Shown here one piece after another: positions 1 to 64,000 of a DNA stretch of 64,000 bases (its first letter is position 1; every line of letters begins with the position of its first letter). The DNA is from an uncultured Candidatus Saccharibacteria bacterium. Lineage in GTDB: Bacteria > Patescibacteriota > WWE3 > UBA101185 > UBA10185. Location of the stretch: positions 1,701 through 65,700 of the forward strand of contig CAZCAQ010000003.1 in NCBI GenBank assembly GCA_964496905.1, in the 5' to 3' direction. The notes under the pieces are model-generated. The model had not been told where the DNA came from and ran no database searches. It was given only the letters and a program-made list of their open reading frames with translations. The position numbers and the translations under genes were made by a program.

Positions 1-834
1 GATTTCAATATAATTCAGGAATTTTTTGACAATAATATACCTTATTCTGATTTTAGTGCTATCAGTTTAGTATCTTGGAGTCATGGGAAAGATGTTTTTT
101 ACTCCTTAACTGATGAGGGCCTCATAGTTAAAATGCCAACATACTTAGGTGAGGAGTATATCTATTCTGCGTATTTGTTACAATTCAATACCCAATTTAT
201 ATGTGAGTTGAAAAACCTTTCAAACAAATTCCATTACGTACCAGAAAGTTCCCTAAAGTATTTTCCTGATACCACTATTATTAAAGAGGATAGAGATGCA
301 TTTGATTATATTTACATAATTGAAAAACTTGCGAATATTGATAAAGATTCAAATCATTTAGCACAACATATTCATAAGTTTGAAGCTGCTTTCAGCAATA
401 TCACTTATAGAAAAATTAACCTTCTAGATAATACTACTAGAAGATCCCTCTTAGAATTGTGCATGGAATGGTGTATGGCAAAAAACTTTAATACTGTGGA
501 TACTGCCTCCGAGTTGTACGCCCTAAACACTTACTTTAAGTATTCAACTTCTATTAAAGATTTTTCAGTGGGAATATTTGATGGTGATAAATTGATAGCA
601 TATACTTTAAACGAATTGCACGGTAAGGAATGGGTTATTGGCCACTTTGGTAAATCCTCCTATAGTTACAAGCACAGCTCTTTACTTTCTGAGGTTTATT
701 CAGCTAAGTTACTTTACGAGCAAGGTATCAAATATCTTAACCACCAACAGGATACTGGCATTTTAAGTTTGCGCTCCTTTAAGGAAAGTTTGCAACCTGA
801 GAAATTCCTAAAGAAATACACTATTGAAATTTAG
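1..834 (+). CDS. 5'-truncated DUF2156-like protein (MprF C-terminal aminoacyl-phosphatidylglycerol-synthase-like domain). The frame is open from base 1, so the gene starts upstream of the window.
   Basis: The reading frame of the 133..834 ORF has no stop back to position 1. The C-terminal motif GILSLRSFKESLQPEKF...KY resembles the conserved G-L-x-x-F-K-x-K-F-x-P tail of the MprF/LysX C-terminal domain. No TM segments. Confidence 0.4.
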   Translation, partial: DFNIIQEFFDNNIPYSDFSAISLVSWSHGKDVFYSLTDEGLIVKMPTYLGEEYIYSAYLLQFNTQFICELKNLSNKFHYVPESSLKYFPDTTIIKEDRDAFDYIYIIEKLANIDKDSNHLAQHIHKFEAAFSNITYRKINLLDNTTRRSLLELCMEWCMAKNFNTVDTASELYALNTYFKYSTSIKDFSVGIFDGDKLIAYTLNELHGKEWVIGHFGKSSYSYKHSSLLSEVYSAKLLYEQGIKYLNHQQDTGILSLRSFKESLQPEKFLKKYTIEI

Positions 835-1628
835 GAGGTGGTTTTTCTATAGGCTAGTATCAGCATTTCCGGATACAAAGAGCCTGTCCATTCGTATTTA
901 TCAAGGAAACTCTTTGGGTATGGTGGGTAATACTCCAGTAGCTTTTCATAGCCCATTTTTTTGAAAATCCGATCATAATAGCGACTACCTTTGATATAAA
1001 CAGGAATGCTTACACCTTCAAAATTTGCATAACCTCTTTTTGGGTTAGCGTTAGAATCAAAGTTCTCAAAGAGGTCCTCTATTTCAAGAGAATTAATTAT
1101 ATGCTTTTCTGGAAATACTGAAAAAATTAGGATTCCATCTCTTTTCAAAGTAGTAGTTAAATTAGTAATTGCAGTAGGCATATCACGTATCCAATCGAAA
1201 ACGTGCATCGCTGTCACAACATCGAAGGTATTCTTTAGTTCGTTTTGAAATAGCTCACTTTTGTGATTACCGTATAGAAGACTAATGTCTTTAGGTAGCG
1301 CTAGACTGGCTTTTTGAAGCATTTCTTTTGAATAGTCCATACCTGTTACATTGTGCCCTTGCGTATGAAATGCTTTACATAAAGAACCTACACCGCATCC
1401 AAAATCCAATACACTTAGATGCTTTTTTCCTAGAAATTGACTTTGAGTTTCTATCTGACTAAAAAAAACAGGCCAACCAATATGTATATTAACTGCGGCG
1501 TCTGGTTCAATGTCTTCCTCAGTGATATGAGTATCAAAGTAAGTAGCTAGTTTGTCCCAAAGCCATTCATTTTTCTTTTTGAGGTTATCCATCTGTCCTA
1601 TAGTAAAGCAAGATCTTCCTCCTGTCAA
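831..1628 (-). CDS. Class I SAM-dependent methyltransferase
   Basis: Motif I VLDFGCGVGSL followed by the acidic motif II region (TGMDYS). 4-bp overlap with the downstream gene on the same strand. Confidence 0.75.
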   Translation of the reverse strand: MTGGRSCFTIGQMDNLKKKNEWLWDKLATYFDTHITEEDIEPDAAVNIHIGWPVFFSQIETQSQFLGKKHLSVLDFGCGVGSLCKAFHTQGHNVTGMDYSKEMLQKASLALPKDISLLYGNHKSELFQNELKNTFDVVTAMHVFDWIRDMPTAITNLTTTLKRDGILIFSVFPEKHIINSLEIEDLFENFDSNANPKRGYANFEGVSIPVYIKGSRYYDRIFKKMGYEKLLEYYPPYPKSFLDKYEWTGSLYPEMLILAYRKTTS

Positions 1629-1630
1629 TA

Positions 1631-2500
1631 CTATGGGCTAGTGTTTGATATTTTATGAGCTGCGCTTTCATACAATACCAGACCTATACCCATTAGAAAA
1701 TATGAAATGATGAACATTAAGTCGCTTAATCCAGCTGGTTGCCACATGTCATTTCGTGTTTGATATAGAAATATCCCATCTGCAAAATACTGAAAAATTA
1801 AAGCAAACAAAATAAATAACACACGAGCACGCATTATTCCTCCCAATAGGTTTGTTGAAAGTACGTAAGTACATATAGCTAAAGAAACAAATAAAGTTTG
1901 TCCAAGTGGATAATATATATCAAGGAATCTATTAAGTAGTGGTTCTGTGGGATCAATCCTCCCGTGTATAAAAACAAAATACGATCCAATCAATAACGCT
2001 AAGGTGATAGTTATAGCGTAGAGTTTACCTTTTCTAGTACTTAATGAGAACTTTGCACCTGACGCTACACCAAGATTCCATATGCCCATTAAATACAAAG
2101 GTGCGCTTATCATGTAAAAAATTTCTCCAAAAGCAGGATAAGGATTTTCTATATTGGTTAAGTAATATATCAGTGTGTAACTCAAGTTTCCTAGAAATTG
2201 CATTAGCAATCCTGCAGAAAGATAAATTAATGCTTTTCCTACAACACTATTTTTACCGCCCCAATCTTTAGATACTAAATAACCGAAGACAGCTGCTATT
2301 AAAGCTATTATTCCATATGTATCTGTAAGATAACCGCTTTGTAAATTATCAGCAGGTAAGAAAAAATTAATATACAACCCCCATAAAATAAAAAAAACTG
2401 AAACAAAGGTTAATATAAGCATTTTATTTTTCATATTTACTTTATATGGTAGGTTTATAATGGTTTTTTTGTCAACCACTTGAATCTTTTGCTCAGTCAT
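1631..2500 (-). CDS. Polytopic integral membrane protein, unknown function
   Basis: 289 aa with about 8 hydrophobic helices. Co-oriented and nearly abutting the methyltransferase. Confidence 0.5.
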   Translation of the reverse strand: MTEQKIQVVDKKTIINLPYKVNMKNKMLILTFVSVFFILWGLYINFFLPADNLQSGYLTDTYGIIALIAAVFGYLVSKDWGGKNSVVGKALIYLSAGLLMQFLGNLSYTLIYYLTNIENPYPAFGEIFYMISAPLYLMGIWNLGVASGAKFSLSTRKGKLYAITITLALLIGSYFVFIHGRIDPTEPLLNRFLDIYYPLGQTLFVSLAICTYVLSTNLLGGIMRARVLFILFALIFQYFADGIFLYQTRNDMWQPAGLSDLMFIISYFLMGIGLVLYESAAHKISNTSP

Positions 2501-2519
2501 TTAATAATCTAAACACACC

Positions 2520-3476
2520 ATGAAACACCATATCCTGCCAAACCACAAAACAAAAACACGTGCGACCTTTCTTTCTCAACACTTTTTGGCATTTTACGCA
2601 ATGGCGCTATTTGTGCTCATACACGCGCTCAACTTTATACCAAAAGTAGCCCCAGGAGTTCTAAGTTACGCTTCAAACATAAGTTTTAACGATCTATACA
2701 CAGAAACTAACAAAATTCGCCAGGAACAGGGACTGGCTCAACTAAAGACTAACGATAAGCTCTCTGCTGCGGCTTATAAAAAGGCTCAGCACATGTTTAA
2801 GAATAACTATTGGGCTCATGTTTCTCCCGATGGTACAGAGCCTTGGTACTTTATTCTCAATGAAAATTACGATTATGTTTATGCGGGCGAAAACTTAGCT
2901 AAAAACTTTAATAATTCTCGCGATGTTGTTGAAGCATGGTACAAATCTCCTTCGCACCGCGAAAACCTTTTGAATCCCAATTATGACGAAATTGGCTATG
3001 CTGTTGTAAATGGCGTTTTAGACGGATATCAAACGACTTTAGTGGTTCAAATGTTTGGAAAGTCTAAGCAGCCTAGTTATTCGGCTAGTTCAGATAATGT
3101 TCAGGGTACCGATACGATTCCGTCAGAAAATGAACAAACAGCGCAAATTCCTGTAGAACAGCCAACCGTCGCAGAAATTCCTGAGGATACGGATATCAAA
3201 GAATATGCCCAGCCAAATGTTCCGCAACAAGCCCCGTATCAAGAGGAAATAGTTGTGTACAAGCCATTGCTAACAATTAAAGACGTTACGGCGTTTAATC
3301 AAACGGTTAGCATAGCTTTTGGCGGTTTTTTAGTTTCCTTATTGTCACTCGATTTTTGGTATTCACGCCGAAAAACCATTTTAAAGCCTACGGGTCATAC
3401 TCTTGCGCATATAATGTTTTTAACTATTTTGGTCATAAGTATTTTAGTTTTAATAAAACCAGGAGTAATTCTTTAA
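2520..3476 (+). CDS. CAP/SCP (PR-1-like, YkwD-type) domain protein with Pro/Gln-rich linker and C-terminal TM anchor
   Basis: N-terminal signal/TM, then the CAP signature region YWAHVSPDG...GENLAKNF...AWYKSPSHRENLLNPNYDEIGYA, then a low-complexity linker, then two C-terminal hydrophobic helices. Confidence 0.7.
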   Translation: MKHHILPNHKTKTRATFLSQHFLAFYAMALFVLIHALNFIPKVAPGVLSYASNISFNDLYTETNKIRQEQGLAQLKTNDKLSAAAYKKAQHMFKNNYWAHVSPDGTEPWYFILNENYDYVYAGENLAKNFNNSRDVVEAWYKSPSHRENLLNPNYDEIGYAVVNGVLDGYQTTLVVQMFGKSKQPSYSASSDNVQGTDTIPSENEQTAQIPVEQPTVAEIPEDTDIKEYAQPNVPQQAPYQEEIVVYKPLLTIKDVTAFNQTVSIAFGGFLVSLLSLDFWYSRRKTILKPTGHTLAHIMFLTILVISILVLIKPGVIL

Positions 3477-3500
3477 AAACACTAAAAAAGGATCTTTTTT

Positions 3501-3797
3501 ATGCAACACGGCAAAATCACACACAAACATGATACTTCACAAAAAACCGAAATTGCCCATTATTTAGTTCTTTTTTGTGGATTAATGTTTTTTGCTGTAA
3601 TGGCCTATTTTTACCGTCTTGACCCTTCTGTACAGTTTTTAATGTTTTTTGCCGCAACAGCCTTTTATACTCTTTGGGGAGTAATTCATCATTATCTTGA
3701 AAACAGACTGACTTGGGCCGTAGTTGCCGAATATCTATTTTTCGCTTTCATTGTCTTTTTTCTTGTAGTATTATCACTAGGCACTTTCTGGCACTAA
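3501..3797 (+). CDS. Small membrane protein (3 predicted TM helices)
   Basis: 98-aa ORF, hydrophobic throughout, tightly packed between neighbours on the same strand. Confidence 0.4.
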   Translation: MQHGKITHKHDTSQKTEIAHYLVLFCGLMFFAVMAYFYRLDPSVQFLMFFAATAFYTLWGVIHHYLENRLTWAVVAEYLFFAFIVFFLVVLSLGTFWH

Positions 3798-3804
3798 TAT
3801 CTAT

Positions 3805-4929
3805 ATGAAAATAACAATTGTAATACCTACATACAACGAGGCTGAAAATATTGAGCGCCTCATTCCAATTCTTGCGCAAGAGTTTAAAAAGGCACCTCAA
3901 CACCAGTTTACCGTTTTAGTGGTTGATGCCAATTCTCCCGATGGTACTGCGCAAAAGGTTCGTGAGCTTTCAATACACTACCCATTTGCTCAAGTTTTAG
4001 TTGAGACTGAAAAAAACGGCCTTGGCGCTGCGTATGTTTTTGCATTTAAACATGTTTTGGCAAATATTCCTTCGGACGCTGTTATTGAGATGGATGCGGA
4101 CTTTCAGCACAAACCTTCAGATGTTCTTAAGCTGGCCGAAAAGGCTGACGAAGGTTACGACTATGTAATTGGTTCCCGCTTTATAGAAGGTGGAAGTATT
4201 CCAAAAGATTGGAGCTTGTATCGAAAGTTAATAAGTAAAGGTGGCAATATTTTTTCAAGCATAGTTTTAGGCATTAGAGGCGTCCATGACTATACTTCTG
4301 GATTTAAGCTTACAAAAGTTCAGGGTGTTTTAGATAAAATGGATCTAGATAACATAATGTCAAAAGGCTTTGCTTACAAAATTGACCTTTTATACAAAGC
4401 CAAAAAGGTTGGAGCTCGCATTGGAGAAGTGCCTATTGAATTTGGTTTGCGTGACAGAGGGGATTCCAAAATGGAAAAAAATAATTTTATGGATTCGCTT
4501 AAGGTTGTAATAATGCTGCGTATGAACGAACACCCTTCTTTTTACAAGTTCTTAATGGTAGGTTTTGCGGGACTGGGCACAGATATAATACTATTTAATA
4601 CATTCCGTCTTTTTATGGCTTCGGGATATGCGAGCGCACTTGCGGGGCTTTTTGCAATGTGCGTAACTTATACTCTTAACAATTTTTGGTCGTTTAAACA
4701 TCAAAAAAAAGAATCAAGATGGCTCTTTTTGCGTGACTTTCCAGTTTATGCAATCAGTTCGTACATTCCCATAGTATTTAGAAGTCTTCTTGTTGGTTGG
4801 TCCGAAGAAACTTTTGGCAAAACATTTCTTGTAGACAATATTGCCTTTTTTATAGGAATTTCTTTTGGTCTAATTTGGAACTACACCGTATATAGCAGAG
4901 TAATTTGGAGGAAGAAAAAAGCAGCTTAG
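3805..4929 (+). CDS. GT2 polyprenol-phosphate glycosyltransferase (DPM1/dolichol-P-mannose synthase-like) fused to a C-terminal GtrA-like membrane domain
   Basis: N-terminus IVIPTYNEAENI...VVDANSPDGT...MDADFQH (GT2 DxD). C-terminal about 120 aa FLMVGFAGLGTDIILFNT...NNFWSFKH is typical of the GtrA family. Confidence 0.8.
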   Translation: MKITIVIPTYNEAENIERLIPILAQEFKKAPQHQFTVLVVDANSPDGTAQKVRELSIHYPFAQVLVETEKNGLGAAYVFAFKHVLANIPSDAVIEMDADFQHKPSDVLKLAEKADEGYDYVIGSRFIEGGSIPKDWSLYRKLISKGGNIFSSIVLGIRGVHDYTSGFKLTKVQGVLDKMDLDNIMSKGFAYKIDLLYKAKKVGARIGEVPIEFGLRDRGDSKMEKNNFMDSLKVVIMLRMNEHPSFYKFLMVGFAGLGTDIILFNTFRLFMASGYASALAGLFAMCVTYTLNNFWSFKHQKKESRWLFLRDFPVYAISSYIPIVFRSLLVGWSEETFGKTFLVDNIAFFIGISFGLIWNYTVYSRVIWRKKKAA

Positions 4930-4972
4930 CCAGTTTGGCTTTTTGGCGCTGTTGCGGTAAAATTACCGGGAT

Positions 4973-5734
4973 ATGGACGAAGGAATTAACTATTCTATTG
5001 TAATACCTGCCTACAACGAAGAAGGCGGAATTACGGCTTCTCTGACCCAAGTCATGAACTATATGAGCTCATTTGACCCTCTTTTTGAGGTTATTGTTGT
5101 TGATGACGGCAGTGCCGATTCTACGGCTCAAAAAGTGCAAGATTACGCACAGTATCACCCTGAAATCACTTTAATAAAAAATGCCCACAAAGGTAAAGCA
5201 GCTACTGTAACAGCTGGAGTTCTGGCTGCGCAGGGTAAGTATATTCTTACGGCTGATGCAGATATGGCAACGCCAATTGATGAGCTCAAGCGCTTTGTTC
5301 ATTGGATTGAAGACCATGATTACGACATAGTTATTGCTTCCCGTGAAGGCGCTGGCGCCAAAAGGCAAGGTGAGCCACTTTTTAGGCACGTAATTGGACG
5401 TGTTTTTAACTTGATGGTAAGACTAATTGCAGTTCCACAATTTTCAGATACTCAATGTGGATTTAAACTTTATACAAAAGAAACTGCACATGATATATTT
5501 TCTAGGCTAATAGTTTATAAAGATCAAGATAAAGTTTTAAAAAAGGCTTTTCTTGGTGCTTTTGACGTTGAAATTATTTTTATAGCTTTAAAGCGTGGCT
5601 ACAAAGTTAAATCTGTCCCTGTCACGTGGACATATATTAAGACCACAAGGCTTAATTTTTTGGAAACATCTGCCAAAATGGCAAGAGATGTTGTTAAAAT
5701 TCGCTTAAATGGTCTGAAAGGAGCCTATAAATGA
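4973..5734 (+). CDS. GT2 glycosyltransferase (polyprenol-phosphate sugar synthase-like)
   Basis: YSIVIPAYNEEGGI...VVDDGSADST...ADADMATP motifs. Confidence 0.8.
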   Translation: MDEGINYSIVIPAYNEEGGITASLTQVMNYMSSFDPLFEVIVVDDGSADSTAQKVQDYAQYHPEITLIKNAHKGKAATVTAGVLAAQGKYILTADADMATPIDELKRFVHWIEDHDYDIVIASREGAGAKRQGEPLFRHVIGRVFNLMVRLIAVPQFSDTQCGFKLYTKETAHDIFSRLIVYKDQDKVLKKAFLGAFDVEIIFIALKRGYKVKSVPVTWTYIKTTRLNFLETSAKMARDVVKIRLNGLKGAYK

Positions 5735-7089
5735 ATTTATGTGTAATAGGAACGGGGTATATTGGATTAGTTGGAGCAGCAGTTTTTTCCGAGTGGGGAA
5801 ATAACATTGTAGGTGTTGATATTGATCAGGCAAAAATTGATCAAATTATGTCAGGCGATATGCCTATTTTTGAACCTGGACTTGAAGAAGTTGTAATGAC
5901 TAACATTAAAGAAGGTCGTTTAACATTTACAACTGACTTAGCAACAGGCATGAAAGATGCCGAAATTATTTTTATTTGCGTGGGAACTCCTCAGAGCGAT
6001 AGTGGTGCTGCAGACTTAAATGCTGTAGAAACCGTCGCAAAGCAAATCGCCGCACATTTAGATTCTTACAAACTTATTGTTATAAAAAGCACAGTGCCAG
6101 TTGGAACAAATGAGCACGTTCGGGAACTTATAACCCAAAATTTAAAATCACCTGTTGAATTTGGCGTCGCCTCAAACCCGGAATTTTTGCGCGAAGGTTA
6201 TTCTGTTGATGACATGAGAAACCCAGACAGAACAATTATTGGCTCAGATTCACAAAAAGCACTGGATATACTAAAAAAACTTTATTCTCACTTAACTACG
6301 CCAATTGTCGAGTGTGACTTTAGGTCGGCTGAACTTATTAAGTACGCTTCTAACGCCTTTTTAGCCACAAAGATCTCGTTTATAAACGAAATTTCTCAAT
6401 TGTGTGATAAGTCAGGCGCTGATGTTAGTGTTGTTGCTCAAGGCATGGGTCTAGATACGCGAATTGGGCCCAGGTTTTTGCAAGCAGGAATTGGTTATGG
6501 CGGAAGCTGTTTTCCTAAAGATGTAGCAGCCCTTTATAAAACTTCTACTGACCAAGCTTACGATTTTAAACTTTTAAGAGGCGTTATGGAAGTTAATGAA
6601 CGCCAAAGAAAGTTTTACTTTCACAAAATTACAAAAGCTCTAGGAAAAAACCTTAGCGGCAAAACTTTTGCTGTCCTAGGTTTGTCCTTTAAAGAGGCGA
6701 CCGACGACATTAGAGACTCTGTAGCCCTTGAAGTTGTAAAAATGCTTAGAGGTGCCGGTGCCGACATTAGGGCTTTTGATCCCGCCGCAATGGAAAACTC
6801 AAAATCCCAACTAGGCGATCAAGGGATTTACTACGCTACTTCAATTGAAGATGCCCTAAAAGGTGCTGATGCACTCTGCATATTAACTCCTTGGGATGAA
6901 TTCAAAAATCTTGACGTTTCCACTTTACAAAATCTTTCTACAAAAATGATATTTGATGGAAGAAACATTTTGGACAAGAAGGTAGTTCAAGACGCAGGCT
7001 TAGTTTATTTTGCAATTGGAAAAATAACTAACGGAAGCAAACTTATTGCAGAAAAACCTGCCTCGGCAGTTCTAAATGGAAAAAACTAG
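5731..7089 (+). CDS. ugd: UDP-glucose/GDP-mannose dehydrogenase family enzyme, most likely UDP-glucose 6-dehydrogenase
   Basis: N-terminal Rossmann IGTGYIGLVGA. Catalytic Cys region GYGGSCFPKDV. 452 aa. Confidence 0.8.
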   Translation: MNLCVIGTGYIGLVGAAVFSEWGNNIVGVDIDQAKIDQIMSGDMPIFEPGLEEVVMTNIKEGRLTFTTDLATGMKDAEIIFICVGTPQSDSGAADLNAVETVAKQIAAHLDSYKLIVIKSTVPVGTNEHVRELITQNLKSPVEFGVASNPEFLREGYSVDDMRNPDRTIIGSDSQKALDILKKLYSHLTTPIVECDFRSAELIKYASNAFLATKISFINEISQLCDKSGADVSVVAQGMGLDTRIGPRFLQAGIGYGGSCFPKDVAALYKTSTDQAYDFKLLRGVMEVNERQRKFYFHKITKALGKNLSGKTFAVLGLSFKEATDDIRDSVALEVVKMLRGAGADIRAFDPAAMENSKSQLGDQGIYYATSIEDALKGADALCILTPWDEFKNLDVSTLQNLSTKMIFDGRNILDKKVVQDAGLVYFAIGKITNGSKLIAEKPASAVLNGKN

Positions 7090-8317
7090 CAATAAGCGTA
7101 TTTTAGTTGTAATACCGCAGTTTCCAAAGCTTACTGAGACGTTTATTGAGCGTGACGTTTCAACTTTAGCTGAGTTTGAAAACACAGATATTACTGTTTT
7201 TTCGCTTCAACAAGGTAAGGCCTATTTATCTCCAAATTTAGAAAATCGAGTGGTTTATAAGCGTTTAGGCATTGGAGATGTACTAGTTGCTGTTTTTACT
7301 CAGTGTTTAGTAAAACCCAAAACTACGATAAATGTGCTTAAAATGTCCTTTTTAAAGGATAAGTACGATTCTCAAAACCCTATTAAAAAAGTAATACTTT
7401 TGCTCAAAGGGGCTGTGTATGCTCAGGTTTTTAGCAAATATAATCCACAAGAAATTCATGCACATTTTTTATCCGACATTTCCACTATTTGTATGGCTGC
7501 TGCTGAGTTTTTACAAATCCCATTTAGCCTAAACGTGCATGCAAAAGACGTATTGGTAAATCCTTCCATGCCGGTGGTAAAACTTAAAAAAGCAAAATTC
7601 ACAGCAGTGTGTAATAGGTACGCTTTTAACAGGCTAACGGAAATGGCAAAAGGACACACTAATTCAGTTCATCTTATTTATCACGGTCTTGATGAAAAAA
7701 GGATGGAAGTAGCAGATCTGGCATTAGTTAAACCTAACAGGCCCCTAATTTTTTTGCTCGTTTCTCGCTTGGTTGAAAAAAAAGGTCTGGAATACATGCT
7801 TGAAGCCTCGCGCATTCTACTTAATCGTGGCTTTGATCACGAAGTAGCAATTATTGGTGCCAACGACCCTTCTAGCCCAGTTAACATGTACGAAAAATAT
7901 AAAGCTGAAATTAATGATCTAAAAATGCAAGATGTTATAAAAATTATAGGTGAAGGTAAGGGAGTTCCTTTTGAAGAAGCAAAGCAGTACTACAAAATTG
8001 CCGATATTTTTGTTATGCCCAGTATTTCAGCAGGAAGTGGCGACGCAGATGGCGTTCCTAACACAATAATTGAGGCGGCCCTTTCAAAATTGCCAATTGT
8101 TGCAACCGATGCAGGGAGCATAAAGGATCTTTTAAACCCGCAAAATTCCATTTTAATTCACCAAAAAAGCGCTCAGGACATTGCAGATGCAATTGAAAAG
8201 CTTATGTTGGATCCGCAACTTAGGGATTCTTTAGGAAAGCGCGCCTACTACGATGCCAAAGAAATGTTTTCTTCTGCCCGCAACGTTAATATTTTGCATA
8301 AATTGCTGTTAGAATAA
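7076..8317 (+). CDS. GT4-family (GT-B fold) glycosyltransferase
   Basis: C-terminal E-x7-E-like region GVPNTIIEAALSKLPIVATDAGS. Confidence 0.75.
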   Translation: MEKTSNKRILVVIPQFPKLTETFIERDVSTLAEFENTDITVFSLQQGKAYLSPNLENRVVYKRLGIGDVLVAVFTQCLVKPKTTINVLKMSFLKDKYDSQNPIKKVILLLKGAVYAQVFSKYNPQEIHAHFLSDISTICMAAAEFLQIPFSLNVHAKDVLVNPSMPVVKLKKAKFTAVCNRYAFNRLTEMAKGHTNSVHLIYHGLDEKRMEVADLALVKPNRPLIFLLVSRLVEKKGLEYMLEASRILLNRGFDHEVAIIGANDPSSPVNMYEKYKAEINDLKMQDVIKIIGEGKGVPFEEAKQYYKIADIFVMPSISAGSGDADGVPNTIIEAALSKLPIVATDAGSIKDLLNPQNSILIHQKSAQDIADAIEKLMLDPQLRDSLGKRAYYDAKEMFSSARNVNILHKLLLE

Positions 8318-8321
8318 GTAC

Positions 8322-9518
8322 GTGCGCATTGCTGTATTTGTAAAAGGAACAATATTTCACTCTCAATACGGAGGCCTTGAAACGCAAAACCAGGCTTTAT
8401 GCCAAGGTTTAAGCCAAAAAGGTCATGAAATCCACATTTTTTCACCTAAAAAAGACGTTACAGAAAGCGAAAAAACTTCCAATTCTTTGCATTACCATTT
8501 TGTAGAGTCAAAGTTTAAAATGGGGCTAATTTTAGGCTTTTTTGGCTTTTTAGACAAAAACAATTGGGTAAACAGATCCTATGAAGAATTTGTCAAAACT
8601 GAAAAGTCAGGTCATTTTGACGTTATTATTTCACAAAGTACCGCTGGTATTGGCATTATAAAGCACAAAGAGGATCATAATTTTAAGTCAATTATGGTAG
8701 CCCACGGATCAATTTTATCTGAATACAAAACATATTTAAGAGAAATTAAGCTTACACAATTAAAAAATGCAGTTTTGCTAACTAAAAACACAGCTTTTGC
8801 CTTAAAAAATTTTTTTACTCGCCAAAGAGAATGTGTATTAAATTCGACAAAAATTGTAGCTGTTTCTACTTTTGTAAAAAAAGCCCTAATTGACGAAACA
8901 TTTGCTCCAGAAGAAAAATTTGTAGTTATTAACAATGGGATCGAACTTCCTAATTTTGACCTAAAATTTAAAAATTACAACAAAACTATGTTTTTTGCGG
9001 GAAGGCTGGAAAAATCAAAAGGTGTTGATATTTTGCTTTTGGCCTTAAAAAGTGTTTTTTTAGAGCATCCTGACGCAAAGTTGGTAATTGCTGGAAAAGG
9101 TCCTGAAGAAGAAAATCTTAAGATGCAGGTTCAAACCTTAGGAATTGATAAAAACGTGCACTTTGCGGGATGGGTTGAAAAAGACGCATTAGCCAACCTT
9201 TACAAAGAAGCGAGTATATTTGTACTTCCAACAATACGCCTAGAAGGCTTTCCAATGACCTTAGTCGAAGCTTCGGCCTATGGTTTGGCTTTAGTTGCCT
9301 CTGATATTGGTGGAAATGCAGACGCTATAAAAAACTCAGAAAATGGTTTTTTGATACAAGCAGGAAATATCAACCAGCTGTCAGATACTTTGGCTAATTT
9401 ACTAAGCAATGCTGAACAAATTAAAGCCTTTGGCCTTGCCTCAAGAAAGTCTTTTGATCACAACTTCACTCGCGATATAATGGTAGATAAGTATAACTTG
9501 GTTTTGCAAAAACTATGA
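8322..9518 (+). CDS. GT4-family glycosyltransferase
   Basis: EGFPMTLVEASAYGLALVASDIGG motif. N-terminal GT-B domain. Confidence 0.75.
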   Translation: MRIAVFVKGTIFHSQYGGLETQNQALCQGLSQKGHEIHIFSPKKDVTESEKTSNSLHYHFVESKFKMGLILGFFGFLDKNNWVNRSYEEFVKTEKSGHFDVIISQSTAGIGIIKHKEDHNFKSIMVAHGSILSEYKTYLREIKLTQLKNAVLLTKNTAFALKNFFTRQRECVLNSTKIVAVSTFVKKALIDETFAPEEKFVVINNGIELPNFDLKFKNYNKTMFFAGRLEKSKGVDILLLALKSVFLEHPDAKLVIAGKGPEEENLKMQVQTLGIDKNVHFAGWVEKDALANLYKEASIFVLPTIRLEGFPMTLVEASAYGLALVASDIGGNADAIKNSENGFLIQAGNINQLSDTLANLLSNAEQIKAFGLASRKSFDHNFTRDIMVDKYNLVLQKL

Positions 9519-10708
9519 AAATATTAAGAATTTCTTACGAGTGGCCTCCTCCTTGGATTGGGCTAACTCCACACATTTATGAAGTCACAGCCCACCAGGC
9601 CAAAATGGGGCATTTTATTCACGTTTTTTGTGCTAGGTGGTTTAAAGCCGGTGATTTAGAGACTTTGCCAAACACCAGATTACACACTTTTTTCCGCGAA
9701 CCGCTTCCAGGCACCCTTTTTTTTACAGTTGGGCCGTTGCTACTGCTTTATTACTGGATGTGGAGGTGTTTAAATACTCCAGACATTATTCACATGCACG
9801 GTCATTTTGGATATTGGATTCTTGTGTATAGAAATTTTTTAAGGTCTATTAAAAAAAAGAACTTTGAAACCAGAATCCCGCTTGTGGTTCATTTTCACAA
9901 CAATGCACAGGAGCGTTGGGACAAAATGAAAGAGGCCGGCACTAAAATAAATTGGTATTCGTCAAAAATTTCATATCCCATGGAAATTAGGGCAAATAAG
10001 CTCGCTATTAAGCTCGCCGACGCCTACATTTTTGTAAGTGAAGATATGAAAAAAGCCGCTATAAATTTGTATGGTGCCGATGAGTCCAAATGTTATGTTG
10101 TAGAGTCAGGAGTTAATACCGAAATGTTTACTCCCGTAGATATGAACGAACGCGACAAAACCCGAAAAGAACTTGGGCTAATTTTTACAGACCGTGTAAT
10201 TGTAAATGTCGGTTTTATTAAAGAGCGAAAGAATATTCATTTGCTTGTTGAATCACTTGTTAAGCTACCTCCCGAATACAAGTTAATTTTAATGGGCGAT
10301 GGAGATGCTGATTATATTGAAAAAATTGATGAATATGTGCGTGATCACAAACTAGAAACTAGAGTAATTAGAATTGGCGCCTCTTCCTATAAAGAAGTGC
10401 CCTTTGTTATGCAAATCTCAGATGTTTTTGTTTTACCGTCGTCTTACGAAGGTTTATCTAAAGCAGCACTCGAAAGTTTGGCTTGTGGAGTTCCCGTTTT
10501 GTACTCTGGCTCTACCTTTAGCCAAGAAATTCAAGGATTAACATACTTAAAAGAAATTACTCAACAATCAATTGCCGACAATATTAAACAAATTGTCGAA
10601 TCCAAGCCTTTTGTAGACATTGGCAAAATAAAGGCACTTTATTCATGGGTACGGAAAGTTGATGAAATTGAAAAGGTATATGACAAAGTTAAAAACACTA
10701 CTAATTAA
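9515..10708 (+). CDS. GT4-family glycosyltransferase
   Basis: EGLSKAALESLACGVPVLYS motif. Confidence 0.7.
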   Translation: MKILRISYEWPPPWIGLTPHIYEVTAHQAKMGHFIHVFCARWFKAGDLETLPNTRLHTFFREPLPGTLFFTVGPLLLLYYWMWRCLNTPDIIHMHGHFGYWILVYRNFLRSIKKKNFETRIPLVVHFHNNAQERWDKMKEAGTKINWYSSKISYPMEIRANKLAIKLADAYIFVSEDMKKAAINLYGADESKCYVVESGVNTEMFTPVDMNERDKTRKELGLIFTDRVIVNVGFIKERKNIHLLVESLVKLPPEYKLILMGDGDADYIEKIDEYVRDHKLETRVIRIGASSYKEVPFVMQISDVFVLPSSYEGLSKAALESLACGVPVLYSGSTFSQEIQGLTYLKEITQQSIADNIKQIVESKPFVDIGKIKALYSWVRKVDEIEKVYDKVKNTTN

Positions 10709-12218
10709 GTATCCTTCCCTTATTCTTCTTGTCCTTTACGTCTTAATTCACCTTGTGTTAATTAACGTAAACGTAGCAGAGTGGGGAGATTCATATAGAA
10801 TTTTGCGCGCAGCTTTATACATTGATAACTTAACCTATCCTGACGACGAAAAAAGGCCGCCGCTTTTTTCTGCGTTAATTTCTGTTTTTCCGCAAAACCC
10901 TGATCCCGTTTTGTGGGGGCGTGTAACAGTTTTTGCACTAGGAGTTGCCACCTTTGGATTGTTTCTTAAGCTGCTCAAAAAGTTTTTACTCGACCATACT
11001 GTTTACTCAGTACGAAACTTGTACTTAGGTGGGTTGCTTTTTATGTTTAATCCAGTTTTGTTTTATTGGTCACTAAGAGTTATGAGTGATGTTTTGTTCT
11101 TATTTTTGGTTGTTTTAGCCTTTTGTATCTATTATTTTGTCCACCATCCTGCCAAAAAAGCGGCTTTGCTTGGTTTAGTTGCTGGATTTTCTGTATTAAC
11201 AAGGTTTGAAGGTTACTTGCTTTTTGGCGCGTTTGGTTTGGAATTTGGCATTAGCTTTTTACAAAAAAAGGATTTTAAAAGCATTTTTATGTATGGATTG
11301 GCTTTTATGCTCTTGTTTATCCCTTTTGTGGTATGGAGAAATCCCTTGTCTTCATCATACCTTGAGGAGCCTGGTGGGCGTGTTTATGACATTAACACAG
11401 TGTTTATTTTCTTGTTAGCTTTTTTGTTTTCATTGGGTTTTACTAGCGCACCTCAATTTTTTAGACTCCCTAAAAAATTTGTGCAAACTAATATAGCCTT
11501 AACTGCGTTTTTAAGTGTTTCCTTTATTCTTGTTTTACTCTGGCCCGCGGCTGTTCCAAGGCTTTTAATGCCCATGTTGCCGTTTTTAATTATTTTTGTC
11601 GTCCTAAACATGGTCAGCTATTTTTCACAAGCCAAGAGCACTAAGGACATTAGGGGAGCGATAGTTGGGCTTAGTTTATTAGCTTTGTATGTTGTGGGGC
11701 AGCTTAAGTACAAGCAACAGTTCATGATTGTTAATAAGTACATATTTGTTTTAATAGTGCTACTTTCGATTTTATCGATTTTCTTTATGTTTATTAGAAA
11801 TGCCAGACTCTTTTATGCATCTATTGTTTTATCTGCCTTACTTTGGTCTAGTTCCATAATTTATCTGCACAAGGATTTGTACACGACCTTGATTATAACT
11901 TCAGACTATATGCTTCAAAATTTACAGGGCCACATAAAGTATAACGATACGGCGTCAATAATTGAGTGGACTATTGATCATAGGGATCCACAAAATAAAT
12001 TAACCGGAGACTTTGGCCCACTTTATAACACCAACACGATCGACTATAATAAGCTAATTGGTGAAAAAAAGTACGATTACTTAGTAGTTACTACTGAGGA
12101 AAGGCCTTCTCTTAACTTTGAGCCTGACGCTAACTATTTGGTAGAAGTTTTTAGTTCAGAAAAATATACGAATGGAGCAGTATTTTCGACAAAAATATAT
12201 AAAGTAAACTATGAATAA
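10662..12218 (+). CDS. Polytopic GT-C-like membrane glycosyltransferase (PMT/ArnT-like topology)
   Basis: About 12 TM helices with a soluble C-terminal domain. The ORF-track start 10659 is a TTG; ATG codons lie at 10662 and 10680. The gene overlaps the upstream GT4 by about 30-50 bp. Confidence 0.55.
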   Translation: MKLKRYMTKLKTLLIKYPSLILLVLYVLIHLVLINVNVAEWGDSYRILRAALYIDNLTYPDDEKRPPLFSALISVFPQNPDPVLWGRVTVFALGVATFGLFLKLLKKFLLDHTVYSVRNLYLGGLLFMFNPVLFYWSLRVMSDVLFLFLVVLAFCIYYFVHHPAKKAALLGLVAGFSVLTRFEGYLLFGAFGLEFGISFLQKKDFKSIFMYGLAFMLLFIPFVVWRNPLSSSYLEEPGGRVYDINTVFIFLLAFLFSLGFTSAPQFFRLPKKFVQTNIALTAFLSVSFILVLLWPAAVPRLLMPMLPFLIIFVVLNMVSYFSQAKSTKDIRGAIVGLSLLALYVVGQLKYKQQFMIVNKYIFVLIVLLSILSIFFMFIRNARLFYASIVLSALLWSSSIIYLHKDLYTTLIITSDYMLQNLQGHIKYNDTASIIEWTIDHRDPQNKLTGDFGPLYNTNTIDYNKLIGEKKYDYLVVTTEERPSLNFEPDANYLVEVFSSEKYTNGAVFSTKIYKVNYE

Positions 12219-12906
12219 ACTTTCAATAATAATTCCTGTTTATAACGAGCAAAATACTGTAGTACAGCTGGTGGACATAGTTGATAAGGTTGAGCTTAAA
12301 AATATAGAAAAAGAAATAATAATAGTTAACGATGCCTCCAAAGATGAAACTGCACAAAGAATAAAGGAGATTCAACAGGCAAAACCCCATATTAAAGTAT
12401 TTCACCATGAACAAAACCAAGGAAAAGGTGCTGCGTTAAGAACAGGCATAGCTCAAACAACAGGAGATTATGTAATTATTCAAGACGCCGATTTGGAATA
12501 TGACCCCCAAGATTATGTAAAGCTTATTCAACCAATTTTGGCCAATGAGGCTGAAGTTGTTTACGGCTCGCGTTTTTCTGGAAATTACAAAGATATGACA
12601 AATTTGCATTATTTTGGGAACAAAATGCTAACTTTAGTTACCAATATTTTATACGGCGTCATGCTTACCGATATGGAAACCTGTTACAAACTTACTCCTG
12701 GGGAGTTTATTCGCGGAATTAAAATTGGCTCTGACCGGTTTAACTTTGAACCCGAAATAACGGCTAAAATTTTAAAATCAAAACTAAGAGTAATAGAGGT
12801 GCCAATTAGTTATAAGGGACGATCTCATTCTGAGGGCAAAAAAATAACTTGGCGCGATGGAGTTTCGGCACTTTATACACTAATTAAATTTAGGTTTGTG
12901 AACTAA
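12211..12906 (+). CDS. GT2 glycosyltransferase (polyprenol-monophosphate sugar synthase-like)
   Basis: LSIIIPVYNEQNTV...IIVNDASKDET...IQDADLEYDP. Confidence 0.8.
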   Translation: MNKLSIIIPVYNEQNTVVQLVDIVDKVELKNIEKEIIIVNDASKDETAQRIKEIQQAKPHIKVFHHEQNQGKGAALRTGIAQTTGDYVIIQDADLEYDPQDYVKLIQPILANEAEVVYGSRFSGNYKDMTNLHYFGNKMLTLVTNILYGVMLTDMETCYKLTPGEFIRGIKIGSDRFNFEPEITAKILKSKLRVIEVPISYKGRSHSEGKKITWRDGVSALYTLIKFRFVN

Positions 12907-12907
12907 T

Positions 12908-15016
12908 ATGACAATAAATAGGCAACAATTAACCAGTTTTTACTCAAAATATGCAGATTACTTGTACATTTTGGCTTTAATAGTGTTTTCGGCCTTGGTG
13001 TTTGCAGTTTGTGTAAAAATTAATTTTTTTCGATTAAACAATTTTGACCTGGGTAAATTCGATTTGGGCAATATGAATCAAATGGCTTGGTATACCCTAA
13101 GAGGTAAAATCATGTACCTTACAGATTATTTTGGGTCAAACGTGCCAAGGTGGTCAATGAGCCATGTTGACCCTATTTTACTTTTATTTGTACCGATTTT
13201 TGCACTCTCTCCTCATGTGTTAACACTTGTATTTGTTCAAATCATTTTGATTTTGTCGTGCTCAATAATTATTTTTAAATTAGCCAAATTGCATTTACAC
13301 TCAAGTTTAGCTTCCTTTTTAATAGCTATGGCATATCTGTTTTATCCGGCATTAGGCTTTTTAATGGCTTGGACTGGCTACCATGGTGTAAGTGCCGCTA
13401 TGCCGTTTTTCCTTTTAGCTTTTTATTTTTACGAAAAAATGTACAAAACAGGGGAATTTACGCTAAAGAGGCAAATTATATTTTGGGTAATGATATTTAT
13501 TACATTAATTGGCAAAGAGCAACTTTCGTTGTATGTTGCGCTGTACGGGTTGTTTATTATAGTAATGAGAAAAAACCTTAAATACGGCCTTGCTTTAATT
13601 GCCACAGGAGTTATTTGGTTTGCGATTACTTTTTTTGTAATTATACCTAACAATACGCACTATCGCGTTGAAAGCTATGAAAAATTTGCTCAAGAACTTA
13701 GGCTTGGTGATGATTTGCGCGAAACAATTACGCAAGATAATTACTTTTTAAGTAGATACGCCGATTTTGGAGATTCATATTTTAGTGTGGCATTTGGCAT
13801 GCTATCTCAACCAGATAAAGTTATTGAAGTCTTTTTTGGTGGAGATAAATTTGAAAATTTTAATATGACAATGGCTCCGGTTCTTTATATGCCTTTTGGG
13901 GCACCCGCATACTTTATTTTGGCAGCGCCGGATTTTGCCATGAACTATTTAACAACCGCTCCAGGCCTTTCAACGGCGGAAATTTATAATCATCGAACTT
14001 CAATGATCATTCCAGTGCTGTTTATTTCGTGCATTTATTTTATTGCGTTTATGGGTAGGTACTTAAATCGGTTTGCAAAAATAAAGTTTAGTTATGTTGT
14101 TATTACGCTAAGTTTTGTTTTAGCGCTTTCTAACTTTTATTATTCATTCAAGTTCCAAAACCCAGTCTATACATGGTTTCATCAATCAATTCTAAAAAGA
14201 ATAACAATTGTGGATATAGTTTTTGCTAAAGAAGAAGATCAATGGAAAAAAGACTACAAGACAGCAAAAGTGGGCGATACACTTAGAATTCCGCAAATGG
14301 ATCAAAAAGATCGATCATGTGCATTAAAGCTTGTAAATCAAATTCCTGATGAAGTGTCTATATCGGGACCAGATTACATGGGAGCTCACTTGTCTTTGCG
14401 AGAAACTTATGCCTTATTCCCAGCTTTATATCAAACCGCTGACATAGTTATCGCTGACATATTTTCTCAAAAAGTCTTTAGAGTTTTTGATTTAGACAGA
14501 TCACTTGTTTACGAATATACAGGCGATTTAATTAAAAGCCCAAATTACAAGCTTAAGAGTGCTTGCGGAAATTTGTTTGTTTTTGAAAAAATCGGACCTC
14601 ATAAAAAGGACACCAAATTGCCAATTCAAGAAATTTATAAATATCAGGAAAGGTACAACTTTGACTTATCTCAAGATACTTTTTTGGTTGACTTTGATTT
14701 TCCTAAGCAGGTTACTAAAAATAAAGTTGATAATGCTAGGTTTGTATTTGTAAAAAGAGGTGACGAGAGCCTTGACGGTTATTACTCGTTTATAACGTTT
14801 GTAAATGTTAAAAATGATGACAAATATCAAGTTGCTAATTTGCCTTCGTTTGGCCTTAAATCCTTAAGTGATTGGCAAGAAGACCTATATTATGAAGAAA
14901 AAGTAGACATCGCCCTGCCTGCATTTGTAGACTCTGGCGATTATCGCGTTTTTATTGGAATTACAAATGGCGTTAAAACGCGCAGTGTTTATTTAGGAGA
15001 GGTGCAGGTTAAGTGA
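12908..15016 (+). CDS. Polytopic membrane protein with a large C-terminal extracytoplasmic domain (GT-C-like, DUF2079-type architecture)
   Basis: About 400-aa multi-TM N-terminal half followed by about 300 soluble residues. Confidence 0.5.
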   Translation: MTINRQQLTSFYSKYADYLYILALIVFSALVFAVCVKINFFRLNNFDLGKFDLGNMNQMAWYTLRGKIMYLTDYFGSNVPRWSMSHVDPILLLFVPIFALSPHVLTLVFVQIILILSCSIIIFKLAKLHLHSSLASFLIAMAYLFYPALGFLMAWTGYHGVSAAMPFFLLAFYFYEKMYKTGEFTLKRQIIFWVMIFITLIGKEQLSLYVALYGLFIIVMRKNLKYGLALIATGVIWFAITFFVIIPNNTHYRVESYEKFAQELRLGDDLRETITQDNYFLSRYADFGDSYFSVAFGMLSQPDKVIEVFFGGDKFENFNMTMAPVLYMPFGAPAYFILAAPDFAMNYLTTAPGLSTAEIYNHRTSMIIPVLFISCIYFIAFMGRYLNRFAKIKFSYVVITLSFVLALSNFYYSFKFQNPVYTWFHQSILKRITIVDIVFAKEEDQWKKDYKTAKVGDTLRIPQMDQKDRSCALKLVNQIPDEVSISGPDYMGAHLSLRETYALFPALYQTADIVIADIFSQKVFRVFDLDRSLVYEYTGDLIKSPNYKLKSACGNLFVFEKIGPHKKDTKLPIQEIYKYQERYNFDLSQDTFLVDFDFPKQVTKNKVDNARFVFVKRGDESLDGYYSFITFVNVKNDDKYQVANLPSFGLKSLSDWQEDLYYEEKVDIALPAFVDSGDYRVFIGITNGVKTRSVYLGEVQVK

Positions 15017-16497
15017 AAGACCTTGGCAAGTGGCAAACAATTAGCTTTGCATCTAGGATGATTTCCAAAGTCATTGGAATGATTCCAAGCATTCTAATTC
15101 CAAGAATCTTGAGTGTCTCTGATTTTGGTTTAGTAGGCATAGCTAAATCTCTAGGTAAAACTTTTGGTGTGACTCAAAACTTAGGCCTTGCCTCTGGCAG
15201 TACGCGCGAGATTTCTAACTTTAAAAATACACACGAAGACATATTCAAAATTTTTATCACGTCTGTTGCTATTAAATACTTGCTTAGTTTTCCTATGGCT
15301 TTAGCCTTGTTTTTATTAGCGGAACGCCTTGCAGTTCAATATAACAATCAAGCTCTTGTTATGCCATTAAAAATTTTCGCCATAGTTTTGGTCGTTCAAA
15401 ACATTCAGAGTCTTTTTAATTCTGTTGTACAAGGAATGCAGAGATTCAAGCTTTTGTTTACGTACCAGGTTTTAATAACTATTCCAAATGTAATTTTGTT
15501 TGTTTCCTTAGTTTATTTGTACGGAGTGAATGGTTATTTTTATGCTTCTCTAGCTTTTAATTTAATAGCTTCGTTAATTTTAGGTGTCTTAGCTTTATGG
15601 CCATTAAGGCATAGCTTTAAAATGCCTTCAAAGGCTGAGTTTAAAAAAATTGGAAAAGCAGTGTTTGTAGTAAGCCTTGCAGTTTATGCAGCAAAGATTA
15701 TTTATACGTTTTGGGAAGGTATAGGACCATTAATTTTAGGCAGATCGTTAAGCGCCGAAGAGGTAGGTTTTTTTGTTTTTGCCGCTTTGTATGCAGGTCA
15801 ATTAATGGCAATCTCAGATTCTATTACAGACGTAAATTTGTCTGTTTTCTCAAAAGAGTACTCAATTAATAGTCAAACCTTTAAAGACCTGTTTATGAAA
15901 AACTTTAACAAAATTTATGTCTTAGTCATTTTTATAGCATTAAGTGCAATTTATTGGAGTTTTGAAATAACAACATTTTTTTATGGGGATAAGTATTTAA
16001 ACTCGCTTATTCTAATTCCGCCTATTTTAACTGCATTTGTGTTTTACTCATACATTAATATTATAAAATCAAGCATTTTTGTACCCGCAAAATTAATGCG
16101 CGAACTTATTGTTTCCTATGGTTTATTGCTTGTTATAACGGTCGTAGCCTATTTTGTGCTTAAAAATTTTATGGATCCACTTCAAGCTATGGCAGTTGGC
16201 ATGGCTATTGGAGCGTGCGTCTCATATTTTAGTATAAATATTTTTACACAAATTAAACTTAATTTTTTAGTGTTTAATGGTGCACATTTGTCTGTTTTGA
16301 TTGAGGCAATTTTAATAGTTTTAGGAGCACATTTATTTAGTTCAAAAATTATGGATATAACTACAACTTGGTATATGTTTTTGCCCAAATTTATATTCTA
16401 TGGAATCTTCGCTTTGTTGTTTATATGGCTTACAAAGACATCAGGTTTTTTTGACATAAAGTCTTTAAAAATTTGGAATAAACTAAGCAGCTCATGA
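15013..16497 (+). CDS. Wzx-like oligosaccharide flippase (MOP superfamily)
   Basis: GTG start. 494 aa with about 12-14 TM helices. Typical polysaccharide-biosynthesis-protein layout. Confidence 0.6.
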   Translation: MKDLGKWQTISFASRMISKVIGMIPSILIPRILSVSDFGLVGIAKSLGKTFGVTQNLGLASGSTREISNFKNTHEDIFKIFITSVAIKYLLSFPMALALFLLAERLAVQYNNQALVMPLKIFAIVLVVQNIQSLFNSVVQGMQRFKLLFTYQVLITIPNVILFVSLVYLYGVNGYFYASLAFNLIASLILGVLALWPLRHSFKMPSKAEFKKIGKAVFVVSLAVYAAKIIYTFWEGIGPLILGRSLSAEEVGFFVFAALYAGQLMAISDSITDVNLSVFSKEYSINSQTFKDLFMKNFNKIYVLVIFIALSAIYWSFEITTFFYGDKYLNSLILIPPILTAFVFYSYINIIKSSIFVPAKLMRELIVSYGLLLVITVVAYFVLKNFMDPLQAMAVGMAIGACVSYFSINIFTQIKLNFLVFNGAHLSVLIEAILIVLGAHLFSSKIMDITTTWYMFLPKFIFYGIFALLFIWLTKTSGFFDIKSLKIWNKLSSS

Positions 16498-17438
16498 AAA
16501 ATATACCAAAAGTACTTTTGAGAGTATTCTTAAGCTTATTTTTTGTATACTTAACTTTTGCAACAAGTGATATAAGTTTTGATGAAGTTTCCAAGATTAT
16601 AAAATCGGCAAGTACTTGGTATTTTCCACTTATTTTACTTTTAATAGTTTTAAATTATGCCGTTAGTACCCATAGATGGAAGGATTTAGTTCTTGTTGAA
16701 GAAAGCCAAAAGCCCAAGTACTCGAGTTTTTTAAGCCTCTATTTTATTGGTTCTTTTTTTAATAATTTTTTGGTTACATCAATTGGCGGCGACGCATACA
16801 AAATTTATAAGCTTGGTAAAAGAATAAACGATACACCCAAGGCATTTGCCGCGACTTTTATGGATAGGTTTACAGGTTTTTTGGTTTTGATCGCTGTATC
16901 TTATTTTGGATTTTTGTTCACCTGGGAAATGTGGTTTGATTTTGTTAACTCTTTTTTAAACAATCACACTGCAACTTATGCTGTACTAGGCTTAAGTTTA
17001 TTTGGTTTTTGGATATGTACAGGTATATTCTTTCTTTCGCTTAAAGTTTTGGCCAAAAAAGTAAAATCTGCTCAAAAGTTACTTAATGTATTAAGCTTAT
17101 ACAAAAGCTATAAAAATAAAATTGTCATGGCTTTACTTACTTCTTTATTAGTTCAGATTTTAGCCATATTTAGCCAGTATTTTGTGTTTTCAAGCTTAGG
17201 ATACACTATACCTCTTGGGTTTACACTCTTTGTAATTCCAGTTATTACACTAGCTGGCTTTTTTATTCCTTCTATAAATGGAATTGGCGTACAAGACTAC
17301 ATGTATAAAGAGCTTTTTTTGCTTGTTGGAATTCCACCATTAATTTCTTTAAGTGCCTCAATTTTGTACCACTTCTTAAGATTAACAGTAAGTTTGATTG
17401 GAGGGCTATTATATGCAATGGGTAAAGCAGATAGTTAA
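16494..17438 (+). CDS. Flippase-like membrane protein (UPF0104 / lysyl-PG-synthase TM-region family)
   Basis: 314 aa with about 8 TM helices and a central GGD/AYK-containing loop (IGGDAYKIYK). Proteins of this family commonly partner with GT2 enzymes. Confidence 0.4.
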   Translation: MKNIPKVLLRVFLSLFFVYLTFATSDISFDEVSKIIKSASTWYFPLILLLIVLNYAVSTHRWKDLVLVEESQKPKYSSFLSLYFIGSFFNNFLVTSIGGDAYKIYKLGKRINDTPKAFAATFMDRFTGFLVLIAVSYFGFLFTWEMWFDFVNSFLNNHTATYAVLGLSLFGFWICTGIFFLSLKVLAKKVKSAQKLLNVLSLYKSYKNKIVMALLTSLLVQILAIFSQYFVFSSLGYTIPLGFTLFVIPVITLAGFFIPSINGIGVQDYMYKELFLLVGIPPLISLSASILYHFLRLTVSLIGGLLYAMGKADS

Positions 17439-19089
17439 CAAGTTATTATCCAATCAGAATTTAAAAAAGGTCATAGCGGTTGTATTTTTTGTTGTCATTT
17501 ATGTCTTAGTACATTTTTCATATTTAGGTACAAATGAGCTTAACCCAGATGCCGTCAACTGGCACAAGAGGTCTGAACAATTTGTATTGGCGTTTAAAAC
17601 TAAAGACTTTATAAAAACTAACCAACATTATCACCCAGGAGTCACATTAATGTGGATAATAGGGCCATCGGTAGAACTGGTAAAACAATTTACCAATGCT
17701 GGTGTTATTTATAGTTCCGAAAACTATCAGATTTTTCATTTTGTGTCCAAAACGGCTCTAATGCTTGTAAATTTAGTTCTCTCGTTAGTATTAATGTACT
17801 TTTTGCGCAAGATAATTGGTTTTTGGAAATCATTTGCAGTGGTTTTTTTAATGAATATCGAACCGTTTTTTTTGGGAAATTCTCGCATTTTGCACATGGA
17901 TATTCTATTTTCAAGCTTAGTAGCTGTTTGCTTAACTCTAGCGTTTTATGCTTTTAAAAGCCTAAAGTTAAGATTTTTTGCTTTAAGCGGTTTTTTTGCC
18001 GCGCTTACAGTTTTAACACGAAGTGTTGGAATTGGCATAATTTTATACAATCTGGTTTTTTTTGTTTATACAGCAATAATTACAAAAAGTAGAAAATTAA
18101 TAGCTTTAAGCGGCATTTTTGCATTTTCTGTAGTTTTAACGTGTTTTGCTCTTTTTCCTGCCTTGTGGGTTAAACCTATAAAAACGGTTGATAAAATATT
18201 TTCACGCAGTTATCAGGTTGGCGTTGAGTACGGACACAATCAAATTTTTATGAACCAATACACCGAAGATCCAGGGCTCATGTTTTACTTGGCTGCAATA
18301 ACTCTTAAATCCTCACCTTTTGTTCTATTTGGAATATTCTTAGCGATAGTATTTGGTGTTATTCATTTGCGTAAAATAAATAAGACAACTTTATGGAGCG
18401 ACACACTTTTGTGCAAGAATATTTTGTCTTTTACATTGTTCTTGTTAATTTTTTACGCTGGCTACTTTTTGATACTAAATACGTCAAACAAAAAAATAGA
18501 CAGATATATTTTGCCACTTTTTTTCTTTTTTAGTTATGTTTCAGTTTGGGGCTATTTTTACTTGTTCAAAGCTTTTGACCATGTTGTAGTTAAATTGTTA
18601 GTTGGGCTGTTTTTTGTTGTTTCGATTATTTATCCAATTTATAGATTCTCGCCGTATGAGTTTTTGTATTATTCTCCACTTTTTAAAAATAGCGAAGTTG
18701 CAAACAATGTAATTTCTCAAAAAAACTTTGGGATTGGAATTTTTCACCTAAAAAAATTTATTGACGCTAGATATGGGTGTTCTTTAACTACACCTAAAAG
18801 TCCCAAAAACTTTCAACCTGTTATATATGGTGGTACATATGTTTGCCCTTCAAACGTGAGTGCTTTAAACATAGGACTTAGCGATACAAAAGCCATGAAG
18901 GAATTGCATGGTAATTCACGTACAACAGATTTTAGGTTTAACAGTCCATCAATGTATGACGTCTTGGTATTATCAATAGACGAAGAAATGCCCAAAGAAG
19001 TAGTAGAGGATAATCTTACATATATTAAAGATTCCTCAATTTTTGTTAACGATGTAGAGTTATGGAGAATCTATGTTAGAAAAGATTAA
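17398..19089 (+). CDS. GT-C membrane glycosyltransferase, first of three tandem PMT/ArnT-like paralogs
   Basis: Multi-TM with the loop motif WHKRSEQF...YHPGVTLMW shared with the 20533 paralog. An alternative ATG lies at 17413. Confidence 0.6.
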   Translation: MEGYYMQWVKQIVNKLLSNQNLKKVIAVVFFVVIYVLVHFSYLGTNELNPDAVNWHKRSEQFVLAFKTKDFIKTNQHYHPGVTLMWIIGPSVELVKQFTNAGVIYSSENYQIFHFVSKTALMLVNLVLSLVLMYFLRKIIGFWKSFAVVFLMNIEPFFLGNSRILHMDILFSSLVAVCLTLAFYAFKSLKLRFFALSGFFAALTVLTRSVGIGIILYNLVFFVYTAIITKSRKLIALSGIFAFSVVLTCFALFPALWVKPIKTVDKIFSRSYQVGVEYGHNQIFMNQYTEDPGLMFYLAAITLKSSPFVLFGIFLAIVFGVIHLRKINKTTLWSDTLLCKNILSFTLFLLIFYAGYFLILNTSNKKIDRYILPLFFFFSYVSVWGYFYLFKAFDHVVVKLLVGLFFVVSIIYPIYRFSPYEFLYYSPLFKNSEVANNVISQKNFGIGIFHLKKFIDARYGCSLTTPKSPKNFQPVIYGGTYVCPSNVSALNIGLSDTKAMKELHGNSRTTDFRFNSPSMYDVLVLSIDEEMPKEVVEDNLTYIKDSSIFVNDVELWRIYVRKD

Positions 19090-20536
19090 ACAAAACAAGA
19101 TTATTCTTGGAATATTATTTGTAGCATTAATTTTGCGCCTTATTGGTTTTTGGCACGGATTTCCATTTGTATTTCACCCAGACGAACCCTCTGTAATTAG
19201 GTCCGCACTTGGTATCCGCTTTGATACGAACCCAGGACACTTTGATTGGCCACATCTTCACTTTTACTTAAACTATTTAGTGTATGTAGTCTTTTTAAAG
19301 TTTAGAGCTTTTTTTGCGCTTTTCCCTTTTTTAGAGTTTTTAAAAGACACAGTTATTTGGCGAGATCCAATTATTTTTTATATGCTAAGCAGAATGTTGA
19401 ACGGCGTTATTGGTGCTCTAACTGTTATTCCAATATATTTAGCAGGAAAAGAAATAGCCGGAAAAAAGGCTGGTTTATTAGCCGCAGCTATTTTTGCAAT
19501 TATGCCATTACATGTACGTGTAAGTCATTTTGCTCTAATTGACGTTCCCGCAGTGTTTTATATGAGTTGGGGAGTCTATTTTTCTTATAGAATATTAAAC
19601 AAAGCTTCATATAAAAATTATATTTTGGCAGGATTATTTTTTGGACTTGCTGCATCTACCAAATACAATGGTTTATTTGGAGCGGTTGTATTGGTTGTTT
19701 CTCACTTCATTTTATCTTACAGATCATTTAACCTTAAAAACTTTATTTTAAGGCCAATTTTTGCCATATTGGCCTGTTTATGTGCTTTTTTGATGGGTAC
19801 ACCATATGCCTTATTTGATTTTGAGACATTTTCTAGAGCAGACACTGCCAAAGGCGCATTATGGCAATTTACAAATGTTGGTAGTGTTTCTTTTGTAAAG
19901 CAAATAGAGCAGTTCTTCACCGAGGCATTTACTTCTATTGCAAAAGGTACTGGTATTACTCCCGTTTTAATTATGCTTGGTTTTATATTTGAAACTGGTC
20001 GAAATATACTGGGCAAAAGAAACATTCAGAATTTTTTGTTAACTGCACTGCCTGCACTTTTAATTATGTTTAATGTTGCGGGGTTTAGTAGGCAACAAAG
20101 TCATTATTATTTAATGGCGTATCCATTTATTGCTTTGGCGTTTGGTGTGTACTTAGCTGGCATAGATTTTAAAAAGTACCAAAAACCCGCCTACCTGATC
20201 ATATTTCTAATTCCACTCCTACTGTCATTACACCAGGTTATAAAGCTCTCAGTGACTGATACAAGAGTTTTAGCATATAAACACATAACAACTTATTTAA
20301 AGCCCGGGACAGTCGTACTTTATAATTCAAACGATTTTAGGCCTTTAGTAGAAAAATTGAAAAAAGACTACCAAACAAAAAAGGTCACGCAATATGTTGA
20401 GAGCAAAAAATATCCTAACGCAGTTTGGTTAGTTAAACTTCCCACATCAGAAATTATTGATCAAGATATTGCAATTCAAAAGTACTCAAATTCAATTAGG
20501 AATGGGCCTCAAGTTTATATATACTTCATACAATGA
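19073..20536 (+). CDS. GT-C glycosyltransferase, PMT_2/ArnT (GT39/83-like) family
   Basis: First periplasmic loop GFWHGFPFVFHPDEPSVIRSAL carries the hallmark DE motif of PMT/ArnT enzymes. About 11 TM helices. Confidence 0.7.
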   Translation: MLEKIKQNKIILGILFVALILRLIGFWHGFPFVFHPDEPSVIRSALGIRFDTNPGHFDWPHLHFYLNYLVYVVFLKFRAFFALFPFLEFLKDTVIWRDPIIFYMLSRMLNGVIGALTVIPIYLAGKEIAGKKAGLLAAAIFAIMPLHVRVSHFALIDVPAVFYMSWGVYFSYRILNKASYKNYILAGLFFGLAASTKYNGLFGAVVLVVSHFILSYRSFNLKNFILRPIFAILACLCAFLMGTPYALFDFETFSRADTAKGALWQFTNVGSVSFVKQIEQFFTEAFTSIAKGTGITPVLIMLGFIFETGRNILGKRNIQNFLLTALPALLIMFNVAGFSRQQSHYYLMAYPFIALAFGVYLAGIDFKKYQKPAYLIIFLIPLLLSLHQVIKLSVTDTRVLAYKHITTYLKPGTVVLYNSNDFRPLVEKLKKDYQTKKVTQYVESKKYPNAVWLVKLPTSEIIDQDIAIQKYSNSIRNGPQVYIYFIQ

Positions 20537-22152
20537 TAAAAAAATACAAATATGAACTTTTAATATTCTTGTTTGCCGTTTTAATTAGAATTCCTTATTT
20601 GGGACATGATAGTTTTAACACTGATGTCTGGCGTTGGAAAACACGCACCTACAATTTTAGTAATGGAGTGTTTAGTGGGGATTTTGGCTTAACTTTACAA
20701 AAATATCACCCTGGAGTCACTTTAATGTGGCTTGGATCTGCAGGCATAAAGGTTTACAACTTGTATTACGATACTGTAATAGGTGGCGAGCCCGCCTCTG
20801 ATGATTTAAACACTGTTTTTGGCTTAAATGCCGCTCAAAAATATTTTGTAGTTTTAGCCATTTCGTTTGCGCTTGCATGTTCCTTTTATGTTTTAAGGCG
20901 TCTGTTTGGTTTAAAGTTTGCACTCGTTTCCGTGCTGTTTTTGTTGTTAGAGCCGTTTTACTCGGCTTTAGCACGCGAATATCATTTAGAAGGTCTAATG
21001 TCGACTTTTATGCTTTCTTCGGTTTTACTGGCATTCTACTGGTTTAAAGAAAAAAGCGCTTCTAAATGGGTTTTTGGATTTTCGGCGCTTTTTGCAACTT
21101 TAGCCATTTTAACCAAAGTAACGGCTCTTTTTGTTGTTCCATTTATTTTGATCGCTTACGTGATTTTTACTTATTTTGAGGAAAAAAACTTTTCTGCGAC
21201 TTTTTTAACTGTGTGGAAAAAAAGCCTACTTTGGTTAGCGCTTGTAGCTGTCTTTGTTTTTATGCTGTGGCCAGCTTTGTGGGTTCGGCCCTTAGATGTT
21301 TACGAAGCAGTTTACAACGGAATTTTTGATATTGGCATTGAGGGCGGGCATGCTCAATTTTATTTTGGTAAATATGTGGAAGATCCTGGCTTGTCATTTT
21401 ATTTCGTAGCTCTACTTTTGCGTTCTTCAGTATTTTTGCTTCCTGGGGTAGTGGGCTACTTTTTATGGGCTCGCAAAAAAGCGGATAAAAACGTTCAAAC
21501 TTACGTTTTGTACTTGTTAGCTTTTTCGGTACTTTATTTGCTTCCAATGTTAATATCGTCAAAAAAACTTGATCGTTATATGTTGCCCAGTTTAATTGGC
21601 CTATCACTAATAAGTTCAGTTTTTTATTATTATTTATTGCGCCTAATTAACTGGTCACGTTATATACTAGGCGGACTAGTTGCAGGATGGCTGATGTTTA
21701 TGGTTTATATACATCCTGATTATTTATCGTATTATTCTCCTTTTGGTGGCGGATTAAGCAAAGGTATTTATATTCTTGAGCCAAAATGGTTAATTGGTAC
21801 TCGTAATATTCAAGACTTTTTGCGTACTGATATGGAAAAGAATGGCAAAACTGCCTTTGTTAAAGCGGCTGACTTTAGAAAAATTAAACGCCGTCAAGAA
21901 CTTATGAACAACAAGTTGGTTGTAGCCCTGCCAGAAAAGTATTTTACACAGGCATATCCTTTTGTTGATGAAGTAGGCGCGTGGGCAGTAGTTGATCAGC
22001 TAGCCGACGATGCTAAATATGCCAATTACTTTATTTATCCAGCGTGGGAAGATGGATCTGACAAAGTAACTAAGCACAAGCTTAAGTATCACGATGCTAT
22101 TTATATTCGTGGCGTTCCTGCATACAAGATTTATGAGAGGGTTGGGGATTAA
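20533..22152 (+). CDS. GT-C membrane glycosyltransferase, paralog of 17398
   Basis: Loop WRWKTRTYNF...YHPGVTLMW and an overall architecture parallel to 17398..19089. Confidence 0.6.
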   Translation: MIKKYKYELLIFLFAVLIRIPYLGHDSFNTDVWRWKTRTYNFSNGVFSGDFGLTLQKYHPGVTLMWLGSAGIKVYNLYYDTVIGGEPASDDLNTVFGLNAAQKYFVVLAISFALACSFYVLRRLFGLKFALVSVLFLLLEPFYSALAREYHLEGLMSTFMLSSVLLAFYWFKEKSASKWVFGFSALFATLAILTKVTALFVVPFILIAYVIFTYFEEKNFSATFLTVWKKSLLWLALVAVFVFMLWPALWVRPLDVYEAVYNGIFDIGIEGGHAQFYFGKYVEDPGLSFYFVALLLRSSVFLLPGVVGYFLWARKKADKNVQTYVLYLLAFSVLYLLPMLISSKKLDRYMLPSLIGLSLISSVFYYYLLRLINWSRYILGGLVAGWLMFMVYIHPDYLSYYSPFGGGLSKGIYILEPKWLIGTRNIQDFLRTDMEKNGKTAFVKAADFRKIKRRQELMNNKLVVALPEKYFTQAYPFVDEVGAWAVVDQLADDAKYANYFIYPAWEDGSDKVTKHKLKYHDAIYIRGVPAYKIYERVGD

Positions 22153-22205
22153 TTCTGTTTGTTCAGAATTTATACACTAAACTTCAACGAATTGTTGGCA
22201 TTGAT

Positions 22206-23462
22206 TTGCTTAATACCTTAATTGTTACAGGAGCGCTTTTTGTTGGTTCCTTTTTTTCATACCTTTTACAGTTTTATTTGGGAAGGACGTTGAGTGTTGA
22301 GGGATTTGGTGACTTTACCGTACTTTTATCTGTTGCTGGAATTTTAACGTTTTTTGGCAATGTAATTGGCTATGCCGTTGTTAAAATATATTCTGAGTTA
22401 ACTGCTAAAGCCACTTTTTCAAAGATAAGATGGTTATTTTTTAAAAGCCTTAAGTATTCAGCCTTACTGGGTATTTTTTTGGGGGCTTTATGTATACTTT
22501 TAGCCTCGGTCATAGCAACTGCGCTAAACATTCAATCTAGTCAGACTGTTGTAGCTTTTGGCCTGTATTTAACGCTAGTTTTTGTTCCAATCTATGTAGC
22601 AGTTTATTTTCAAGGAACTTATAGATTTGTCTGGTTTGGTTTTTTTATAGTTTTAAACGCATTTTTACGATTTTTGTTGCCGATAGTATTTATAAAGTTG
22701 GTATCTTCTGACCCTTCATACGTCTTTTTAGGTATTTTACTAAGTCAATTTTTGGTAATACTTATTGGTTATGTGGTTGCTAATAGGGTTGCGCTTAAAA
22801 ATGTACAGTCACAAGCCGACGCGGGTTTACTCAATAATGTTTTTAAAAACAGCATTTTTAATGGGTTAGCTTTGTTTACATTGACGGTTATGATAAGTAT
22901 TGACGTAATTGCTGTTAAGTATTTTTTTGAACCCTATGTTGCAGGGATTTATGCCGGAGTAGTAACACTTGGGAAAATTGTCTTGTTTGGCGCCGGAACT
23001 GTAGCAACGGTAATGTTCCCAAGAGCGGTTTCTGTAAACACTGATTATTATGGATTCATGTCAGTATTTAAAAAATTTGGATTTATTCAAGTAATATTTG
23101 TTATGGGTTCAATACTCATATTTTCATTATTTCCAAGTTTTATTACGCATACACTCTTTGGAGAAAAATTTGTGAGCAGTATACCTTATGTAGCATTTTA
23201 CACAGCTTTTATTAGTTTTTACGTGTTAATAAATTTTGCTATTTTAGCTTTAATAGCTTTGGGTGAAAAAAAGTTCTCTCTTTACATGCCGTTATTTTTA
23301 GTATTTCAGCTTGTGGGTTTTTACCTTTTTCATAAAAGTATCTTTCAAATAATTTGGGTAGATATAGTAAGTATGTTGCTACTTTTTGTTTTTATGTTAT
23401 TTAATATAGTAGTAGTTTTTAAAAGAATGAAAGGTCAGTCCACTTTAAACAATGCTAGTTAG
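22206..23462 (+). CDS. Wzx-like flippase / polysaccharide biosynthesis membrane protein
   Basis: TTG start. 418 aa with about 12 TM helices. Confidence 0.55.
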   Translation: MLNTLIVTGALFVGSFFSYLLQFYLGRTLSVEGFGDFTVLLSVAGILTFFGNVIGYAVVKIYSELTAKATFSKIRWLFFKSLKYSALLGIFLGALCILLASVIATALNIQSSQTVVAFGLYLTLVFVPIYVAVYFQGTYRFVWFGFFIVLNAFLRFLLPIVFIKLVSSDPSYVFLGILLSQFLVILIGYVVANRVALKNVQSQADAGLLNNVFKNSIFNGLALFTLTVMISIDVIAVKYFFEPYVAGIYAGVVTLGKIVLFGAGTVATVMFPRAVSVNTDYYGFMSVFKKFGFIQVIFVMGSILIFSLFPSFITHTLFGEKFVSSIPYVAFYTAFISFYVLINFAILALIALGEKKFSLYMPLFLVFQLVGFYLFHKSIFQIIWVDIVSMLLLFVFMLFNIVVVFKRMKGQSTLNNAS

Positions 23463-24210
23463 TGTAATAGTTCCTGCATATAAACAGGAAAAAACAATTA
23501 AAAAGGATGTTGAGCGCATTTGTGATGTAATGAGCGATATTAGGTTTGATTACGAAGTAATTGTAGTAGTGGACGGTTTTTTAGATAAAACTATGGAAAT
23601 TGCTCAAAAAATTAATAGGCCGCATTTAACCGTTATTGGGTACGAAAAAAATCAAGGTAAGGGCTTTGCTGTTAAATATGGTATGAAAAAATCTAAAGGG
23701 GATTTTGTTGCATTTATAGATGCTGGAATGGAAATAGATCCAAATGGTATCTCAATGATTTTAGAGCACATGCTTTGGTACGAAGCAGATATCATTGTTG
23801 GAAGTAAGCGGCATCCTGCTTCAAAAGTGCATTACCCACCACTTAGAAGATTATATAGCTGGGGATATCATACATTGATCCGCCTACTTTTTAGACTTTC
23901 TATTAAAGACACTCAAACTGGTTTAAAAGTGTATAGAAGAGCAGTTCTTAATTATGTTCTTCCAAAACTAGTAGTTAAAAAATATGCTTTTGATATTGAG
24001 CTTATTGCGGTAGCCAAATACCTTGGATTTGACCGTATTTACGAAGCACCTGTTAAGGTAAGTTTTGACTTTAATTCTGGCAGTCGCTTTACTAAGTTTT
24101 TATTTATGGACCCTCTAATACGCAACATGTTTATTGATACAATTGCAGTGTTTTATCGCATGTATATATTAAAATACTATTTACCAGATAACCTTAAAAA
24201 ATCCAAATGA
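23452..24210 (+). CDS. GT2 glycosyltransferase
   Basis: VSVIVPAYKQEKTI...VVVDGFLDKT...IDAGMEIDP. Confidence 0.75.
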   Translation: MLVSVIVPAYKQEKTIKKDVERICDVMSDIRFDYEVIVVVDGFLDKTMEIAQKINRPHLTVIGYEKNQGKGFAVKYGMKKSKGDFVAFIDAGMEIDPNGISMILEHMLWYEADIIVGSKRHPASKVHYPPLRRLYSWGYHTLIRLLFRLSIKDTQTGLKVYRRAVLNYVLPKLVVKKYAFDIELIAVAKYLGFDRIYEAPVKVSFDFNSGSRFTKFLFMDPLIRNMFIDTIAVFYRMYILKYYLPDNLKKSK

Positions 24211-25223
24211 TAAAATTTAGTATAATAATTCCGGTCCGAACCATAAACGAATTTCTACGTGAAAATATTAGCTACCTAATGAAGTTAGATTATGATGCAT
24301 TTGAGGTAATTATTATTCCTGATAACGAAGAAACATATGATTTTAAAGGTGACGCACGTTTTAGAATCTTAGTGTCTGGCATGATGGGCCCAGGTGAAAA
24401 AAGAAATCTTGGAGCGCATGCAGCAACTGGTGAAATTTTAGCCTTTTTGGATGATGATGCATATCCATCAAAAAATTGGCTAGTTGAGGCCGCAAAAGTA
24501 TTTTCAGAAAGACAAATATATGCCTTGGGTTGCCCTGCTGTAACACCTACTAATGCCAAATTTTTAGAAGAGTGTTCAGGCCTTGTTTTGGAATCGCATT
24601 TAGCCAGTGCTGGTACTTTGTATAGGCATAAACCAAAAAAGGCCCAATTTGTAGATGATTACCCAAGTGTTAACCTGTTTGTAAAAAAAGATGCATTTTT
24701 GGCGGTTGGTGGGTTTATTAAAGAATTTTGGCCCGGTGAAGATACCAAGCTTTGTTTGGACTTAATTGAGAAATTCAATATGGAGATTTATTACGACCCT
24801 AGACCAATTGTTTATCATCATAGGCGGGACTTGTTTAGACCTCATTTAAAGCAAGTTTCACGTTACGGACGTCACCGAGGGCAGTTTGCTCGTATTTTTC
24901 CAAAAAATTCACGCAGACTTTCTTATTTCATACCTTCATTTTTTGTATTGGGTATAATTGTTGGAGCTTTTGCATCATTGATTTCACAGCTTTTGGCAAT
25001 CTTGTACTTTGCTACGCTGTTTTTTTACGGTATGCTACTTTTGGTCACTTTTTTTCAATTAGTCTTTTTGGGAAAAGGTGTAAAGAAAGCTTTATATGTA
25101 TGTGCTGGTATTTTTTTAACGCACATAGTATATGGATTAAATTTTTTAAGAGGGTTTATATTTAAGCCAAAACTGGAATTACGTGCTGTAGATCCAAAAA
25201 CTGGCAATTATACTGGAGGTTGA
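24207..25223 (+). CDS. GT2 glycosyltransferase with C-terminal membrane anchor
   Basis: FSIIIPVRTINEF...DDDAYPSKNW (DxD), then about 4 TM helices at the C-terminus. Confidence 0.75.
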   Translation: MIKFSIIIPVRTINEFLRENISYLMKLDYDAFEVIIIPDNEETYDFKGDARFRILVSGMMGPGEKRNLGAHAATGEILAFLDDDAYPSKNWLVEAAKVFSERQIYALGCPAVTPTNAKFLEECSGLVLESHLASAGTLYRHKPKKAQFVDDYPSVNLFVKKDAFLAVGGFIKEFWPGEDTKLCLDLIEKFNMEIYYDPRPIVYHHRRDLFRPHLKQVSRYGRHRGQFARIFPKNSRRLSYFIPSFFVLGIIVGAFASLISQLLAILYFATLFFYGMLLLVTFFQLVFLGKGVKKALYVCAGIFLTHIVYGLNFLRGFIFKPKLELRAVDPKTGNYTGG

Positions 25224-25224
25224 T

Positions 25225-25482
25225 ATGAAGGGACAAAATGAATTTGCAACACAGCCTGGTGCAAAGGTAAAAATAAAAGTAATCAATGAATTATGTATAA
25301 GTGCAGGTATTTGCATTATTAGGGCTCCTGAAACTTTTGATTTGGATGATGATGGTATTGCCTATTTAAAAGAAGGTACATGGGATGAAGCAGTGGATAT
25401 AATTGAAGCAGCTAAAGCATGTCCAACGACGGCTATTATCGTAGAGGATTTAAACGGGAATCAGCTTTACCCAGCTGTTTAA
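25225..25482 (+). CDS. Small single-cluster ferredoxin (3Fe-4S/4Fe-4S type)
   Basis: Cys pattern C-x5-C ... C-P (CISAGIC ... ACPTTAI) in an 85-aa acidic protein. Confidence 0.7.
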   Translation: MKGQNEFATQPGAKVKIKVINELCISAGICIIRAPETFDLDDDGIAYLKEGTWDEAVDIIEAAKACPTTAIIVEDLNGNQLYPAV

Positions 25483-25546
25483 AAATCATATCTATATGCA
25501 TCTATTAATTACTTGTTTCAACTTTCATATTTGATATACTTTAAAC

Positions 25547-27238
25547 ATGGCTTATAAAATCGCAGTAGGTTACCCGCCTATTGAATCTGCAAAAGGCGTA
25601 CCGCTACTGTCCCAAAACAGGCAATTTCAATACTTTAACGCTCCAACATACATTTATCCTATGGTACCTGCATATGCGGCTAGCATGGCTCAAAGCAAAG
25701 GTTATGAAGTCATTTGGATGGATGGTATTGCAGAAAAGCAATCATATGACGTTTGGCTTTCAGAACTTATGCAAGAAGCTCCAAACTTGCTTATGATTGA
25801 AACAAAATCACCCGTTGTACGCCAACATTGGGCAATCATAGACGACATAAAAAAGAATTGTCCAAACACGCAAGTAATTTTAGTAGGTGATCAAGTAACT
25901 TTTAAACCTCAAGAATCCATGGATAATTGCTCTGTAGATTATATTATTACAGGCGGCGATTATGATTTTATGCTTACTGAACTGGCTGATTCTATTACAA
26001 AAGGTGTAGAGCTCGTTGGCGGTATTTGGGGACGTAAAAACAACACCAATTTTAAATTTTCAGAATTAATGCGTTGGAAGGATTCAGATGTTAATGGTAA
26101 AGAAGCTTACTGGCTCAGTGGACCGCTTGTTCAAAAGCATGATTTAGATACTTTACCTTTTGTAGACCGTGACTTAACCAAGTGGGAACTTTACGCATAT
26201 GCCAATGGTAATTACAAATATACACCTGCAACTTACATGTATTCTGGAAAGGATTGTTGGTATAACAGATGCACTTTTTGTGTTTGGGATCACACAATTA
26301 ATCCTTTAGGAACTTACCGTCGTTTCTCACCAGAAAGGCTTTTTGCCGAAGTAAAACACGTTGTCGACAATTATGGCGTAAAAGAGATTTTTGATGACGC
26401 TGGGACATTATTTATTGGTCCTCCTTTAAAAAAATTCTGCAATTTGCTTATTGAGTCTGGTTACAACAAAAAAGTAGTTTTTGGGTGCAATATGCGCCTT
26501 AATGCCTTAACTCAAGAATATTATGACTTAATGGGTAAAGCTAACTTCCGCTTTATTTTGTACGGTATGGAATCTGCAAATCAATATACCTTGGACATGC
26601 TAGATAAAGGTATGAAAGTCCACCAAATAGAAGAAGGCGTAAGAATGGCCAAAAAAGCAGGGCTTGAGCCCCATTTAACCATTATGCTTGGTTATCCATG
26701 GGAAAGTGAAGCCGATGCCCGAAATACTATTGCACTCTCCAAGATGCTCTTTAAAAAAGGCTATGTAGATACTATGCAGGGCACAATAGTAATTCCATAT
26801 CCTGGAACGCCCTTGTACCAACAGTGCATTGATAACGATTGGTTAACAGTTGATCCACTAGATTATGAAGCCTTTGATATGCGCAGACCAGTCATGAAAG
26901 TTCCTTTTGAAGAACAAAAGCTTTACGACATGATGCAAGAACTTTATTCGTCATTTTTTACTCCTCAATATTTTATGCGCAAAATGCTTTCGATAAGAAA
27001 ATGGGACGATATTAAGTTTTTTTGGTTTTCGGGCAAAAAGCTTATTGGACACTTGCTAGACTTTGACAGTGGCCAAACAAACATAAGTGTTACATCAGTG
27101 GAATTTTGGAAAAACGCAACAAAAAGCATGGTAACCCACTTAAGACCTAAAAAAGAAGATGAAATTATTAAAGAAAATGTTAAGACCAGCGCTGAAGTCG
27201 AGGTAGCTGCACGTAAAACTCTTTCTGAAAAATTATAG
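25547..27238 (+). CDS. B12 (cobalamin)-binding-domain radical SAM enzyme
   Basis: N-terminal Rossmann-like B12-binding domain (VILVGDQVTF...ITGGDYDF). Radical-SAM cysteine triad around DCWYNRCTFCVW, with C-x4-C-x2-C spacing rather than the canonical C-x3-C-x2-C. 563 aa. Confidence 0.7.
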   Translation: MAYKIAVGYPPIESAKGVPLLSQNRQFQYFNAPTYIYPMVPAYAASMAQSKGYEVIWMDGIAEKQSYDVWLSELMQEAPNLLMIETKSPVVRQHWAIIDDIKKNCPNTQVILVGDQVTFKPQESMDNCSVDYIITGGDYDFMLTELADSITKGVELVGGIWGRKNNTNFKFSELMRWKDSDVNGKEAYWLSGPLVQKHDLDTLPFVDRDLTKWELYAYANGNYKYTPATYMYSGKDCWYNRCTFCVWDHTINPLGTYRRFSPERLFAEVKHVVDNYGVKEIFDDAGTLFIGPPLKKFCNLLIESGYNKKVVFGCNMRLNALTQEYYDLMGKANFRFILYGMESANQYTLDMLDKGMKVHQIEEGVRMAKKAGLEPHLTIMLGYPWESEADARNTIALSKMLFKKGYVDTMQGTIVIPYPGTPLYQQCIDNDWLTVDPLDYEAFDMRRPVMKVPFEEQKLYDMMQELYSSFFTPQYFMRKMLSIRKWDDIKFFWFSGKKLIGHLLDFDSGQTNISVTSVEFWKNATKSMVTHLRPKKEDEIIKENVKTSAEVEVAARKTLSEKL

Positions 27239-27289
27239 ACAGTGTAAATATCCAAAAACCCCAAAGTTTTATGATAATATCATTCTGCA

Positions 27290-28300
27290 ATGCAAAGTGT
27301 TTCTTTTTTAATACCAACTCTTAATTCAGCGTCAGTGCTAGATGCTTGTCTAGCATCTATTGCAGCACAAGACTACCCAAAAGAACAAATCGAAATAGTG
27401 ATTGCAGATGGAGGTTCTACAGACGCAACGCTTGAAATTGCAAAGAAGTTTAATGCAAAAATTGTTAAAAACAGTTTAAAAACTGGTGAAGCTGGAAAAG
27501 CAGTTGCGCTTAATGCTTCAACAGGAGAATTAGTCGCGTTTGTAGATTCCGATAATATTTTACCTAACCCAAACTGGCTAAAGGAAATGACTTTGCCCCT
27601 TAGTAGACACTTGGACGCAATTGGAAGCGAGCCTTGGGCATATACCTGGCGTAAGCAAGATGCATTTATAACTAGATATTGTGCGTTAATTGGAATGAAT
27701 GACCCAATAGTACATTTTTTTGGGAATTATGATCGCTTAAACTTACTTACAAATAAATGGACCGAAGTACCACATGAGGAACAAGACATGGGGGAATATT
27801 TATTAGTTACTTTTGACAAAAGAGGAATTCCGACAATTGGTGCAAATGGTACAGTATTTAGGGCGGATATTCTAAAAAAATATGCAAAATCAGATTATTT
27901 GTTTGATATTGATATCTTAGCAACAATATTGGCTGAGACAGGTTCTATTAACTTTATTAAAACAAAAAATGGCATAATTCACACTTTTTGCGAAAGTGAT
28001 GTATCTAAATTTGCACGAAAGCAAAAACGCAGAGTTCTTGATTATACTCATCACGTAAAAGCTGGTAATCGAAATTACGATTGGAAGTTTAAATCACATG
28101 CTATACCCATGTTTATTTTATACTGTATAACTGTATTACCTTTAATTTTTCAAGCGACCAAGGGTTATTTAAAAAAAGCTGATCGAGCTTGGTTTTTTCA
28201 TATATTGGCTTGTGAAATTACACTTTGGGAATATGGCGTTGGCATTTTAAAAAGTAGTGTCAAACGCGCAGAATTTGACAGGTCAAAATGGAAACAATAG
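27290..28300 (+). CDS. GT2 glycosyltransferase
   Basis: VSFLIPTLNSASVL...IADGGSTDAT...VDSDN. Confidence 0.75.
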   Translation: MQSVSFLIPTLNSASVLDACLASIAAQDYPKEQIEIVIADGGSTDATLEIAKKFNAKIVKNSLKTGEAGKAVALNASTGELVAFVDSDNILPNPNWLKEMTLPLSRHLDAIGSEPWAYTWRKQDAFITRYCALIGMNDPIVHFFGNYDRLNLLTNKWTEVPHEEQDMGEYLLVTFDKRGIPTIGANGTVFRADILKKYAKSDYLFDIDILATILAETGSINFIKTKNGIIHTFCESDVSKFARKQKRRVLDYTHHVKAGNRNYDWKFKSHAIPMFILYCITVLPLIFQATKGYLKKADRAWFFHILACEITLWEYGVGILKSSVKRAEFDRSKWKQ

Positions 28301-28312
28301 GCTTTTAGTACA

Positions 28313-29470
28313 ATGAAAAATAATCGACCACATTTGCTCTTAATTTGTCCATTCGCCTCGCCCAATATTGGTGGAGTTGAATCTCACCTTGATAAATTGA
28401 TCAAATATGCACTATCAAATAATTTTTATGTAACGCTTTTAACTTATCAACCATTAACACGGCGTATTAAAGCCCCTAAAGAAGAACATAGCGAAAATCT
28501 AGAGATTTATCGCATCTCTTGGTTTGGTATAGGTCTATTTCCAAAAATTGAGAACTATTTTCCGTTAGTTTTTATATATTTATTTCCAGGATTGTTTATT
28601 GGAGCGTTACACTATTTATTAAAAAATCATAAATCTGTAGATGTAATTCATGCTCATGGGTTAGTTGCTGCGTGTATTACTAAGTTGTGTAACTTTTTCT
28701 TTAAAAAAAGAACAATTGTAAGTACACATGCGGTATATAGTTTTGAAAACCGGGCGTTGCTCTCAATACTTACTAAATGGATATTAATTAGTTTTGATGT
28801 AATTCTTGCTGTCTCTAAAGTTTCGCGCCAAGAATTAATACGAATGGGTTTGTTCGAAACTAAAATAAAAGTGCATCCTAACTGGATTGATACCACAGTT
28901 TTTAGTCCTGAAGCAACTAAACCTACACAAATGCCAAAAAGTTTTAATGTCCTTTTTGTGGGAAGATTGCTTGAAAAAAAGGGTATTTTGCTTTTTTTGG
29001 AAGCAGCTAAAAAAATGCCTAGTGTAGGATTTCATATAGTAGGAGACGGACCTGAGCTTCAAGCCGTAACTGAAGCAAAAACGGCCTGCAGTAATATCTA
29101 TTACTATGGAGTTCTAATGCAGTCAGATCAACAGCAGTTAGCAGATTTAGTGTCACTTTATGCCAATTGTGACTATTTAATTTCGCCGTATACTTATGAT
29201 GAGGGTTTTTCCACAACGCTAATTGAAGCACTTGCGTGTGGTACACCCTTAATTATTACGGACAGAGGATCTCCGCCAACCTTTATCACTAATAAAGTAG
29301 CTCATTTTTTACCAGCGAACTTCACACTCCATGATTTAGTCAAAATAATAGAACAAGTAGCTACTTTTCCAAAAAAGGAGCTTAGTAAAGCCTGCAGAAA
29401 TTACAGTATTAACAACTTTGGATTTAAAAATGCAGATATAATACTGGAAAGCTACTCTCAAAAGAGTTAA
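28313..29470 (+). CDS. GT4-family glycosyltransferase
   Basis: EGFSTTLIEALACGTPLIITDRGS. Confidence 0.75.
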   Translation: MKNNRPHLLLICPFASPNIGGVESHLDKLIKYALSNNFYVTLLTYQPLTRRIKAPKEEHSENLEIYRISWFGIGLFPKIENYFPLVFIYLFPGLFIGALHYLLKNHKSVDVIHAHGLVAACITKLCNFFFKKRTIVSTHAVYSFENRALLSILTKWILISFDVILAVSKVSRQELIRMGLFETKIKVHPNWIDTTVFSPEATKPTQMPKSFNVLFVGRLLEKKGILLFLEAAKKMPSVGFHIVGDGPELQAVTEAKTACSNIYYYGVLMQSDQQQLADLVSLYANCDYLISPYTYDEGFSTTLIEALACGTPLIITDRGSPPTFITNKVAHFLPANFTLHDLVKIIEQVATFPKKELSKACRNYSINNFGFKNADIILESYSQKS

Positions 29471-29479
29471 TATTCATCA

Positions 29480-30382
29480 ATGGCCTTAACACAAAATCAG
29501 CAAGAAAAATTACAAAAAATTCTAAGCAAAACCGGCGACCTGAATTTTAAAAGACGTGTTTTAACAATGCTTGACTATTTAGATATTCAAACTGGTGACA
29601 AAATTTTAGATATGGGTTGTGGCGAAGGTTTTTACAGTATGATTTTTGACCAGCTATATGATTGTCAAGTCATAGCGGTAGACTATGACGACGCAATAAT
29701 GGGCATGGCCAAAGAATGGTTAAAAGGCAGCACCAAAGTAACTTTTGAATTGGGGGATATTTGCAATCTTAGGTTTCCAAATGACTATTTTGACAAAATT
29801 ATTTGTACAGAAGTCTTAGAGCACATTACTGATCACAAAAAAGCAACAAGTGAACTTTATAGGGTTTTAAAACCATCAGGGAAACTGGCCGTGACTGTGC
29901 CAAACAAAAATTACCCATTTATGTGGGACCCCATAAACAAAGTTCGTGAAGGTTTGGGTTTAGGCCATTTTAACCCTTTAAACGGCTTTTGGGGTGGCAT
30001 TTGGGCATATGATCATAAAAGGCTATATTTGCCTCAAGATTTAAAAGAACTATTAGAAAGCGAAAAGTTTACTGTAGAGAAGCTACAAGTTTTAACTCAT
30101 TATGGAGTTCCGTTTAATCATCTTGTTTTATACACAGGTAAAAATATGTATACAAAAATGCCTGTTCCAGATGAAGTAAAAGAAAATATGGAAAAATTTA
30201 ATTGGTCGCAAGAACAAAGCTCTAATGCTAAAGCTAAATCAAGCTTTCTTGGTACTATTATGGTTAAAGCAATAGCCGTAGCTTTTTCAATTATGAAAAA
30301 AGTTGATGCACACAATAATCAGGATTTTCCTCTTGATAAATCAACCATGGCTGTAGCTGCACTTGCCGTAAAGAAGATGTAA
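29480..30382 (+). CDS. Class I SAM-dependent methyltransferase (1 of 3 tandem)
   Basis: ILDMGCGEGF motif I. Hydrophobic C-terminal tail. Confidence 0.75.
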   Translation: MALTQNQQEKLQKILSKTGDLNFKRRVLTMLDYLDIQTGDKILDMGCGEGFYSMIFDQLYDCQVIAVDYDDAIMGMAKEWLKGSTKVTFELGDICNLRFPNDYFDKIICTEVLEHITDHKKATSELYRVLKPSGKLAVTVPNKNYPFMWDPINKVREGLGLGHFNPLNGFWGGIWAYDHKRLYLPQDLKELLESEKFTVEKLQVLTHYGVPFNHLVLYTGKNMYTKMPVPDEVKENMEKFNWSQEQSSNAKAKSSFLGTIMVKAIAVAFSIMKKVDAHNNQDFPLDKSTMAVAALAVKKM

Positions 30383-30383
30383 A

Positions 30384-31016
30384 ATGGATTACAAAACTGA
30401 CTATAAATTCGGCACACTTATTTCTCCCGTATTTACTACAACACTAAATAGGCTCTGTTTTAATAAAAAAGTTTTGGATGTTGGATGCGGTACAGGTGAT
30501 TATATACAATTTTTCGGTAAAGACTCGCTAGGCCTAGATATTTCTCCCGAAAATATTGCAGAAGCAAAAAAAAGAGATCTAAATGTTAAAAGTTTTGACT
30601 TTAACTCGCCTACAAATCTTGATGAAAAATTTGACGTTGCATTTTGTTCACAAGTATTGGAGCATGTTGAATCGCCAATCGCCCTATTAAGGTTTATATA
30701 TAGTTCCTTAAATGAAAATGGTAGCTTACTAATTTCAGTACCAAATGAGCAAAGCATAATTCACCTAAAGTATCCTTATTTTACAAAAAACGGCAATCAT
30801 CTGTATAGTTTTTCGGTAAACAACTTAAAAGAATTATTACTTGTTGCAGGATTTGTACCCACAGAAGTAATTTATGACTACTACACTATACAAATACGCA
30901 AGTTAAAACTAGATTCAGTACTTTGCTTATTAAACTATTTACCGAGTATACTTAAAAATAGATTGGCATGGTCCTATTGGATTATAGCTACCCGATCGCC
31001 AATTAAAAACAGCTAA
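30384..31016 (+). CDS. Class I SAM-dependent methyltransferase (2 of 3)
   Basis: VLDVGCGTGD motif I; DVAFCSQVLEHV motif. Confidence 0.75.
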   Translation: MDYKTDYKFGTLISPVFTTTLNRLCFNKKVLDVGCGTGDYIQFFGKDSLGLDISPENIAEAKKRDLNVKSFDFNSPTNLDEKFDVAFCSQVLEHVESPIALLRFIYSSLNENGSLLISVPNEQSIIHLKYPYFTKNGNHLYSFSVNNLKELLLVAGFVPTEVIYDYYTIQIRKLKLDSVLCLLNYLPSILKNRLAWSYWIIATRSPIKNS

Positions 31017-31036
31017 AGTTACAATTTAGAAAGGAT

Positions 31037-31786
31037 TTGACAATGATTAGTAAAACAAGATGGAAAGAAGCTCAAGAGTTTGAACTTAATGATTGGAAAA
31101 ATGAGGCTGATATTATGCAAAAAGAGTGGGATGAAGCTTTTAAAAAATTTAACGCTTATTTTGGCGAACTTGAACAAAAGCTTGGCGTTACAGAAAATTG
31201 GAAAATTTTAGATATTGGTTGCAATGTAACATGTGTTTCTCGCATGATAAAAGAAGGCGAACATATTGGCGTTGAACCATTGGCCGATGCACTGGACTTA
31301 AACTCTAAAGTTGAAGGCATAACAATTCATAATGGAATGGGTGAAGATATGCCATTTTTAACTACTGGCTCTATAGACCTTGCCATTTGTAGAAATGTAA
31401 TTGATCATACGCATGTTCCTGAAAAAGTCATAGATGAGGTTGTTCGTGTTTTAAAGCCTGAGGGGTACTTTTTTCTTGCGTGCTATGTTTATAATCCTTT
31501 TATAACTTTTGTAAAAAACTTTGGTGAGGCCGTTAAGATTTTGCGAAATGTGGGACACCCTCACACTTACACAATGGAAACTTTAGAAGATCTTGTTAAT
31601 AAAGACTTTAAAATAATAGATCGAAAAGTTATTTACGAAGGAGTAGATCCAAACGATTTTGGTAAAATTGATGAAAACAAAGGCAATTTATCAGCAATTC
31701 AAAAATCGGTAATGTTTGTAAACGACAAAGTATTGCGGAATAAGTGGTTTGTAAGAGAATACTCCCTACTCTGTCAAAGAATATGA
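31037..31786 (+). CDS. Class I SAM-dependent methyltransferase (3 of 3)
   Basis: ILDIGCNVTC motif I variant; VLKPEGYFF motif III. Confidence 0.6.
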   Translation: MTMISKTRWKEAQEFELNDWKNEADIMQKEWDEAFKKFNAYFGELEQKLGVTENWKILDIGCNVTCVSRMIKEGEHIGVEPLADALDLNSKVEGITIHNGMGEDMPFLTTGSIDLAICRNVIDHTHVPEKVIDEVVRVLKPEGYFFLACYVYNPFITFVKNFGEAVKILRNVGHPHTYTMETLEDLVNKDFKIIDRKVIYEGVDPNDFGKIDENKGNLSAIQKSVMFVNDKVLRNKWFVREYSLLCQRI

Positions 31787-32973
31787 AATCGGTTCTTTTT
31801 TTGTTTGCGCAACTTCTTGATTCTTCAGCAGCCGCAAGTGGCGGAGATGTGCTGAGCAAAAAAATCGTAGATTACATGTCACAAGACTCTGACTTTAAAG
31901 TCGAGCTTATTGTGCCAAAAGTAGCACAAACCAGTTTTTCATTGCAAAATGCTCAAATTTGGCCTATTGGGGAGTCTTACCTTGAAAAGCGGTTTTATAA
32001 TTTTAATAAAATTTGGCAAATTTTGCCTTTGTACGTAGCTAGAGCCGTTGAAGCACTTCAAACAATCAACAAACTTTCGGTAGATATAGTGGTAACAACT
32101 GGAGATTTTTTTTGCAATGTTATTCCAGCTTGGTTTTATAAGGTAAAGCATAGTAATACACAGTGGGTAGCTTATGTTTATCATGTTAATTCAAACCCTT
32201 TTACACGGAAAAACTATTTTTTTCGCAGTCTAGTTTCTTATTGCATACAGCGCATCAGCTTTGTCTTTATTGTAAACAGAGCAGATGTGCTTTTTGTGTT
32301 GAACAAAGCCGTTTTTGATTATTTTAAAAAAAGAGGCTATAAAGGCGAATTAATAATTTCCGGAGCTGGAATCGATGTTGCTGCTATTAGTCTAGAAATT
32401 AAAAATATAGGTCAACAGAAAAAAGAAAATAAAATAGTCTTTTTAGGTCGGGTTAATCCTTCTAAAGGAGTTTTTGATCTTCCAGCCATTATGGAGCAAC
32501 TACTACTTAAAAACCCGGCGCTTAAGCTTGATATAATCGGTACTTCGGATAGTGAAACTAAAGCAAAGCTCGAACAGGCATTTGTCGATAAAAGGTGCCT
32601 TACGAAAGTGACTTTTCACGGTTTTTTGCCTAGACCCGACGTTCTGCGCTTAGTTAGCACTGCGCAGGTATTTACATTTCCGTCATATGAGGAAGGGTGG
32701 GGAATAGTGCTATTTGAGAGTATACTTGCGGGTACAATTCCAGTTGTATACGACTTGCCTGTATTTAAAGAACTATTTGCAGACGCTATAAGCTCGGCAC
32801 CGGTAGGAGATATTCAAGTCTTTTCTACAAAAGTTGATGAGGTATTACTATATGAGTCCTCTACATATGGTAGCAAGCTTGATGATTTAATAAAAATTGT
32901 AGAAAAACACGACATGTTACAAGTATATGAAACACAAAAAAAAGTACTACTTAAACTAAAGTCTAACGCTTAA
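31783..32973 (+). CDS. GT4-family glycosyltransferase
   Basis: EGWGIVLFESILAGTIPVV. The start was moved to the ATG at 31783 (MKSVLFLF), which gives the typical ATGA overlap with the upstream stop. The ORF track begins at a GTG at 31744, inside the previous gene. Confidence 0.7.
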   Translation: MKSVLFLFAQLLDSSAAASGGDVLSKKIVDYMSQDSDFKVELIVPKVAQTSFSLQNAQIWPIGESYLEKRFYNFNKIWQILPLYVARAVEALQTINKLSVDIVVTTGDFFCNVIPAWFYKVKHSNTQWVAYVYHVNSNPFTRKNYFFRSLVSYCIQRISFVFIVNRADVLFVLNKAVFDYFKKRGYKGELIISGAGIDVAAISLEIKNIGQQKKENKIVFLGRVNPSKGVFDLPAIMEQLLLKNPALKLDIIGTSDSETKAKLEQAFVDKRCLTKVTFHGFLPRPDVLRLVSTAQVFTFPSYEEGWGIVLFESILAGTIPVVYDLPVFKELFADAISSAPVGDIQVFSTKVDEVLLYESSTYGSKLDDLIKIVEKHDMLQVYETQKKVLLKLKSNA

Positions 32974-32976
32974 CTT

Positions 32977-35900
32977 ATGAAACAAACCATTATTAAATAT
33001 ACAAAAACAATAGTAGTGCCTCTTTTACTTTATAGTGCAGTAACTTTCTTTCTGCTACATAAAACACTTTTATCAGAAGGAATAATCACGGGCAGTGATT
33101 GGGCAATTCCAGCTACTTCACTACAAGCTGAAAATTACTTTTATAGCAGTTTTTCTACTTGGACAACATTAGGTGGACTTGCTGGCGGATTTAAATCTTT
33201 TTTGACCGACATACCAGTAAGCACTTTCTTTTTTGCTTTAAGCAAGGCTGGGTTTTCTGGAGCTGCAATTTCCAAGATCTTTTTATCAGTAACTTATGTC
33301 ATGGCAGGTTTAGGTATGTATTACCATTTAAGGTATCAAAAGCTAGGTTATGGTATGGCCTTTTTAGGTGGTTTATTGTACATAACTGCTCCATTTTTTT
33401 TTAATTTTACAGTAATAGGTTGGATTTACGCCTTGCTGGGCATGGCATTATTTCCAGTTTATTTAACTGTCCTAGATAAGTCAGTTCGCGAGAAAAAGTT
33501 ATATTTGGCTGTAGCTGCTGGTTTAATTTTTACATTGGCTATGGTTCAATCCACATCTTTATTGTGGTTTAGCGTTGGGACAGGTTCTTTGATGCTTAGT
33601 TATATTAGTGACAGAGTTCAAATTAAAAATTATATAAATTCACTTTTGTGCGTCGGAGTTGTGTTAGTTATTACAAACATATTTTGGTTAGTTAATATTT
33701 TTGGTGATGCAACAGTTACAGGGTCGTCAAATGTGTTAAGTAGTGTAAGTACAGGCACGTGGTCTCGGTTATCAGTTCTTAACATCATTAGGGGTTGGGG
33801 CACATTGTTTAACTATTCTTTCGAAAGTGCATTCGAAAAATCTTTAGTGGCTTTCTCGTTTGTTATGCCTATAGTGTTAGCAGCATATTCATATTTTGTA
33901 AAAGAAGGGCTTAAGATCAAAAAACTTACATATTTAACACTATATCTATTCCCGATTGTATTATTTTTTCTAGGACAAGGTGTTGTATCTAGTATTCCAT
34001 TCGGTAATGTTTTTAGAGATGGGGGAAGAATTTCAGTCACAAGCACTTTTAGCTTAGTTGCATTATCTGTATTGGGATTAAATTATCTTAAAAAAAACAA
34101 GTATTACGGACTTTTTCTTGTGCTGTTAGTGTGCCTGTTAATTAACATGCATCCATTTTTGCGAGGTGACATTTGGAAAGATCAAGAGTACGAAAGTGAT
34201 ATTAGACTACGTACGTACGAATATAATAAAGAGTATGACAAGGTTGAGGCCTACTTAGCTCAAGATGGAAAAACATCCAAGGCTTTATATTTTCCAATTA
34301 CATCGTCTATAGAGGATTTCTCTGACAATGACTTTAGAGGCACTTACAAAGAAATGGCATATTTATATGCAAACATGGCTCCGGTACCAGGTAGCGTTTA
34401 TATATCAGACAAGGAAAAAGATGGTATAAATGGTTTTTACCGGTCCCTCTCTGATGAGATTAAGTGGAATTTTGACAAAGTAGAGCCAACTATTTTCGAC
34501 ATGGTGAATTTTAAGTATTTAGTGTTCTATAAAAAATCCATGGTTGCTACTGATTGGGAAGTTTACTCCAAAGTACAAAAAAGTGAGAATTTTGAAGACA
34601 TAACGACAAAGATTCTAGGTGCAGATCACGATGCAATAGCCGTGTTTAAAATTAAAACACCCAGTCAAGAAATTACAAGTCCAAAAAGTGTGTATATTAC
34701 TAATTCCTCTATAACAAAAGATATTCAGATGCAAACATTAATTAAGAAAAATGGGGTTGCTTTATTTCACCCAACACCCCCAATAAAATCAACAAGTGGC
34801 CTAGATATTGTTGAGGCCGAAAGAATTGATGACTACAAATTACTTAACTACACAAAAAAGGCTACTGACATTTGGGGTTGGCCCAGCGTAAACAACGTCC
34901 CTGGAACTTTTAAATATAGATTAGTCTTAACAAAAGAAAGAATTAATGAGTTTAAAGCTGAAGACGGCTTCGATAAAGTCGATGCTTTGTTGTGGCATGC
35001 GCTAAAAAGAACACAGGAGATACAAAAATATCAAAACACAGATCACACTCAACAATTTGAATCTTTTTCGAATAAGTACGAACAAATTAAGACTGAACTG
35101 GGAACAATTCCAGTTACTGAACGTAAACAACCCTTTTATTCTTCAGTAAATAAGGTTGGATTTTATTTAAAAGAACTTCAGAATATTCAAGGTTTTGAAA
35201 ATTATTTTAAAGATTATAAAGTATTTGTGAATGGGCTTAACTTAATTACTTGCGAGGGTATATGTTATGAAAAAAATATTGATTCCAAGACTACAGTTCC
35301 TATTTTTATTGACGAAACAGAAATTACTACACAGCAGCTTGTTTTTGCAAAAGACACAATTGTATTGAATCACATTGAAGAAATTTTAGTAACAGATGAG
35401 GATTACAAAGCTAGTGGCACCTTTATAAAAGATTTTGGCGAGAAGAACAATCTGTTTAGTTATGTAAATATTGCCGAGAGAATTGTATCCTCAGATATTT
35501 TTAAGAACTTATATATATCCCTAGTGGGCGCAAAGATAGTCGAGTTACCAAGTCTTACCAAAGGCAAAACCTATAGAGTTGATTTTGACTACTATACTTC
35601 TGCAACGCCGATTAAGATCGTATTTATTGAGGATCTCTTAATTGCTAAAGAGGACTTTGATGTCAAAAATGGCAAAAATAATTTTAGCTACCAACCTGTT
35701 GTTACTTCTATGACATCAATCTCTCCGGAAGATCTTGATTCTAGAGACGCTGAAAAACTAGCTCATTTTACAGCAAGGTTCGAGCCCACAGCAATGTCAA
35801 AAAGAACATATTTGTTTATATCTGATGGCATAAATAAAACAAATGCCAGTGAGCAAAAAATTCTAAATTTTAAAGTGACAAAAGAAGATAACGGAAGGCT

Positions 35901-36306
35901 CTTTTTAGCAAAAAAAGAGCCAGAAAAAGCTGTCACACAGCAAACCATAAAGTTTGATAAGCAATCACGTACGCGGTATATAGGCAGAATAGAAAAGCCC
36001 TCAGGGAATTTTGCAATAATCTTAAAGCAAAGGTTCCACCCTGGTTGGGAACTTAAATTACTAAATAAAGTACCTGGTCGTAAATCAGTGACCCCCAAAC
36101 ATTATGCCGCAAATGGATATGCAAACGGTTGGATTGTTGATAGCTCTAGTTTTACAAAAAACGAACCACTAAATTTTGTAATAGAATTTAAGCCTCAGCG
36201 TAAAACCGAAGTTTTGATGGTTATTTCAGGGTTGTTTATTGTTGCTTTTATTTATATAGTTTTAAAGGGTATTTATTTAGACTCTAAAAAGCCAAGTACT
36301 AAATGA
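32977..36306 (+). CDS. Very large (1109 aa) membrane protein: N-terminal polytopic GT-C-like domain, about 650-aa extracytoplasmic region, C-terminal TM anchor
   Basis: Hydropathy only. Architecture reminiscent of AftD/Emb-type arabinosyltransferase layouts, but no diagnostic motif was recognised. Confidence 0.5.
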   Translation: MKQTIIKYTKTIVVPLLLYSAVTFFLLHKTLLSEGIITGSDWAIPATSLQAENYFYSSFSTWTTLGGLAGGFKSFLTDIPVSTFFFALSKAGFSGAAISKIFLSVTYVMAGLGMYYHLRYQKLGYGMAFLGGLLYITAPFFFNFTVIGWIYALLGMALFPVYLTVLDKSVREKKLYLAVAAGLIFTLAMVQSTSLLWFSVGTGSLMLSYISDRVQIKNYINSLLCVGVVLVITNIFWLVNIFGDATVTGSSNVLSSVSTGTWSRLSVLNIIRGWGTLFNYSFESAFEKSLVAFSFVMPIVLAAYSYFVKEGLKIKKLTYLTLYLFPIVLFFLGQGVVSSIPFGNVFRDGGRISVTSTFSLVALSVLGLNYLKKNKYYGLFLVLLVCLLINMHPFLRGDIWKDQEYESDIRLRTYEYNKEYDKVEAYLAQDGKTSKALYFPITSSIEDFSDNDFRGTYKEMAYLYANMAPVPGSVYISDKEKDGINGFYRSLSDEIKWNFDKVEPTIFDMVNFKYLVFYKKSMVATDWEVYSKVQKSENFEDITTKILGADHDAIAVFKIKTPSQEITSPKSVYITNSSITKDIQMQTLIKKNGVALFHPTPPIKSTSGLDIVEAERIDDYKLLNYTKKATDIWGWPSVNNVPGTFKYRLVLTKERINEFKAEDGFDKVDALLWHALKRTQEIQKYQNTDHTQQFESFSNKYEQIKTELGTIPVTERKQPFYSSVNKVGFYLKELQNIQGFENYFKDYKVFVNGLNLITCEGICYEKNIDSKTTVPIFIDETEITTQQLVFAKDTIVLNHIEEILVTDEDYKASGTFIKDFGEKNNLFSYVNIAERIVSSDIFKNLYISLVGAKIVELPSLTKGKTYRVDFDYYTSATPIKIVFIEDLLIAKEDFDVKNGKNNFSYQPVVTSMTSISPEDLDSRDAEKLAHFTARFEPTAMSKRTYLFISDGINKTNASEQKILNFKVTKEDNGRLFLAKKEPEKAVTQQTIKFDKQSRTRYIGRIEKPSGNFAIILKQRFHPGWELKLLNKVPGRKSVTPKHYAANGYANGWIVDSSSFTKNEPLNFVIEFKPQRKTEVLMVISGLFIVAFIYIVLKGIYLDSKKPSTK

Positions 36307-37907
36307 TTATATTAGGTGGTTTAGGTGATCAAATCACAACTTTAGTTTGGGGAACCGTTTCTAAGCCTTTTTTTTCATTTTTAAATTCAGGCTTTGCCGA
36401 ATTCCCACAATATGAAAAATTATTTTGGGATTTTTTGCACCCCTTGCAATCAAACCAGCCTTTAACTTGGTTCTTATACTCTGTACTAATTTCTATTCTT
36501 GGCGCAGGCGGTTATAACTTAATTTTACTTATCAATTTGTTATTAAGTTTTGTATGCGCCTTAGTATTGTTTCGCAAATACAGGTTCTCTTTTGTTTATG
36601 CAGCCATTTTCACCTTTTCTGGCTATATGTGGTCACATTTAGGTTTACATCCAGACTTGATTCAACTATGGCCGATTCCGCTATATTTGTATTTTTTGCT
36701 TGAAAAGCAGAATATGTCAGATTTAAAAAAAAGTATTGTTTTAGCTATGCTAGCTTCGCTGACGCTTGCTTTGTCTAATTACTATGGTTATTTTTTGCTA
36801 ATAACTACAGTTTTCTATGCTGTTATTTGTTTATTTACACTGTTACTCCAAAAAAACAAACTCTCGCTCAATCAAGTACGTAATGCGTTAATTTGGGTTG
36901 GTATAGTACTAGTCTTAAGTTCTACTTTTTTGTATCCCTATATCTCGGCAAACTATTTAACAAAAACAGAGAAGGTAACATTAAACACGCGATTAGCTCT
37001 TGATCGCCCGTATGCGGATTTTTTTACATTTAGTTCAAGACCTTGGTATTTTTTTATTCCATCGCCAAACAATCCTGTATATGGAAATTTATCTGAAAAT
37101 GTATTAACCAAGCTTAAAGATACAAACTATTTTTTGGCAGATGATTACTTTACAGCTGAACATGGTGCAAATTTTTTTGGGTTTATGTTTTTGACTTCAG
37201 TTTTGCTGAGTAGCGTTTTTATGTTTATTAAGACCAAAGGGGATGCGCGTGTAAAGATTGCCCAATTATTCATTTTGCTGTTCTTCCTCTTTTTGTATAT
37301 GCTTCCTCCATTTTTTACTCTTTCTGGAATAAAAATTTATACTCCAGGCCACTTAGCATTTACATATTTCCCCATGTTTAGGGTAACGGCGCGGATTTCT
37401 ATAATAATTTTGCCCATATTACTGCTAATTCTGGCAACAAACATAAACTACATCTGGCTCCATTTTGAGCGGTGGAGGAAATCACTAAAAGTAGCCATGG
37501 TTGCTATGCTACTAGTAACATTGATAGAAGTTTTTAGTATGCCTCCATTACCATCAGCACCTAGTGTCCCAGAGGTTTATACATTTCTCAATAAACATAG
37601 TGACACACGGGCAACCTTTTTTGTTTACCCCTATTCCAAAACCCAAGAGGCGCTGTATTTTTTAAGTGAACATGAAAGATTTTTACTCAATCCTCGTGAT
37701 TACAATTCTGCACAAGTTGCTTCCGAACACATTACTCTAAGATTTGCATCTGATGGTGGGTATGAAGATGTATTAAAATTAAACCCAGACTATATTGTTG
37801 TATTTAAAAACATATCACCTAAGGAAAAAGCAAAAATACTTTCAAGTAAGGAGTTTGAACTTGAACAAGAATTTTCGGATGCATATTTACTAAAAGTTGT
37901 AGAATAA
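36303..37907 (+). CDS. Polytopic membrane protein (GT-C-like), unknown specificity
   Basis: 534 aa with about 12 TM helices and a soluble C-terminus. 4-bp overlap with the upstream gene. Confidence 0.5.
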   Translation: MIILGGLGDQITTLVWGTVSKPFFSFLNSGFAEFPQYEKLFWDFLHPLQSNQPLTWFLYSVLISILGAGGYNLILLINLLLSFVCALVLFRKYRFSFVYAAIFTFSGYMWSHLGLHPDLIQLWPIPLYLYFLLEKQNMSDLKKSIVLAMLASLTLALSNYYGYFLLITTVFYAVICLFTLLLQKNKLSLNQVRNALIWVGIVLVLSSTFLYPYISANYLTKTEKVTLNTRLALDRPYADFFTFSSRPWYFFIPSPNNPVYGNLSENVLTKLKDTNYFLADDYFTAEHGANFFGFMFLTSVLLSSVFMFIKTKGDARVKIAQLFILLFFLFLYMLPPFFTLSGIKIYTPGHLAFTYFPMFRVTARISIIILPILLLILATNINYIWLHFERWRKSLKVAMVAMLLVTLIEVFSMPPLPSAPSVPEVYTFLNKHSDTRATFFVYPYSKTQEALYFLSEHERFLLNPRDYNSAQVASEHITLRFASDGGYEDVLKLNPDYIVVFKNISPKEKAKILSSKEFELEQEFSDAYLLKVVE

Positions 37908-37911
37908 ACAT

Positions 37912-39354
37912 ATGAAGAATTTTATGTTAATTTTTTTGAGCGGTTTTTTAGTTTATTTTGGCTCATTCATGTTTGTCTATTTTTCTGGACTTAACACTTT
38001 GCCAATTCAATCCGAAGATACAGTGCCCGCAATGTTTATTCCAGTTACTTTGCTAAAAGAAGGCACTTTTTATGCTGATACATACTACGATATGATGCTT
38101 GATCGGTATCCGCATCCTGATGATAGAAATGGAAAGGATGGGCTAGTTCCGTTTTATATTAAACGCATCCAAAGTAACGAAAGCGCACCTTGCCAAAAGC
38201 TTCCCGCTGGTATGACCGCGACTTGTTTTAAAACGCACTACGTCACCGCATTCACACTAACACCGGGAATACTTGCAACTCCTGTTTATTTGCCTGCACT
38301 GCTAGCTGGTATGCAGATTACTTGGGAAAATCTCATACTGTTATCACACATGGCTGCAGCTTTAATAATGTCATTTTCCGGGGGTTTTATGTACATTCTG
38401 CTTAAAAAGCATTTTTTTCCGCAACCCGATCAAGACAAAAAAGCGATCTTTTTAACCTCAATTTATCTTTTTGCCACAGTTAACTTTGCTATGCTTTCAC
38501 AGTCTTTGTGGCAACACGGAGCATTGCAGCTGTTTACAATTGCGGGGCTGATATTTTTGTTAAATGCGCTAAAAAACCAAAAACCTGCTCATTTTGCACT
38601 TTTTGGATTCTTTTTGTCGCTAGCAGTAATTACGCGTCCAACTGCGGCATTGTTTGCAGTTTTGTTATATTTACTAATTCCGCTCACACTAAAAAAGCAA
38701 GGCATAAAACCCACTATTTACACTTTTTTGGGAGTTTTGCCTGTTGTAGCATTTTTTGTTTGGTACACGCTTGTATATTACGGAGGTTTTTCAAATAATG
38801 GATACGCTTCGCAAATGGGGAACAGCTGGATCTCTCCACTTTGGGAGGGCTTTTTGGGCATTTGGGTGTCTCCTAGCAAAGGCATTTTGATTTACTCGCC
38901 TGTTTTGTTCTTTTCACTAGTTGGCGCATATAAAGCCTTTAAAAACAAATCTTTGGAAAATCGGCCACTTTTTTTGCTCAGCGTCGTAATCATCGTTTTG
39001 CACACTTTAGTAATGGGGAAGTGGAAACACTGGTTTGGAGGTTTTTCTTTTGGTTACCGCCTAGCGAGCGATGTTTTGCCATTTTTTATAATTTTGCTCG
39101 CTTCCTATGTTTTGTCTGATTTGTATGCGCGCACCCGCAAAGTGTTTTATGTATTATTTGCGTTTTCAGTTGGAGTTCAGCTGATGGGAATGGTGTTTTT
39201 TGATGGAATTTGGCACAACGCTTACGATATGGGTTTTAAGGATACTCGCTGGCTTTGGTCGTTGCAGGATTCCGAGGCTGCTTTTAATGTTCGTCGGGTG
39301 TTAGTGAAGTCAGGGTATCTGGAGCGAGCGTGTCCGGAGTGTCTGCCGAATTAG
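37912..39354 (+). CDS. Polytopic membrane protein (GT-C-like), unknown specificity
   Basis: 480 aa, multi-TM. The last about 25 codons are GC-rich and overlap the 3' end of the convergent gene. Confidence 0.5.
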   Translation: MKNFMLIFLSGFLVYFGSFMFVYFSGLNTLPIQSEDTVPAMFIPVTLLKEGTFYADTYYDMMLDRYPHPDDRNGKDGLVPFYIKRIQSNESAPCQKLPAGMTATCFKTHYVTAFTLTPGILATPVYLPALLAGMQITWENLILLSHMAAALIMSFSGGFMYILLKKHFFPQPDQDKKAIFLTSIYLFATVNFAMLSQSLWQHGALQLFTIAGLIFLLNALKNQKPAHFALFGFFLSLAVITRPTAALFAVLLYLLIPLTLKKQGIKPTIYTFLGVLPVVAFFVWYTLVYYGGFSNNGYASQMGNSWISPLWEGFLGIWVSPSKGILIYSPVLFFSLVGAYKAFKNKSLENRPLFLLSVVIIVLHTLVMGKWKHWFGGFSFGYRLASDVLPFFIILLASYVLSDLYARTRKVFYVLFAFSVGVQLMGMVFFDGIWHNAYDMGFKDTRWLWSLQDSEAAFNVRRVLVKSGYLERACPECLPN

Positions 39355-40372
39355 TTTGCAATTTTTCAAATAGTAACTTTGCAGCTTCAACTGCTTTGGT
39401 ATGTTTAGCGTCTACTTTTTTCCTAAATTTTGTATCAGTAAATCTCTTCCTGAGTAAATCCTTATTAGAAGTAACATCATGAAAGGCATCCCCAATATAG
39501 TCCAATAAGTTTCCGTCGTTAATTTTGTCTGCGGCTTCCAGATCTCCACTTAGTAGTGCAAGAGTAGAAAAACAATACAGCGTATCTCTTACTTCTTGCT
39601 TCTCGTAATCATGTTCTTTGCTTATATTAACGATTATTGTAGATATTGTGAAATAAGTGAGCAGTGCTTCCCAAATATAATCTGGTGCATCATTCCTAAT
39701 TGAACTACAGAATGCTTCAACATGTGCTTGCATTTCTTGCGCATATCTTAAGTCAAAAAGAGTCTTTTGGATTTGATCTACTAAGTCATTGTTTTCTTCC
39801 GTTTTTCTCGCCGCATCTCGTACAGCAGACAGCCTATGCTCAACTGTAGCTGAGCCTAACTTCTGCTCTTGCATTCTGTGAACTGCCTCGTGTGTCAGAT
39901 TATATCTTCTGAATTCCTCCAACCCCTCCCCTCGACTTAGGTCCAAAAGTGATCGTAGATACTCTCTGTATATTGGATGTGCATTTGAGAGCTTGTCAAA
40001 ATTAGCTTCATTAAAGGTTTGATACTGCTTTAATAATTCTGAGGATAGTTGTTCTGGTGTAGCACTAATTAAAAAATATGGGTTCTCCTCTGTTCCAATA
40101 ATGACACCTTCAAAATCGTTTGGGTCATGAAATTTCCACCTTGTGAAACTTCCATAAGTGCCTTTAGCTACCGAGGCATCGCTTAAGTTTGCATGTAATG
40201 TTCTATCTGCAACTTCAATTGATTCAGGTGAAACGGTGGCAATAGTTTGAATGGTGTCACTCACTCTAGTATTATAAGATTGGCGTAAGCAATGCACAAT
40301 CAAGTTAAATACAACATCATATGCCTCTCCAACCAGCTGTGGGATTTTCCCAATTGGACAAACAAGCGCCAC
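39284..40372 (-). CDS. Hypothetical soluble protein with an HExxH motif (LTHEAVHRMQE) and a low-complexity Thr/Pro/Asp tail
   Basis: The only minus-strand ORF inside the 45-kb plus-strand locus. 362 aa, no TM helices. Its 5' and 3' ends both overlap neighbouring ORFs, so the start is uncertain. Confidence 0.4.
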   Translation of the reverse strand: MALVCPIGKIPQLVGEAYDVVFNLIVHCLRQSYNTRVSDTIQTIATVSPESIEVADRTLHANLSDASVAKGTYGSFTRWKFHDPNDFEGVIIGTEENPYFLISATPEQLSSELLKQYQTFNEANFDKLSNAHPIYREYLRSLLDLSRGEGLEEFRRYNLTHEAVHRMQEQKLGSATVEHRLSAVRDAARKTEENNDLVDQIQKTLFDLRYAQEMQAHVEAFCSSIRNDAPDYIWEALLTYFTISTIIVNISKEHDYEKQEVRDTLYCFSTLALLSGDLEAADKINDGNLLDYIGDAFHDVTSNKDLLRKRFTDTKFRKKVDAKHTKAVEAAKLLFEKLQTNSADTPDTLAPDTLTSLTPDEH

Positions 40373-41509
40373 TCAATGTCGCGACTTGCTGCGCTTGGGC
40401 ATAACGTTCTTTTTGTTGATCCGCCCATTAATGCGGGCCGCGTGCTTTACAATCAAGTAAAGCGAAATAATTGGAATGCATACCGGCTTGTGACGCAAGT
40501 TAAAAAAGATGCGGAATCTGGGGCAAATGTATACACACCAATAAACTTGGCGCCGTTTCCACAAATAACTTCTAAACTTCATGCAAAAAGAATCAACAAA
40601 TTAGCGAAAAAGCTTTTTGATCCAAATCTCAAAACACTTCTTTGGGTTTATCATGTGCAAATTCCAGAGCTTGCCCATTATCTGGACACATTGCATCACG
40701 ATTTTTTAATTTACGACTGCGTTGATAATTATTCCGGCTTTCCCAATGTGAAAAATCCGCTTAAGGCTTCGGTTTCAAGTTCTCAAATTAGTGAGATAGA
40801 GCAAATGCTCACTACCAAGGCAAATTTAGTCTTTGCAACGGCTCCTGGACTTTACGATAAACTCCAGAAATATAACAAAAACGTGTATTTTACTCCAAAT
40901 GTAGGGGATTACGAAAAATTTAAAAATGCTCGTCAATTAAAGGATCAAACGCCAGATGAGATTAAAGCAATAAAACGGCCTCGAATTGGTTTTACGGGTG
41001 CGCTGGATGATTACAAGTTTGATTACGATTTAATGCGGAAAATTGCAACTGATCATCCAAACTATCAATTTATATTAATTGGTCCTATGGCACTAAAAGA
41101 CCGCGAAGCCAGCGATACTATAGAAAAATTTAAAGACCTGCCAAACATTCATGCGCTAGGTTCTCGCGATTTTAAACAAATCCACCTTTATTTTGCAGGC
41201 TTTGATGCTTTTATGATTCCATACGTTTTAAACGACTATACGGTTGGTGGATGTTTTCCCATGAAATTCCACGAATCCCTAGCTGCTGGTTTTCCAACAA
41301 TTGTCACTGATTTACCAGCTTACTTGCCGTTTGCAGATGTAGCTTATATTTCTAAAACTTACGATGAGTTTTCTCAAAACCTTAAAAAAGCGCTAGAAGA
41401 AGATACTCCTGAGCGTATAAAAGCTCGCCAAGCGGTGGCTAAAGAGAACAACTGGGAAGGTAAAGTTCAAAAGCTTTTATCCCTCATAAACCAACATATT
41501 ACTGTATAA
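40292..41509 (+). CDS. GT-B fold glycosyltransferase (GT1/GT4-like)
   Basis: N-terminal beta-strand YNIICLSNQLWDFP...HNVLFVDPP. C-terminal FPMKFHESLAAGFPTIVTDLP. An alternative ATG at 40376 would remove the overlap with the divergent ORF. Confidence 0.65.
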   Translation: MHNQVKYNIICLSNQLWDFPNWTNKRHSMSRLAALGHNVLFVDPPINAGRVLYNQVKRNNWNAYRLVTQVKKDAESGANVYTPINLAPFPQITSKLHAKRINKLAKKLFDPNLKTLLWVYHVQIPELAHYLDTLHHDFLIYDCVDNYSGFPNVKNPLKASVSSSQISEIEQMLTTKANLVFATAPGLYDKLQKYNKNVYFTPNVGDYEKFKNARQLKDQTPDEIKAIKRPRIGFTGALDDYKFDYDLMRKIATDHPNYQFILIGPMALKDREASDTIEKFKDLPNIHALGSRDFKQIHLYFAGFDAFMIPYVLNDYTVGGCFPMKFHESLAAGFPTIVTDLPAYLPFADVAYISKTYDEFSQNLKKALEEDTPERIKARQAVAKENNWEGKVQKLLSLINQHITV

Positions 41510-41516
41510 TTCCCAT

Positions 41517-42623
41517 ATGCGTATTCTGTACGTTATTAATTCGGGCAATTTTGGAGGCGCCGAAAAGCACATTAAAGACTTGACTCAAGGAATGACCCAA
41601 AAAGGCCATGAAGTCTTTATTTGGTGTCTTGCAGGGCCTATGATTGAGCTTTACAAGGCCGCTGGTGCGCAGGTTACGGCAATCTCTCCCCGTTTTGAAA
41701 TAGACCCTTTTTACGTCCAAAAACTCAAAAAATTCCTAAAAGAGCAAAAAATCGATGTAGTGCATGTTCACGACAAATCGGGTGCAAATGCGCTAATGTC
41801 CGCATATTTGGCAAAAACGCCCGTTCGCGTTAGCAATGTTCATACTCCGCTTTCTCAATGGCAAATAAATCTAATTAAAAAAGCCATAAATTTGGTCGCA
41901 TATTTTTTTGTAACGCGTCTTTTATCTCAACAAGAAATTGCCATTACAAAGGAAGTAAAACGCATAAAAGTGTCTGAAGGCATTCCAGCAAGCAAAATTA
42001 CCGTAATTCCAAATTATGCCGAATTACCCACAAACGCGTCTCACGATAAAAAAGTGCAGTTTTTGCAAAAATGGGTTTTTGTAGACAAACTAGTCATAGG
42101 TGTTGTTGGGCGCACTTCAGCAGAAAAAGGCCAAGATTTGTTAATTAAGGCGTTTTACAAGCTTTCACACGAATTTGATCACATACGTCTTGCAATTATT
42201 GGCGGAGGTCCTTTGCAAGAAAACTATCAAACCATGCTTAAGGAGCTTAAACTTTCAGAAAAGTCCGTAATTACCGGAATTTTCCCTGACGAAGATAAAT
42301 CAACTCTTTTTTCAACCTTAAATATTTTTGTATTTCCATCTCGTGCGGAAGGTTTTGGCTATGTTCCGTTAGAAGCTTTATCTTTGGGAATTCCTGTAAT
42401 TGCATCAGGACTCCCTGTTTTAAAGGAAGTTTTGGGAGAACACGCTATGTATTTTGAGCCGGAAAACGTTGAAAGCCTTCAAGAGCAATTGAGATACGCA
42501 ATTACAAATTATGAGGAACTTAAAAGCCAGCAGGAAGGTACAAACTGGATCATTCAAAAATACGGATTTGAGAAATTTATTAGTTCTTACCTAAATTTAT
42601 ATGAGGAGCTAGCGCGCAAATGA
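41517..42623 (+). CDS. GT4-family glycosyltransferase
   Basis: EGFGYVPLEALSLGIPVIASGLP. Confidence 0.75.
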   Translation: MRILYVINSGNFGGAEKHIKDLTQGMTQKGHEVFIWCLAGPMIELYKAAGAQVTAISPRFEIDPFYVQKLKKFLKEQKIDVVHVHDKSGANALMSAYLAKTPVRVSNVHTPLSQWQINLIKKAINLVAYFFVTRLLSQQEIAITKEVKRIKVSEGIPASKITVIPNYAELPTNASHDKKVQFLQKWVFVDKLVIGVVGRTSAEKGQDLLIKAFYKLSHEFDHIRLAIIGGGPLQENYQTMLKELKLSEKSVITGIFPDEDKSTLFSTLNIFVFPSRAEGFGYVPLEALSLGIPVIASGLPVLKEVLGEHAMYFEPENVESLQEQLRYAITNYEELKSQQEGTNWIIQKYGFEKFISSYLNLYEELARK

Positions 42624-43747
42624 AAGTAGCCTTTTGTGGCAGAACAGACTTGTTTAAATATAAAGGAGGGGATGCCGTACAAATGGAGCAAACGGCAAAA
42701 GAGCTAGAAAAGCTTGGCGTGCACGTTGACATAAAAACTCATTGGGACTTTGACTATGCACAATATGAATTAATTCACATATTCCAGCTGGATTGGGTTT
42801 CGGAAAACTATTTGTATGCAGAGGCAGCGCAAAAAGCGGGTAAAAAAATTGTACTTTCTCCAATTCATCATAATGTAAATGAAGTAAAAGCTTACGATGA
42901 CAATTTTGTATTTGGTTATCGCAGACTTTCGTCCTTGGTATTACGCAATCAATTTCACCGCGATACGCTAAAAATCTTTTACCGAGCTCTTTCCAACCCA
43001 GAAAAACGAATTCCTGCGTTTTACGCAATAACTTATGGACTTAAGAATCTGCACAAAAAAACCATAAAAGCCTCAAGCAAGGTTTTAGTTCAAACTCACT
43101 TGGAAGCCGAAGATTTAAAAAAGGCTTACACCACAGATTTTGAATGGGTTTTAGTTCCAAATGGTGTTGGTGACGTTTTTTTGTCACAACCAGAAATGCT
43201 TAGCAATTTTCTGCCATTTTCTGATTACATTTTAAGCGTAGGCCGTATTGAAGCCCGAAAAAATCAACTTAACATTATTGAAGCGGTAAAAAAACTCCGC
43301 TTACAAACTGGGCAAGACCTTAAACTTGTTTTTGTTGGTCAATTTAGTCTTTCTCATAAAGAGTATACACAGCACTTTAAGGAACAACTTTCGCAAAACC
43401 CATGGATTACTCACATTGAAAAGGTCGACTATGAAAAAATGCCTTCAGTATACAAATTTGCAAAAGTTGCAGTTTCAGCAAGTTGGTTTGAAACAACTGG
43501 ATTAACCAGTTTAGAGGCCTTGTATTGCGGTTCAAATGCTGTTGCATCGGGAAAAAGAGCTAATGAGTTGTTAGGTTCGCAAGTTTCATATTGTGACCCT
43601 TCTAGTGTAGAATCTATTTCAAGCGCCATTTTGACGCAGCTTCAAAAACCAAGACCAGTAATTTCTAAAGATTTTAAAGCACAGTATACTTGGAAGAATG
43701 CTGCTGAAAAAACTCTTAAGGTATATACGGATATAATTGATGAATAA
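42620..43747 (+). CDS. GT4-family glycosyltransferase
   Basis: ETTGLTSLEALYCGSNAVAS. Confidence 0.7.
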   Translation: MKVAFCGRTDLFKYKGGDAVQMEQTAKELEKLGVHVDIKTHWDFDYAQYELIHIFQLDWVSENYLYAEAAQKAGKKIVLSPIHHNVNEVKAYDDNFVFGYRRLSSLVLRNQFHRDTLKIFYRALSNPEKRIPAFYAITYGLKNLHKKTIKASSKVLVQTHLEAEDLKKAYTTDFEWVLVPNGVGDVFLSQPEMLSNFLPFSDYILSVGRIEARKNQLNIIEAVKKLRLQTGQDLKLVFVGQFSLSHKEYTQHFKEQLSQNPWITHIEKVDYEKMPSVYKFAKVAVSASWFETTGLTSLEALYCGSNAVASGKRANELLGSQVSYCDPSSVESISSAILTQLQKPRPVISKDFKAQYTWKNAAEKTLKVYTDIIDE

Positions 43748-46646
43748 TTACGAATTACTTATTGGAATAGCTATTTTTTCAGTGGGATTTTATGCCCTTG
43801 TCAGAGATTTTAAACTCTTTATCTATATTTTGCTCTTTTCAAGCGTTTTAATTCACAAAGAAATGTTTAGCCTGTATATGTGGGACTTTATGCCAATTCG
43901 CTTTTTAATGCTTGCTTTGTCTTTTTATGTAGTTGGGGCCTTCTTTTTAGCACTTTTTACTGCGCTGAGAGAAAGGAATATGCATCAACGACTTGAGTTA
44001 ACTAAAATTTCTCAGTACTTAAGGGATCCTTTTATCATTAGTTTGACTTTGCTCTGGCTAGTAAGAGGTTTTTCTCTAGTGTTTTCAAAAGATATTAGGT
44101 CTAGTGTGGAGCTTTATGCCTTTTTTACATCTATTTATTTGGCATCTCTTTTTATTTACATAAGGTTAAAATCAAGGCCTTTGCACGTTATATTGTATCT
44201 GGATTTTTATATTGCCATTGTTTTTGCACTCTGTATGTTTGGGTTTTTACAATTATTTTTAAGTTCCAATTATAACTTTACTATTGGAGCATTTTGGCAA
44301 ATTCCCGGACATAGCCCACGCGTTGGAAGTCTTTTTTGGGATGTAAATCACTTTGGAGCGTTTATTGCCTCATTATTTTTATACGGATGTGCTAGGTTTT
44401 TGGCAGTTTCAGGCTTAAAACGCAAAATACTTTACGGCATTTTACTTTTGCCAATTCCCATAATTTTGTATTTAACTAATTCACGCAGCTCTTTATTGCT
44501 ATTAATCAGTGCTTCTGCGCTTTTTGGCTTTATTGTATTGTTCAAAAAAATCGGTAACAAAGCTTTTGGCCTTACAGCATTAGTGGCCCTTTTTGCATTT
44601 TTGACCTTTTTTTATACATATTCAGATGAAAACTCTAAAGTTAGCAAGGTTATTCGTAGTAACTTACATTACAGAATTGATTCTTTTGATTCGCACTTTT
44701 TATTGCTATCTGGTGCTTCGGAAGTATTTACAGAAAATCCTATATTAGGAGGTGGCTACGGGAGTTTTTATGCCCAATTTATGGAAACCTCCATTTCATC
44801 AGAATATCTTAGGCGTGATCCAGCTGGTTTATTAACAAAAGTTCCTGCACACACAATTTGGGGTGAGGTAGCTTCTGAAACGGGCATGTTAGGTTTTTCC
44901 GCTTTTCTGTTTTTATGTCTAATAATTACAGCTGTACCTTTTTATAATTTTTTGGTCAGTAACTCGTATAAGGATTATTTAGTTCATGGCGCCATATTTT
45001 CTTCAATAATAGGCTATTTTGTCGCTGGCATATTTTATTCTTATAATTCTGAATTTTTTTGGCTTGTCTTAATTTTATACACAACGTATGGAATAGCAAA
45101 ATTGATTCAAAACATGCCTGTTGTAATTAATAATCCAAATCCAAGCTTTACCTTTGGTTTGTTAAAAAAGGCAGTAATGTTTATTGAAGTTAAAATAAAC
45201 GCAGGATTTATTTTACTTGGACTTTTAACATTTTCATTAATATTTATAAATTTGGGGAAAAACACTTTAATTACATGGGACGAAGCAATATACGGAAAAA
45301 TTGCTAAAAATATTGTTCAAACAGGTGAGTGGTTAACTTTGCAATGGAAGGTAGGTTCCACTTGGTTTGAAAAGCCCCCACTTTACTTTTGGTCAACGGC
45401 ATTTTTTATGAAAATCTTTGGTATAAACGAATTTGCAGTTAGATTAACAAGTGCGCTTAGTGGCTTTGGTTCTATTATGGTTTTAACCTACTTTGCAAAA
45501 AAAATATATGGGCGAAGCGTAGGGTATTTAGCAGGATTTATTCTATTGACCACTTTTCAGTTTTTGTATTACGCACGAACCGGCATGCTTGACGTTACTC
45601 TCACTTTTTTTATTACTACTGCTTTGGTAATTTACTTTCTTGGTGCAAAAATGCTTAGGACATTTGTACTAGCGGGTGTATTTGTAGGATTAGCAGTGCT
45701 AACAAAAGGTGTAGTAGGTTTTTTACCTTTACTAATAATACTAATCTTTGAATTAGTTATGTTGCCAAAAACCAAAAAATTAAGCGAACTAGTTAACGTT
45801 TTTTACATTTTTGTATTCTCAGCAATAGTTTTTATGCCATGGCATGCCTATATGCTGGGTTTATATGGTAATAAGTTTTACGACAACTACATTGTTTATC
45901 ATGTTTTGCAACGTGCTTCAACAGCAATTGAAGGAAAAGGCCAGCCCTTTTGGTGGTATTTTGTAGTAATGAAAGTTAGTATGCGCTTATGGTTTTTGGC
46001 ATTACTGGTAGCGCTTCCTTTTACTACCACTTGTGTGTTATTTAGAAAAAAAATGGAGAAGTTTAACTTTTTGTTTTCAAATAATGAGATACGTGGGTTA
46101 ATATTTACATTAGTCTGGTTTATAGTTGTAGCACTTTTCTTTTCATCAGCGATCTCTAAACTTATTTGGTACATAATTCCTATATATGTTCCAGCTGCAC
46201 TGATTTGCGCATTTACAATAGTTGTAATTTTAAGAAACTTTTTCTCAAAGTTTGCTAAAAATATAGTTGATGAAATGGTTTTTGTAACGATCTTTTTTAT
46301 TTTTATGTTCACTTTTACTTACTTTTATGTTGAAAAAGGTCGCGTTTATACAAGTGACTTAAATTATGCTCAGGCCTTTGTACTTAAGCAGTCAAGTGTT
46401 AAGTATCCAAATGAGACTGTGCTTGTCGATAGAATTGAATCCCCAGTCACATTTTACTATCGCGATGGGCCTTATGCAGAAGTTGATTTTCAACAAATCC
46501 GAGCTTCTCTTAGTAAAAGCTCAGAAAAGCCTACAATTTTTATTACTAATAAAAAAAGATTTGTTCAGCTTGAAAAAGAATTTTTGGGACTTTCCAATGT
46601 AGATCAGGCTGGAGATTTTATACTTGCCTATTATCTTAAACAATGA
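43737..46646 (+). CDS. Fusion protein: N-terminal O-antigen-ligase-like (Wzy_C) polytopic domain + C-terminal PMT_2/ArnT-family GT-C domain
   Basis: Residues about 1-450 are multi-TM with a NSRSSLLLLISASALFG...GGGYGSF region typical of the O-antigen ligase/Wzy_C family. Residues about 480-969 have the PMT/ArnT first-loop signature LITWDEAIYGKIAKNIVQTGEWLTLQW...EKPPLYFW (DE motif). Confidence 0.55.
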   Translation: MMNNYELLIGIAIFSVGFYALVRDFKLFIYILLFSSVLIHKEMFSLYMWDFMPIRFLMLALSFYVVGAFFLALFTALRERNMHQRLELTKISQYLRDPFIISLTLLWLVRGFSLVFSKDIRSSVELYAFFTSIYLASLFIYIRLKSRPLHVILYLDFYIAIVFALCMFGFLQLFLSSNYNFTIGAFWQIPGHSPRVGSLFWDVNHFGAFIASLFLYGCARFLAVSGLKRKILYGILLLPIPIILYLTNSRSSLLLLISASALFGFIVLFKKIGNKAFGLTALVALFAFLTFFYTYSDENSKVSKVIRSNLHYRIDSFDSHFLLLSGASEVFTENPILGGGYGSFYAQFMETSISSEYLRRDPAGLLTKVPAHTIWGEVASETGMLGFSAFLFLCLIITAVPFYNFLVSNSYKDYLVHGAIFSSIIGYFVAGIFYSYNSEFFWLVLILYTTYGIAKLIQNMPVVINNPNPSFTFGLLKKAVMFIEVKINAGFILLGLLTFSLIFINLGKNTLITWDEAIYGKIAKNIVQTGEWLTLQWKVGSTWFEKPPLYFWSTAFFMKIFGINEFAVRLTSALSGFGSIMVLTYFAKKIYGRSVGYLAGFILLTTFQFLYYARTGMLDVTLTFFITTALVIYFLGAKMLRTFVLAGVFVGLAVLTKGVVGFLPLLIILIFELVMLPKTKKLSELVNVFYIFVFSAIVFMPWHAYMLGLYGNKFYDNYIVYHVLQRASTAIEGKGQPFWWYFVVMKVSMRLWFLALLVALPFTTTCVLFRKKMEKFNFLFSNNEIRGLIFTLVWFIVVALFFSSAISKLIWYIIPIYVPAALICAFTIVVILRNFFSKFAKNIVDEMVFVTIFFIFMFTFTYFYVEKGRVYTSDLNYAQAFVLKQSSVKYPNETVLVDRIESPVTFYYRDGPYAEVDFQQIRASLSKSSEKPTIFITNKKRFVQLEKEFLGLSNVDQAGDFILAYYLKQ

Positions 46647-47767
46647 AAGTTGCAATAATTCACGACGATTTTATTCAATATGGTGGTGCAGAACAATTGG
46701 TTCTAGCCCTTTGGGAGATATGGCCCAATGCAGTTTTGTATACAAGTTACGTAACTAATGATTGGGCAAAAATTCTTAAAGAAAAAAATATTGAATATAA
46801 AACGTCATTCATGCAAAAGTTGCCATATAAAAAGAAATTAAATAAATACTACGCTGGGCTTATGCTTTATCCCCTTGCCTTTGAGTCATTTGACTTTACG
46901 GGTTTTGATTTGGTGATTTCATCTTCTTCTAGGTTTGCACATTGTATTGTTACAAAACCATCAACTTTGCATATTTCATATATTAATTCGCCAGGACGCA
47001 TGTTTTGGGAGTTTTGGGATTATTTTGAGAACTTTAGTTTTTCACGCCGAAATATTATTAAAAGGCTCTACATAAATTTGTTAAAAGCAGTGGCTAGTTA
47101 TTATAGAACTTGGGACTATTACTCTTCATTTCGCGCCGATTACCTTATTGCTAATTCATCGATTCCTCATAACCGTATTAAAAAATTTTATGACAAGGAA
47201 AGCACAATAATTTATCCATTTGTTAATACAAAATATTTTGAAAATAAACCAAAATCAAAAGCTAACTTTTTTCTTATAATAACCAGGCTGGTTTCGTGGA
47301 AAAAAGTAGATATAGCAATAGATGCTTTTATTAAGAATGGTCAAAATTTGAGAATAATTGGTGATGGCCCAGAACTTCAACCTTTAAAAGCAAAAGCCGC
47401 AGGTTATAAAAATATAGAGTTACTTGGATATGTGAGTGATGATGTGAAAATAGATCTGCTATGTTCATGTTGTGCTTTAATTAACACACAGCTAGAGGAC
47501 TTTGGTATTGCCCCATTAGAAGCTATGGCGGCTGGAAAACCTGTTTTAGCATACGGAAGAGGTGGCGCGCTAGAAACAGTTATAGAAGGAAAAACTGGTG
47601 CATTTTATTACGAACAAACTCCTCAGGCTTTAAATGCCGCATTGGAGACTTTTGATCCTGAGTCTTATTTAGTAACCGATTGTGTTTATCAAGCTCGGCG
47701 CTTTGATAAAGATGTTTTTCTTAGTAAGATCAAAGCCTTTGTTGATAGTGTATACTTAGGGAGCTAA
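46643..47767 (+). CDS. GT4-family glycosyltransferase
   Basis: FGIAPLEAMAAGKPVLAYGRGG. Confidence 0.7.
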   Translation: MKVAIIHDDFIQYGGAEQLVLALWEIWPNAVLYTSYVTNDWAKILKEKNIEYKTSFMQKLPYKKKLNKYYAGLMLYPLAFESFDFTGFDLVISSSSRFAHCIVTKPSTLHISYINSPGRMFWEFWDYFENFSFSRRNIIKRLYINLLKAVASYYRTWDYYSSFRADYLIANSSIPHNRIKKFYDKESTIIYPFVNTKYFENKPKSKANFFLIITRLVSWKKVDIAIDAFIKNGQNLRIIGDGPELQPLKAKAAGYKNIELLGYVSDDVKIDLLCSCCALINTQLEDFGIAPLEAMAAGKPVLAYGRGGALETVIEGKTGAFYYEQTPQALNAALETFDPESYLVTDCVYQARRFDKDVFLSKIKAFVDSVYLGS

Positions 47768-47774
47768 TTCCAAT

Positions 47775-48413
47775 ATGGACTTATACGATTTTTTAAAAAG
47801 AATACTAGATATTGTGGGTGCGCTTGTAGGGCTCCTTATTTTTTCACCAATTTTTGCGGTTGCAGCTGTTTTTATTAAACTTGCATCTCCGGGAGGACCA
47901 ATTTTTGCGGATATACCATCAAGGGTAAGCAGAGGAAAAGAATTTAAAATGTACAAATTTAGATCTATGATTCCAAATGCGCACAATTGGCTTTTGGAAC
48001 ATCCAGAGTGGCATGAAAAGTACAAAGCCAACAATTACAAAATTTCTCCAGACGAAGATCCGCGCTTTATAAAAGGTGCAAAATTTATGAGAAAATATAG
48101 CATTGATGAGCTTCCTCAATTTTTAAATGTTTTGTTTGGCGATATGAGTTTAGTAGGTCCCAGAGCTTACTATCCTTTTGAATTAAAAGAGCAAAGGGAA
48201 AAGTTCCCGGAAGCTGGTCCCTACATTGACGAAGTCTTTCAGATAAAGCCCGGCATTACGGGTGTTTGGCAAGTTTCTGGAAGATCGAGCATTGGTTTTT
48301 TGGAGCGAATAAAAATGGATGCCGGATATGCAAAAAAGCGCTCAATATTGTATGATTTACTAATAATTCTAAAAACGCCGCTAGCGGTGTTGGCTGCTAA
48401 AGGAGCAAACTAA
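47775..48413 (+). CDS. Small polyprenyl-phosphate sugar-1-phosphate transferase (bacterial sugar transferase family; PglC/WbaP-C-terminal type initiating phosphoglycosyltransferase)
   Basis: Single N-terminal re-entrant helix, then PGGPIFADIPSRVSRGKEFKMYKFRSM ... DELPQFLNVLFGDMSLVGPRA, the conserved core of the family. Confidence 0.8.
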   Translation: MDLYDFLKRILDIVGALVGLLIFSPIFAVAAVFIKLASPGGPIFADIPSRVSRGKEFKMYKFRSMIPNAHNWLLEHPEWHEKYKANNYKISPDEDPRFIKGAKFMRKYSIDELPQFLNVLFGDMSLVGPRAYYPFELKEQREKFPEAGPYIDEVFQIKPGITGVWQVSGRSSIGFLERIKMDAGYAKKRSILYDLLIILKTPLAVLAAKGAN

Positions 48414-48415
48414 AT

Positions 48416-50362
48416 ATGAATCAAGCAAAAGTATGGAAACCAGGACAAACAAGTAATTCTAAGGTAGGTGGTGTCAGTAAATATAAAAGGCATATTGGTG
48501 TAGGTGGGGCTATACTTATAGGTGTACTGTCTGTTTTTGTTTTAGTTACTTATTTCTTCTTTGCACGCCCCGTTTTAGCTTTAAGAAGTAATGTAAAAGA
48601 CCTTCAAGAGGATTTTAACAATAGTAAACAGGCCCTTGTAGAGCGGGATTTGGTTGCTTTTAATGCAAGTTTAGATGAGACTGAAAAAGACCTTGAAGAA
48701 CTAAGGACCACCAGAGACGAAAAGCTTGGTTGGGCTAAAAACTTTCCAAAGCTTAAGATTTACTACAAAGATTCGGAAAACTTTATTAACGCAGGTCAGC
48801 ATGCTGTAAACGCAGGTAGAGAGTTCTCGGTAATTGTTGAACCTTTTTCCTCTGCATTAGGTCTAAAAACAAAAAATACTCAAAACGGTGCCCCAGCGCC
48901 AGAGGGTGAAGACGTTGGCTTAATGGAAGCTTTTTCTGCATGGGTAGCTGCCATGCCTTTGGTTGCTGCAGAATCAGATCCAGTAATTAAGGAATTAACT
49001 TTAATGGGCGATCAGCTAGCTAAGGTTGATGCGCAGAATTATCCAGAAGATTTTAGAGGTTTTCCAGTAAGAGAGACTATTTTACAGTCTCAAAACACAC
49101 TTACGCAGCTTAACGATTACGCACCAGACATTAAAAAAGCACTCGTTATAATCCCAGGACTTCTAGGTATTGGCGGTGAAGAAAAACGCTATATGGTTAT
49201 TATGCAAAATGACAAAGAAGTTCGTGCAACTGGTGGTTTTTGGACATATTTAGCAACCTTTAAGGTAAGTAATGGGCTTTTAAATTCTGACTTTACTTCA
49301 TACAATTCATACTATGTTGATGATGTATTAAATCAAATAGATGCGTATCACACTTTTCCAACTGTACCTCCAACTTACAACAAGCACTTAAAGGTAGAAA
49401 GAATGTTTGCCCGCGACGCAAACGTGTCACCAGACCTTCCAACTTCTGTAGATCAGTTTTTGGAATTTTGGACATTAGCTGCACCACTTTCTCCAAATGA
49501 ATTTAAACCTATTGATGGCGTAATCGTTATTGATACAAAGGTATTGGAAGAACTTTTGGAAATTACTGGCCCAGCTACTGTAAATGGTTTTACATATAAC
49601 AAAGACAATGTTGTACTTGAACTTGAAAAATTGGCAAGCCTTGCTTTAAAAGAGCAAGTTAATAGAAAAAAAGTTTTGGGTGATTTAATGGAACAAATGT
49701 TAATTAACGTGTTTGAGTCCGATAAAAATCTTTGGCCAAAACTCGTAGATAAAGGGTTTAACCTAATTGGTCGAAAGCACATTGCCATGGTTATGATGGA
49801 CCCAGAGGCACAGGCCTTAATTGAAAAACACAACTTTGCTGGTCGTATAGTTGATCCTGTAGTTGGTGATTATGCATATGTAGTCCAAACCAACCTAGGT
49901 GGTGATAAGACTAACTGGTTTGTCACTAAAGACGTCCAGCACGATTTATCACGTGAAAACGGTAAATGGAAAAGAACAGTTACTATCAATTACAAATACA
50001 CAAGGCCTTCAGATGAATTTGCCTCATTTGTAACAGTTTACCGTGAATGGGTAAGGTTATATGTGCCAAAGGGCGCAGAGTTAATTGCCTTGACAGGGTC
50101 CGATGATGAACCTGGTACTGGTGAGGAAAGAAACAAAACTTATTTTCATGGGTTCTTTACATTAGCACCTGATGCCACAAAAACTGTAAAGTTTGAGTAC
50201 TATTTACCTGAGGACACAATTAAAGACGGCGAGTACAAGTTGTACATTCAAAAACAAGTCTCTATAGATAAAGAAAAGCATGTTGTAAATGCAGGTGGTA
50301 AAACTCAAGAAATAATTCTTGATATTTTGGACGGTAAGTTTTCGGCAAAAGTAGCAGAGTAG
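48416..50362 (+). CDS. N-terminally membrane-anchored extracytoplasmic protein of unknown function (architecture resembles DUF4012-type envelope proteins)
   Basis: One TM helix near residues 27-49, then about 600 soluble residues. No catalytic motif recognised. Confidence 0.45.
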   Translation: MNQAKVWKPGQTSNSKVGGVSKYKRHIGVGGAILIGVLSVFVLVTYFFFARPVLALRSNVKDLQEDFNNSKQALVERDLVAFNASLDETEKDLEELRTTRDEKLGWAKNFPKLKIYYKDSENFINAGQHAVNAGREFSVIVEPFSSALGLKTKNTQNGAPAPEGEDVGLMEAFSAWVAAMPLVAAESDPVIKELTLMGDQLAKVDAQNYPEDFRGFPVRETILQSQNTLTQLNDYAPDIKKALVIIPGLLGIGGEEKRYMVIMQNDKEVRATGGFWTYLATFKVSNGLLNSDFTSYNSYYVDDVLNQIDAYHTFPTVPPTYNKHLKVERMFARDANVSPDLPTSVDQFLEFWTLAAPLSPNEFKPIDGVIVIDTKVLEELLEITGPATVNGFTYNKDNVVLELEKLASLALKEQVNRKKVLGDLMEQMLINVFESDKNLWPKLVDKGFNLIGRKHIAMVMMDPEAQALIEKHNFAGRIVDPVVGDYAYVVQTNLGGDKTNWFVTKDVQHDLSRENGKWKRTVTINYKYTRPSDEFASFVTVYREWVRLYVPKGAELIALTGSDDEPGTGEERNKTYFHGFFTLAPDATKTVKFEYYLPEDTIKDGEYKLYIQKQVSIDKEKHVVNAGGKTQEIILDILDGKFSAKVAE

Positions 50363-50376
50363 CGTAAAATGAGAGA

Positions 50377-51135
50377 GTGAAACGCTATAATATTGAAGCT
50401 TTAGTACTTAAAAACATTGGTTACAAAGACGCTGATAAAATTTACACGGTATTATCCCGCGAACTTGGTTTAGTTAGTGTTCATGCAAAAGGTGTACGAA
50501 AAATCAGTTCTAGGCGTGCTGGCAATTTAGATACACTTAATCACGTTAAAATTAAAATTAGCGAACAGGATTCTGGTTGGAAAACTGCCGACGAAGTATC
50601 TTTAATTGAATCTTTTAAGCCAATCAAAGGGTCGTTACTTGCACAATCTCATGCTTTTTATTTACTTGAACTTGCTTACAGGCTTGTTCATGAAGAAAAT
50701 TCCTCCGAAAAGTTGTTTGACCGCATGCTTGTGGCTTTACATAAATTAAGTAAAAGTAAGTCTGAATTGGAATCTTATTTAGTCATTAATTCTTTTGAAG
50801 TTTTTTTGCTACGATTTTTGGGATATGAAATTGAACTAACTGCTTGTGTACAATGTGGTCGTGACTTTGAAGCTGGTTGGGGAGGCTGCAAGCTGAGTTT
50901 TACCCATGGTGGTTTTGTATGTGATCGTTGTTTTGGAGTTGTGCAGGGTGTTTTAGTTGATCTTAAAACGGCTGAGGTACTGCATAGTATTAATAGTGAC
51001 TTTGAGTATAAACCCGTGGGCTTGGCGCGTGAAAATATTTACGCTGCTGACGATGTTTTAAAGATGTATATTAAAAATATTCTTGAAGATGGCTTTAAGA
51101 CGGAAAGGGTTTTTAGGAGTATTAAGGATTTGTGA
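50377..51135 (+). CDS. recO: DNA repair protein RecO
   Basis: N-terminal OB fold IEALVLKNIGYKDADKIYTVLSRELGLVSVHAKGVRK. C-terminal Zn-finger CVQCGRDF...CDRC. Confidence 0.8.
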   Translation: MKRYNIEALVLKNIGYKDADKIYTVLSRELGLVSVHAKGVRKISSRRAGNLDTLNHVKIKISEQDSGWKTADEVSLIESFKPIKGSLLAQSHAFYLLELAYRLVHEENSSEKLFDRMLVALHKLSKSKSELESYLVINSFEVFLLRFLGYEIELTACVQCGRDFEAGWGGCKLSFTHGGFVCDRCFGVVQGVLVDLKTAEVLHSINSDFEYKPVGLARENIYAADDVLKMYIKNILEDGFKTERVFRSIKDL

Positions 51136-51147
51136 AAAGCTGTGCTT

Positions 51148-51477
51148 TTAGGCTTTTGATTTTTCAAGTTTAGCTATTCGAGCTTCGTGATTACTGACTT
51201 TGTGAGAAAGTAAGGTCTGTTCTTGCCTACTTGTTTTAAGTTCAGTTATAAATGTATCTAGCATGTCATACATTTTAGGAATGATTGTCACTTTTTCCGC
51301 TACTTCTTGTAATTTCTGATCCACCCTTAAAAAATTAAGAGCAGTCTCGCCCTTAAATGCGCGTAATTCTTGTGTAAGATCTACTATTGATTTTTCACAT
51401 CCTCCTACTCTTTGTGAGAGATCTAATATAGATCTTTCACACCCTTCTAGTCTTTTTGTGAAATTCAATTGCTTCAT
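51148..51477 (-). CDS. Small coiled-coil protein with internal tandem 14-aa repeat (GCE[RK]SI[LV]DL[ST]Q)
   Basis: 109-aa ORF. The DNA shows two about 42-bp tandem repeat units at about 51380-51463. Confidence 0.4.
   Translation of the reverse strand: MKQLNFTKRLEGCERSILDLSQRVGGCEKSIVDLTQELRAFKGETALNFLRVDQKLQEVAEKVTIIPKMYDMLDTFITELKTSRQEQTLLSHKVSNHEARIAKLEKSKA
51378..51463. repeat. Two tandem about 42-bp imperfect repeats (about 80% identical) inside the small coiled-coil gene
   Basis: atctactattgatttttcacatcctcctactctttgtgag versus atctaatatagatctttcacacccttctagtctttttgtg. Confidence 0.5.
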
Positions 51478-51555
51478 TTAGTTGTTTGTACCATTGTTAA
51501 AAACAACTATCAATATGCCATAGTATGCAAAACTCTATTTTAAATAGACATTGCT

Positions 51556-52770
51556 TTAGTACCGCAAAAAACTGCTGATTTTTCCTCTGGTGCGATCTGC
51601 GCGTAATGTATCGGCGGTTATAACAGTAAATTCCCCAAAAGCATCATTAATTGAGTCTTTAGTTTTAATAATTTTCTCAGTTTTAACATGGTCCGAAAAC
51701 AAATCCAAAGTACGTCCTTTATTTTCCACAAGGTTTGAAATGGAAATACCTACAAGGCGTGTTTCTTTGTTCCACCGCATTTGCTTTATTAGATCGCATC
51801 CTGCTTCGTAAATTTCGGTTTCGCTGTCGGTTGGAAGAAGAAGGGTAGTCCGGTTGCCCGACCAAGCTCTATTGGAATCTCGCAGGCTTACATGGATCGT
51901 TTTCCCCTTCATTTCATAGCGACGCATGCGGCGCGCTGCCATTTCGCACAATCTATGTAGGTTTTTTTTAATTACGCGAGGATCTTTTGTATTTTGAGAC
52001 AGTGTATGCTGATGGCCTATGGATTTTGGTTTTTCGCGTTTGTAGTTTAGTCCGCTTACTGCAATATCTCCTTTGCCAAAACTGGCTTTTTTTAAAAATC
52101 CGCTTTCGGCTATGCCAAATTCTAGATATAGGTTTTCTATAGGAGTTTTTTGCAAGTCTTCGACGGTAAAAACTCCTAGTTTATTGAGGCGGGCTTCAAT
52201 GCGTGGCCCAATTCCGCAAAAATCTCGCAACTTAGTTTTATAAAGTACTTCGGTCAAATTATCTTTATCCACCAAGCACATTCCATTTGGCTTATTTATG
52301 TCTGAAGCAAGCTTTGCCAAAAGCTTGTTAAAGCTAATACCAATAGAACAGGTAATCCACGGGCCAAAAGCGTGGTAAAAATCATTTTTAATAAGGCCTG
52401 CCAAGTTTATAGGATTACTAAAAAATTTGAGAGTATCAGTTACATCAATAAAAGCTTCGTCAATGCTAAAAGGCTCAATTTGATCGGTGTATTTTTGGTA
52501 AATTTGTAGGGTTTGCGCCTGTATATACGAATATTTTGACGCATCTCCCTTAACGGGAATGATTTGCGGGCATATTTTGCGCGCTTCGAACAAAGGCATG
52601 CCTGTTTTTACGCCAAACTTTTTGGCTTCGCGTGAAGCGGCGCAAACCACACCGCGTGATAGTGAGCTTCCCGTTACGCCAATAGGTTTTCCCCGCAAAA
52701 AAGGGTTGGCCTGTTGTTCCACCGAAGCAAAAAAACTGTCAAAATCAATGTGAAAGATAGTTTTTTGCAT
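51556..52770 (-). CDS. dinB: DNA polymerase IV (Y-family translesion polymerase)
   Basis: N-terminus IFHIDFDSFFASVEQQANPFLRGKPIGVTG...SRGVVCAASREAKKFGVKTGMPL. 404 aa. Confidence 0.85.
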   Translation of the reverse strand: MQKTIFHIDFDSFFASVEQQANPFLRGKPIGVTGSSLSRGVVCAASREAKKFGVKTGMPLFEARKICPQIIPVKGDASKYSYIQAQTLQIYQKYTDQIEPFSIDEAFIDVTDTLKFFSNPINLAGLIKNDFYHAFGPWITCSIGISFNKLLAKLASDINKPNGMCLVDKDNLTEVLYKTKLRDFCGIGPRIEARLNKLGVFTVEDLQKTPIENLYLEFGIAESGFLKKASFGKGDIAVSGLNYKREKPKSIGHQHTLSQNTKDPRVIKKNLHRLCEMAARRMRRYEMKGKTIHVSLRDSNRAWSGNRTTLLLPTDSETEIYEAGCDLIKQMRWNKETRLVGISISNLVENKGRTLDLFSDHVKTEKIIKTKDSINDAFGEFTVITADTLRADRTRGKISSFLRY

Positions 52771-53050
52771 TTTTTGGCTCGTTTAGGCTTTTATCCTTTC
52801 TAAAGCCTTCAAAGAAAATTTCGTCCAATTGCCAAGTAAGGTCTTGAGTATTAAAAGTTATGTTAAATGCTTCTTTTTCAGTGGAAACGGCAAAATGCAC
52901 CATTTGGGCCTTTCCTTGGTGAGAGATGTGCGTAAAGTTAACTTCGCTTATTTTGAATTTTTTGCCTCGCCAAGTGATTAAAAGGGGAATAGGGCGTCTA
53001 GCCGTAAAGTGAACTATGGCTTCGATTTGTTCGTTAATCTTTTCAAACAC
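52745..53050 (-). CDS. Small protein (101 aa) overlapping and presumably co-transcribed with dinB
   Basis: 26-bp overlap with the dinB start on the same strand. The position matches YolD/UmuD-like accessory genes of Y-family polymerase operons, but the sequence is not diagnostic. Confidence 0.4.
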   Translation of the reverse strand: MFEKINEQIEAIVHFTARRPIPLLITWRGKKFKISEVNFTHISHQGKAQMVHFAVSTEKEAFNITFNTQDLTWQLDEIFFEGFRKDKSLNEPKNAKNYLSH

Positions 53051-53083
53051 CCCTTATATATAGCCGAAGTAAACCCGAAAGTC

Positions 53084-53109
53084 AATCGGATTTCAGCGTG
53101 AAATCGATT
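53084..53109. promoter_or_regulatory. Inverted repeat AATCGGATTTCA-gcg-TGAAATCGATT, candidate operator upstream of the small-ORF/dinB operon
   Basis: 7-bp perfect arms (GATTTCA/TGAAATC, 3-bp spacer) extendable to about 11 bp, lying 35-60 bp upstream of the 53050 start codon. Confidence 0.35.
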
Positions 53110-53155
53110 TTTCTGTTAATAATTCTAGTGTGTCAGAAATATTTGACCGATGGTT

Positions 53156-53211
53156 AAAAAAGGGAAGGTAAGTTGTAGTGTCTCCTTAAAGAAAACCTTA
53201 CAGCTTACCTT
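53156..53211 (-). terminator. Rho-independent terminator for the 86-aa minus-strand ORF
   Basis: On the minus strand an 11-bp stem (AAGGUAAGCUG/CAACUUACCUU, one G-U pair) is followed by CCC and UUUUUU. It begins 18 nt after the stop codon at 53229. Confidence 0.5.
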
Positions 53212-53228
53212 TGGATTCAGTTGCCGAC

Positions 53229-53489
53229 CTATTTGAGTTTCTTCACCCGCGCCTTAAACTGTCTCTTCTCTGGGTCGAATACGAAATCGTATAGTACATC
53301 GCCGCCAGATCCTGAAACACTAAATGTCGCATACGGCACGTCTGGTGGAGTTTTTGCTACTAACGCATTTAGGGTTGCTAGTTGTTTCGCAACCGCCGGT
53401 TCAATTTGCTCAACTTGTGACATTACCCACTCCTCTAGAAAAAATCTCACTATTTCGCATAGTGGCGACTCGTAGAATAGTTGTAACAT
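53229..53489 (-). CDS. Hypothetical small protein (86 aa, or 64 aa from the internal Met)
   Basis: ORF with a downstream intrinsic terminator. Divergent from glyQS. An equally long ORF is mirrored on the plus strand, so the strand assignment rests on the terminator. Confidence 0.35.
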   Translation of the reverse strand: MLQLFYESPLCEIVRFFLEEWVMSQVEQIEPAVAKQLATLNALVAKTPPDVPYATFSVSGSGGDVLYDFVFDPEKRQFKARVKKLK

Positions 53490-53555
53490 AACACTGCACG
53501 TTCTGCAGAGTCAATAGTAGTTTATCTAACCGCGCTGAGTATTCTTTACACTATG

Positions 53556-53583
53556 TTGACAAAATCCCCCTCTAAACTACAAT
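53556..53583 (+). promoter_or_regulatory. Sigma70-like promoter (TTGACA-N16-TACAAT) for glyQS, predicting a leaderless or near-leaderless mRNA
   Basis: The -10 element ends 9 nt before the glyQS ATG. Confidence 0.4.
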
Positions 53584-53592
53584 GAAAAAGCT

Positions 53593-54996
53593 ATGGATAG
53601 CCAAAAAGACGCTGAAACCATTCAAAAAGTACCAACCCTACAAGACATAGTTTCTTTATGCAAAAGACGAGGGTTTATTTTTCAAAGCTCCGAGATTTAC
53701 GGCGGTCTTGTTAGCACTTATGATTACGGTCCACTTGGGGTAGAACTACTCCGCAATATAACCAATTCTTGGTGGAAAAACTTTGTAACAAATCGCTCTG
53801 ACATGGTAGGGCTTGATACCGCGATCTTTATGTCACCCAAGGTTTGGGAGGCTTCTGGGCATACTCAGAGCTTTGCAGACATAATGATTGACTGTAAAGA
53901 CTGCCAGCTAAGAACCCGTGTTGACCACTTAATTGAGGACTTTTTAGAAAATGCACAAAAAGCGGAAAAAGTTGAAGGGCGCAGCATTGAGGAGCTTTCA
54001 TCCATTATTGAACAAGAACACATTAAATGTCCAAATTGTGGAAAGTTCAATTGGACAGAACCCCGCAAGTTTAATCAGCTTTTTGAAACAAAAATAGGTA
54101 TTTTGGAAAGTTCAGGCGAAAAAACCTATTTACGTGGAGAAATAGCTCAAGGAATGTTTGTAAACTTTAAAAATGTACTAGAAACTATGCGTCCAAAACT
54201 TCCATTTGGTATTGCTCAGTCTGGAAAGGCTTTCCGCAACGAAATAACGTTAGGTAACTTTATTTTCCGCAACTTAGAATTTAATTTGGCTGAGTTTGAA
54301 TACTTTTTTAACCAAGAAACGCAAAATTGGGAAGAACTGTTTGATTATTGGAAAGCCGAAATGTATAAGTGGATTACATCTCTAGGAATTAATCAAGAAA
54401 AACTACGTTGGCGCTTACACACGGACGAAGAGCGCTCTTTTTATTCAACCAAAACCGAAGATCTTGATTTTGAGTTTCCATTTGGCTCTAAAGAAATGTT
54501 TGGGTTAGCTTATCGCACTGACTACGACCTAAAAAATCACATGGAAAAATCAGGCCAAGATATGCGTTACATGGATCCAAATACTGGTGAAAAATACATT
54601 CCATATGTAATCGAGCCTACCTTTGGTATAAATCGCGTCTTTTTAGCGTTACTTTGTAATGGTTATACAATGGATGGAGAACGACTGGTCTTAAAGCTAC
54701 ATCCATCGGTTGCACCTTACAGAGCTGCAGTTTTTCCACTCGTAAAGAATAAGCCAGAATTAGTAGAAAAAGCACGTGGGATTTACGAAGAGCTGCGTGA
54801 AAACTTTTCTGTGGATTGGGATGACCGTGGAAACATTGGGAAGCGATACCTTTCTCAGGATGAAATTGGAACCCCATATTGTATAACTGTTGATTATCAA
54901 ACTTTAGAAGACGAAACAGTTACAGTTCGCGATCGTGATACAACTCACCAAGACCGTATTAAAATTGCCGACCTCAAGAATTTTATTCTTAGGTAA
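53593..54996 (+). CDS. glyQS: Glycine--tRNA ligase, homodimeric alpha2 type
   Basis: FQSSEIYGGLVSTYDYGPLGVELLRNI, class II synthetase motifs. 467 aa. Confidence 0.85.
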   Translation: MDSQKDAETIQKVPTLQDIVSLCKRRGFIFQSSEIYGGLVSTYDYGPLGVELLRNITNSWWKNFVTNRSDMVGLDTAIFMSPKVWEASGHTQSFADIMIDCKDCQLRTRVDHLIEDFLENAQKAEKVEGRSIEELSSIIEQEHIKCPNCGKFNWTEPRKFNQLFETKIGILESSGEKTYLRGEIAQGMFVNFKNVLETMRPKLPFGIAQSGKAFRNEITLGNFIFRNLEFNLAEFEYFFNQETQNWEELFDYWKAEMYKWITSLGINQEKLRWRLHTDEERSFYSTKTEDLDFEFPFGSKEMFGLAYRTDYDLKNHMEKSGQDMRYMDPNTGEKYIPYVIEPTFGINRVFLALLCNGYTMDGERLVLKLHPSVAPYRAAVFPLVKNKPELVEKARGIYEELRENFSVDWDDRGNIGKRYLSQDEIGTPYCITVDYQTLEDETVTVRDRDTTHQDRIKIADLKNFILR

Positions 54997-55016
54997 TTAA
55001 ACCTTGGAGACAATCC

Positions 55017-56402
55017 ATGCAAAGTATCGTCGCTCAAGCGCAAGAATTTTCTAAAACTTATCACAAAAAAACCACTAGACTTAATGGTGAAAATTATTAT
55101 GTTCACTGCAAACATGTTGCAGAGATTCTAGAATCTCAAAGGCTGGTTAATGAAAATATTTTAGCTGCAGCTTATTTGCATGAAGCCGTAAAAGATAATC
55201 CTAAAATTTTGGATGAAATAAGCAAGCAGTTTAATAAAAACGTTTTTGATATTTTGCGTGTATATAATGAAATTTCCGACAAGCATTTGCGTATTCAAGA
55301 GGCTGATCCGCATCAAGTGGAAAATACAATTAAAACGTTGTTAAATTTATCTTTAAATACTTCAGTACTATCTTTGCGTTTAGCTGATAAAGTAGAAAAC
55401 CTTAGAACTTCTGGTGTTTTTACTACTGATGAGCGGAAATCCATTGCTCTGCGTGCTACATTACTTTATGCGCCATTATCGCGTTTTTTAAATTTAGGTA
55501 AGTTTGTCAGAGATTTGGACGATACAAGTTTTAAGATTTTGTCACCTCAGCAATATGCGCAGCTAAATACTAAACTTATTGAACTTGAACAAGATGTTAA
55601 AGCCTTTTTTGAAGAGGCAAATGTGTTTTTAAAAGAAATTTTGGTAGAACAAGGTGTATCTGCAGATATTCATTACCGTATGAAAGGTATTTACTCAACT
55701 TTTAAAAAGCTTAAAAAGTATGACGCATCTTATGAGCACGCTTTTAAAAGCATTCCTGATGTTGTAGCATTTAGAGTCTTGGTGAATGATGTGGAACACT
55801 GCTACAAAGTCTTGGAAACTCTTAACTCTATTTGGGATCTAAATGAACATCACTTTTCAGATTGGATTAGCAATCCAAAACCAAATGGGTATAAATCAAT
55901 CCACGCAGTTTATAACGTTACCGAAAAATTTTTGGCTGAATTTCAAATAAAAACTCACGAAATGCACGACTTTAACGAATTTGGAGGCGCTTCGCACGCA
56001 ATTTATAAATTAGGTGACAATTTTAAAAAACTGCTTGATGAAGATCCAACAATTTTAGAAAAACTATCTGCCAAAGACGCCATAGCTAATTTAGCCGACT
56101 TTAGTTCCAAGCCAATTGGAAAAAAGATTTATGTCTTTACTCCAAAACAAGACATTATTGAGCTTCCCCTTGGTGCCACTGTTATTGATTTTGCTTATGC
56201 GGTACACGAACATGTTGGAAGAGATTTTGTTGGCGCGCAGGTAAATGGTTCTATTGCTCGAGCAAATACTGTTTTAAATGATGGAGATTCTATTGAGATT
56301 AAGTTTTCCAAAAAGCCAAAGTTACCCAGCAGGGATTGGCTGGATTTTGTCGTTACGCCCAAGGCGAAAGGGTATATTAAGAAGGAATTACGGCTGAAGT
56401 AG
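55017..56402 (+). CDS. Short RelA/SpoT-family (p)ppGpp synthetase/hydrolase (HD + synthetase + TGS; no ACT domain)
   Basis: HD region YYVHCKHVAEIL. Synthetase region AFRVLVNDVEHCY...NGYKSIHAVY. TGS KIYVFTPKQDIIELPLGATVIDFAYAVH. Confidence 0.8.
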   Translation: MQSIVAQAQEFSKTYHKKTTRLNGENYYVHCKHVAEILESQRLVNENILAAAYLHEAVKDNPKILDEISKQFNKNVFDILRVYNEISDKHLRIQEADPHQVENTIKTLLNLSLNTSVLSLRLADKVENLRTSGVFTTDERKSIALRATLLYAPLSRFLNLGKFVRDLDDTSFKILSPQQYAQLNTKLIELEQDVKAFFEEANVFLKEILVEQGVSADIHYRMKGIYSTFKKLKKYDASYEHAFKSIPDVVAFRVLVNDVEHCYKVLETLNSIWDLNEHHFSDWISNPKPNGYKSIHAVYNVTEKFLAEFQIKTHEMHDFNEFGGASHAIYKLGDNFKKLLDEDPTILEKLSAKDAIANLADFSSKPIGKKIYVFTPKQDIIELPLGATVIDFAYAVHEHVGRDFVGAQVNGSIARANTVLNDGDSIEIKFSKKPKLPSRDWLDFVVTPKAKGYIKKELRLK

Positions 56403-56408
56403 TGGTTT

Positions 56409-56437
56409 TTGACTCAATCAGTGGCCTATAGTATAAT
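56409..56437 (+). promoter_or_regulatory. Near-consensus sigma70 promoter TTGACT-N17-TATAAT
   Basis: Perfect -10 element, 5/6 -35 match, 17-bp spacer. A strong SD (AAGGAGG) lies 5 nt before the 56473 ATG. Confidence 0.5.
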
Positions 56438-56472
56438 TAACGCATTGAAATCTTAAGGCCAAGGAGGAAACA

Positions 56473-56880
56473 ATGGCCACCTTTGTGTTTGTGGTTTTAT
56501 TTGGGGTTTTGTCCAGTTGCGGATCCGTTGCTGCGCAAGCTGTACCGACCGTGCAACCAATACAGCCTGTGTTTGATCCAACACCGACCCCTGCCCCTCC
56601 CGACGGTGGTGTATACATAGTCAGTGGCGATGTGTTTTCAATTGGTTTTGGTCCTTATACGTATAGTTCTTTGTATTGGGAGCAGGACGGAACCAACCCT
56701 GGTGTATACGGTAGTGCTAACTTGGTTACAATACCCTGTGGTGAATACTTTGGCGTATTTGTGGTAGGTACTTATGGTAGCCGAGCAACTTGTGCCGAGG
56801 CTATAGTACGGGTTTATTCAGAAAGTGGCATGGTTTATGCAGTACGGAATAAATCATTAAATGTTACTATTCTGAAGTGA
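56473..56880 (+). CDS. Small secreted/lipoprotein-like Cys-containing protein (135 aa)
   Basis: Signal peptide MATFVFVVLFGVLSSCGSVAAQA (lipobox-like LSSC or an AQA cleavage site). Pro/Thr linker. Two Cys in the mature part. GC content visibly higher than the surrounding genes. Confidence 0.55.
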   Translation: MATFVFVVLFGVLSSCGSVAAQAVPTVQPIQPVFDPTPTPAPPDGGVYIVSGDVFSIGFGPYTYSSLYWEQDGTNPGVYGSANLVTIPCGEYFGVFVVGTYGSRATCAEAIVRVYSESGMVYAVRNKSLNVTILK

Positions 56881-56899
56881 CCTGTTCAGCTCTTAGTTT

Positions 56900-56922
56900 C
56901 GTTCTCGACATATGTCGAACGA
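56900..56922. promoter_or_regulatory. 14-bp perfect palindrome TCGACATATGTCGA (with flanking CGTTC/GAACG), candidate protein-binding site or weak hairpin
   Basis: Located 25 nt after the stop of the small secreted-protein gene. No U-tract follows. Confidence 0.3.
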
Positions 56923-57063
56923 TCCTTTGAGCTTGACCCAAAAATATAATCTCTATGTTTTTAGGCCAGGCTCAAAAAACACTCTTCCATTTTTTATTTA
57001 GCATCAAATTTCCCTTTGCATTCAACCTTTCGGGTATTATTTGTGTTGACGTCAGTCCATAAA

Positions 57064-57098
57064 TGGTGTTTTATGGTAGGTAATGGTGAAGATTGGTG
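57064..57098 (+). promoter_or_regulatory. Four direct repeats of TGGT(G/A) at exact 10-bp periodicity, candidate MraZ operator overlapping the mraZ promoter
   Basis: aATGGTGtttt-ATGGTAggta-ATGGTGaaga-TTGGTGaaat. A putative -35 TTGACG lies at 57046 and the -10 TTTTAT at 57069. The geometry matches the repeated TGGGN-type boxes bound by MraZ in E. coli. Confidence 0.5.
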
Positions 57099-57144
57099 AA
57101 ATCCCAAGTTACATTACACTGCCTTGTCTCAGAAGCATATGAAA

Positions 57145-57558
57145 ATGTTTCTGGGGGAATATTTTCCCAATGTTACAAACGGATCTCGCCTAGCTTTACC
57201 AAAAAAACTTCGTGATCAAATTACGGGAGATGAAGTAATTTTATCCCGTGGCTTTGAAAAGTGCATTTTTTTGTACGACCGCTCAGATTGGATGAGTGAA
57301 GCGGTCAAGCAGGTTGATAATCCAATAAGCGATCCAAAAACCAGAGAACTAAAGCGTTACATGTATTCGGCAGCTGCGGAATCTAATATTGACTCGCAAG
57401 GTCGAATTGTTATTCCGACAAGTTTAAAAGATTACGCGCACATTGATTCAAAAGTTTGCGTAATTGGCGCAGGCGATCACGTTGAAATCTGGGATCTAGA
57501 TGCTTGGAACACCCACCTACAAAAACTATCTGAAAGTTTTGCCCAGTCAGGGGAATAA
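57145..57558 (+). CDS. mraZ: Transcriptional regulator MraZ
   Basis: MFLGEYFPNVTNGSRLALPKKLRDQ matches the MraZ N-terminus (the B. subtilis protein begins MFMGEY). The ORF track begins at an upstream TTG (57124); ATG codons lie at 57139 and 57145. Confidence 0.8.
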   Translation: MFLGEYFPNVTNGSRLALPKKLRDQITGDEVILSRGFEKCIFLYDRSDWMSEAVKQVDNPISDPKTRELKRYMYSAAAESNIDSQGRIVIPTSLKDYAHIDSKVCVIGAGDHVEIWDLDAWNTHLQKLSESFAQSGE

Positions 57559-58466
57559 TGCAGTATCACGAACCAGTTCTGTTAAATGAGGTTTTAGACT
57601 TTTTGCACGTTGAAAACGGAAAAAAATATATTGACGCAACTTTAGGCGATGGCGGACACACCTTAGAAATTCTAAAAAGAGGCGGAAAAGTTTTGGGCAT
57701 TGATTACAGCCAAGTTAGCCTAGAAAACGCTACAAAGCGAATAAAGGCCGAAAAACTTGAAGAAAACTTTATACCTGCCTTTGGAAATTTTGATCAAATT
57801 TACGAAATTGCTCAAAAAAACGATTTTGCCGACATTAGCGGGATTTTATTCGATTTAGGCTACAGTTCAACTCAACTTGAAAACGAGCACGGAATGAGTT
57901 TTTTAAACGACGAACCGCTCGACATGAGAATTGATAAAAACCTTGGAGTCACAGCAGCAGACCTAGTAAATGCGCTTTCGGAAAAAGAGCTTGAAAAGTT
58001 ACTTCGCGACTATGGCGACGAAAGAATGGCAAAAAAGTTTGCGCACGAAATAGTTAATTACCGTAAGTTAAAGAAAATTGAAACCACAAAGTGTCTTGCA
58101 GACATCATAAAGGCTTCAGCTCCTTTAAGTTATGATAATTCGCGGATTCACCCTGCAACTCGCAGCTTTATGGCGCTACGAATTGCCGTTAATAACGAAC
58201 TTGAAAACCTGAGAAATGCACTGCCTCTGGCTGCACAGCTGCTAGTGGAATCTACGCTGCCTGGCGGGCGAATGTTGGTCATAAGCTTTCATTCGCTTGA
58301 GGATTCCATAGTTAAGTCTTTTGGCAGGTCTGTGCAGCCCGAACTAACCGTTTTAACTAAAAAGCCGGTAGTTCCCTCTGAAAAAGAGGTAAGGGCTAAC
58401 AGTCGCGCCAGAAGCGCGAAACTGCGTGTTTTTGAAAAGCAATTAATAGAAACAATTAACAATTAA
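57558..58466 (+). CDS. rsmH: 16S rRNA (cytosine1402-N4)-methyltransferase RsmH (MraW)
   Basis: MQYHEPVLLNEVLDFL...YIDATLGDGGHT. ATAATG overlap with the mraZ stop. Confidence 0.85.
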   Translation: MQYHEPVLLNEVLDFLHVENGKKYIDATLGDGGHTLEILKRGGKVLGIDYSQVSLENATKRIKAEKLEENFIPAFGNFDQIYEIAQKNDFADISGILFDLGYSSTQLENEHGMSFLNDEPLDMRIDKNLGVTAADLVNALSEKELEKLLRDYGDERMAKKFAHEIVNYRKLKKIETTKCLADIIKASAPLSYDNSRIHPATRSFMALRIAVNNELENLRNALPLAAQLLVESTLPGGRMLVISFHSLEDSIVKSFGRSVQPELTVLTKKPVVPSEKEVRANSRARSAKLRVFEKQLIETINN

Positions 58467-58811
58467 ATGAGAAAAACTTACTGCCAACAAAATAATAAGA
58501 CCACAACAACCATAAGATCTACTTGTCCAAAGAGTAAAGCAATTTTTGCGCTGTGTATGTGTGGTTTTATTGCAAGTCTTTTTTCGCAAGTTGTTGTTTC
58601 AAACCAATATGCGGTAAAAGGGGCTCAACTTGAAACATTACTCTCAAAACAAACAGTGCTAGAAAAAGATATTTATGCGCTTGAACTCAAAATTTCACAA
58701 CTTTCATCACTTTCATATGTTGAAGCGCAAGCTAAACGCCAAGGATTTACTCAAGCAGGCAGTGAAGTGGTTTACCTCCAAAATCCTTCGTTTGCACTTA
58801 ATCTTAGATGA
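58467..58811 (+). CDS. ftsL: FtsL/DivIC-like cell-division protein
   Basis: Position between rsmH and ftsI. Single TM helix followed by a coiled coil. Confidence 0.5.
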   Translation: MRKTYCQQNNKTTTTIRSTCPKSKAIFALCMCGFIASLFSQVVVSNQYAVKGAQLETLLSKQTVLEKDIYALELKISQLSSLSYVEAQAKRQGFTQAGSEVVYLQNPSFALNLR

Positions 58812-60568
58812 GAAAAAAACAGGTTTCATATAACTTTGATCGTTCCGACGTAATTTTGGTCGCTTTTATTTTTTTTGCCTTTTTATTTATATATAGACTT
58901 TTTTCGCTCCAGGTACTTAATCACGATACTTATCAAGCAAAAGCTCAAAGTCAATATCAAAACCTTCAAACTATTCAAGCCACTCGTGGCAATATTTATT
59001 CCCGAGACGGATTTCCATTAGCTGCGAGCCAAAAAGCATATCTTTTATACTTTGAGCCAAAAAAGGTAGGAAGTGCCGAAAAAACAGCTGAAGCAACTTC
59101 TAAACTAATTTACCCAAATGATGAGAAAAAACGTATAGAGGCAAAAAATCGCTTTTTAGAGCTTTTAAAGCTTGATTTGTTTTGGGTTGCGGCTGAGCAT
59201 AATATTTTGCCAGAAACCAAACAAAGCCTAGAAAAACTAAAGCTTGCCGGTGTTGGCTTTGAAGACGAGCCCATACGCTTTTATCCCGAGAAATCATTGG
59301 CATCTCACGTTTTAGGGTATGTTGCTAAAAACGAAGCTGGTGAGATTCAAGGGTATTTTGGAATAGAAGGTTACTTTAACCGTGATTTGCAAGGGCGCCC
59401 AGGTCGAGTAATCCAAGAATACGACGCCGTCGGTAGCCCTATTTTGGTAGGAAAATATAAAAAAATCGATCCACTAAACGGCACAGACATAGTTTTAACT
59501 CTAGACCGTTCAGTTCAATATATTGTTGAAAAAAGTTTGGCAGAAGGTGTTAAAAAATATGATGCTCATGCTGGGACAATTATTGTAATGGATCCTTTAA
59601 GTGGTGAAATTTTGGCCATGGTCAATTTTCCAGCATTTGATCCTTCGGATTTTAATGACGAGGGAGATGATAAGCAGGAATTTAAACCTCAACGTATAAA
59701 CTTTGCAGTTTCCGAAACATACGAACCAGGTTCGGTAATTAAGCCCTTAACTGTTTCAACAGGCATTGACACAGGAGCTGTTACAAAAGACTCTCAATTT
59801 AACGATGCAGGGCCTGTGGAGTACTCTGGTTACACAATTGATAATTGGGATGGTAAGCATCATTCAACTCAAAATATGACTCAACTTTTGCAAAAATCTA
59901 ATAACATTGGATCTGCGTGGGTGGCGCATCAAGTTGGTGCTAAAAATCTGTTTGGCTATTTTGGCAATTTTGGTCTTGGTTCAGTTACTGGTGTTGAACT
60001 TGAGGGAGAAGACACGGGTTCATTAAAAAACCCTAAAAATCTTGCTGATATTGACTTGGCAACTTCTGGCTTTGGTCAAGGTATTTCTGCAACGCCTTTA
60101 CAAGTACTAAATGCTTTTAATGTGATTGCAAACGATGGCGTTTTACAAAAGCCACGAATTGTTAAGGAGATACGCGATAATGGTAGAACAATTCCCTTAA
60201 AATCCAAGCCAGTAAAAAGAGTTTTGTCCGAAAAAACTGCAAAAACAGTGGAGGCTATGCTTATTGACGCGGCAGCAGGAGGTGAAGCCAAGTTTTTTGT
60301 TTTAAAAAATTATAAAATAGCCGGAAAAACTGGAACCGCGCAAATTCCAAAAGACGGAAAATACGATCCAACCGAAACAAATGCAACTTTTGTTGGTTAT
60401 TTGCCTACAACCAAAAAGTTTTCAATGATAGTTCGCTTAAATAGACCCAAAACGAGCGTTTATGCTGCAGAAACAGCAGTTCCTTTATGGATGAGTGTTG
60501 CCGAAGATTTGATTCAGTACTATGGCATTATGCCTGATCTTTCAAACACAGGTGATAGCCAGTTGTGA
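58808..60568 (+). CDS. ftsI: Penicillin-binding protein (class B transpeptidase, FtsI/PBP2-like)
   Basis: SxxK (GSVIKP), SxN (KSNNIG) and KTG (GKTGTA) motifs. N-terminal TM anchor. Confidence 0.8.
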   Translation: MRKKQVSYNFDRSDVILVAFIFFAFLFIYRLFSLQVLNHDTYQAKAQSQYQNLQTIQATRGNIYSRDGFPLAASQKAYLLYFEPKKVGSAEKTAEATSKLIYPNDEKKRIEAKNRFLELLKLDLFWVAAEHNILPETKQSLEKLKLAGVGFEDEPIRFYPEKSLASHVLGYVAKNEAGEIQGYFGIEGYFNRDLQGRPGRVIQEYDAVGSPILVGKYKKIDPLNGTDIVLTLDRSVQYIVEKSLAEGVKKYDAHAGTIIVMDPLSGEILAMVNFPAFDPSDFNDEGDDKQEFKPQRINFAVSETYEPGSVIKPLTVSTGIDTGAVTKDSQFNDAGPVEYSGYTIDNWDGKHHSTQNMTQLLQKSNNIGSAWVAHQVGAKNLFGYFGNFGLGSVTGVELEGEDTGSLKNPKNLADIDLATSGFGQGISATPLQVLNAFNVIANDGVLQKPRIVKEIRDNGRTIPLKSKPVKRVLSEKTAKTVEAMLIDAAAGGEAKFFVLKNYKIAGKTGTAQIPKDGKYDPTETNATFVGYLPTTKKFSMIVRLNRPKTSVYAAETAVPLWMSVAEDLIQYYGIMPDLSNTGDSQL

Positions 60569-60580
60569 TAATATTTTATT

Positions 60581-61171
60581 ATGGATGCAGTTGAAAAAAA
60601 ATCTTTAAGAGATGAGCTTTTTAAAGAGCATCCGTCTACAAGTGGCCCTTTTCCAGTGGCGCATGCCCATTTAAGAGTATTTGGGATTTTAGCACCGTAT
60701 TTAATTTTGTCCTTTTTACCTTATTTTGGTTATTCAATGGTTGCTTTAGCTTTGGTGCCTATAGTTTCATTAATTAGACCAGTTGTTTCCACTTATCTTG
60801 GCAGTAGTATTTTTGAGTCTTTTGTTCAAATTAAAGTTGTAGATGCAAAGACCATGTCTAAACCAAAACTGGCAAAATTCATTTTGAGGGAAGTTTGGAT
60901 TTTGGGTTCAGTATTACTTTCTTTATTGTTAGGTGCCGGCTTTGTTTTTTTCGCATCGGTATTTTCTAAAGTCACTCATTCTCCCGAAGGCCTTAGTACT
61001 TTATATTTGCTTTGCGCAGCTACATTTTTGGCTTTGCCTTTTGTTTATATTTTGTTTGATAAAAACAATCAAACATTATTTGATAAGTTGTCTGGCGTGG
61101 TGGTTATATCTACAGCACCTCATTTTAAGGTTGACTACCCTGTAACTTTAGTTACCAATGACGTTGTATAA
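60581..61171 (+). CDS. Membrane protein of unknown function
   Basis: 196 aa with about 4 TM helices. An imperfect hairpin (TTGTGTCTATTT/AAATAGAACACAA) lies about 15 nt downstream. Confidence 0.4.
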   Translation: MDAVEKKSLRDELFKEHPSTSGPFPVAHAHLRVFGILAPYLILSFLPYFGYSMVALALVPIVSLIRPVVSTYLGSSIFESFVQIKVVDAKTMSKPKLAKFILREVWILGSVLLSLLLGAGFVFFASVFSKVTHSPEGLSTLYLLCAATFLALPFVYILFDKNNQTLFDKLSGVVVISTAPHFKVDYPVTLVTNDVV

Positions 61172-61244
61172 CGAAATACCTTGTGTCTATTTAAAATAGA
61201 ACACAAATTCTTGTGAGTTTTGCGTTTTTTGGTATTTTCTATGC

Positions 61245-61610
61245 ATGTTTACAAACATAAGCATTGGTAAATTTGGAGAACATGTAGCCCAACGCTATTA
61301 CGAACGCAAAGGATTTAAGCTTTTATACAAAAACTTTAGATTTAAAAATTACGAAATAGACCTTGTTTTTGCTGATAAATGTCGTTTAATATTTGTTGAG
61401 GTTAAAACACGGCGTTATTCGGGTTATACACAAGCTGAGCTTGTTTCCAACAAAAAACTTTCTTCTCTTAAAACAGCAATTTACTTGTATTTACAGCAAC
61501 ATGGACAAAATACTCTGGAAAATTGGGAACTTGACCTTTTTGCTCTAGATATAGAAAACAAGAATAAGCCTCGTCTTACTGTGTTGCCACTTCTTCAGGG
61601 GTTTGGGTAG
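61245..61610 (+). CDS. yraN: YraN-family (UPF0102) predicted endonuclease
   Basis: GKFGEHVAQRYYERKGFKLLYKNFRF...EIDLVF...FVEVKTRR. Confidence 0.7.
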   Translation: MFTNISIGKFGEHVAQRYYERKGFKLLYKNFRFKNYEIDLVFADKCRLIFVEVKTRRYSGYTQAELVSNKKLSSLKTAIYLYLQQHGQNTLENWELDLFALDIENKNKPRLTVLPLLQGFG

Positions 61611-62601
61611 TTGGGACTGTCGCGGGTTGGGGTTCAACTCCTGCTAATGCATCTTTAAATCTTTGTTGAAAAGGCTCAAATGTATCATTAATTGGAGCAA
61701 GCACCCATGCTCCGCCATATTCCGACATTGGAGGAGTGAAAAGGTAATCATAATCTAGGTAGAGTGATGTTGCTTTGTACTTATCTTTATCCTTGTACAA
61801 ATCCCATAAATACACAACATCAGTTGGGTCAAGGTTTGTATCCATTCTAGAGTTCGTAGCGACTTTAAGCATTTCTTCTGGTTTCATATTTTTAAACATG
61901 CTTGAAGGTTGCGTAACAGCGGTTAGCATTCCTTTTAGTATTAAATGTTGGCGTTTCATTCGGCCCCAATCGCCGTTATCATTATCGCCCTTTCTACTAC
62001 GCGAAAAGATTAATGCCCGTTCTCCGGTTAAAGTCTCGGGACCTTGGTTAAAGCTAACTGTTTGGTATTCAAATGTTTCGTCAACAGGGTACTGCGAATC
62101 AGTAAAAGTGGTTTCAATATTCACTGGAACGCCTCCCATGGCATCAACGACCCATTTAAAATCTTGAAAATCGGTCAAAATGAATTTTTCTGGTTTAACC
62201 CCAGTTATTGCACTTAAACCTTCTTGAAGAGCTGGCCACCCGCTTTGAATGTATGTCGCGTTTATACGTCCGCCATCCCACCACAAATCCCTGGGTACTG
62301 AAGCCATAACAACCTGGTTAGTTTTTTTATTTAGTGCTACTACAATCATTATGTCGGTTCTAAAGCCCTCGGCTTTGCTTCTTCTATCCACGCCTAATAA
62401 GGCCACACTTACTATGTCACTTTTAGCAAAAGGCGAATTAGAAGATGTTGTGTCTGTTTCATCATTTTTTTCACCGTTTAAGGTATTTGGGAGTTTGCGT
62501 GTAATATCATTAGTTTGGTTCAAATTGGCATAAACATAGTAAATACCGCCAAAAATAGCAAAAAAACCTAAAAACGCCAAAATGTACTTAAAAAACCTCA
62601 T
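61576..62601 (-). CDS. LytR-CpsA-Psr (LCP) family cell-wall glycopolymer ligase
   Basis: N-terminal TM. LCP core SVALLGVDRR...GFRTDIMIVVALNKKTNQVVMASVPRDLWW. The 3' end overlaps yraN convergently by 35 bp. Confidence 0.8.
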   Translation of the reverse strand: MRFFKYILAFLGFFAIFGGIYYVYANLNQTNDITRKLPNTLNGEKNDETDTTSSNSPFAKSDIVSVALLGVDRRSKAEGFRTDIMIVVALNKKTNQVVMASVPRDLWWDGGRINATYIQSGWPALQEGLSAITGVKPEKFILTDFQDFKWVVDAMGGVPVNIETTFTDSQYPVDETFEYQTVSFNQGPETLTGERALIFSRSRKGDNDNGDWGRMKRQHLILKGMLTAVTQPSSMFKNMKPEEMLKVATNSRMDTNLDPTDVVYLWDLYKDKDKYKATSLYLDYDYLFTPPMSEYGGAWVLAPINDTFEPFQQRFKDALAGVEPQPATVPTTQTPEEVATQ

Positions 62602-62648
62602 AAAGGAATTTTATCTCAACATTGCATATTGCACTAGGTTTTTGATTT

Positions 62649-63068
62649 ATGTATCATAAATACATGAGTAAAAATATTTTGGTAATAGAAGATGATATCC
62701 AGTTTTACACTTTATATGGTACTGAACTTCAAACCCGCGGTTATAAGGTTAGTAACGTATCAGACGGTTCTTTAGCTGTTCAGGCTATTAAAGATCAACA
62801 GCCTGATTTAGTACTTTTGGACTTAGTTTTGCCAGGACGCAATGGTCTAGACATTTTGCGTGAAATAAGGTCTCAGCAGGAATTTGAAAATCTTAAGGTA
62901 GTAATTCTCACAAACTATGGTGGTGAAGAAAATGTAAGCACCGCTCTTGAACTTGGCGCAACAGACTATGTAATGAAATATAAGATTGTTCCATCTGAGC
63001 TGGCTGATAAACTTGCTTCGCTTTTTGGTGATAGTGATAGTTCAGCCGTCAAAATGACTAATATGTAA
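62649..63068 (+). CDS. Single-domain response regulator (CheY-like receiver)
   Basis: ILVIEDD...LVLLDLVLPGRNG (phospho-acceptor Asp)...YVMKY (conserved Lys). Likely start MSKNIL at 62664. Confidence 0.75.
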   Translation: MYHKYMSKNILVIEDDIQFYTLYGTELQTRGYKVSNVSDGSLAVQAIKDQQPDLVLLDLVLPGRNGLDILREIRSQQEFENLKVVILTNYGGEENVSTALELGATDYVMKYKIVPSELADKLASLFGDSDSSAVKMTNM

Positions 63069-63069
63069 A

Positions 63070-64000
63070 ATGGCCAGCTTTATCTGGATACTGCCCATAC
63101 TCGCCATTGTAATTGTTGCACTTGTTTTTGTAATTTTTCAGCAAAAAAACTCTAAAAATCTTAAAATTGCTCTTGAGAAAAAAGAGCAAGAATATAAGCA
63201 TCAGTCATACGAAAATTTACTTTTGGATTTAATTCATCAACGTTATGGTTATGTAATTGATATTAATAAGGTTTTGGATACTATATTGGATTCATTGTCG
63301 TCGGTAACTGGCTATACTGCTGTATCTTATCTTTTAATTACTCCTAAAAAAATGAGATTTAGGTTTCATATGCATGAACAAGTTTCAAAAGCCTATTTGG
63401 AGTTTATAAAAACACGGCTAATTTCAAATACACTGTCTGATTCAACGCTCCAAGTTCAAATGCACTTGGAAGAGACAGTTTCTGGAAACTTGATTAATGA
63501 CAATGTTACATCAAGACCTAATTCGTTTATTGATATTCCACTAGTATTAAATGATAAAGTTGAAGGTTTTGTGACCGTATCTTCTCAGCATGTAAATTTT
63601 TACAATTCGTACGATACAAGTCTAGTGAAAAAGTCAGTAAATAGAGTTTTAACTGAGGTTACAAGGTTAAAGGATTTAGTTGATACTGAAAAAACAAAGC
63701 TTGAGGTTATGGTCGATAAAATGGATTCAGGCGTACTACTTATTGATGAGGATTTCTCTATAGTTGCAATAAATACTACTTGTGTTGAGTTACTAAACCT
63801 AAAGAACAAAGAAGATACAACAATTTTTGAAATAGTAGGGTCTTTTGACCCAAAACTAGAGTTGGATCAAGCTTTAGCAGAAACTTTAAAAGGTGAAAAA
63901 CACAGAGAATTTAAGAATGTTAAGTTTAGAGATAAGTTCTTTGACATAAATATTATTCCTATAAAAAGCTCAATTACGCGCAAATCTTTGGGTATAGTTA
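63070..64000 (+). CDS. Sensor histidine kinase, N-terminal part (TM + GAF-like + PAS); 3'-truncated by the window end
   Basis: ORF MASFIWILPILAIVIVALVFVIF... starts 2 nt after the receiver stop. The PAS-like region MDSGVLLIDEDFSIVAINTTCVELL is reached before the window ends. Confidence 0.45.
   Translation, partial: MASFIWILPILAIVIVALVFVIFQQKNSKNLKIALEKKEQEYKHQSYENLLLDLIHQRYGYVIDINKVLDTILDSLSSVTGYTAVSYLLITPKKMRFRFHMHEQVSKAYLEFIKTRLISNTLSDSTLQVQMHLEETVSGNLINDNVTSRPNSFIDIPLVLNDKVEGFVTVSSQHVNFYNSYDTSLVKKSVNRVLTEVTRLKDLVDTEKTKLEVMVDKMDSGVLLIDEDFSIVAINTTCVELLNLKNKEDTTIFEIVGSFDPKLELDQALAETLKGEKHREFKNVKFRDKFFDINIIPIKSSITRKSLGIV

Follow-up and report, generated by a model that had tools for sequence, protein, structure and literature searches.

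The locus described here raises the question of what a short, GC-rich gene with unusually complete expression signals encodes, and why it lies directly in front of a cell-division operon. The window analysed was a contiguous stretch of 64 kb from a WWE3-related Patescibacterium. A preliminary description made from its letters had suggested that the gene specified a very highly expressed, possibly acquired, surface or secreted factor. All sequence features of that description were recovered, coordinates included. The ORF has no in-frame start upstream, and it was found to be the centre of a self-contained module of ∼620 bp, in which a promoter, a Shine-Dalgarno (SD) sequence, a putative lipoprotein gene and two 3′ RNA hairpins (HP1 and HP2) follow one another (Table 1). 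The module is flanked by a RelA/SpoT-like gene and the mraZ promoter; the ORF lies directly upstream of mraZ-rsmH-ftsL-PBP, the MraZ-regulated operon beginning ∼70 nt beyond the hairpins, and a GlyRS gene is a further neighbour. With moderate confidence, we propose that the module provides an abundantly expressed, surface-tethered and strain-variable lipoprotein under diversifying selection.

Table 1. Positions of the module and its parts in the 64-kb window
Feature	Position	Strand	Details and evidence
Whole module	56403–57025	+	Promoter, 5′UTR, CDS, two hairpins and A/T-rich spacer; right edge approximate
Sigma-70-type promoter	56409–56437	+	−35 TTGACT at 56409–56414, spacer 17 nt, −10 TATAAT at 56432–56437
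5′UTR	56438–56472	+	SD AAGGAGG at 56461–56467, 5 nt ahead of ATG
CDS, putative 135-aa lipoprotein precursor	56473–56880	+	Stop codon 56878–56880; ORF call, seven homologues, omega, fold prediction
Predicted signal peptide with lipobox L-S-S-C	56473–56520	+	Cys16 codon 56518–56520; PS51257-type pattern
Pro/Thr/Ala/Val-rich disordered tether	56521–56604	+	Residues ∼17–44, PTPT motif; pLDDT 49–65; GC peak
Mature all-beta domain (predicted)	56605–56877	+	Residues 45–135, nine strands, C89 and C107
HP1, three-tier hairpin	56884–56937	+	Directly after stop codon; core 56899–56922; −21.9 kcal/mol, z = −5.8
HP2, conserved 21-bp RNA hairpin	56926–56976	+	3′UTR, no U-tract; covariation, covariance model

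The promoter was near consensus as described earlier (TTGACT-N17-TATAAT, 11 of 12 matches). In the AT-rich window such a match is by itself not beyond chance: two sites of this quality were found, compared with 2.8 ± 1.9 in Markov shuffles, and both are intergenic, each facing a gene. The promoter was conserved in all six syntenic lineages, five of which retained TTGAC-N17-TATAAT, the −35 box of L014 being TTGATC. The −10 block CCYATAGTATAAT was invariant in all eight lineages, including those that carry the gene at a second locus, and the extended −10 block CCTATAGTATAAT (56425–56437) is a 13-mer found once in the window. The SD sequence, previously called strong, was calculated to form an anti-SD duplex of −11.2 kcal/mol, which ranked first among 53 ORFs. 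AAGGAGG occurs just twice on the + strand of the window, and it was invariant in the window, L004, L009 and L010, while the variant of the 5′UTR tracked the allele class and not the flanks. The expression signals are strong and under selection, promoter, SD and ATG-GCC being invariant ahead of a hypervariable coding sequence. They were kept although the dS of the flanking genes ranged from 0.3 to above 2. A conserved near-consensus promoter combined with the strongest ribosome-binding site of the window would be expected to give high expression.

It was confirmed that the GC content of the gene lies above the background. The ORF has a GC content of 0.461, compared with 0.359 for the window, which is the highest among the 53 ORFs (mean 0.362, sd 0.029; z about 3.4 for the gene). 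The content peaks at 0.54 at positions 56475–56624 and reaches 0.607 in the linker. Because the excess in the window allele falls mainly on the first and second codon positions (GC2 0.485, the window maximum; GC3 0.360, against a mean of 0.297 with sd 0.040), it is largely a matter of amino-acid composition, and 'foreign GC' as sole explanation was dropped for this allele. Across the family, GC3 was raised (0.36–0.62, compared with 0.23–0.36 in flanking genes).

Relatives of the protein were retrieved by exhaustive phmmer and then by a profile, a word-indexed search with the single protein having matched only the protein itself. The family obtained has eight members, seven of them homologues of 137–150 aa, and is small and confined to a narrow clade. 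The gene was shown to be real and its core to be under purifying constraint; residues F55, W69, G77, Y79, G80, T86, C89 and C107 are invariant in the family. The N-terminus, which had been described as a signal peptide or lipobox-like LSSC, reads ...VLFGVLSS-C16 and satisfies the PROSITE PS51257-type pattern, applied here as a hydrophobic h-region followed by [LVI][ASTVI][GAS]-C, the Cys being one of residues 15–35. Five of the eight members, the window allele included, follow this formal pattern, and all eight have a Cys behind the hydrophobic N-terminus. The stricter Gram-positive pattern G+LPP is satisfied by P0003, P0010 and P0011 and is failed by the window allele, which has Ser at −1 and no K/R in its n-region (MATFVFV); in the subgroup of P0005 and P0009 the motif is an atypical L-K-[AS]-C. 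Of the relatives, 6/8 carry K/R among their first ∼7 residues, or 7/8 if P0005 begins at an upstream GTG. A positively charged n-region is a usual, not an absolute, feature of lipoproteins. Taken together, the sequence features support the interpretation of the protein as an exported, surface-tethered lipoprotein, which is the sense in which the earlier 'surface or secreted factor' can be upheld. Neither lgt nor lspA was found within the 64-kb window.

The Pro/Thr linker and the two Cys of the preliminary description were also found. Although the linker is otherwise variable, T37 and T39 within its PTPT motif are the same in all eight members. C89 and C107 lie in the mature domain, so that the precursor has three Cys in total with the lipobox Cys16. 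The domain-only AF2 model, built from an input alignment of just eight sequences, was all-beta with a pLDDT of 90.5 and a pTM of 0.82, and it is probable that a C89–C107 disulfide stabilises the domain. After export, the precursor would receive a lipid at Cys16 that holds it in the outer leaflet of the cytoplasmic membrane, and the tether of ∼28 residues would keep the ∼90-residue domain off the membrane, so that the domain lies at the cell wall or extends through it. 

A secreted, non-lipidated factor, such as a bacteriocin-like peptide or an effector, was also considered. In the window allele an AXA motif follows the hydrophobic segment, and signal peptidase I might cleave at AQA|V (residues 21–23|24); the uncharged n-region, the two Cys and the strong expression signals would suit such a factor. 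However, the AXA motif is conserved in none of the relatives, compared with a Cys in all eight, and no immunity, ABC-export or modification genes adjoin the family gene at either of its two loci. A folded beta domain of 90 aa on a long tether is moreover typical of anchored proteins. We regard this explanation as very unlikely. The suggestion of a bacteriocin-like peptide found no support either, given the conserved lipobox, the folded domain and a 64-kb window in which no immunity, processing or export genes were found.

Searches for known relatives of the putative lipoprotein gave no assignment. No member of the family matched Pfam, NCBIfam, PHROGs or PADLOC, and none of the eight carries an annotation. 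Fold searches of PDB and BFVD with Foldseek gave no match despite the confident model, and no homologue was found among GenBank phages or in IMG/VR. A C-type lysozyme was suggested by single-sequence phmmer against PDB (E of 0.24 or worse), and was rejected when the signal was gone with the eight-member profile; the E-values had been inflated by hundreds of near-identical PDB entries. An Ig/fn3 domain was rejected as well. Weak multi-repeat matches to giant Ig/fn3 proteins were obtained with phmmer, the hhalign probability for Ig_3, I-set and fn3 was 1.6–3.2%, and the Foldseek matches to Ig or fn3 did not go beyond an E of about 3 and a TM of about 0.2. Rfam contained no family matching HP2, and no such locus in CPR bacteria was described among the papers searched. 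Neither the protein family nor its fold nor the conserved 3′UTR hairpin has been described.

The two hairpins behaved differently between lineages. For HP2, 99.4% of cells were paired across the eight lineages, with three pairs compensatory and seven kept through G-U. The covariance model built from it gave one match per occupied locus (72–84 bits on the + strand, 31–50 on the − strand) and none in the empty sites or elsewhere in the window; the hairpin is strand-specific. HP2 occurs once in the window and solely within the module, which led us to reject it both as a dispersed repeat and as a terminator of a general type. In IMG/VR, 28 matches to an 18-nt HP2 pattern were attributed to chance, the 3′ arm and the family ORF both being missing. 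The inner stems of HP1 are wholly different between alleles: five of the six pairs in its core were changed on both sides, and in L010 and L014 unlike sequences fold into the same shape. HP1 and HP2 overlap, the outer 3′ arm of the former running into the 5′ arm of the latter. Neither hairpin has a U-tract or was called as an intrinsic terminator, so that their action as terminators is not established. It is proposed that HP2 acts as a terminator, an insulator or an mRNA stabiliser; the two hairpins together might end or stabilise the transcript and insulate the MraZ-regulated operon.

Comparison between genomes revealed a highly conserved neighbourhood in which the lipoprotein gene is the exception and varies more than any other. 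Between lineages, the neighbours were 80–93% identical and the lipoprotein 34–50%; between the same genomes, PBP was 80–89% and FtsL 75–82% identical, compared with 34–58% for the lipoprotein. The pair L009 and L010 had identical RelA and MraZ (100% each) and nearly identical GlyRS (99%), whereas the ORF was only 40% identical. At the DNA level, the identity of this pair was 100% up to the −10 box, fell to 30–60% over about 500 bp and returned to 88–100% from HP2 on. The pS and pN of the ORF were 0.74 and 0.47, respectively, compared with a dS of 0.004 for RelA and 0.035 for MraZ. Both alleles recurred in independent assemblies with exactly the same MraZ (P0011 in six, P0002 in three); this one near-identical background so far represents just two allele classes. 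The relationships of the alleles conflicted with those of the flanks, as exemplified by the window itself, whose MraZ is nearest to that of L014 (97%) and whose ORF is nearest to that of L010 (50%). The locus thus shows features expected of hypervariable surface-antigen loci under balancing selection, taken as a functional class and not as a homology family: deeply diverged alleles in near-identical backgrounds, sharp boundaries and incongruence of allele and flank. Because the edges of the block are sharp and the synonymous sites are saturated, the alleles appear to be old and exchanged by recombination, not produced by recent mutation.

Neither this strain-level hypervariability with sharp boundaries nor the conserved structured 3′UTR had been noted in the preliminary description.

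Relaxed selection on a dispensable, weakly constrained gene that drifts fast could in principle produce hypervariability. The family has few members, all of them in a narrow clade, the gene is not essential because it is absent from sister lineages, and omega, where it was estimable, was 0.15–0.48, above the 0.02–0.11 of the neighbours, yet never greater than 1 and unreliable at such divergence. On the other hand, a saturated pS beside flanking dS values of 0.004–0.035 is not achievable by drift. The sharp boundaries of divergence, an allele tree at odds with the flank tree, and the conservation of promoter, SD, HP2, lipobox Cys and core residues also argue against drift, which we judge to be quite improbable. 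Positive selection is inferred here from the pattern.

Variation made within each genome, by a diversity-generating retroelement (DGR), an integron-type exchange or gene conversion from silent copies, would also explain why the divergence is limited to one gene with sharp edges and why a structured element stands at the 3′ boundary. DGRs are common in CPR genomes. No reverse transcriptase, integrase, transposase, tyrosine recombinase or invertase was found within the 64-kb window, however, which also speaks against a transposon, and a second copy or fragment of the gene was found neither at the protein nor at the DNA level in the window or at any locus (∼10 kb each). Nor does the gene contain internal repeats. 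The differences span the whole gene, saturated synonymous sites included, with no A-biased variable region. For these reasons a DGR variable protein was rejected for the 64 kb covered. An integron gene cassette was likewise rejected, because the single cassette has its own promoter and neither HP1 nor HP2 contains a GTTRRRY core, in a window with no tyrosine recombinase. An origin of the variation within each genome is therefore considered extremely unlikely.

The distribution of the module bears on its possible acquisition. The gene keeps the same position in six lineages. Sister lineages, whose MraZ is 86% and 78% identical, have an empty site: in L024–L031, RelA/SpoT is followed by a gap of 140–160 bp and then directly by the mraZ promoter block, and in the alignment of occupied and empty sites homology returns at CTTTCGGGTATTATTTG. 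In a distant subgroup (L006 and L015), the gene was found at a second locus in the order LytR_C, ORF, L21, directly downstream of FtsW/RodA and the LytR_C protein, and this locus shares the −10 block, the gene, HP1 and HP2 with the first. A 24-mer scan of metagenome DNA with the right flank gave 0 matches, and a RelA search of genome contigs gave one distant, non-syntenic locus only. Acquisition, raised as a possibility earlier, holds in the sense that the module is missing in sister lineages, lies at another locus in a distant subgroup and is swapped between near-identical strains. It does not hold as a recent import from outside the clade, because the position is the same in six lineages and the GC excess of the window allele is mostly driven by amino acids.

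The same distribution would be expected of a phage-derived 'moron', in the manner of the superinfection-exclusion lipoproteins T5 Llp and TP-J34 Ltp, which would block a phage receptor or DNA entry and whose alleles would track the phages. Like these, the module is an autonomous unit of promoter, one ORF and 3′ hairpins, with a composition unlike its surroundings and GC3 raised family-wide; its product is a small lipoprotein, probably with a disulfide, and it is inserted between two conserved genes, present or absent among relatives. A moron is flanked by its own promoter and its own factor-independent terminator; the module has the conserved promoter, and its 3′ hairpins have no U-tract. Unlike these, it lies outside a prophage. 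No phage, integrase or transposase genes were found within the 64-kb window or beside any family locus, so that a location between phage or prophage genes was not observed, and PHROGs, PADLOC, GenBank phages and IMG/VR were all without a match. A moron is considered unlikely.

Both loci adjoin cell-wall or division genes, which could mean a housekeeping role. LpoB of Escherichia coli is a membrane-anchored lipoprotein whose small globular domain is carried on a long flexible linker, and so can contact a PBP and regulate it. An accessory lipoprotein of peptidoglycan synthesis or cell division of this kind, regulating PBP or FtsW, would match the architecture of the module protein, that is, lipobox, disordered linker of ∼28 aa and small folded domain, with peptidoglycan-synthesis genes alongside at both loci. 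In contrast to such a role, the would-be partners PBP and FtsL are conserved while the lipoprotein is not, its alleles differ in near-identical strains as described above, and the gene is dispensable, being missing from sister lineages with the same dcw cluster. No homology to Lpo families was found. We consider an LpoB-like function improbable.

The interpretation of the module as a strain-variable surface lipoprotein under diversifying selection accommodates these observations as follows. The displayed domain would be a strain-variable recognition surface. Deeply diverged, old alleles would persist in the population and be moved among nearly identical genomes by homologous recombination through the conserved flanks. 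Such a pattern may be the mark of a diversifying selection that is negatively frequency-dependent and exerted by phages, host cells or competitors, and it is the variation expected of a protein that these recognise. As a more far-reaching and rather doubtful idea, the ∼620-bp unit might represent a hitherto unknown type of mobile 'surface-display cassette' in CPR bacteria. Its conserved ends (the CCTATAGTATAAT block and HP2) would serve both as expression signals and as handles for exchange between strains and relocation between chromosomal sites, and its displayed domain, whose fold is without known relatives, would set the pairing with host cell or phage.

CPR bacteria (Patescibacteria), which have not been cultured, are believed to live in attachment to other cells, and annotation is lacking for the majority of their small proteins. 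To our knowledge, almost nothing has been reported on the surface molecules that decide their partner or phage specificity. The locus offers a concrete, testable candidate for such a molecule. With its allele classes swapped between near-identical strains, it might also be used as a strain marker in metagenomes, or as an entry point to the interacting host or phage protein.

Among known lipoproteins other than those mentioned above, the mycobacterial 19-kDa protein LpqH resembles the module protein in its Thr/Pro-rich segment after the lipidated Cys and its small beta-rich domain with two Cys. The linker of LpqH is O-mannosylated. The linker of the module protein would be a candidate for glycosylation, as raised in the preliminary description, and the 64-kb window also encodes GT-C enzymes of the PMT family, a Wzy_C-PMT fusion among them. 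The module protein differs in having no Pfam match to the LpqH family, and we know of no report of LpqH as hypervariable. The Vlp, Vsp and Vpma lipoproteins of Mycoplasma likewise belong to small-genome, host-dependent bacteria, and share with the module a presumably abundant lipoprotein at the surface and a conserved promoter and 5′ end in front of a highly variable mature part. They form multigene families with tandem repeats, and are switched by promoter slippage or site-specific inversion. In contrast, the module occurs singly, neither silent copies nor an invertase nor internal repeats were found, and it varies between strains, not within a clone.

Further similarities were observed with OspC of Borrelia. 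Loci of the OspC type encode an abundant surface lipoprotein, with balancing selection on old allele classes. There is no relationship in sequence or fold, OspC being helical and the module protein a predicted ∼90-aa all-beta domain with no match in PDB. The divergence at the module is far deeper, affecting 50–70% of residues, and the locus is chromosomal and adjoins the dcw cluster. Because the organism is an environmental CPR bacterium, vertebrate immunity cannot drive the variation. What the two have in common is a single-copy gene for a surface lipoprotein, with diverged allele classes in near-identical backgrounds that recombine through conserved flanks, so that the phylogenies of allele and flank disagree. 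The module could exemplify in environmental, ultra-small bacteria what is known from pathogens, namely old alleles kept by frequency-dependent selection.

The preliminary description had named a promoter, a Shine-Dalgarno (SD) sequence, a signal or lipobox-like LSSC segment, a linker, two Cys and raised GC. All of them were found at the lipoprotein ORF and its observation was confirmed, but its interpretation as a very highly expressed, possibly acquired, surface or secreted factor was borne out in part only. The SD sequence was the strongest among the 53 ORFs of the window (-11.2 kcal/mol against the anti-SD). Promoter matches of such quality numbered two in the window versus 2.8 ± 1.9 in shuffles; match quality alone was not rare, and the significance of the promoter comes from its conservation. 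TTGAC-N17-TATAAT, AAGGAGG and ATG-GCC did not vary among the four lineages of the initial alignment, and the extended -10 block CCYATAGTATAAT was invariant in all eight. The other match with at least 11 of 12 positions was located just upstream of the GlyRS start.

Features of the predicted lipoprotein module and its surroundings (feature, position in the window, strand, remarks)
CAP (cysteine-rich secretory protein / SCP) domain protein	2520-3476		318 aa, adjoins the glycan cluster
Five large ORFs in the glycan cluster	10659-12218, 17398-19089, 32977-39354		no Pfam match at E <= 1e-5; a run of three (1109, 534, 480 aa) and ORFs of 519 and 563 aa
Wzy_C-PMT fusion	43737-46646		969 aa
ORF of no family	52745-53050	-	101 aa, overlaps the DinB start by 26 nt
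Other promoter match	53556-53584		TTGACA-N16-TACAAT; GlyRS start at 53593
Lipoprotein promoter	56409-56437	+	TTGACT-N17-TATAAT, 11/12 positions match
SD sequence	56461-56467	+	AAGGAGG, 5 nt ahead of ATG
Lipoprotein ORF	56473-56880	+	135 aa, without in-frame start further upstream
Hairpin HP1	56884-56937		-21.9 kcal/mol, z = -5.8
Hairpin HP2	56926-56976		21-bp hairpin
Probable mraZ promoter/operator	57046-57098		TTGACG (57046-57051), 17-nt spacer, TTTTAT (57069-57074)
TGGTR direct repeats	57064, 57074, 57084, 57094		exact 10-bp period

A word-indexed homology search with the lipoprotein returned only the self match. By exhaustive phmmer, four relatives of 137-146 aa were obtained (E-values 5e-19 to 5e-9), and a profile search added three more, giving a family of eight including the window protein, for which no names or domains were found in Pfam, NCBIfam, PHROGs or PADLOC. 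The window product starts with MATFVFVVLFGVLSS-C16, followed by Pro/Thr/Ala/Val-rich residues (~17-44) and a domain of ~90 residues in which C89 and C107 lie. All eight members showed a hydrophobic N-terminus ending in Cys, a variable linker embedding a (P/V)T(P/V)T motif with invariant T37 and T39, and the invariant domain residues F55, W69, G77, Y79, G80, T86, C89 and C107. That the ORF codes for a protein is established, and its structural core is conserved. The full-length AlphaFold2 model had a pLDDT of 79.8 with a disordered tether, and the domain-only model was a confident nine-strand all-beta fold (pLDDT 90.5, pTM 0.82). A C-type lysozyme match (E ~0.24 with the single sequence) was gone with the family profile, and kinship with the Ig/fn3 repeats of three giant proteins was dropped as unsupported at hhalign probabilities of <=3.2%. 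A PROSITE-type lipobox pattern matched five of the eight members, the window protein among them, and a stricter Gram-positive pattern matched three. A possible signal-peptidase I site of the window allele (AQA↓V) was not conserved, whereas the Cys was; a lipoprotein is therefore a better-supported reading than signal-peptidase I cleavage. A secreted bacteriocin or effector is one of the main rivals to a tethered lipoprotein.

Six of the eight family members were located at exactly the same site, between RelA/SpoT and mraZ. The window proteins compared with those of three other lineages were 89-90% (GlyRS), 82% (RelA), 90-93% (MraZ), 85-86% (RsmH) and 80-81% (PBP) identical, versus 39-50% for the lipoprotein. 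The sharpest case was that of two related loci, L009 and L010, in which RelA and MraZ were 100% and GlyRS 99% identical but the lipoprotein ORF only 40%. Their DNA was 100% identical over >1.4 kb as far as the -10 box, then 30-60% over ~500 bp, and 88-100% again from HP2 onward. Within the divergent block both synonymous and nonsynonymous sites were saturated (pS 0.74, pN 0.47), whereas dS in the flanks was 0.004 (RelA) and 0.035 (MraZ); alleles have been replaced with sharp edges. Recent bursts of mutation or selection would increase dN but leave dS unchanged; these are therefore old alleles put into the same background by recombination. Six independent assemblies carried allele P0011, and three carried P0002, beside exactly the same MraZ or joined to flanks that match it fully, a recurrence which ruled out an assembly artefact for either. 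Alleles and flanks were also in conflict: the window MraZ was closest to that of the L014 lineage (97%), yet their lipoprotein ORFs were 34% identical, the closest ORF being that of L010 (50%). Where estimable, omega of the lipoprotein was 0.15-0.48 versus 0.02-0.11 for its neighbours, indicating that it is constrained, but much less than they are. Neutral drift as the source of the divergence is contradicted by the dS contrast and by the conserved signals.

Conservation extends to the lipobox Cys, the promoter, the SD and the 3' hairpin, and presence of the module varies by lineage. Both hairpins were found directly 3' of the lipoprotein stop codon in every lineage carrying it. The three-tier shape of HP1 was kept, with inner stems of wholly different sequence in L010 and L014. 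Pairing in HP2 was 99.4% across the eight lineages, with three compensatory pairs and seven kept via G-U. Its covariance model found exactly one copy per occupied locus, scoring 72-84 bits on the + strand versus 31-50 on the - strand, which together with the covariance indicates an RNA structure in the lipoprotein 3'UTR; no Rfam family matched it. The model had no match elsewhere in the window, and a dispersed repeat was rejected on these counts. In the closest sister lineages (MraZ 86% and 78% identical) the site was empty: a gap of 140-160 bp separated RelA/SpoT from the mraZ promoter block, and ORF, HP1 and HP2 were all missing. The empty site of the 86% lineage contained AACCTATAATATAAGG (L024 2350-2366), resembling the module left end AACCTATAGTATAATAA, which could be either a remnant left by loss of the module or a coincidence in AT-rich sequence; nothing of the kind was seen in the 78% lineage (L028).

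The two remotest family members, P0005 and P0009 (27-28% identity), were located elsewhere: just downstream of FtsW, with a LytR_C protein on one side and ribosomal protein L21 on the other. The same -10 block preceded the ORF and the same HP1/HP2 followed it, HP2 lying just ahead of the L21 promoter, and these non-coding ends were better conserved than the protein. The module has been gained, lost or relocated as one unit. This second locus also had CCTATAGTATAAT in an inverted copy, ~85 nt upstream of the one belonging to the module, and the inverted copy faced a divergent 83-aa predicted membrane protein that has an AAGGAGG to itself (L015 873-1259 (-), L006 4861-4873 (-)); in this clade the block therefore acts like a strong-promoter consensus. 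A phage-derived moron or exclusion lipoprotein would share the module's architecture, but no phage link was found: integrase, transposase, reverse transcriptase and phage genes were absent from the window and from beside every family locus, and phage collections yielded no homologue. In the DNA available, neither a further copy of the gene nor a piece of one was present. An intragenomic diversification system is another of the main rivals.

GC was raised above the background, as first noted: 0.461 in the lipoprotein gene versus 0.359 in the window, the highest of the 53 ORFs (mean 0.362, sd 0.029), with a 150-nt peak of 0.54 at 56475-56624 and 0.607 in the linker alone. In the window allele the excess sits mostly at codon positions 1 and 2, in Pro, Ala, Gly and Thr codons (GC2 0.485, the window maximum; GC3 0.360 versus 0.297 ± 0.040). 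At all eight loci the ORF exceeded its surroundings by 8-16 points, and GC3 was 0.36-0.62 family-wide versus 0.23-0.36 for flanking genes, lowest in the window allele and highest at the second locus. Amino-acid content therefore accounts for the window allele but not for the family, for which possible causes are descent from a donor richer in GC, with uneven amelioration since, selection on the codons of a gene expressed at a high level, or a recombination hot spot where gene conversion is GC-biased.

The nearest named MraZ relatives were from candidate division WWE3 and Patescibacteria (68-71% identity), and the genome therefore represents a WWE3-related CPR lineage. Upstream of the module were RecO, DinB (- strand), GlyRS and the RelA/SpoT-like protein (HD, RelA_SpoT and TGS domains); downstream were mraZ, rsmH, ftsL, PBP, an RDD protein, a UPF0102 protein and a LytR_cpsA_psr protein. 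Neither a tRNA nor an Rfam family was found in the window. An LpoB-like cell-wall accessory lipoprotein is a further main rival, favoured by the neighbourhood at both loci and disfavoured by the hypervariability and dispensability of the gene. The four TGGTR repeats overlap the probable mraZ promoter in a block that is almost invariant across all lineages, empty-site relatives included, and that is reminiscent of the MraZ-box arrays of E. coli. All related loci had the 101-aa ORF in the corresponding place, at 67-72% identity to the window and 87-97% between closer relatives. Between it and GlyRS, a 467-aa ORF without Pfam match was present in L008 (579-1982) and L010 (584-1987) and missing from L009, L004 and the window, a second strain-variable insertion; it did not co-segregate with the lipoprotein allele, since L008 and L009 both carry P0011 yet differ in the insert. 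The first ~50 kb (1-50400) formed one almost uninterrupted, same-strand glycan/polysaccharide biosynthesis cluster with many GT2 and GT4 enzymes, UDP-glucose dehydrogenase, flippases, Bac_transf, methyltransferases, a radical SAM enzyme and three PMT-family GT-C enzymes, one being the Wzy_C-PMT fusion. These enzymes could be relevant to a possible O-glycosylation of the PTPT linker. The 480-aa Pfam-less ORF of the cluster looks polytopic.

The lipoprotein would be strongly transcribed and translated, exported by Sec and lipidated at Cys16, and the Pro/Thr tether would keep a disulfide-stabilised beta domain at the cell surface. The two hairpins may terminate or stabilise the mRNA, and may also keep read-through away from the dcw promoter under MraZ control, which begins ~70 nt downstream. 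A shuffling of old alleles between near-identical genomes is the pattern that negative frequency-dependent selection yields on surface molecules, and phages, partner cells or competitors might exert it here; for a CPR bacterium presumed to be cell-attached, the roles that suggest themselves are those of a phage receptor or decoy, or of a protein in contact with the host. On balance we lean slightly towards a strongly expressed, surface-tethered, strain-variable lipoprotein under frequency-dependent selection.

When compared with known systems, the locus did not group with integron cassettes, DGR targets, Ig/fn3 domains or lysozymes, and no account of a comparable locus in CPR bacteria was found in the literature searched. 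It is functionally like Borrelia ospC, a polymorphic surface-lipoprotein locus, and more loosely like the variable lipoproteins of mycoplasmas, while its module is like a phage moron in architecture; it is homologous to none of them. It was thus classified as a strain-variable surface lipoprotein locus, unlike the known ones in its unrelated fold, its compact promoter-to-hairpin module and its CPR host.
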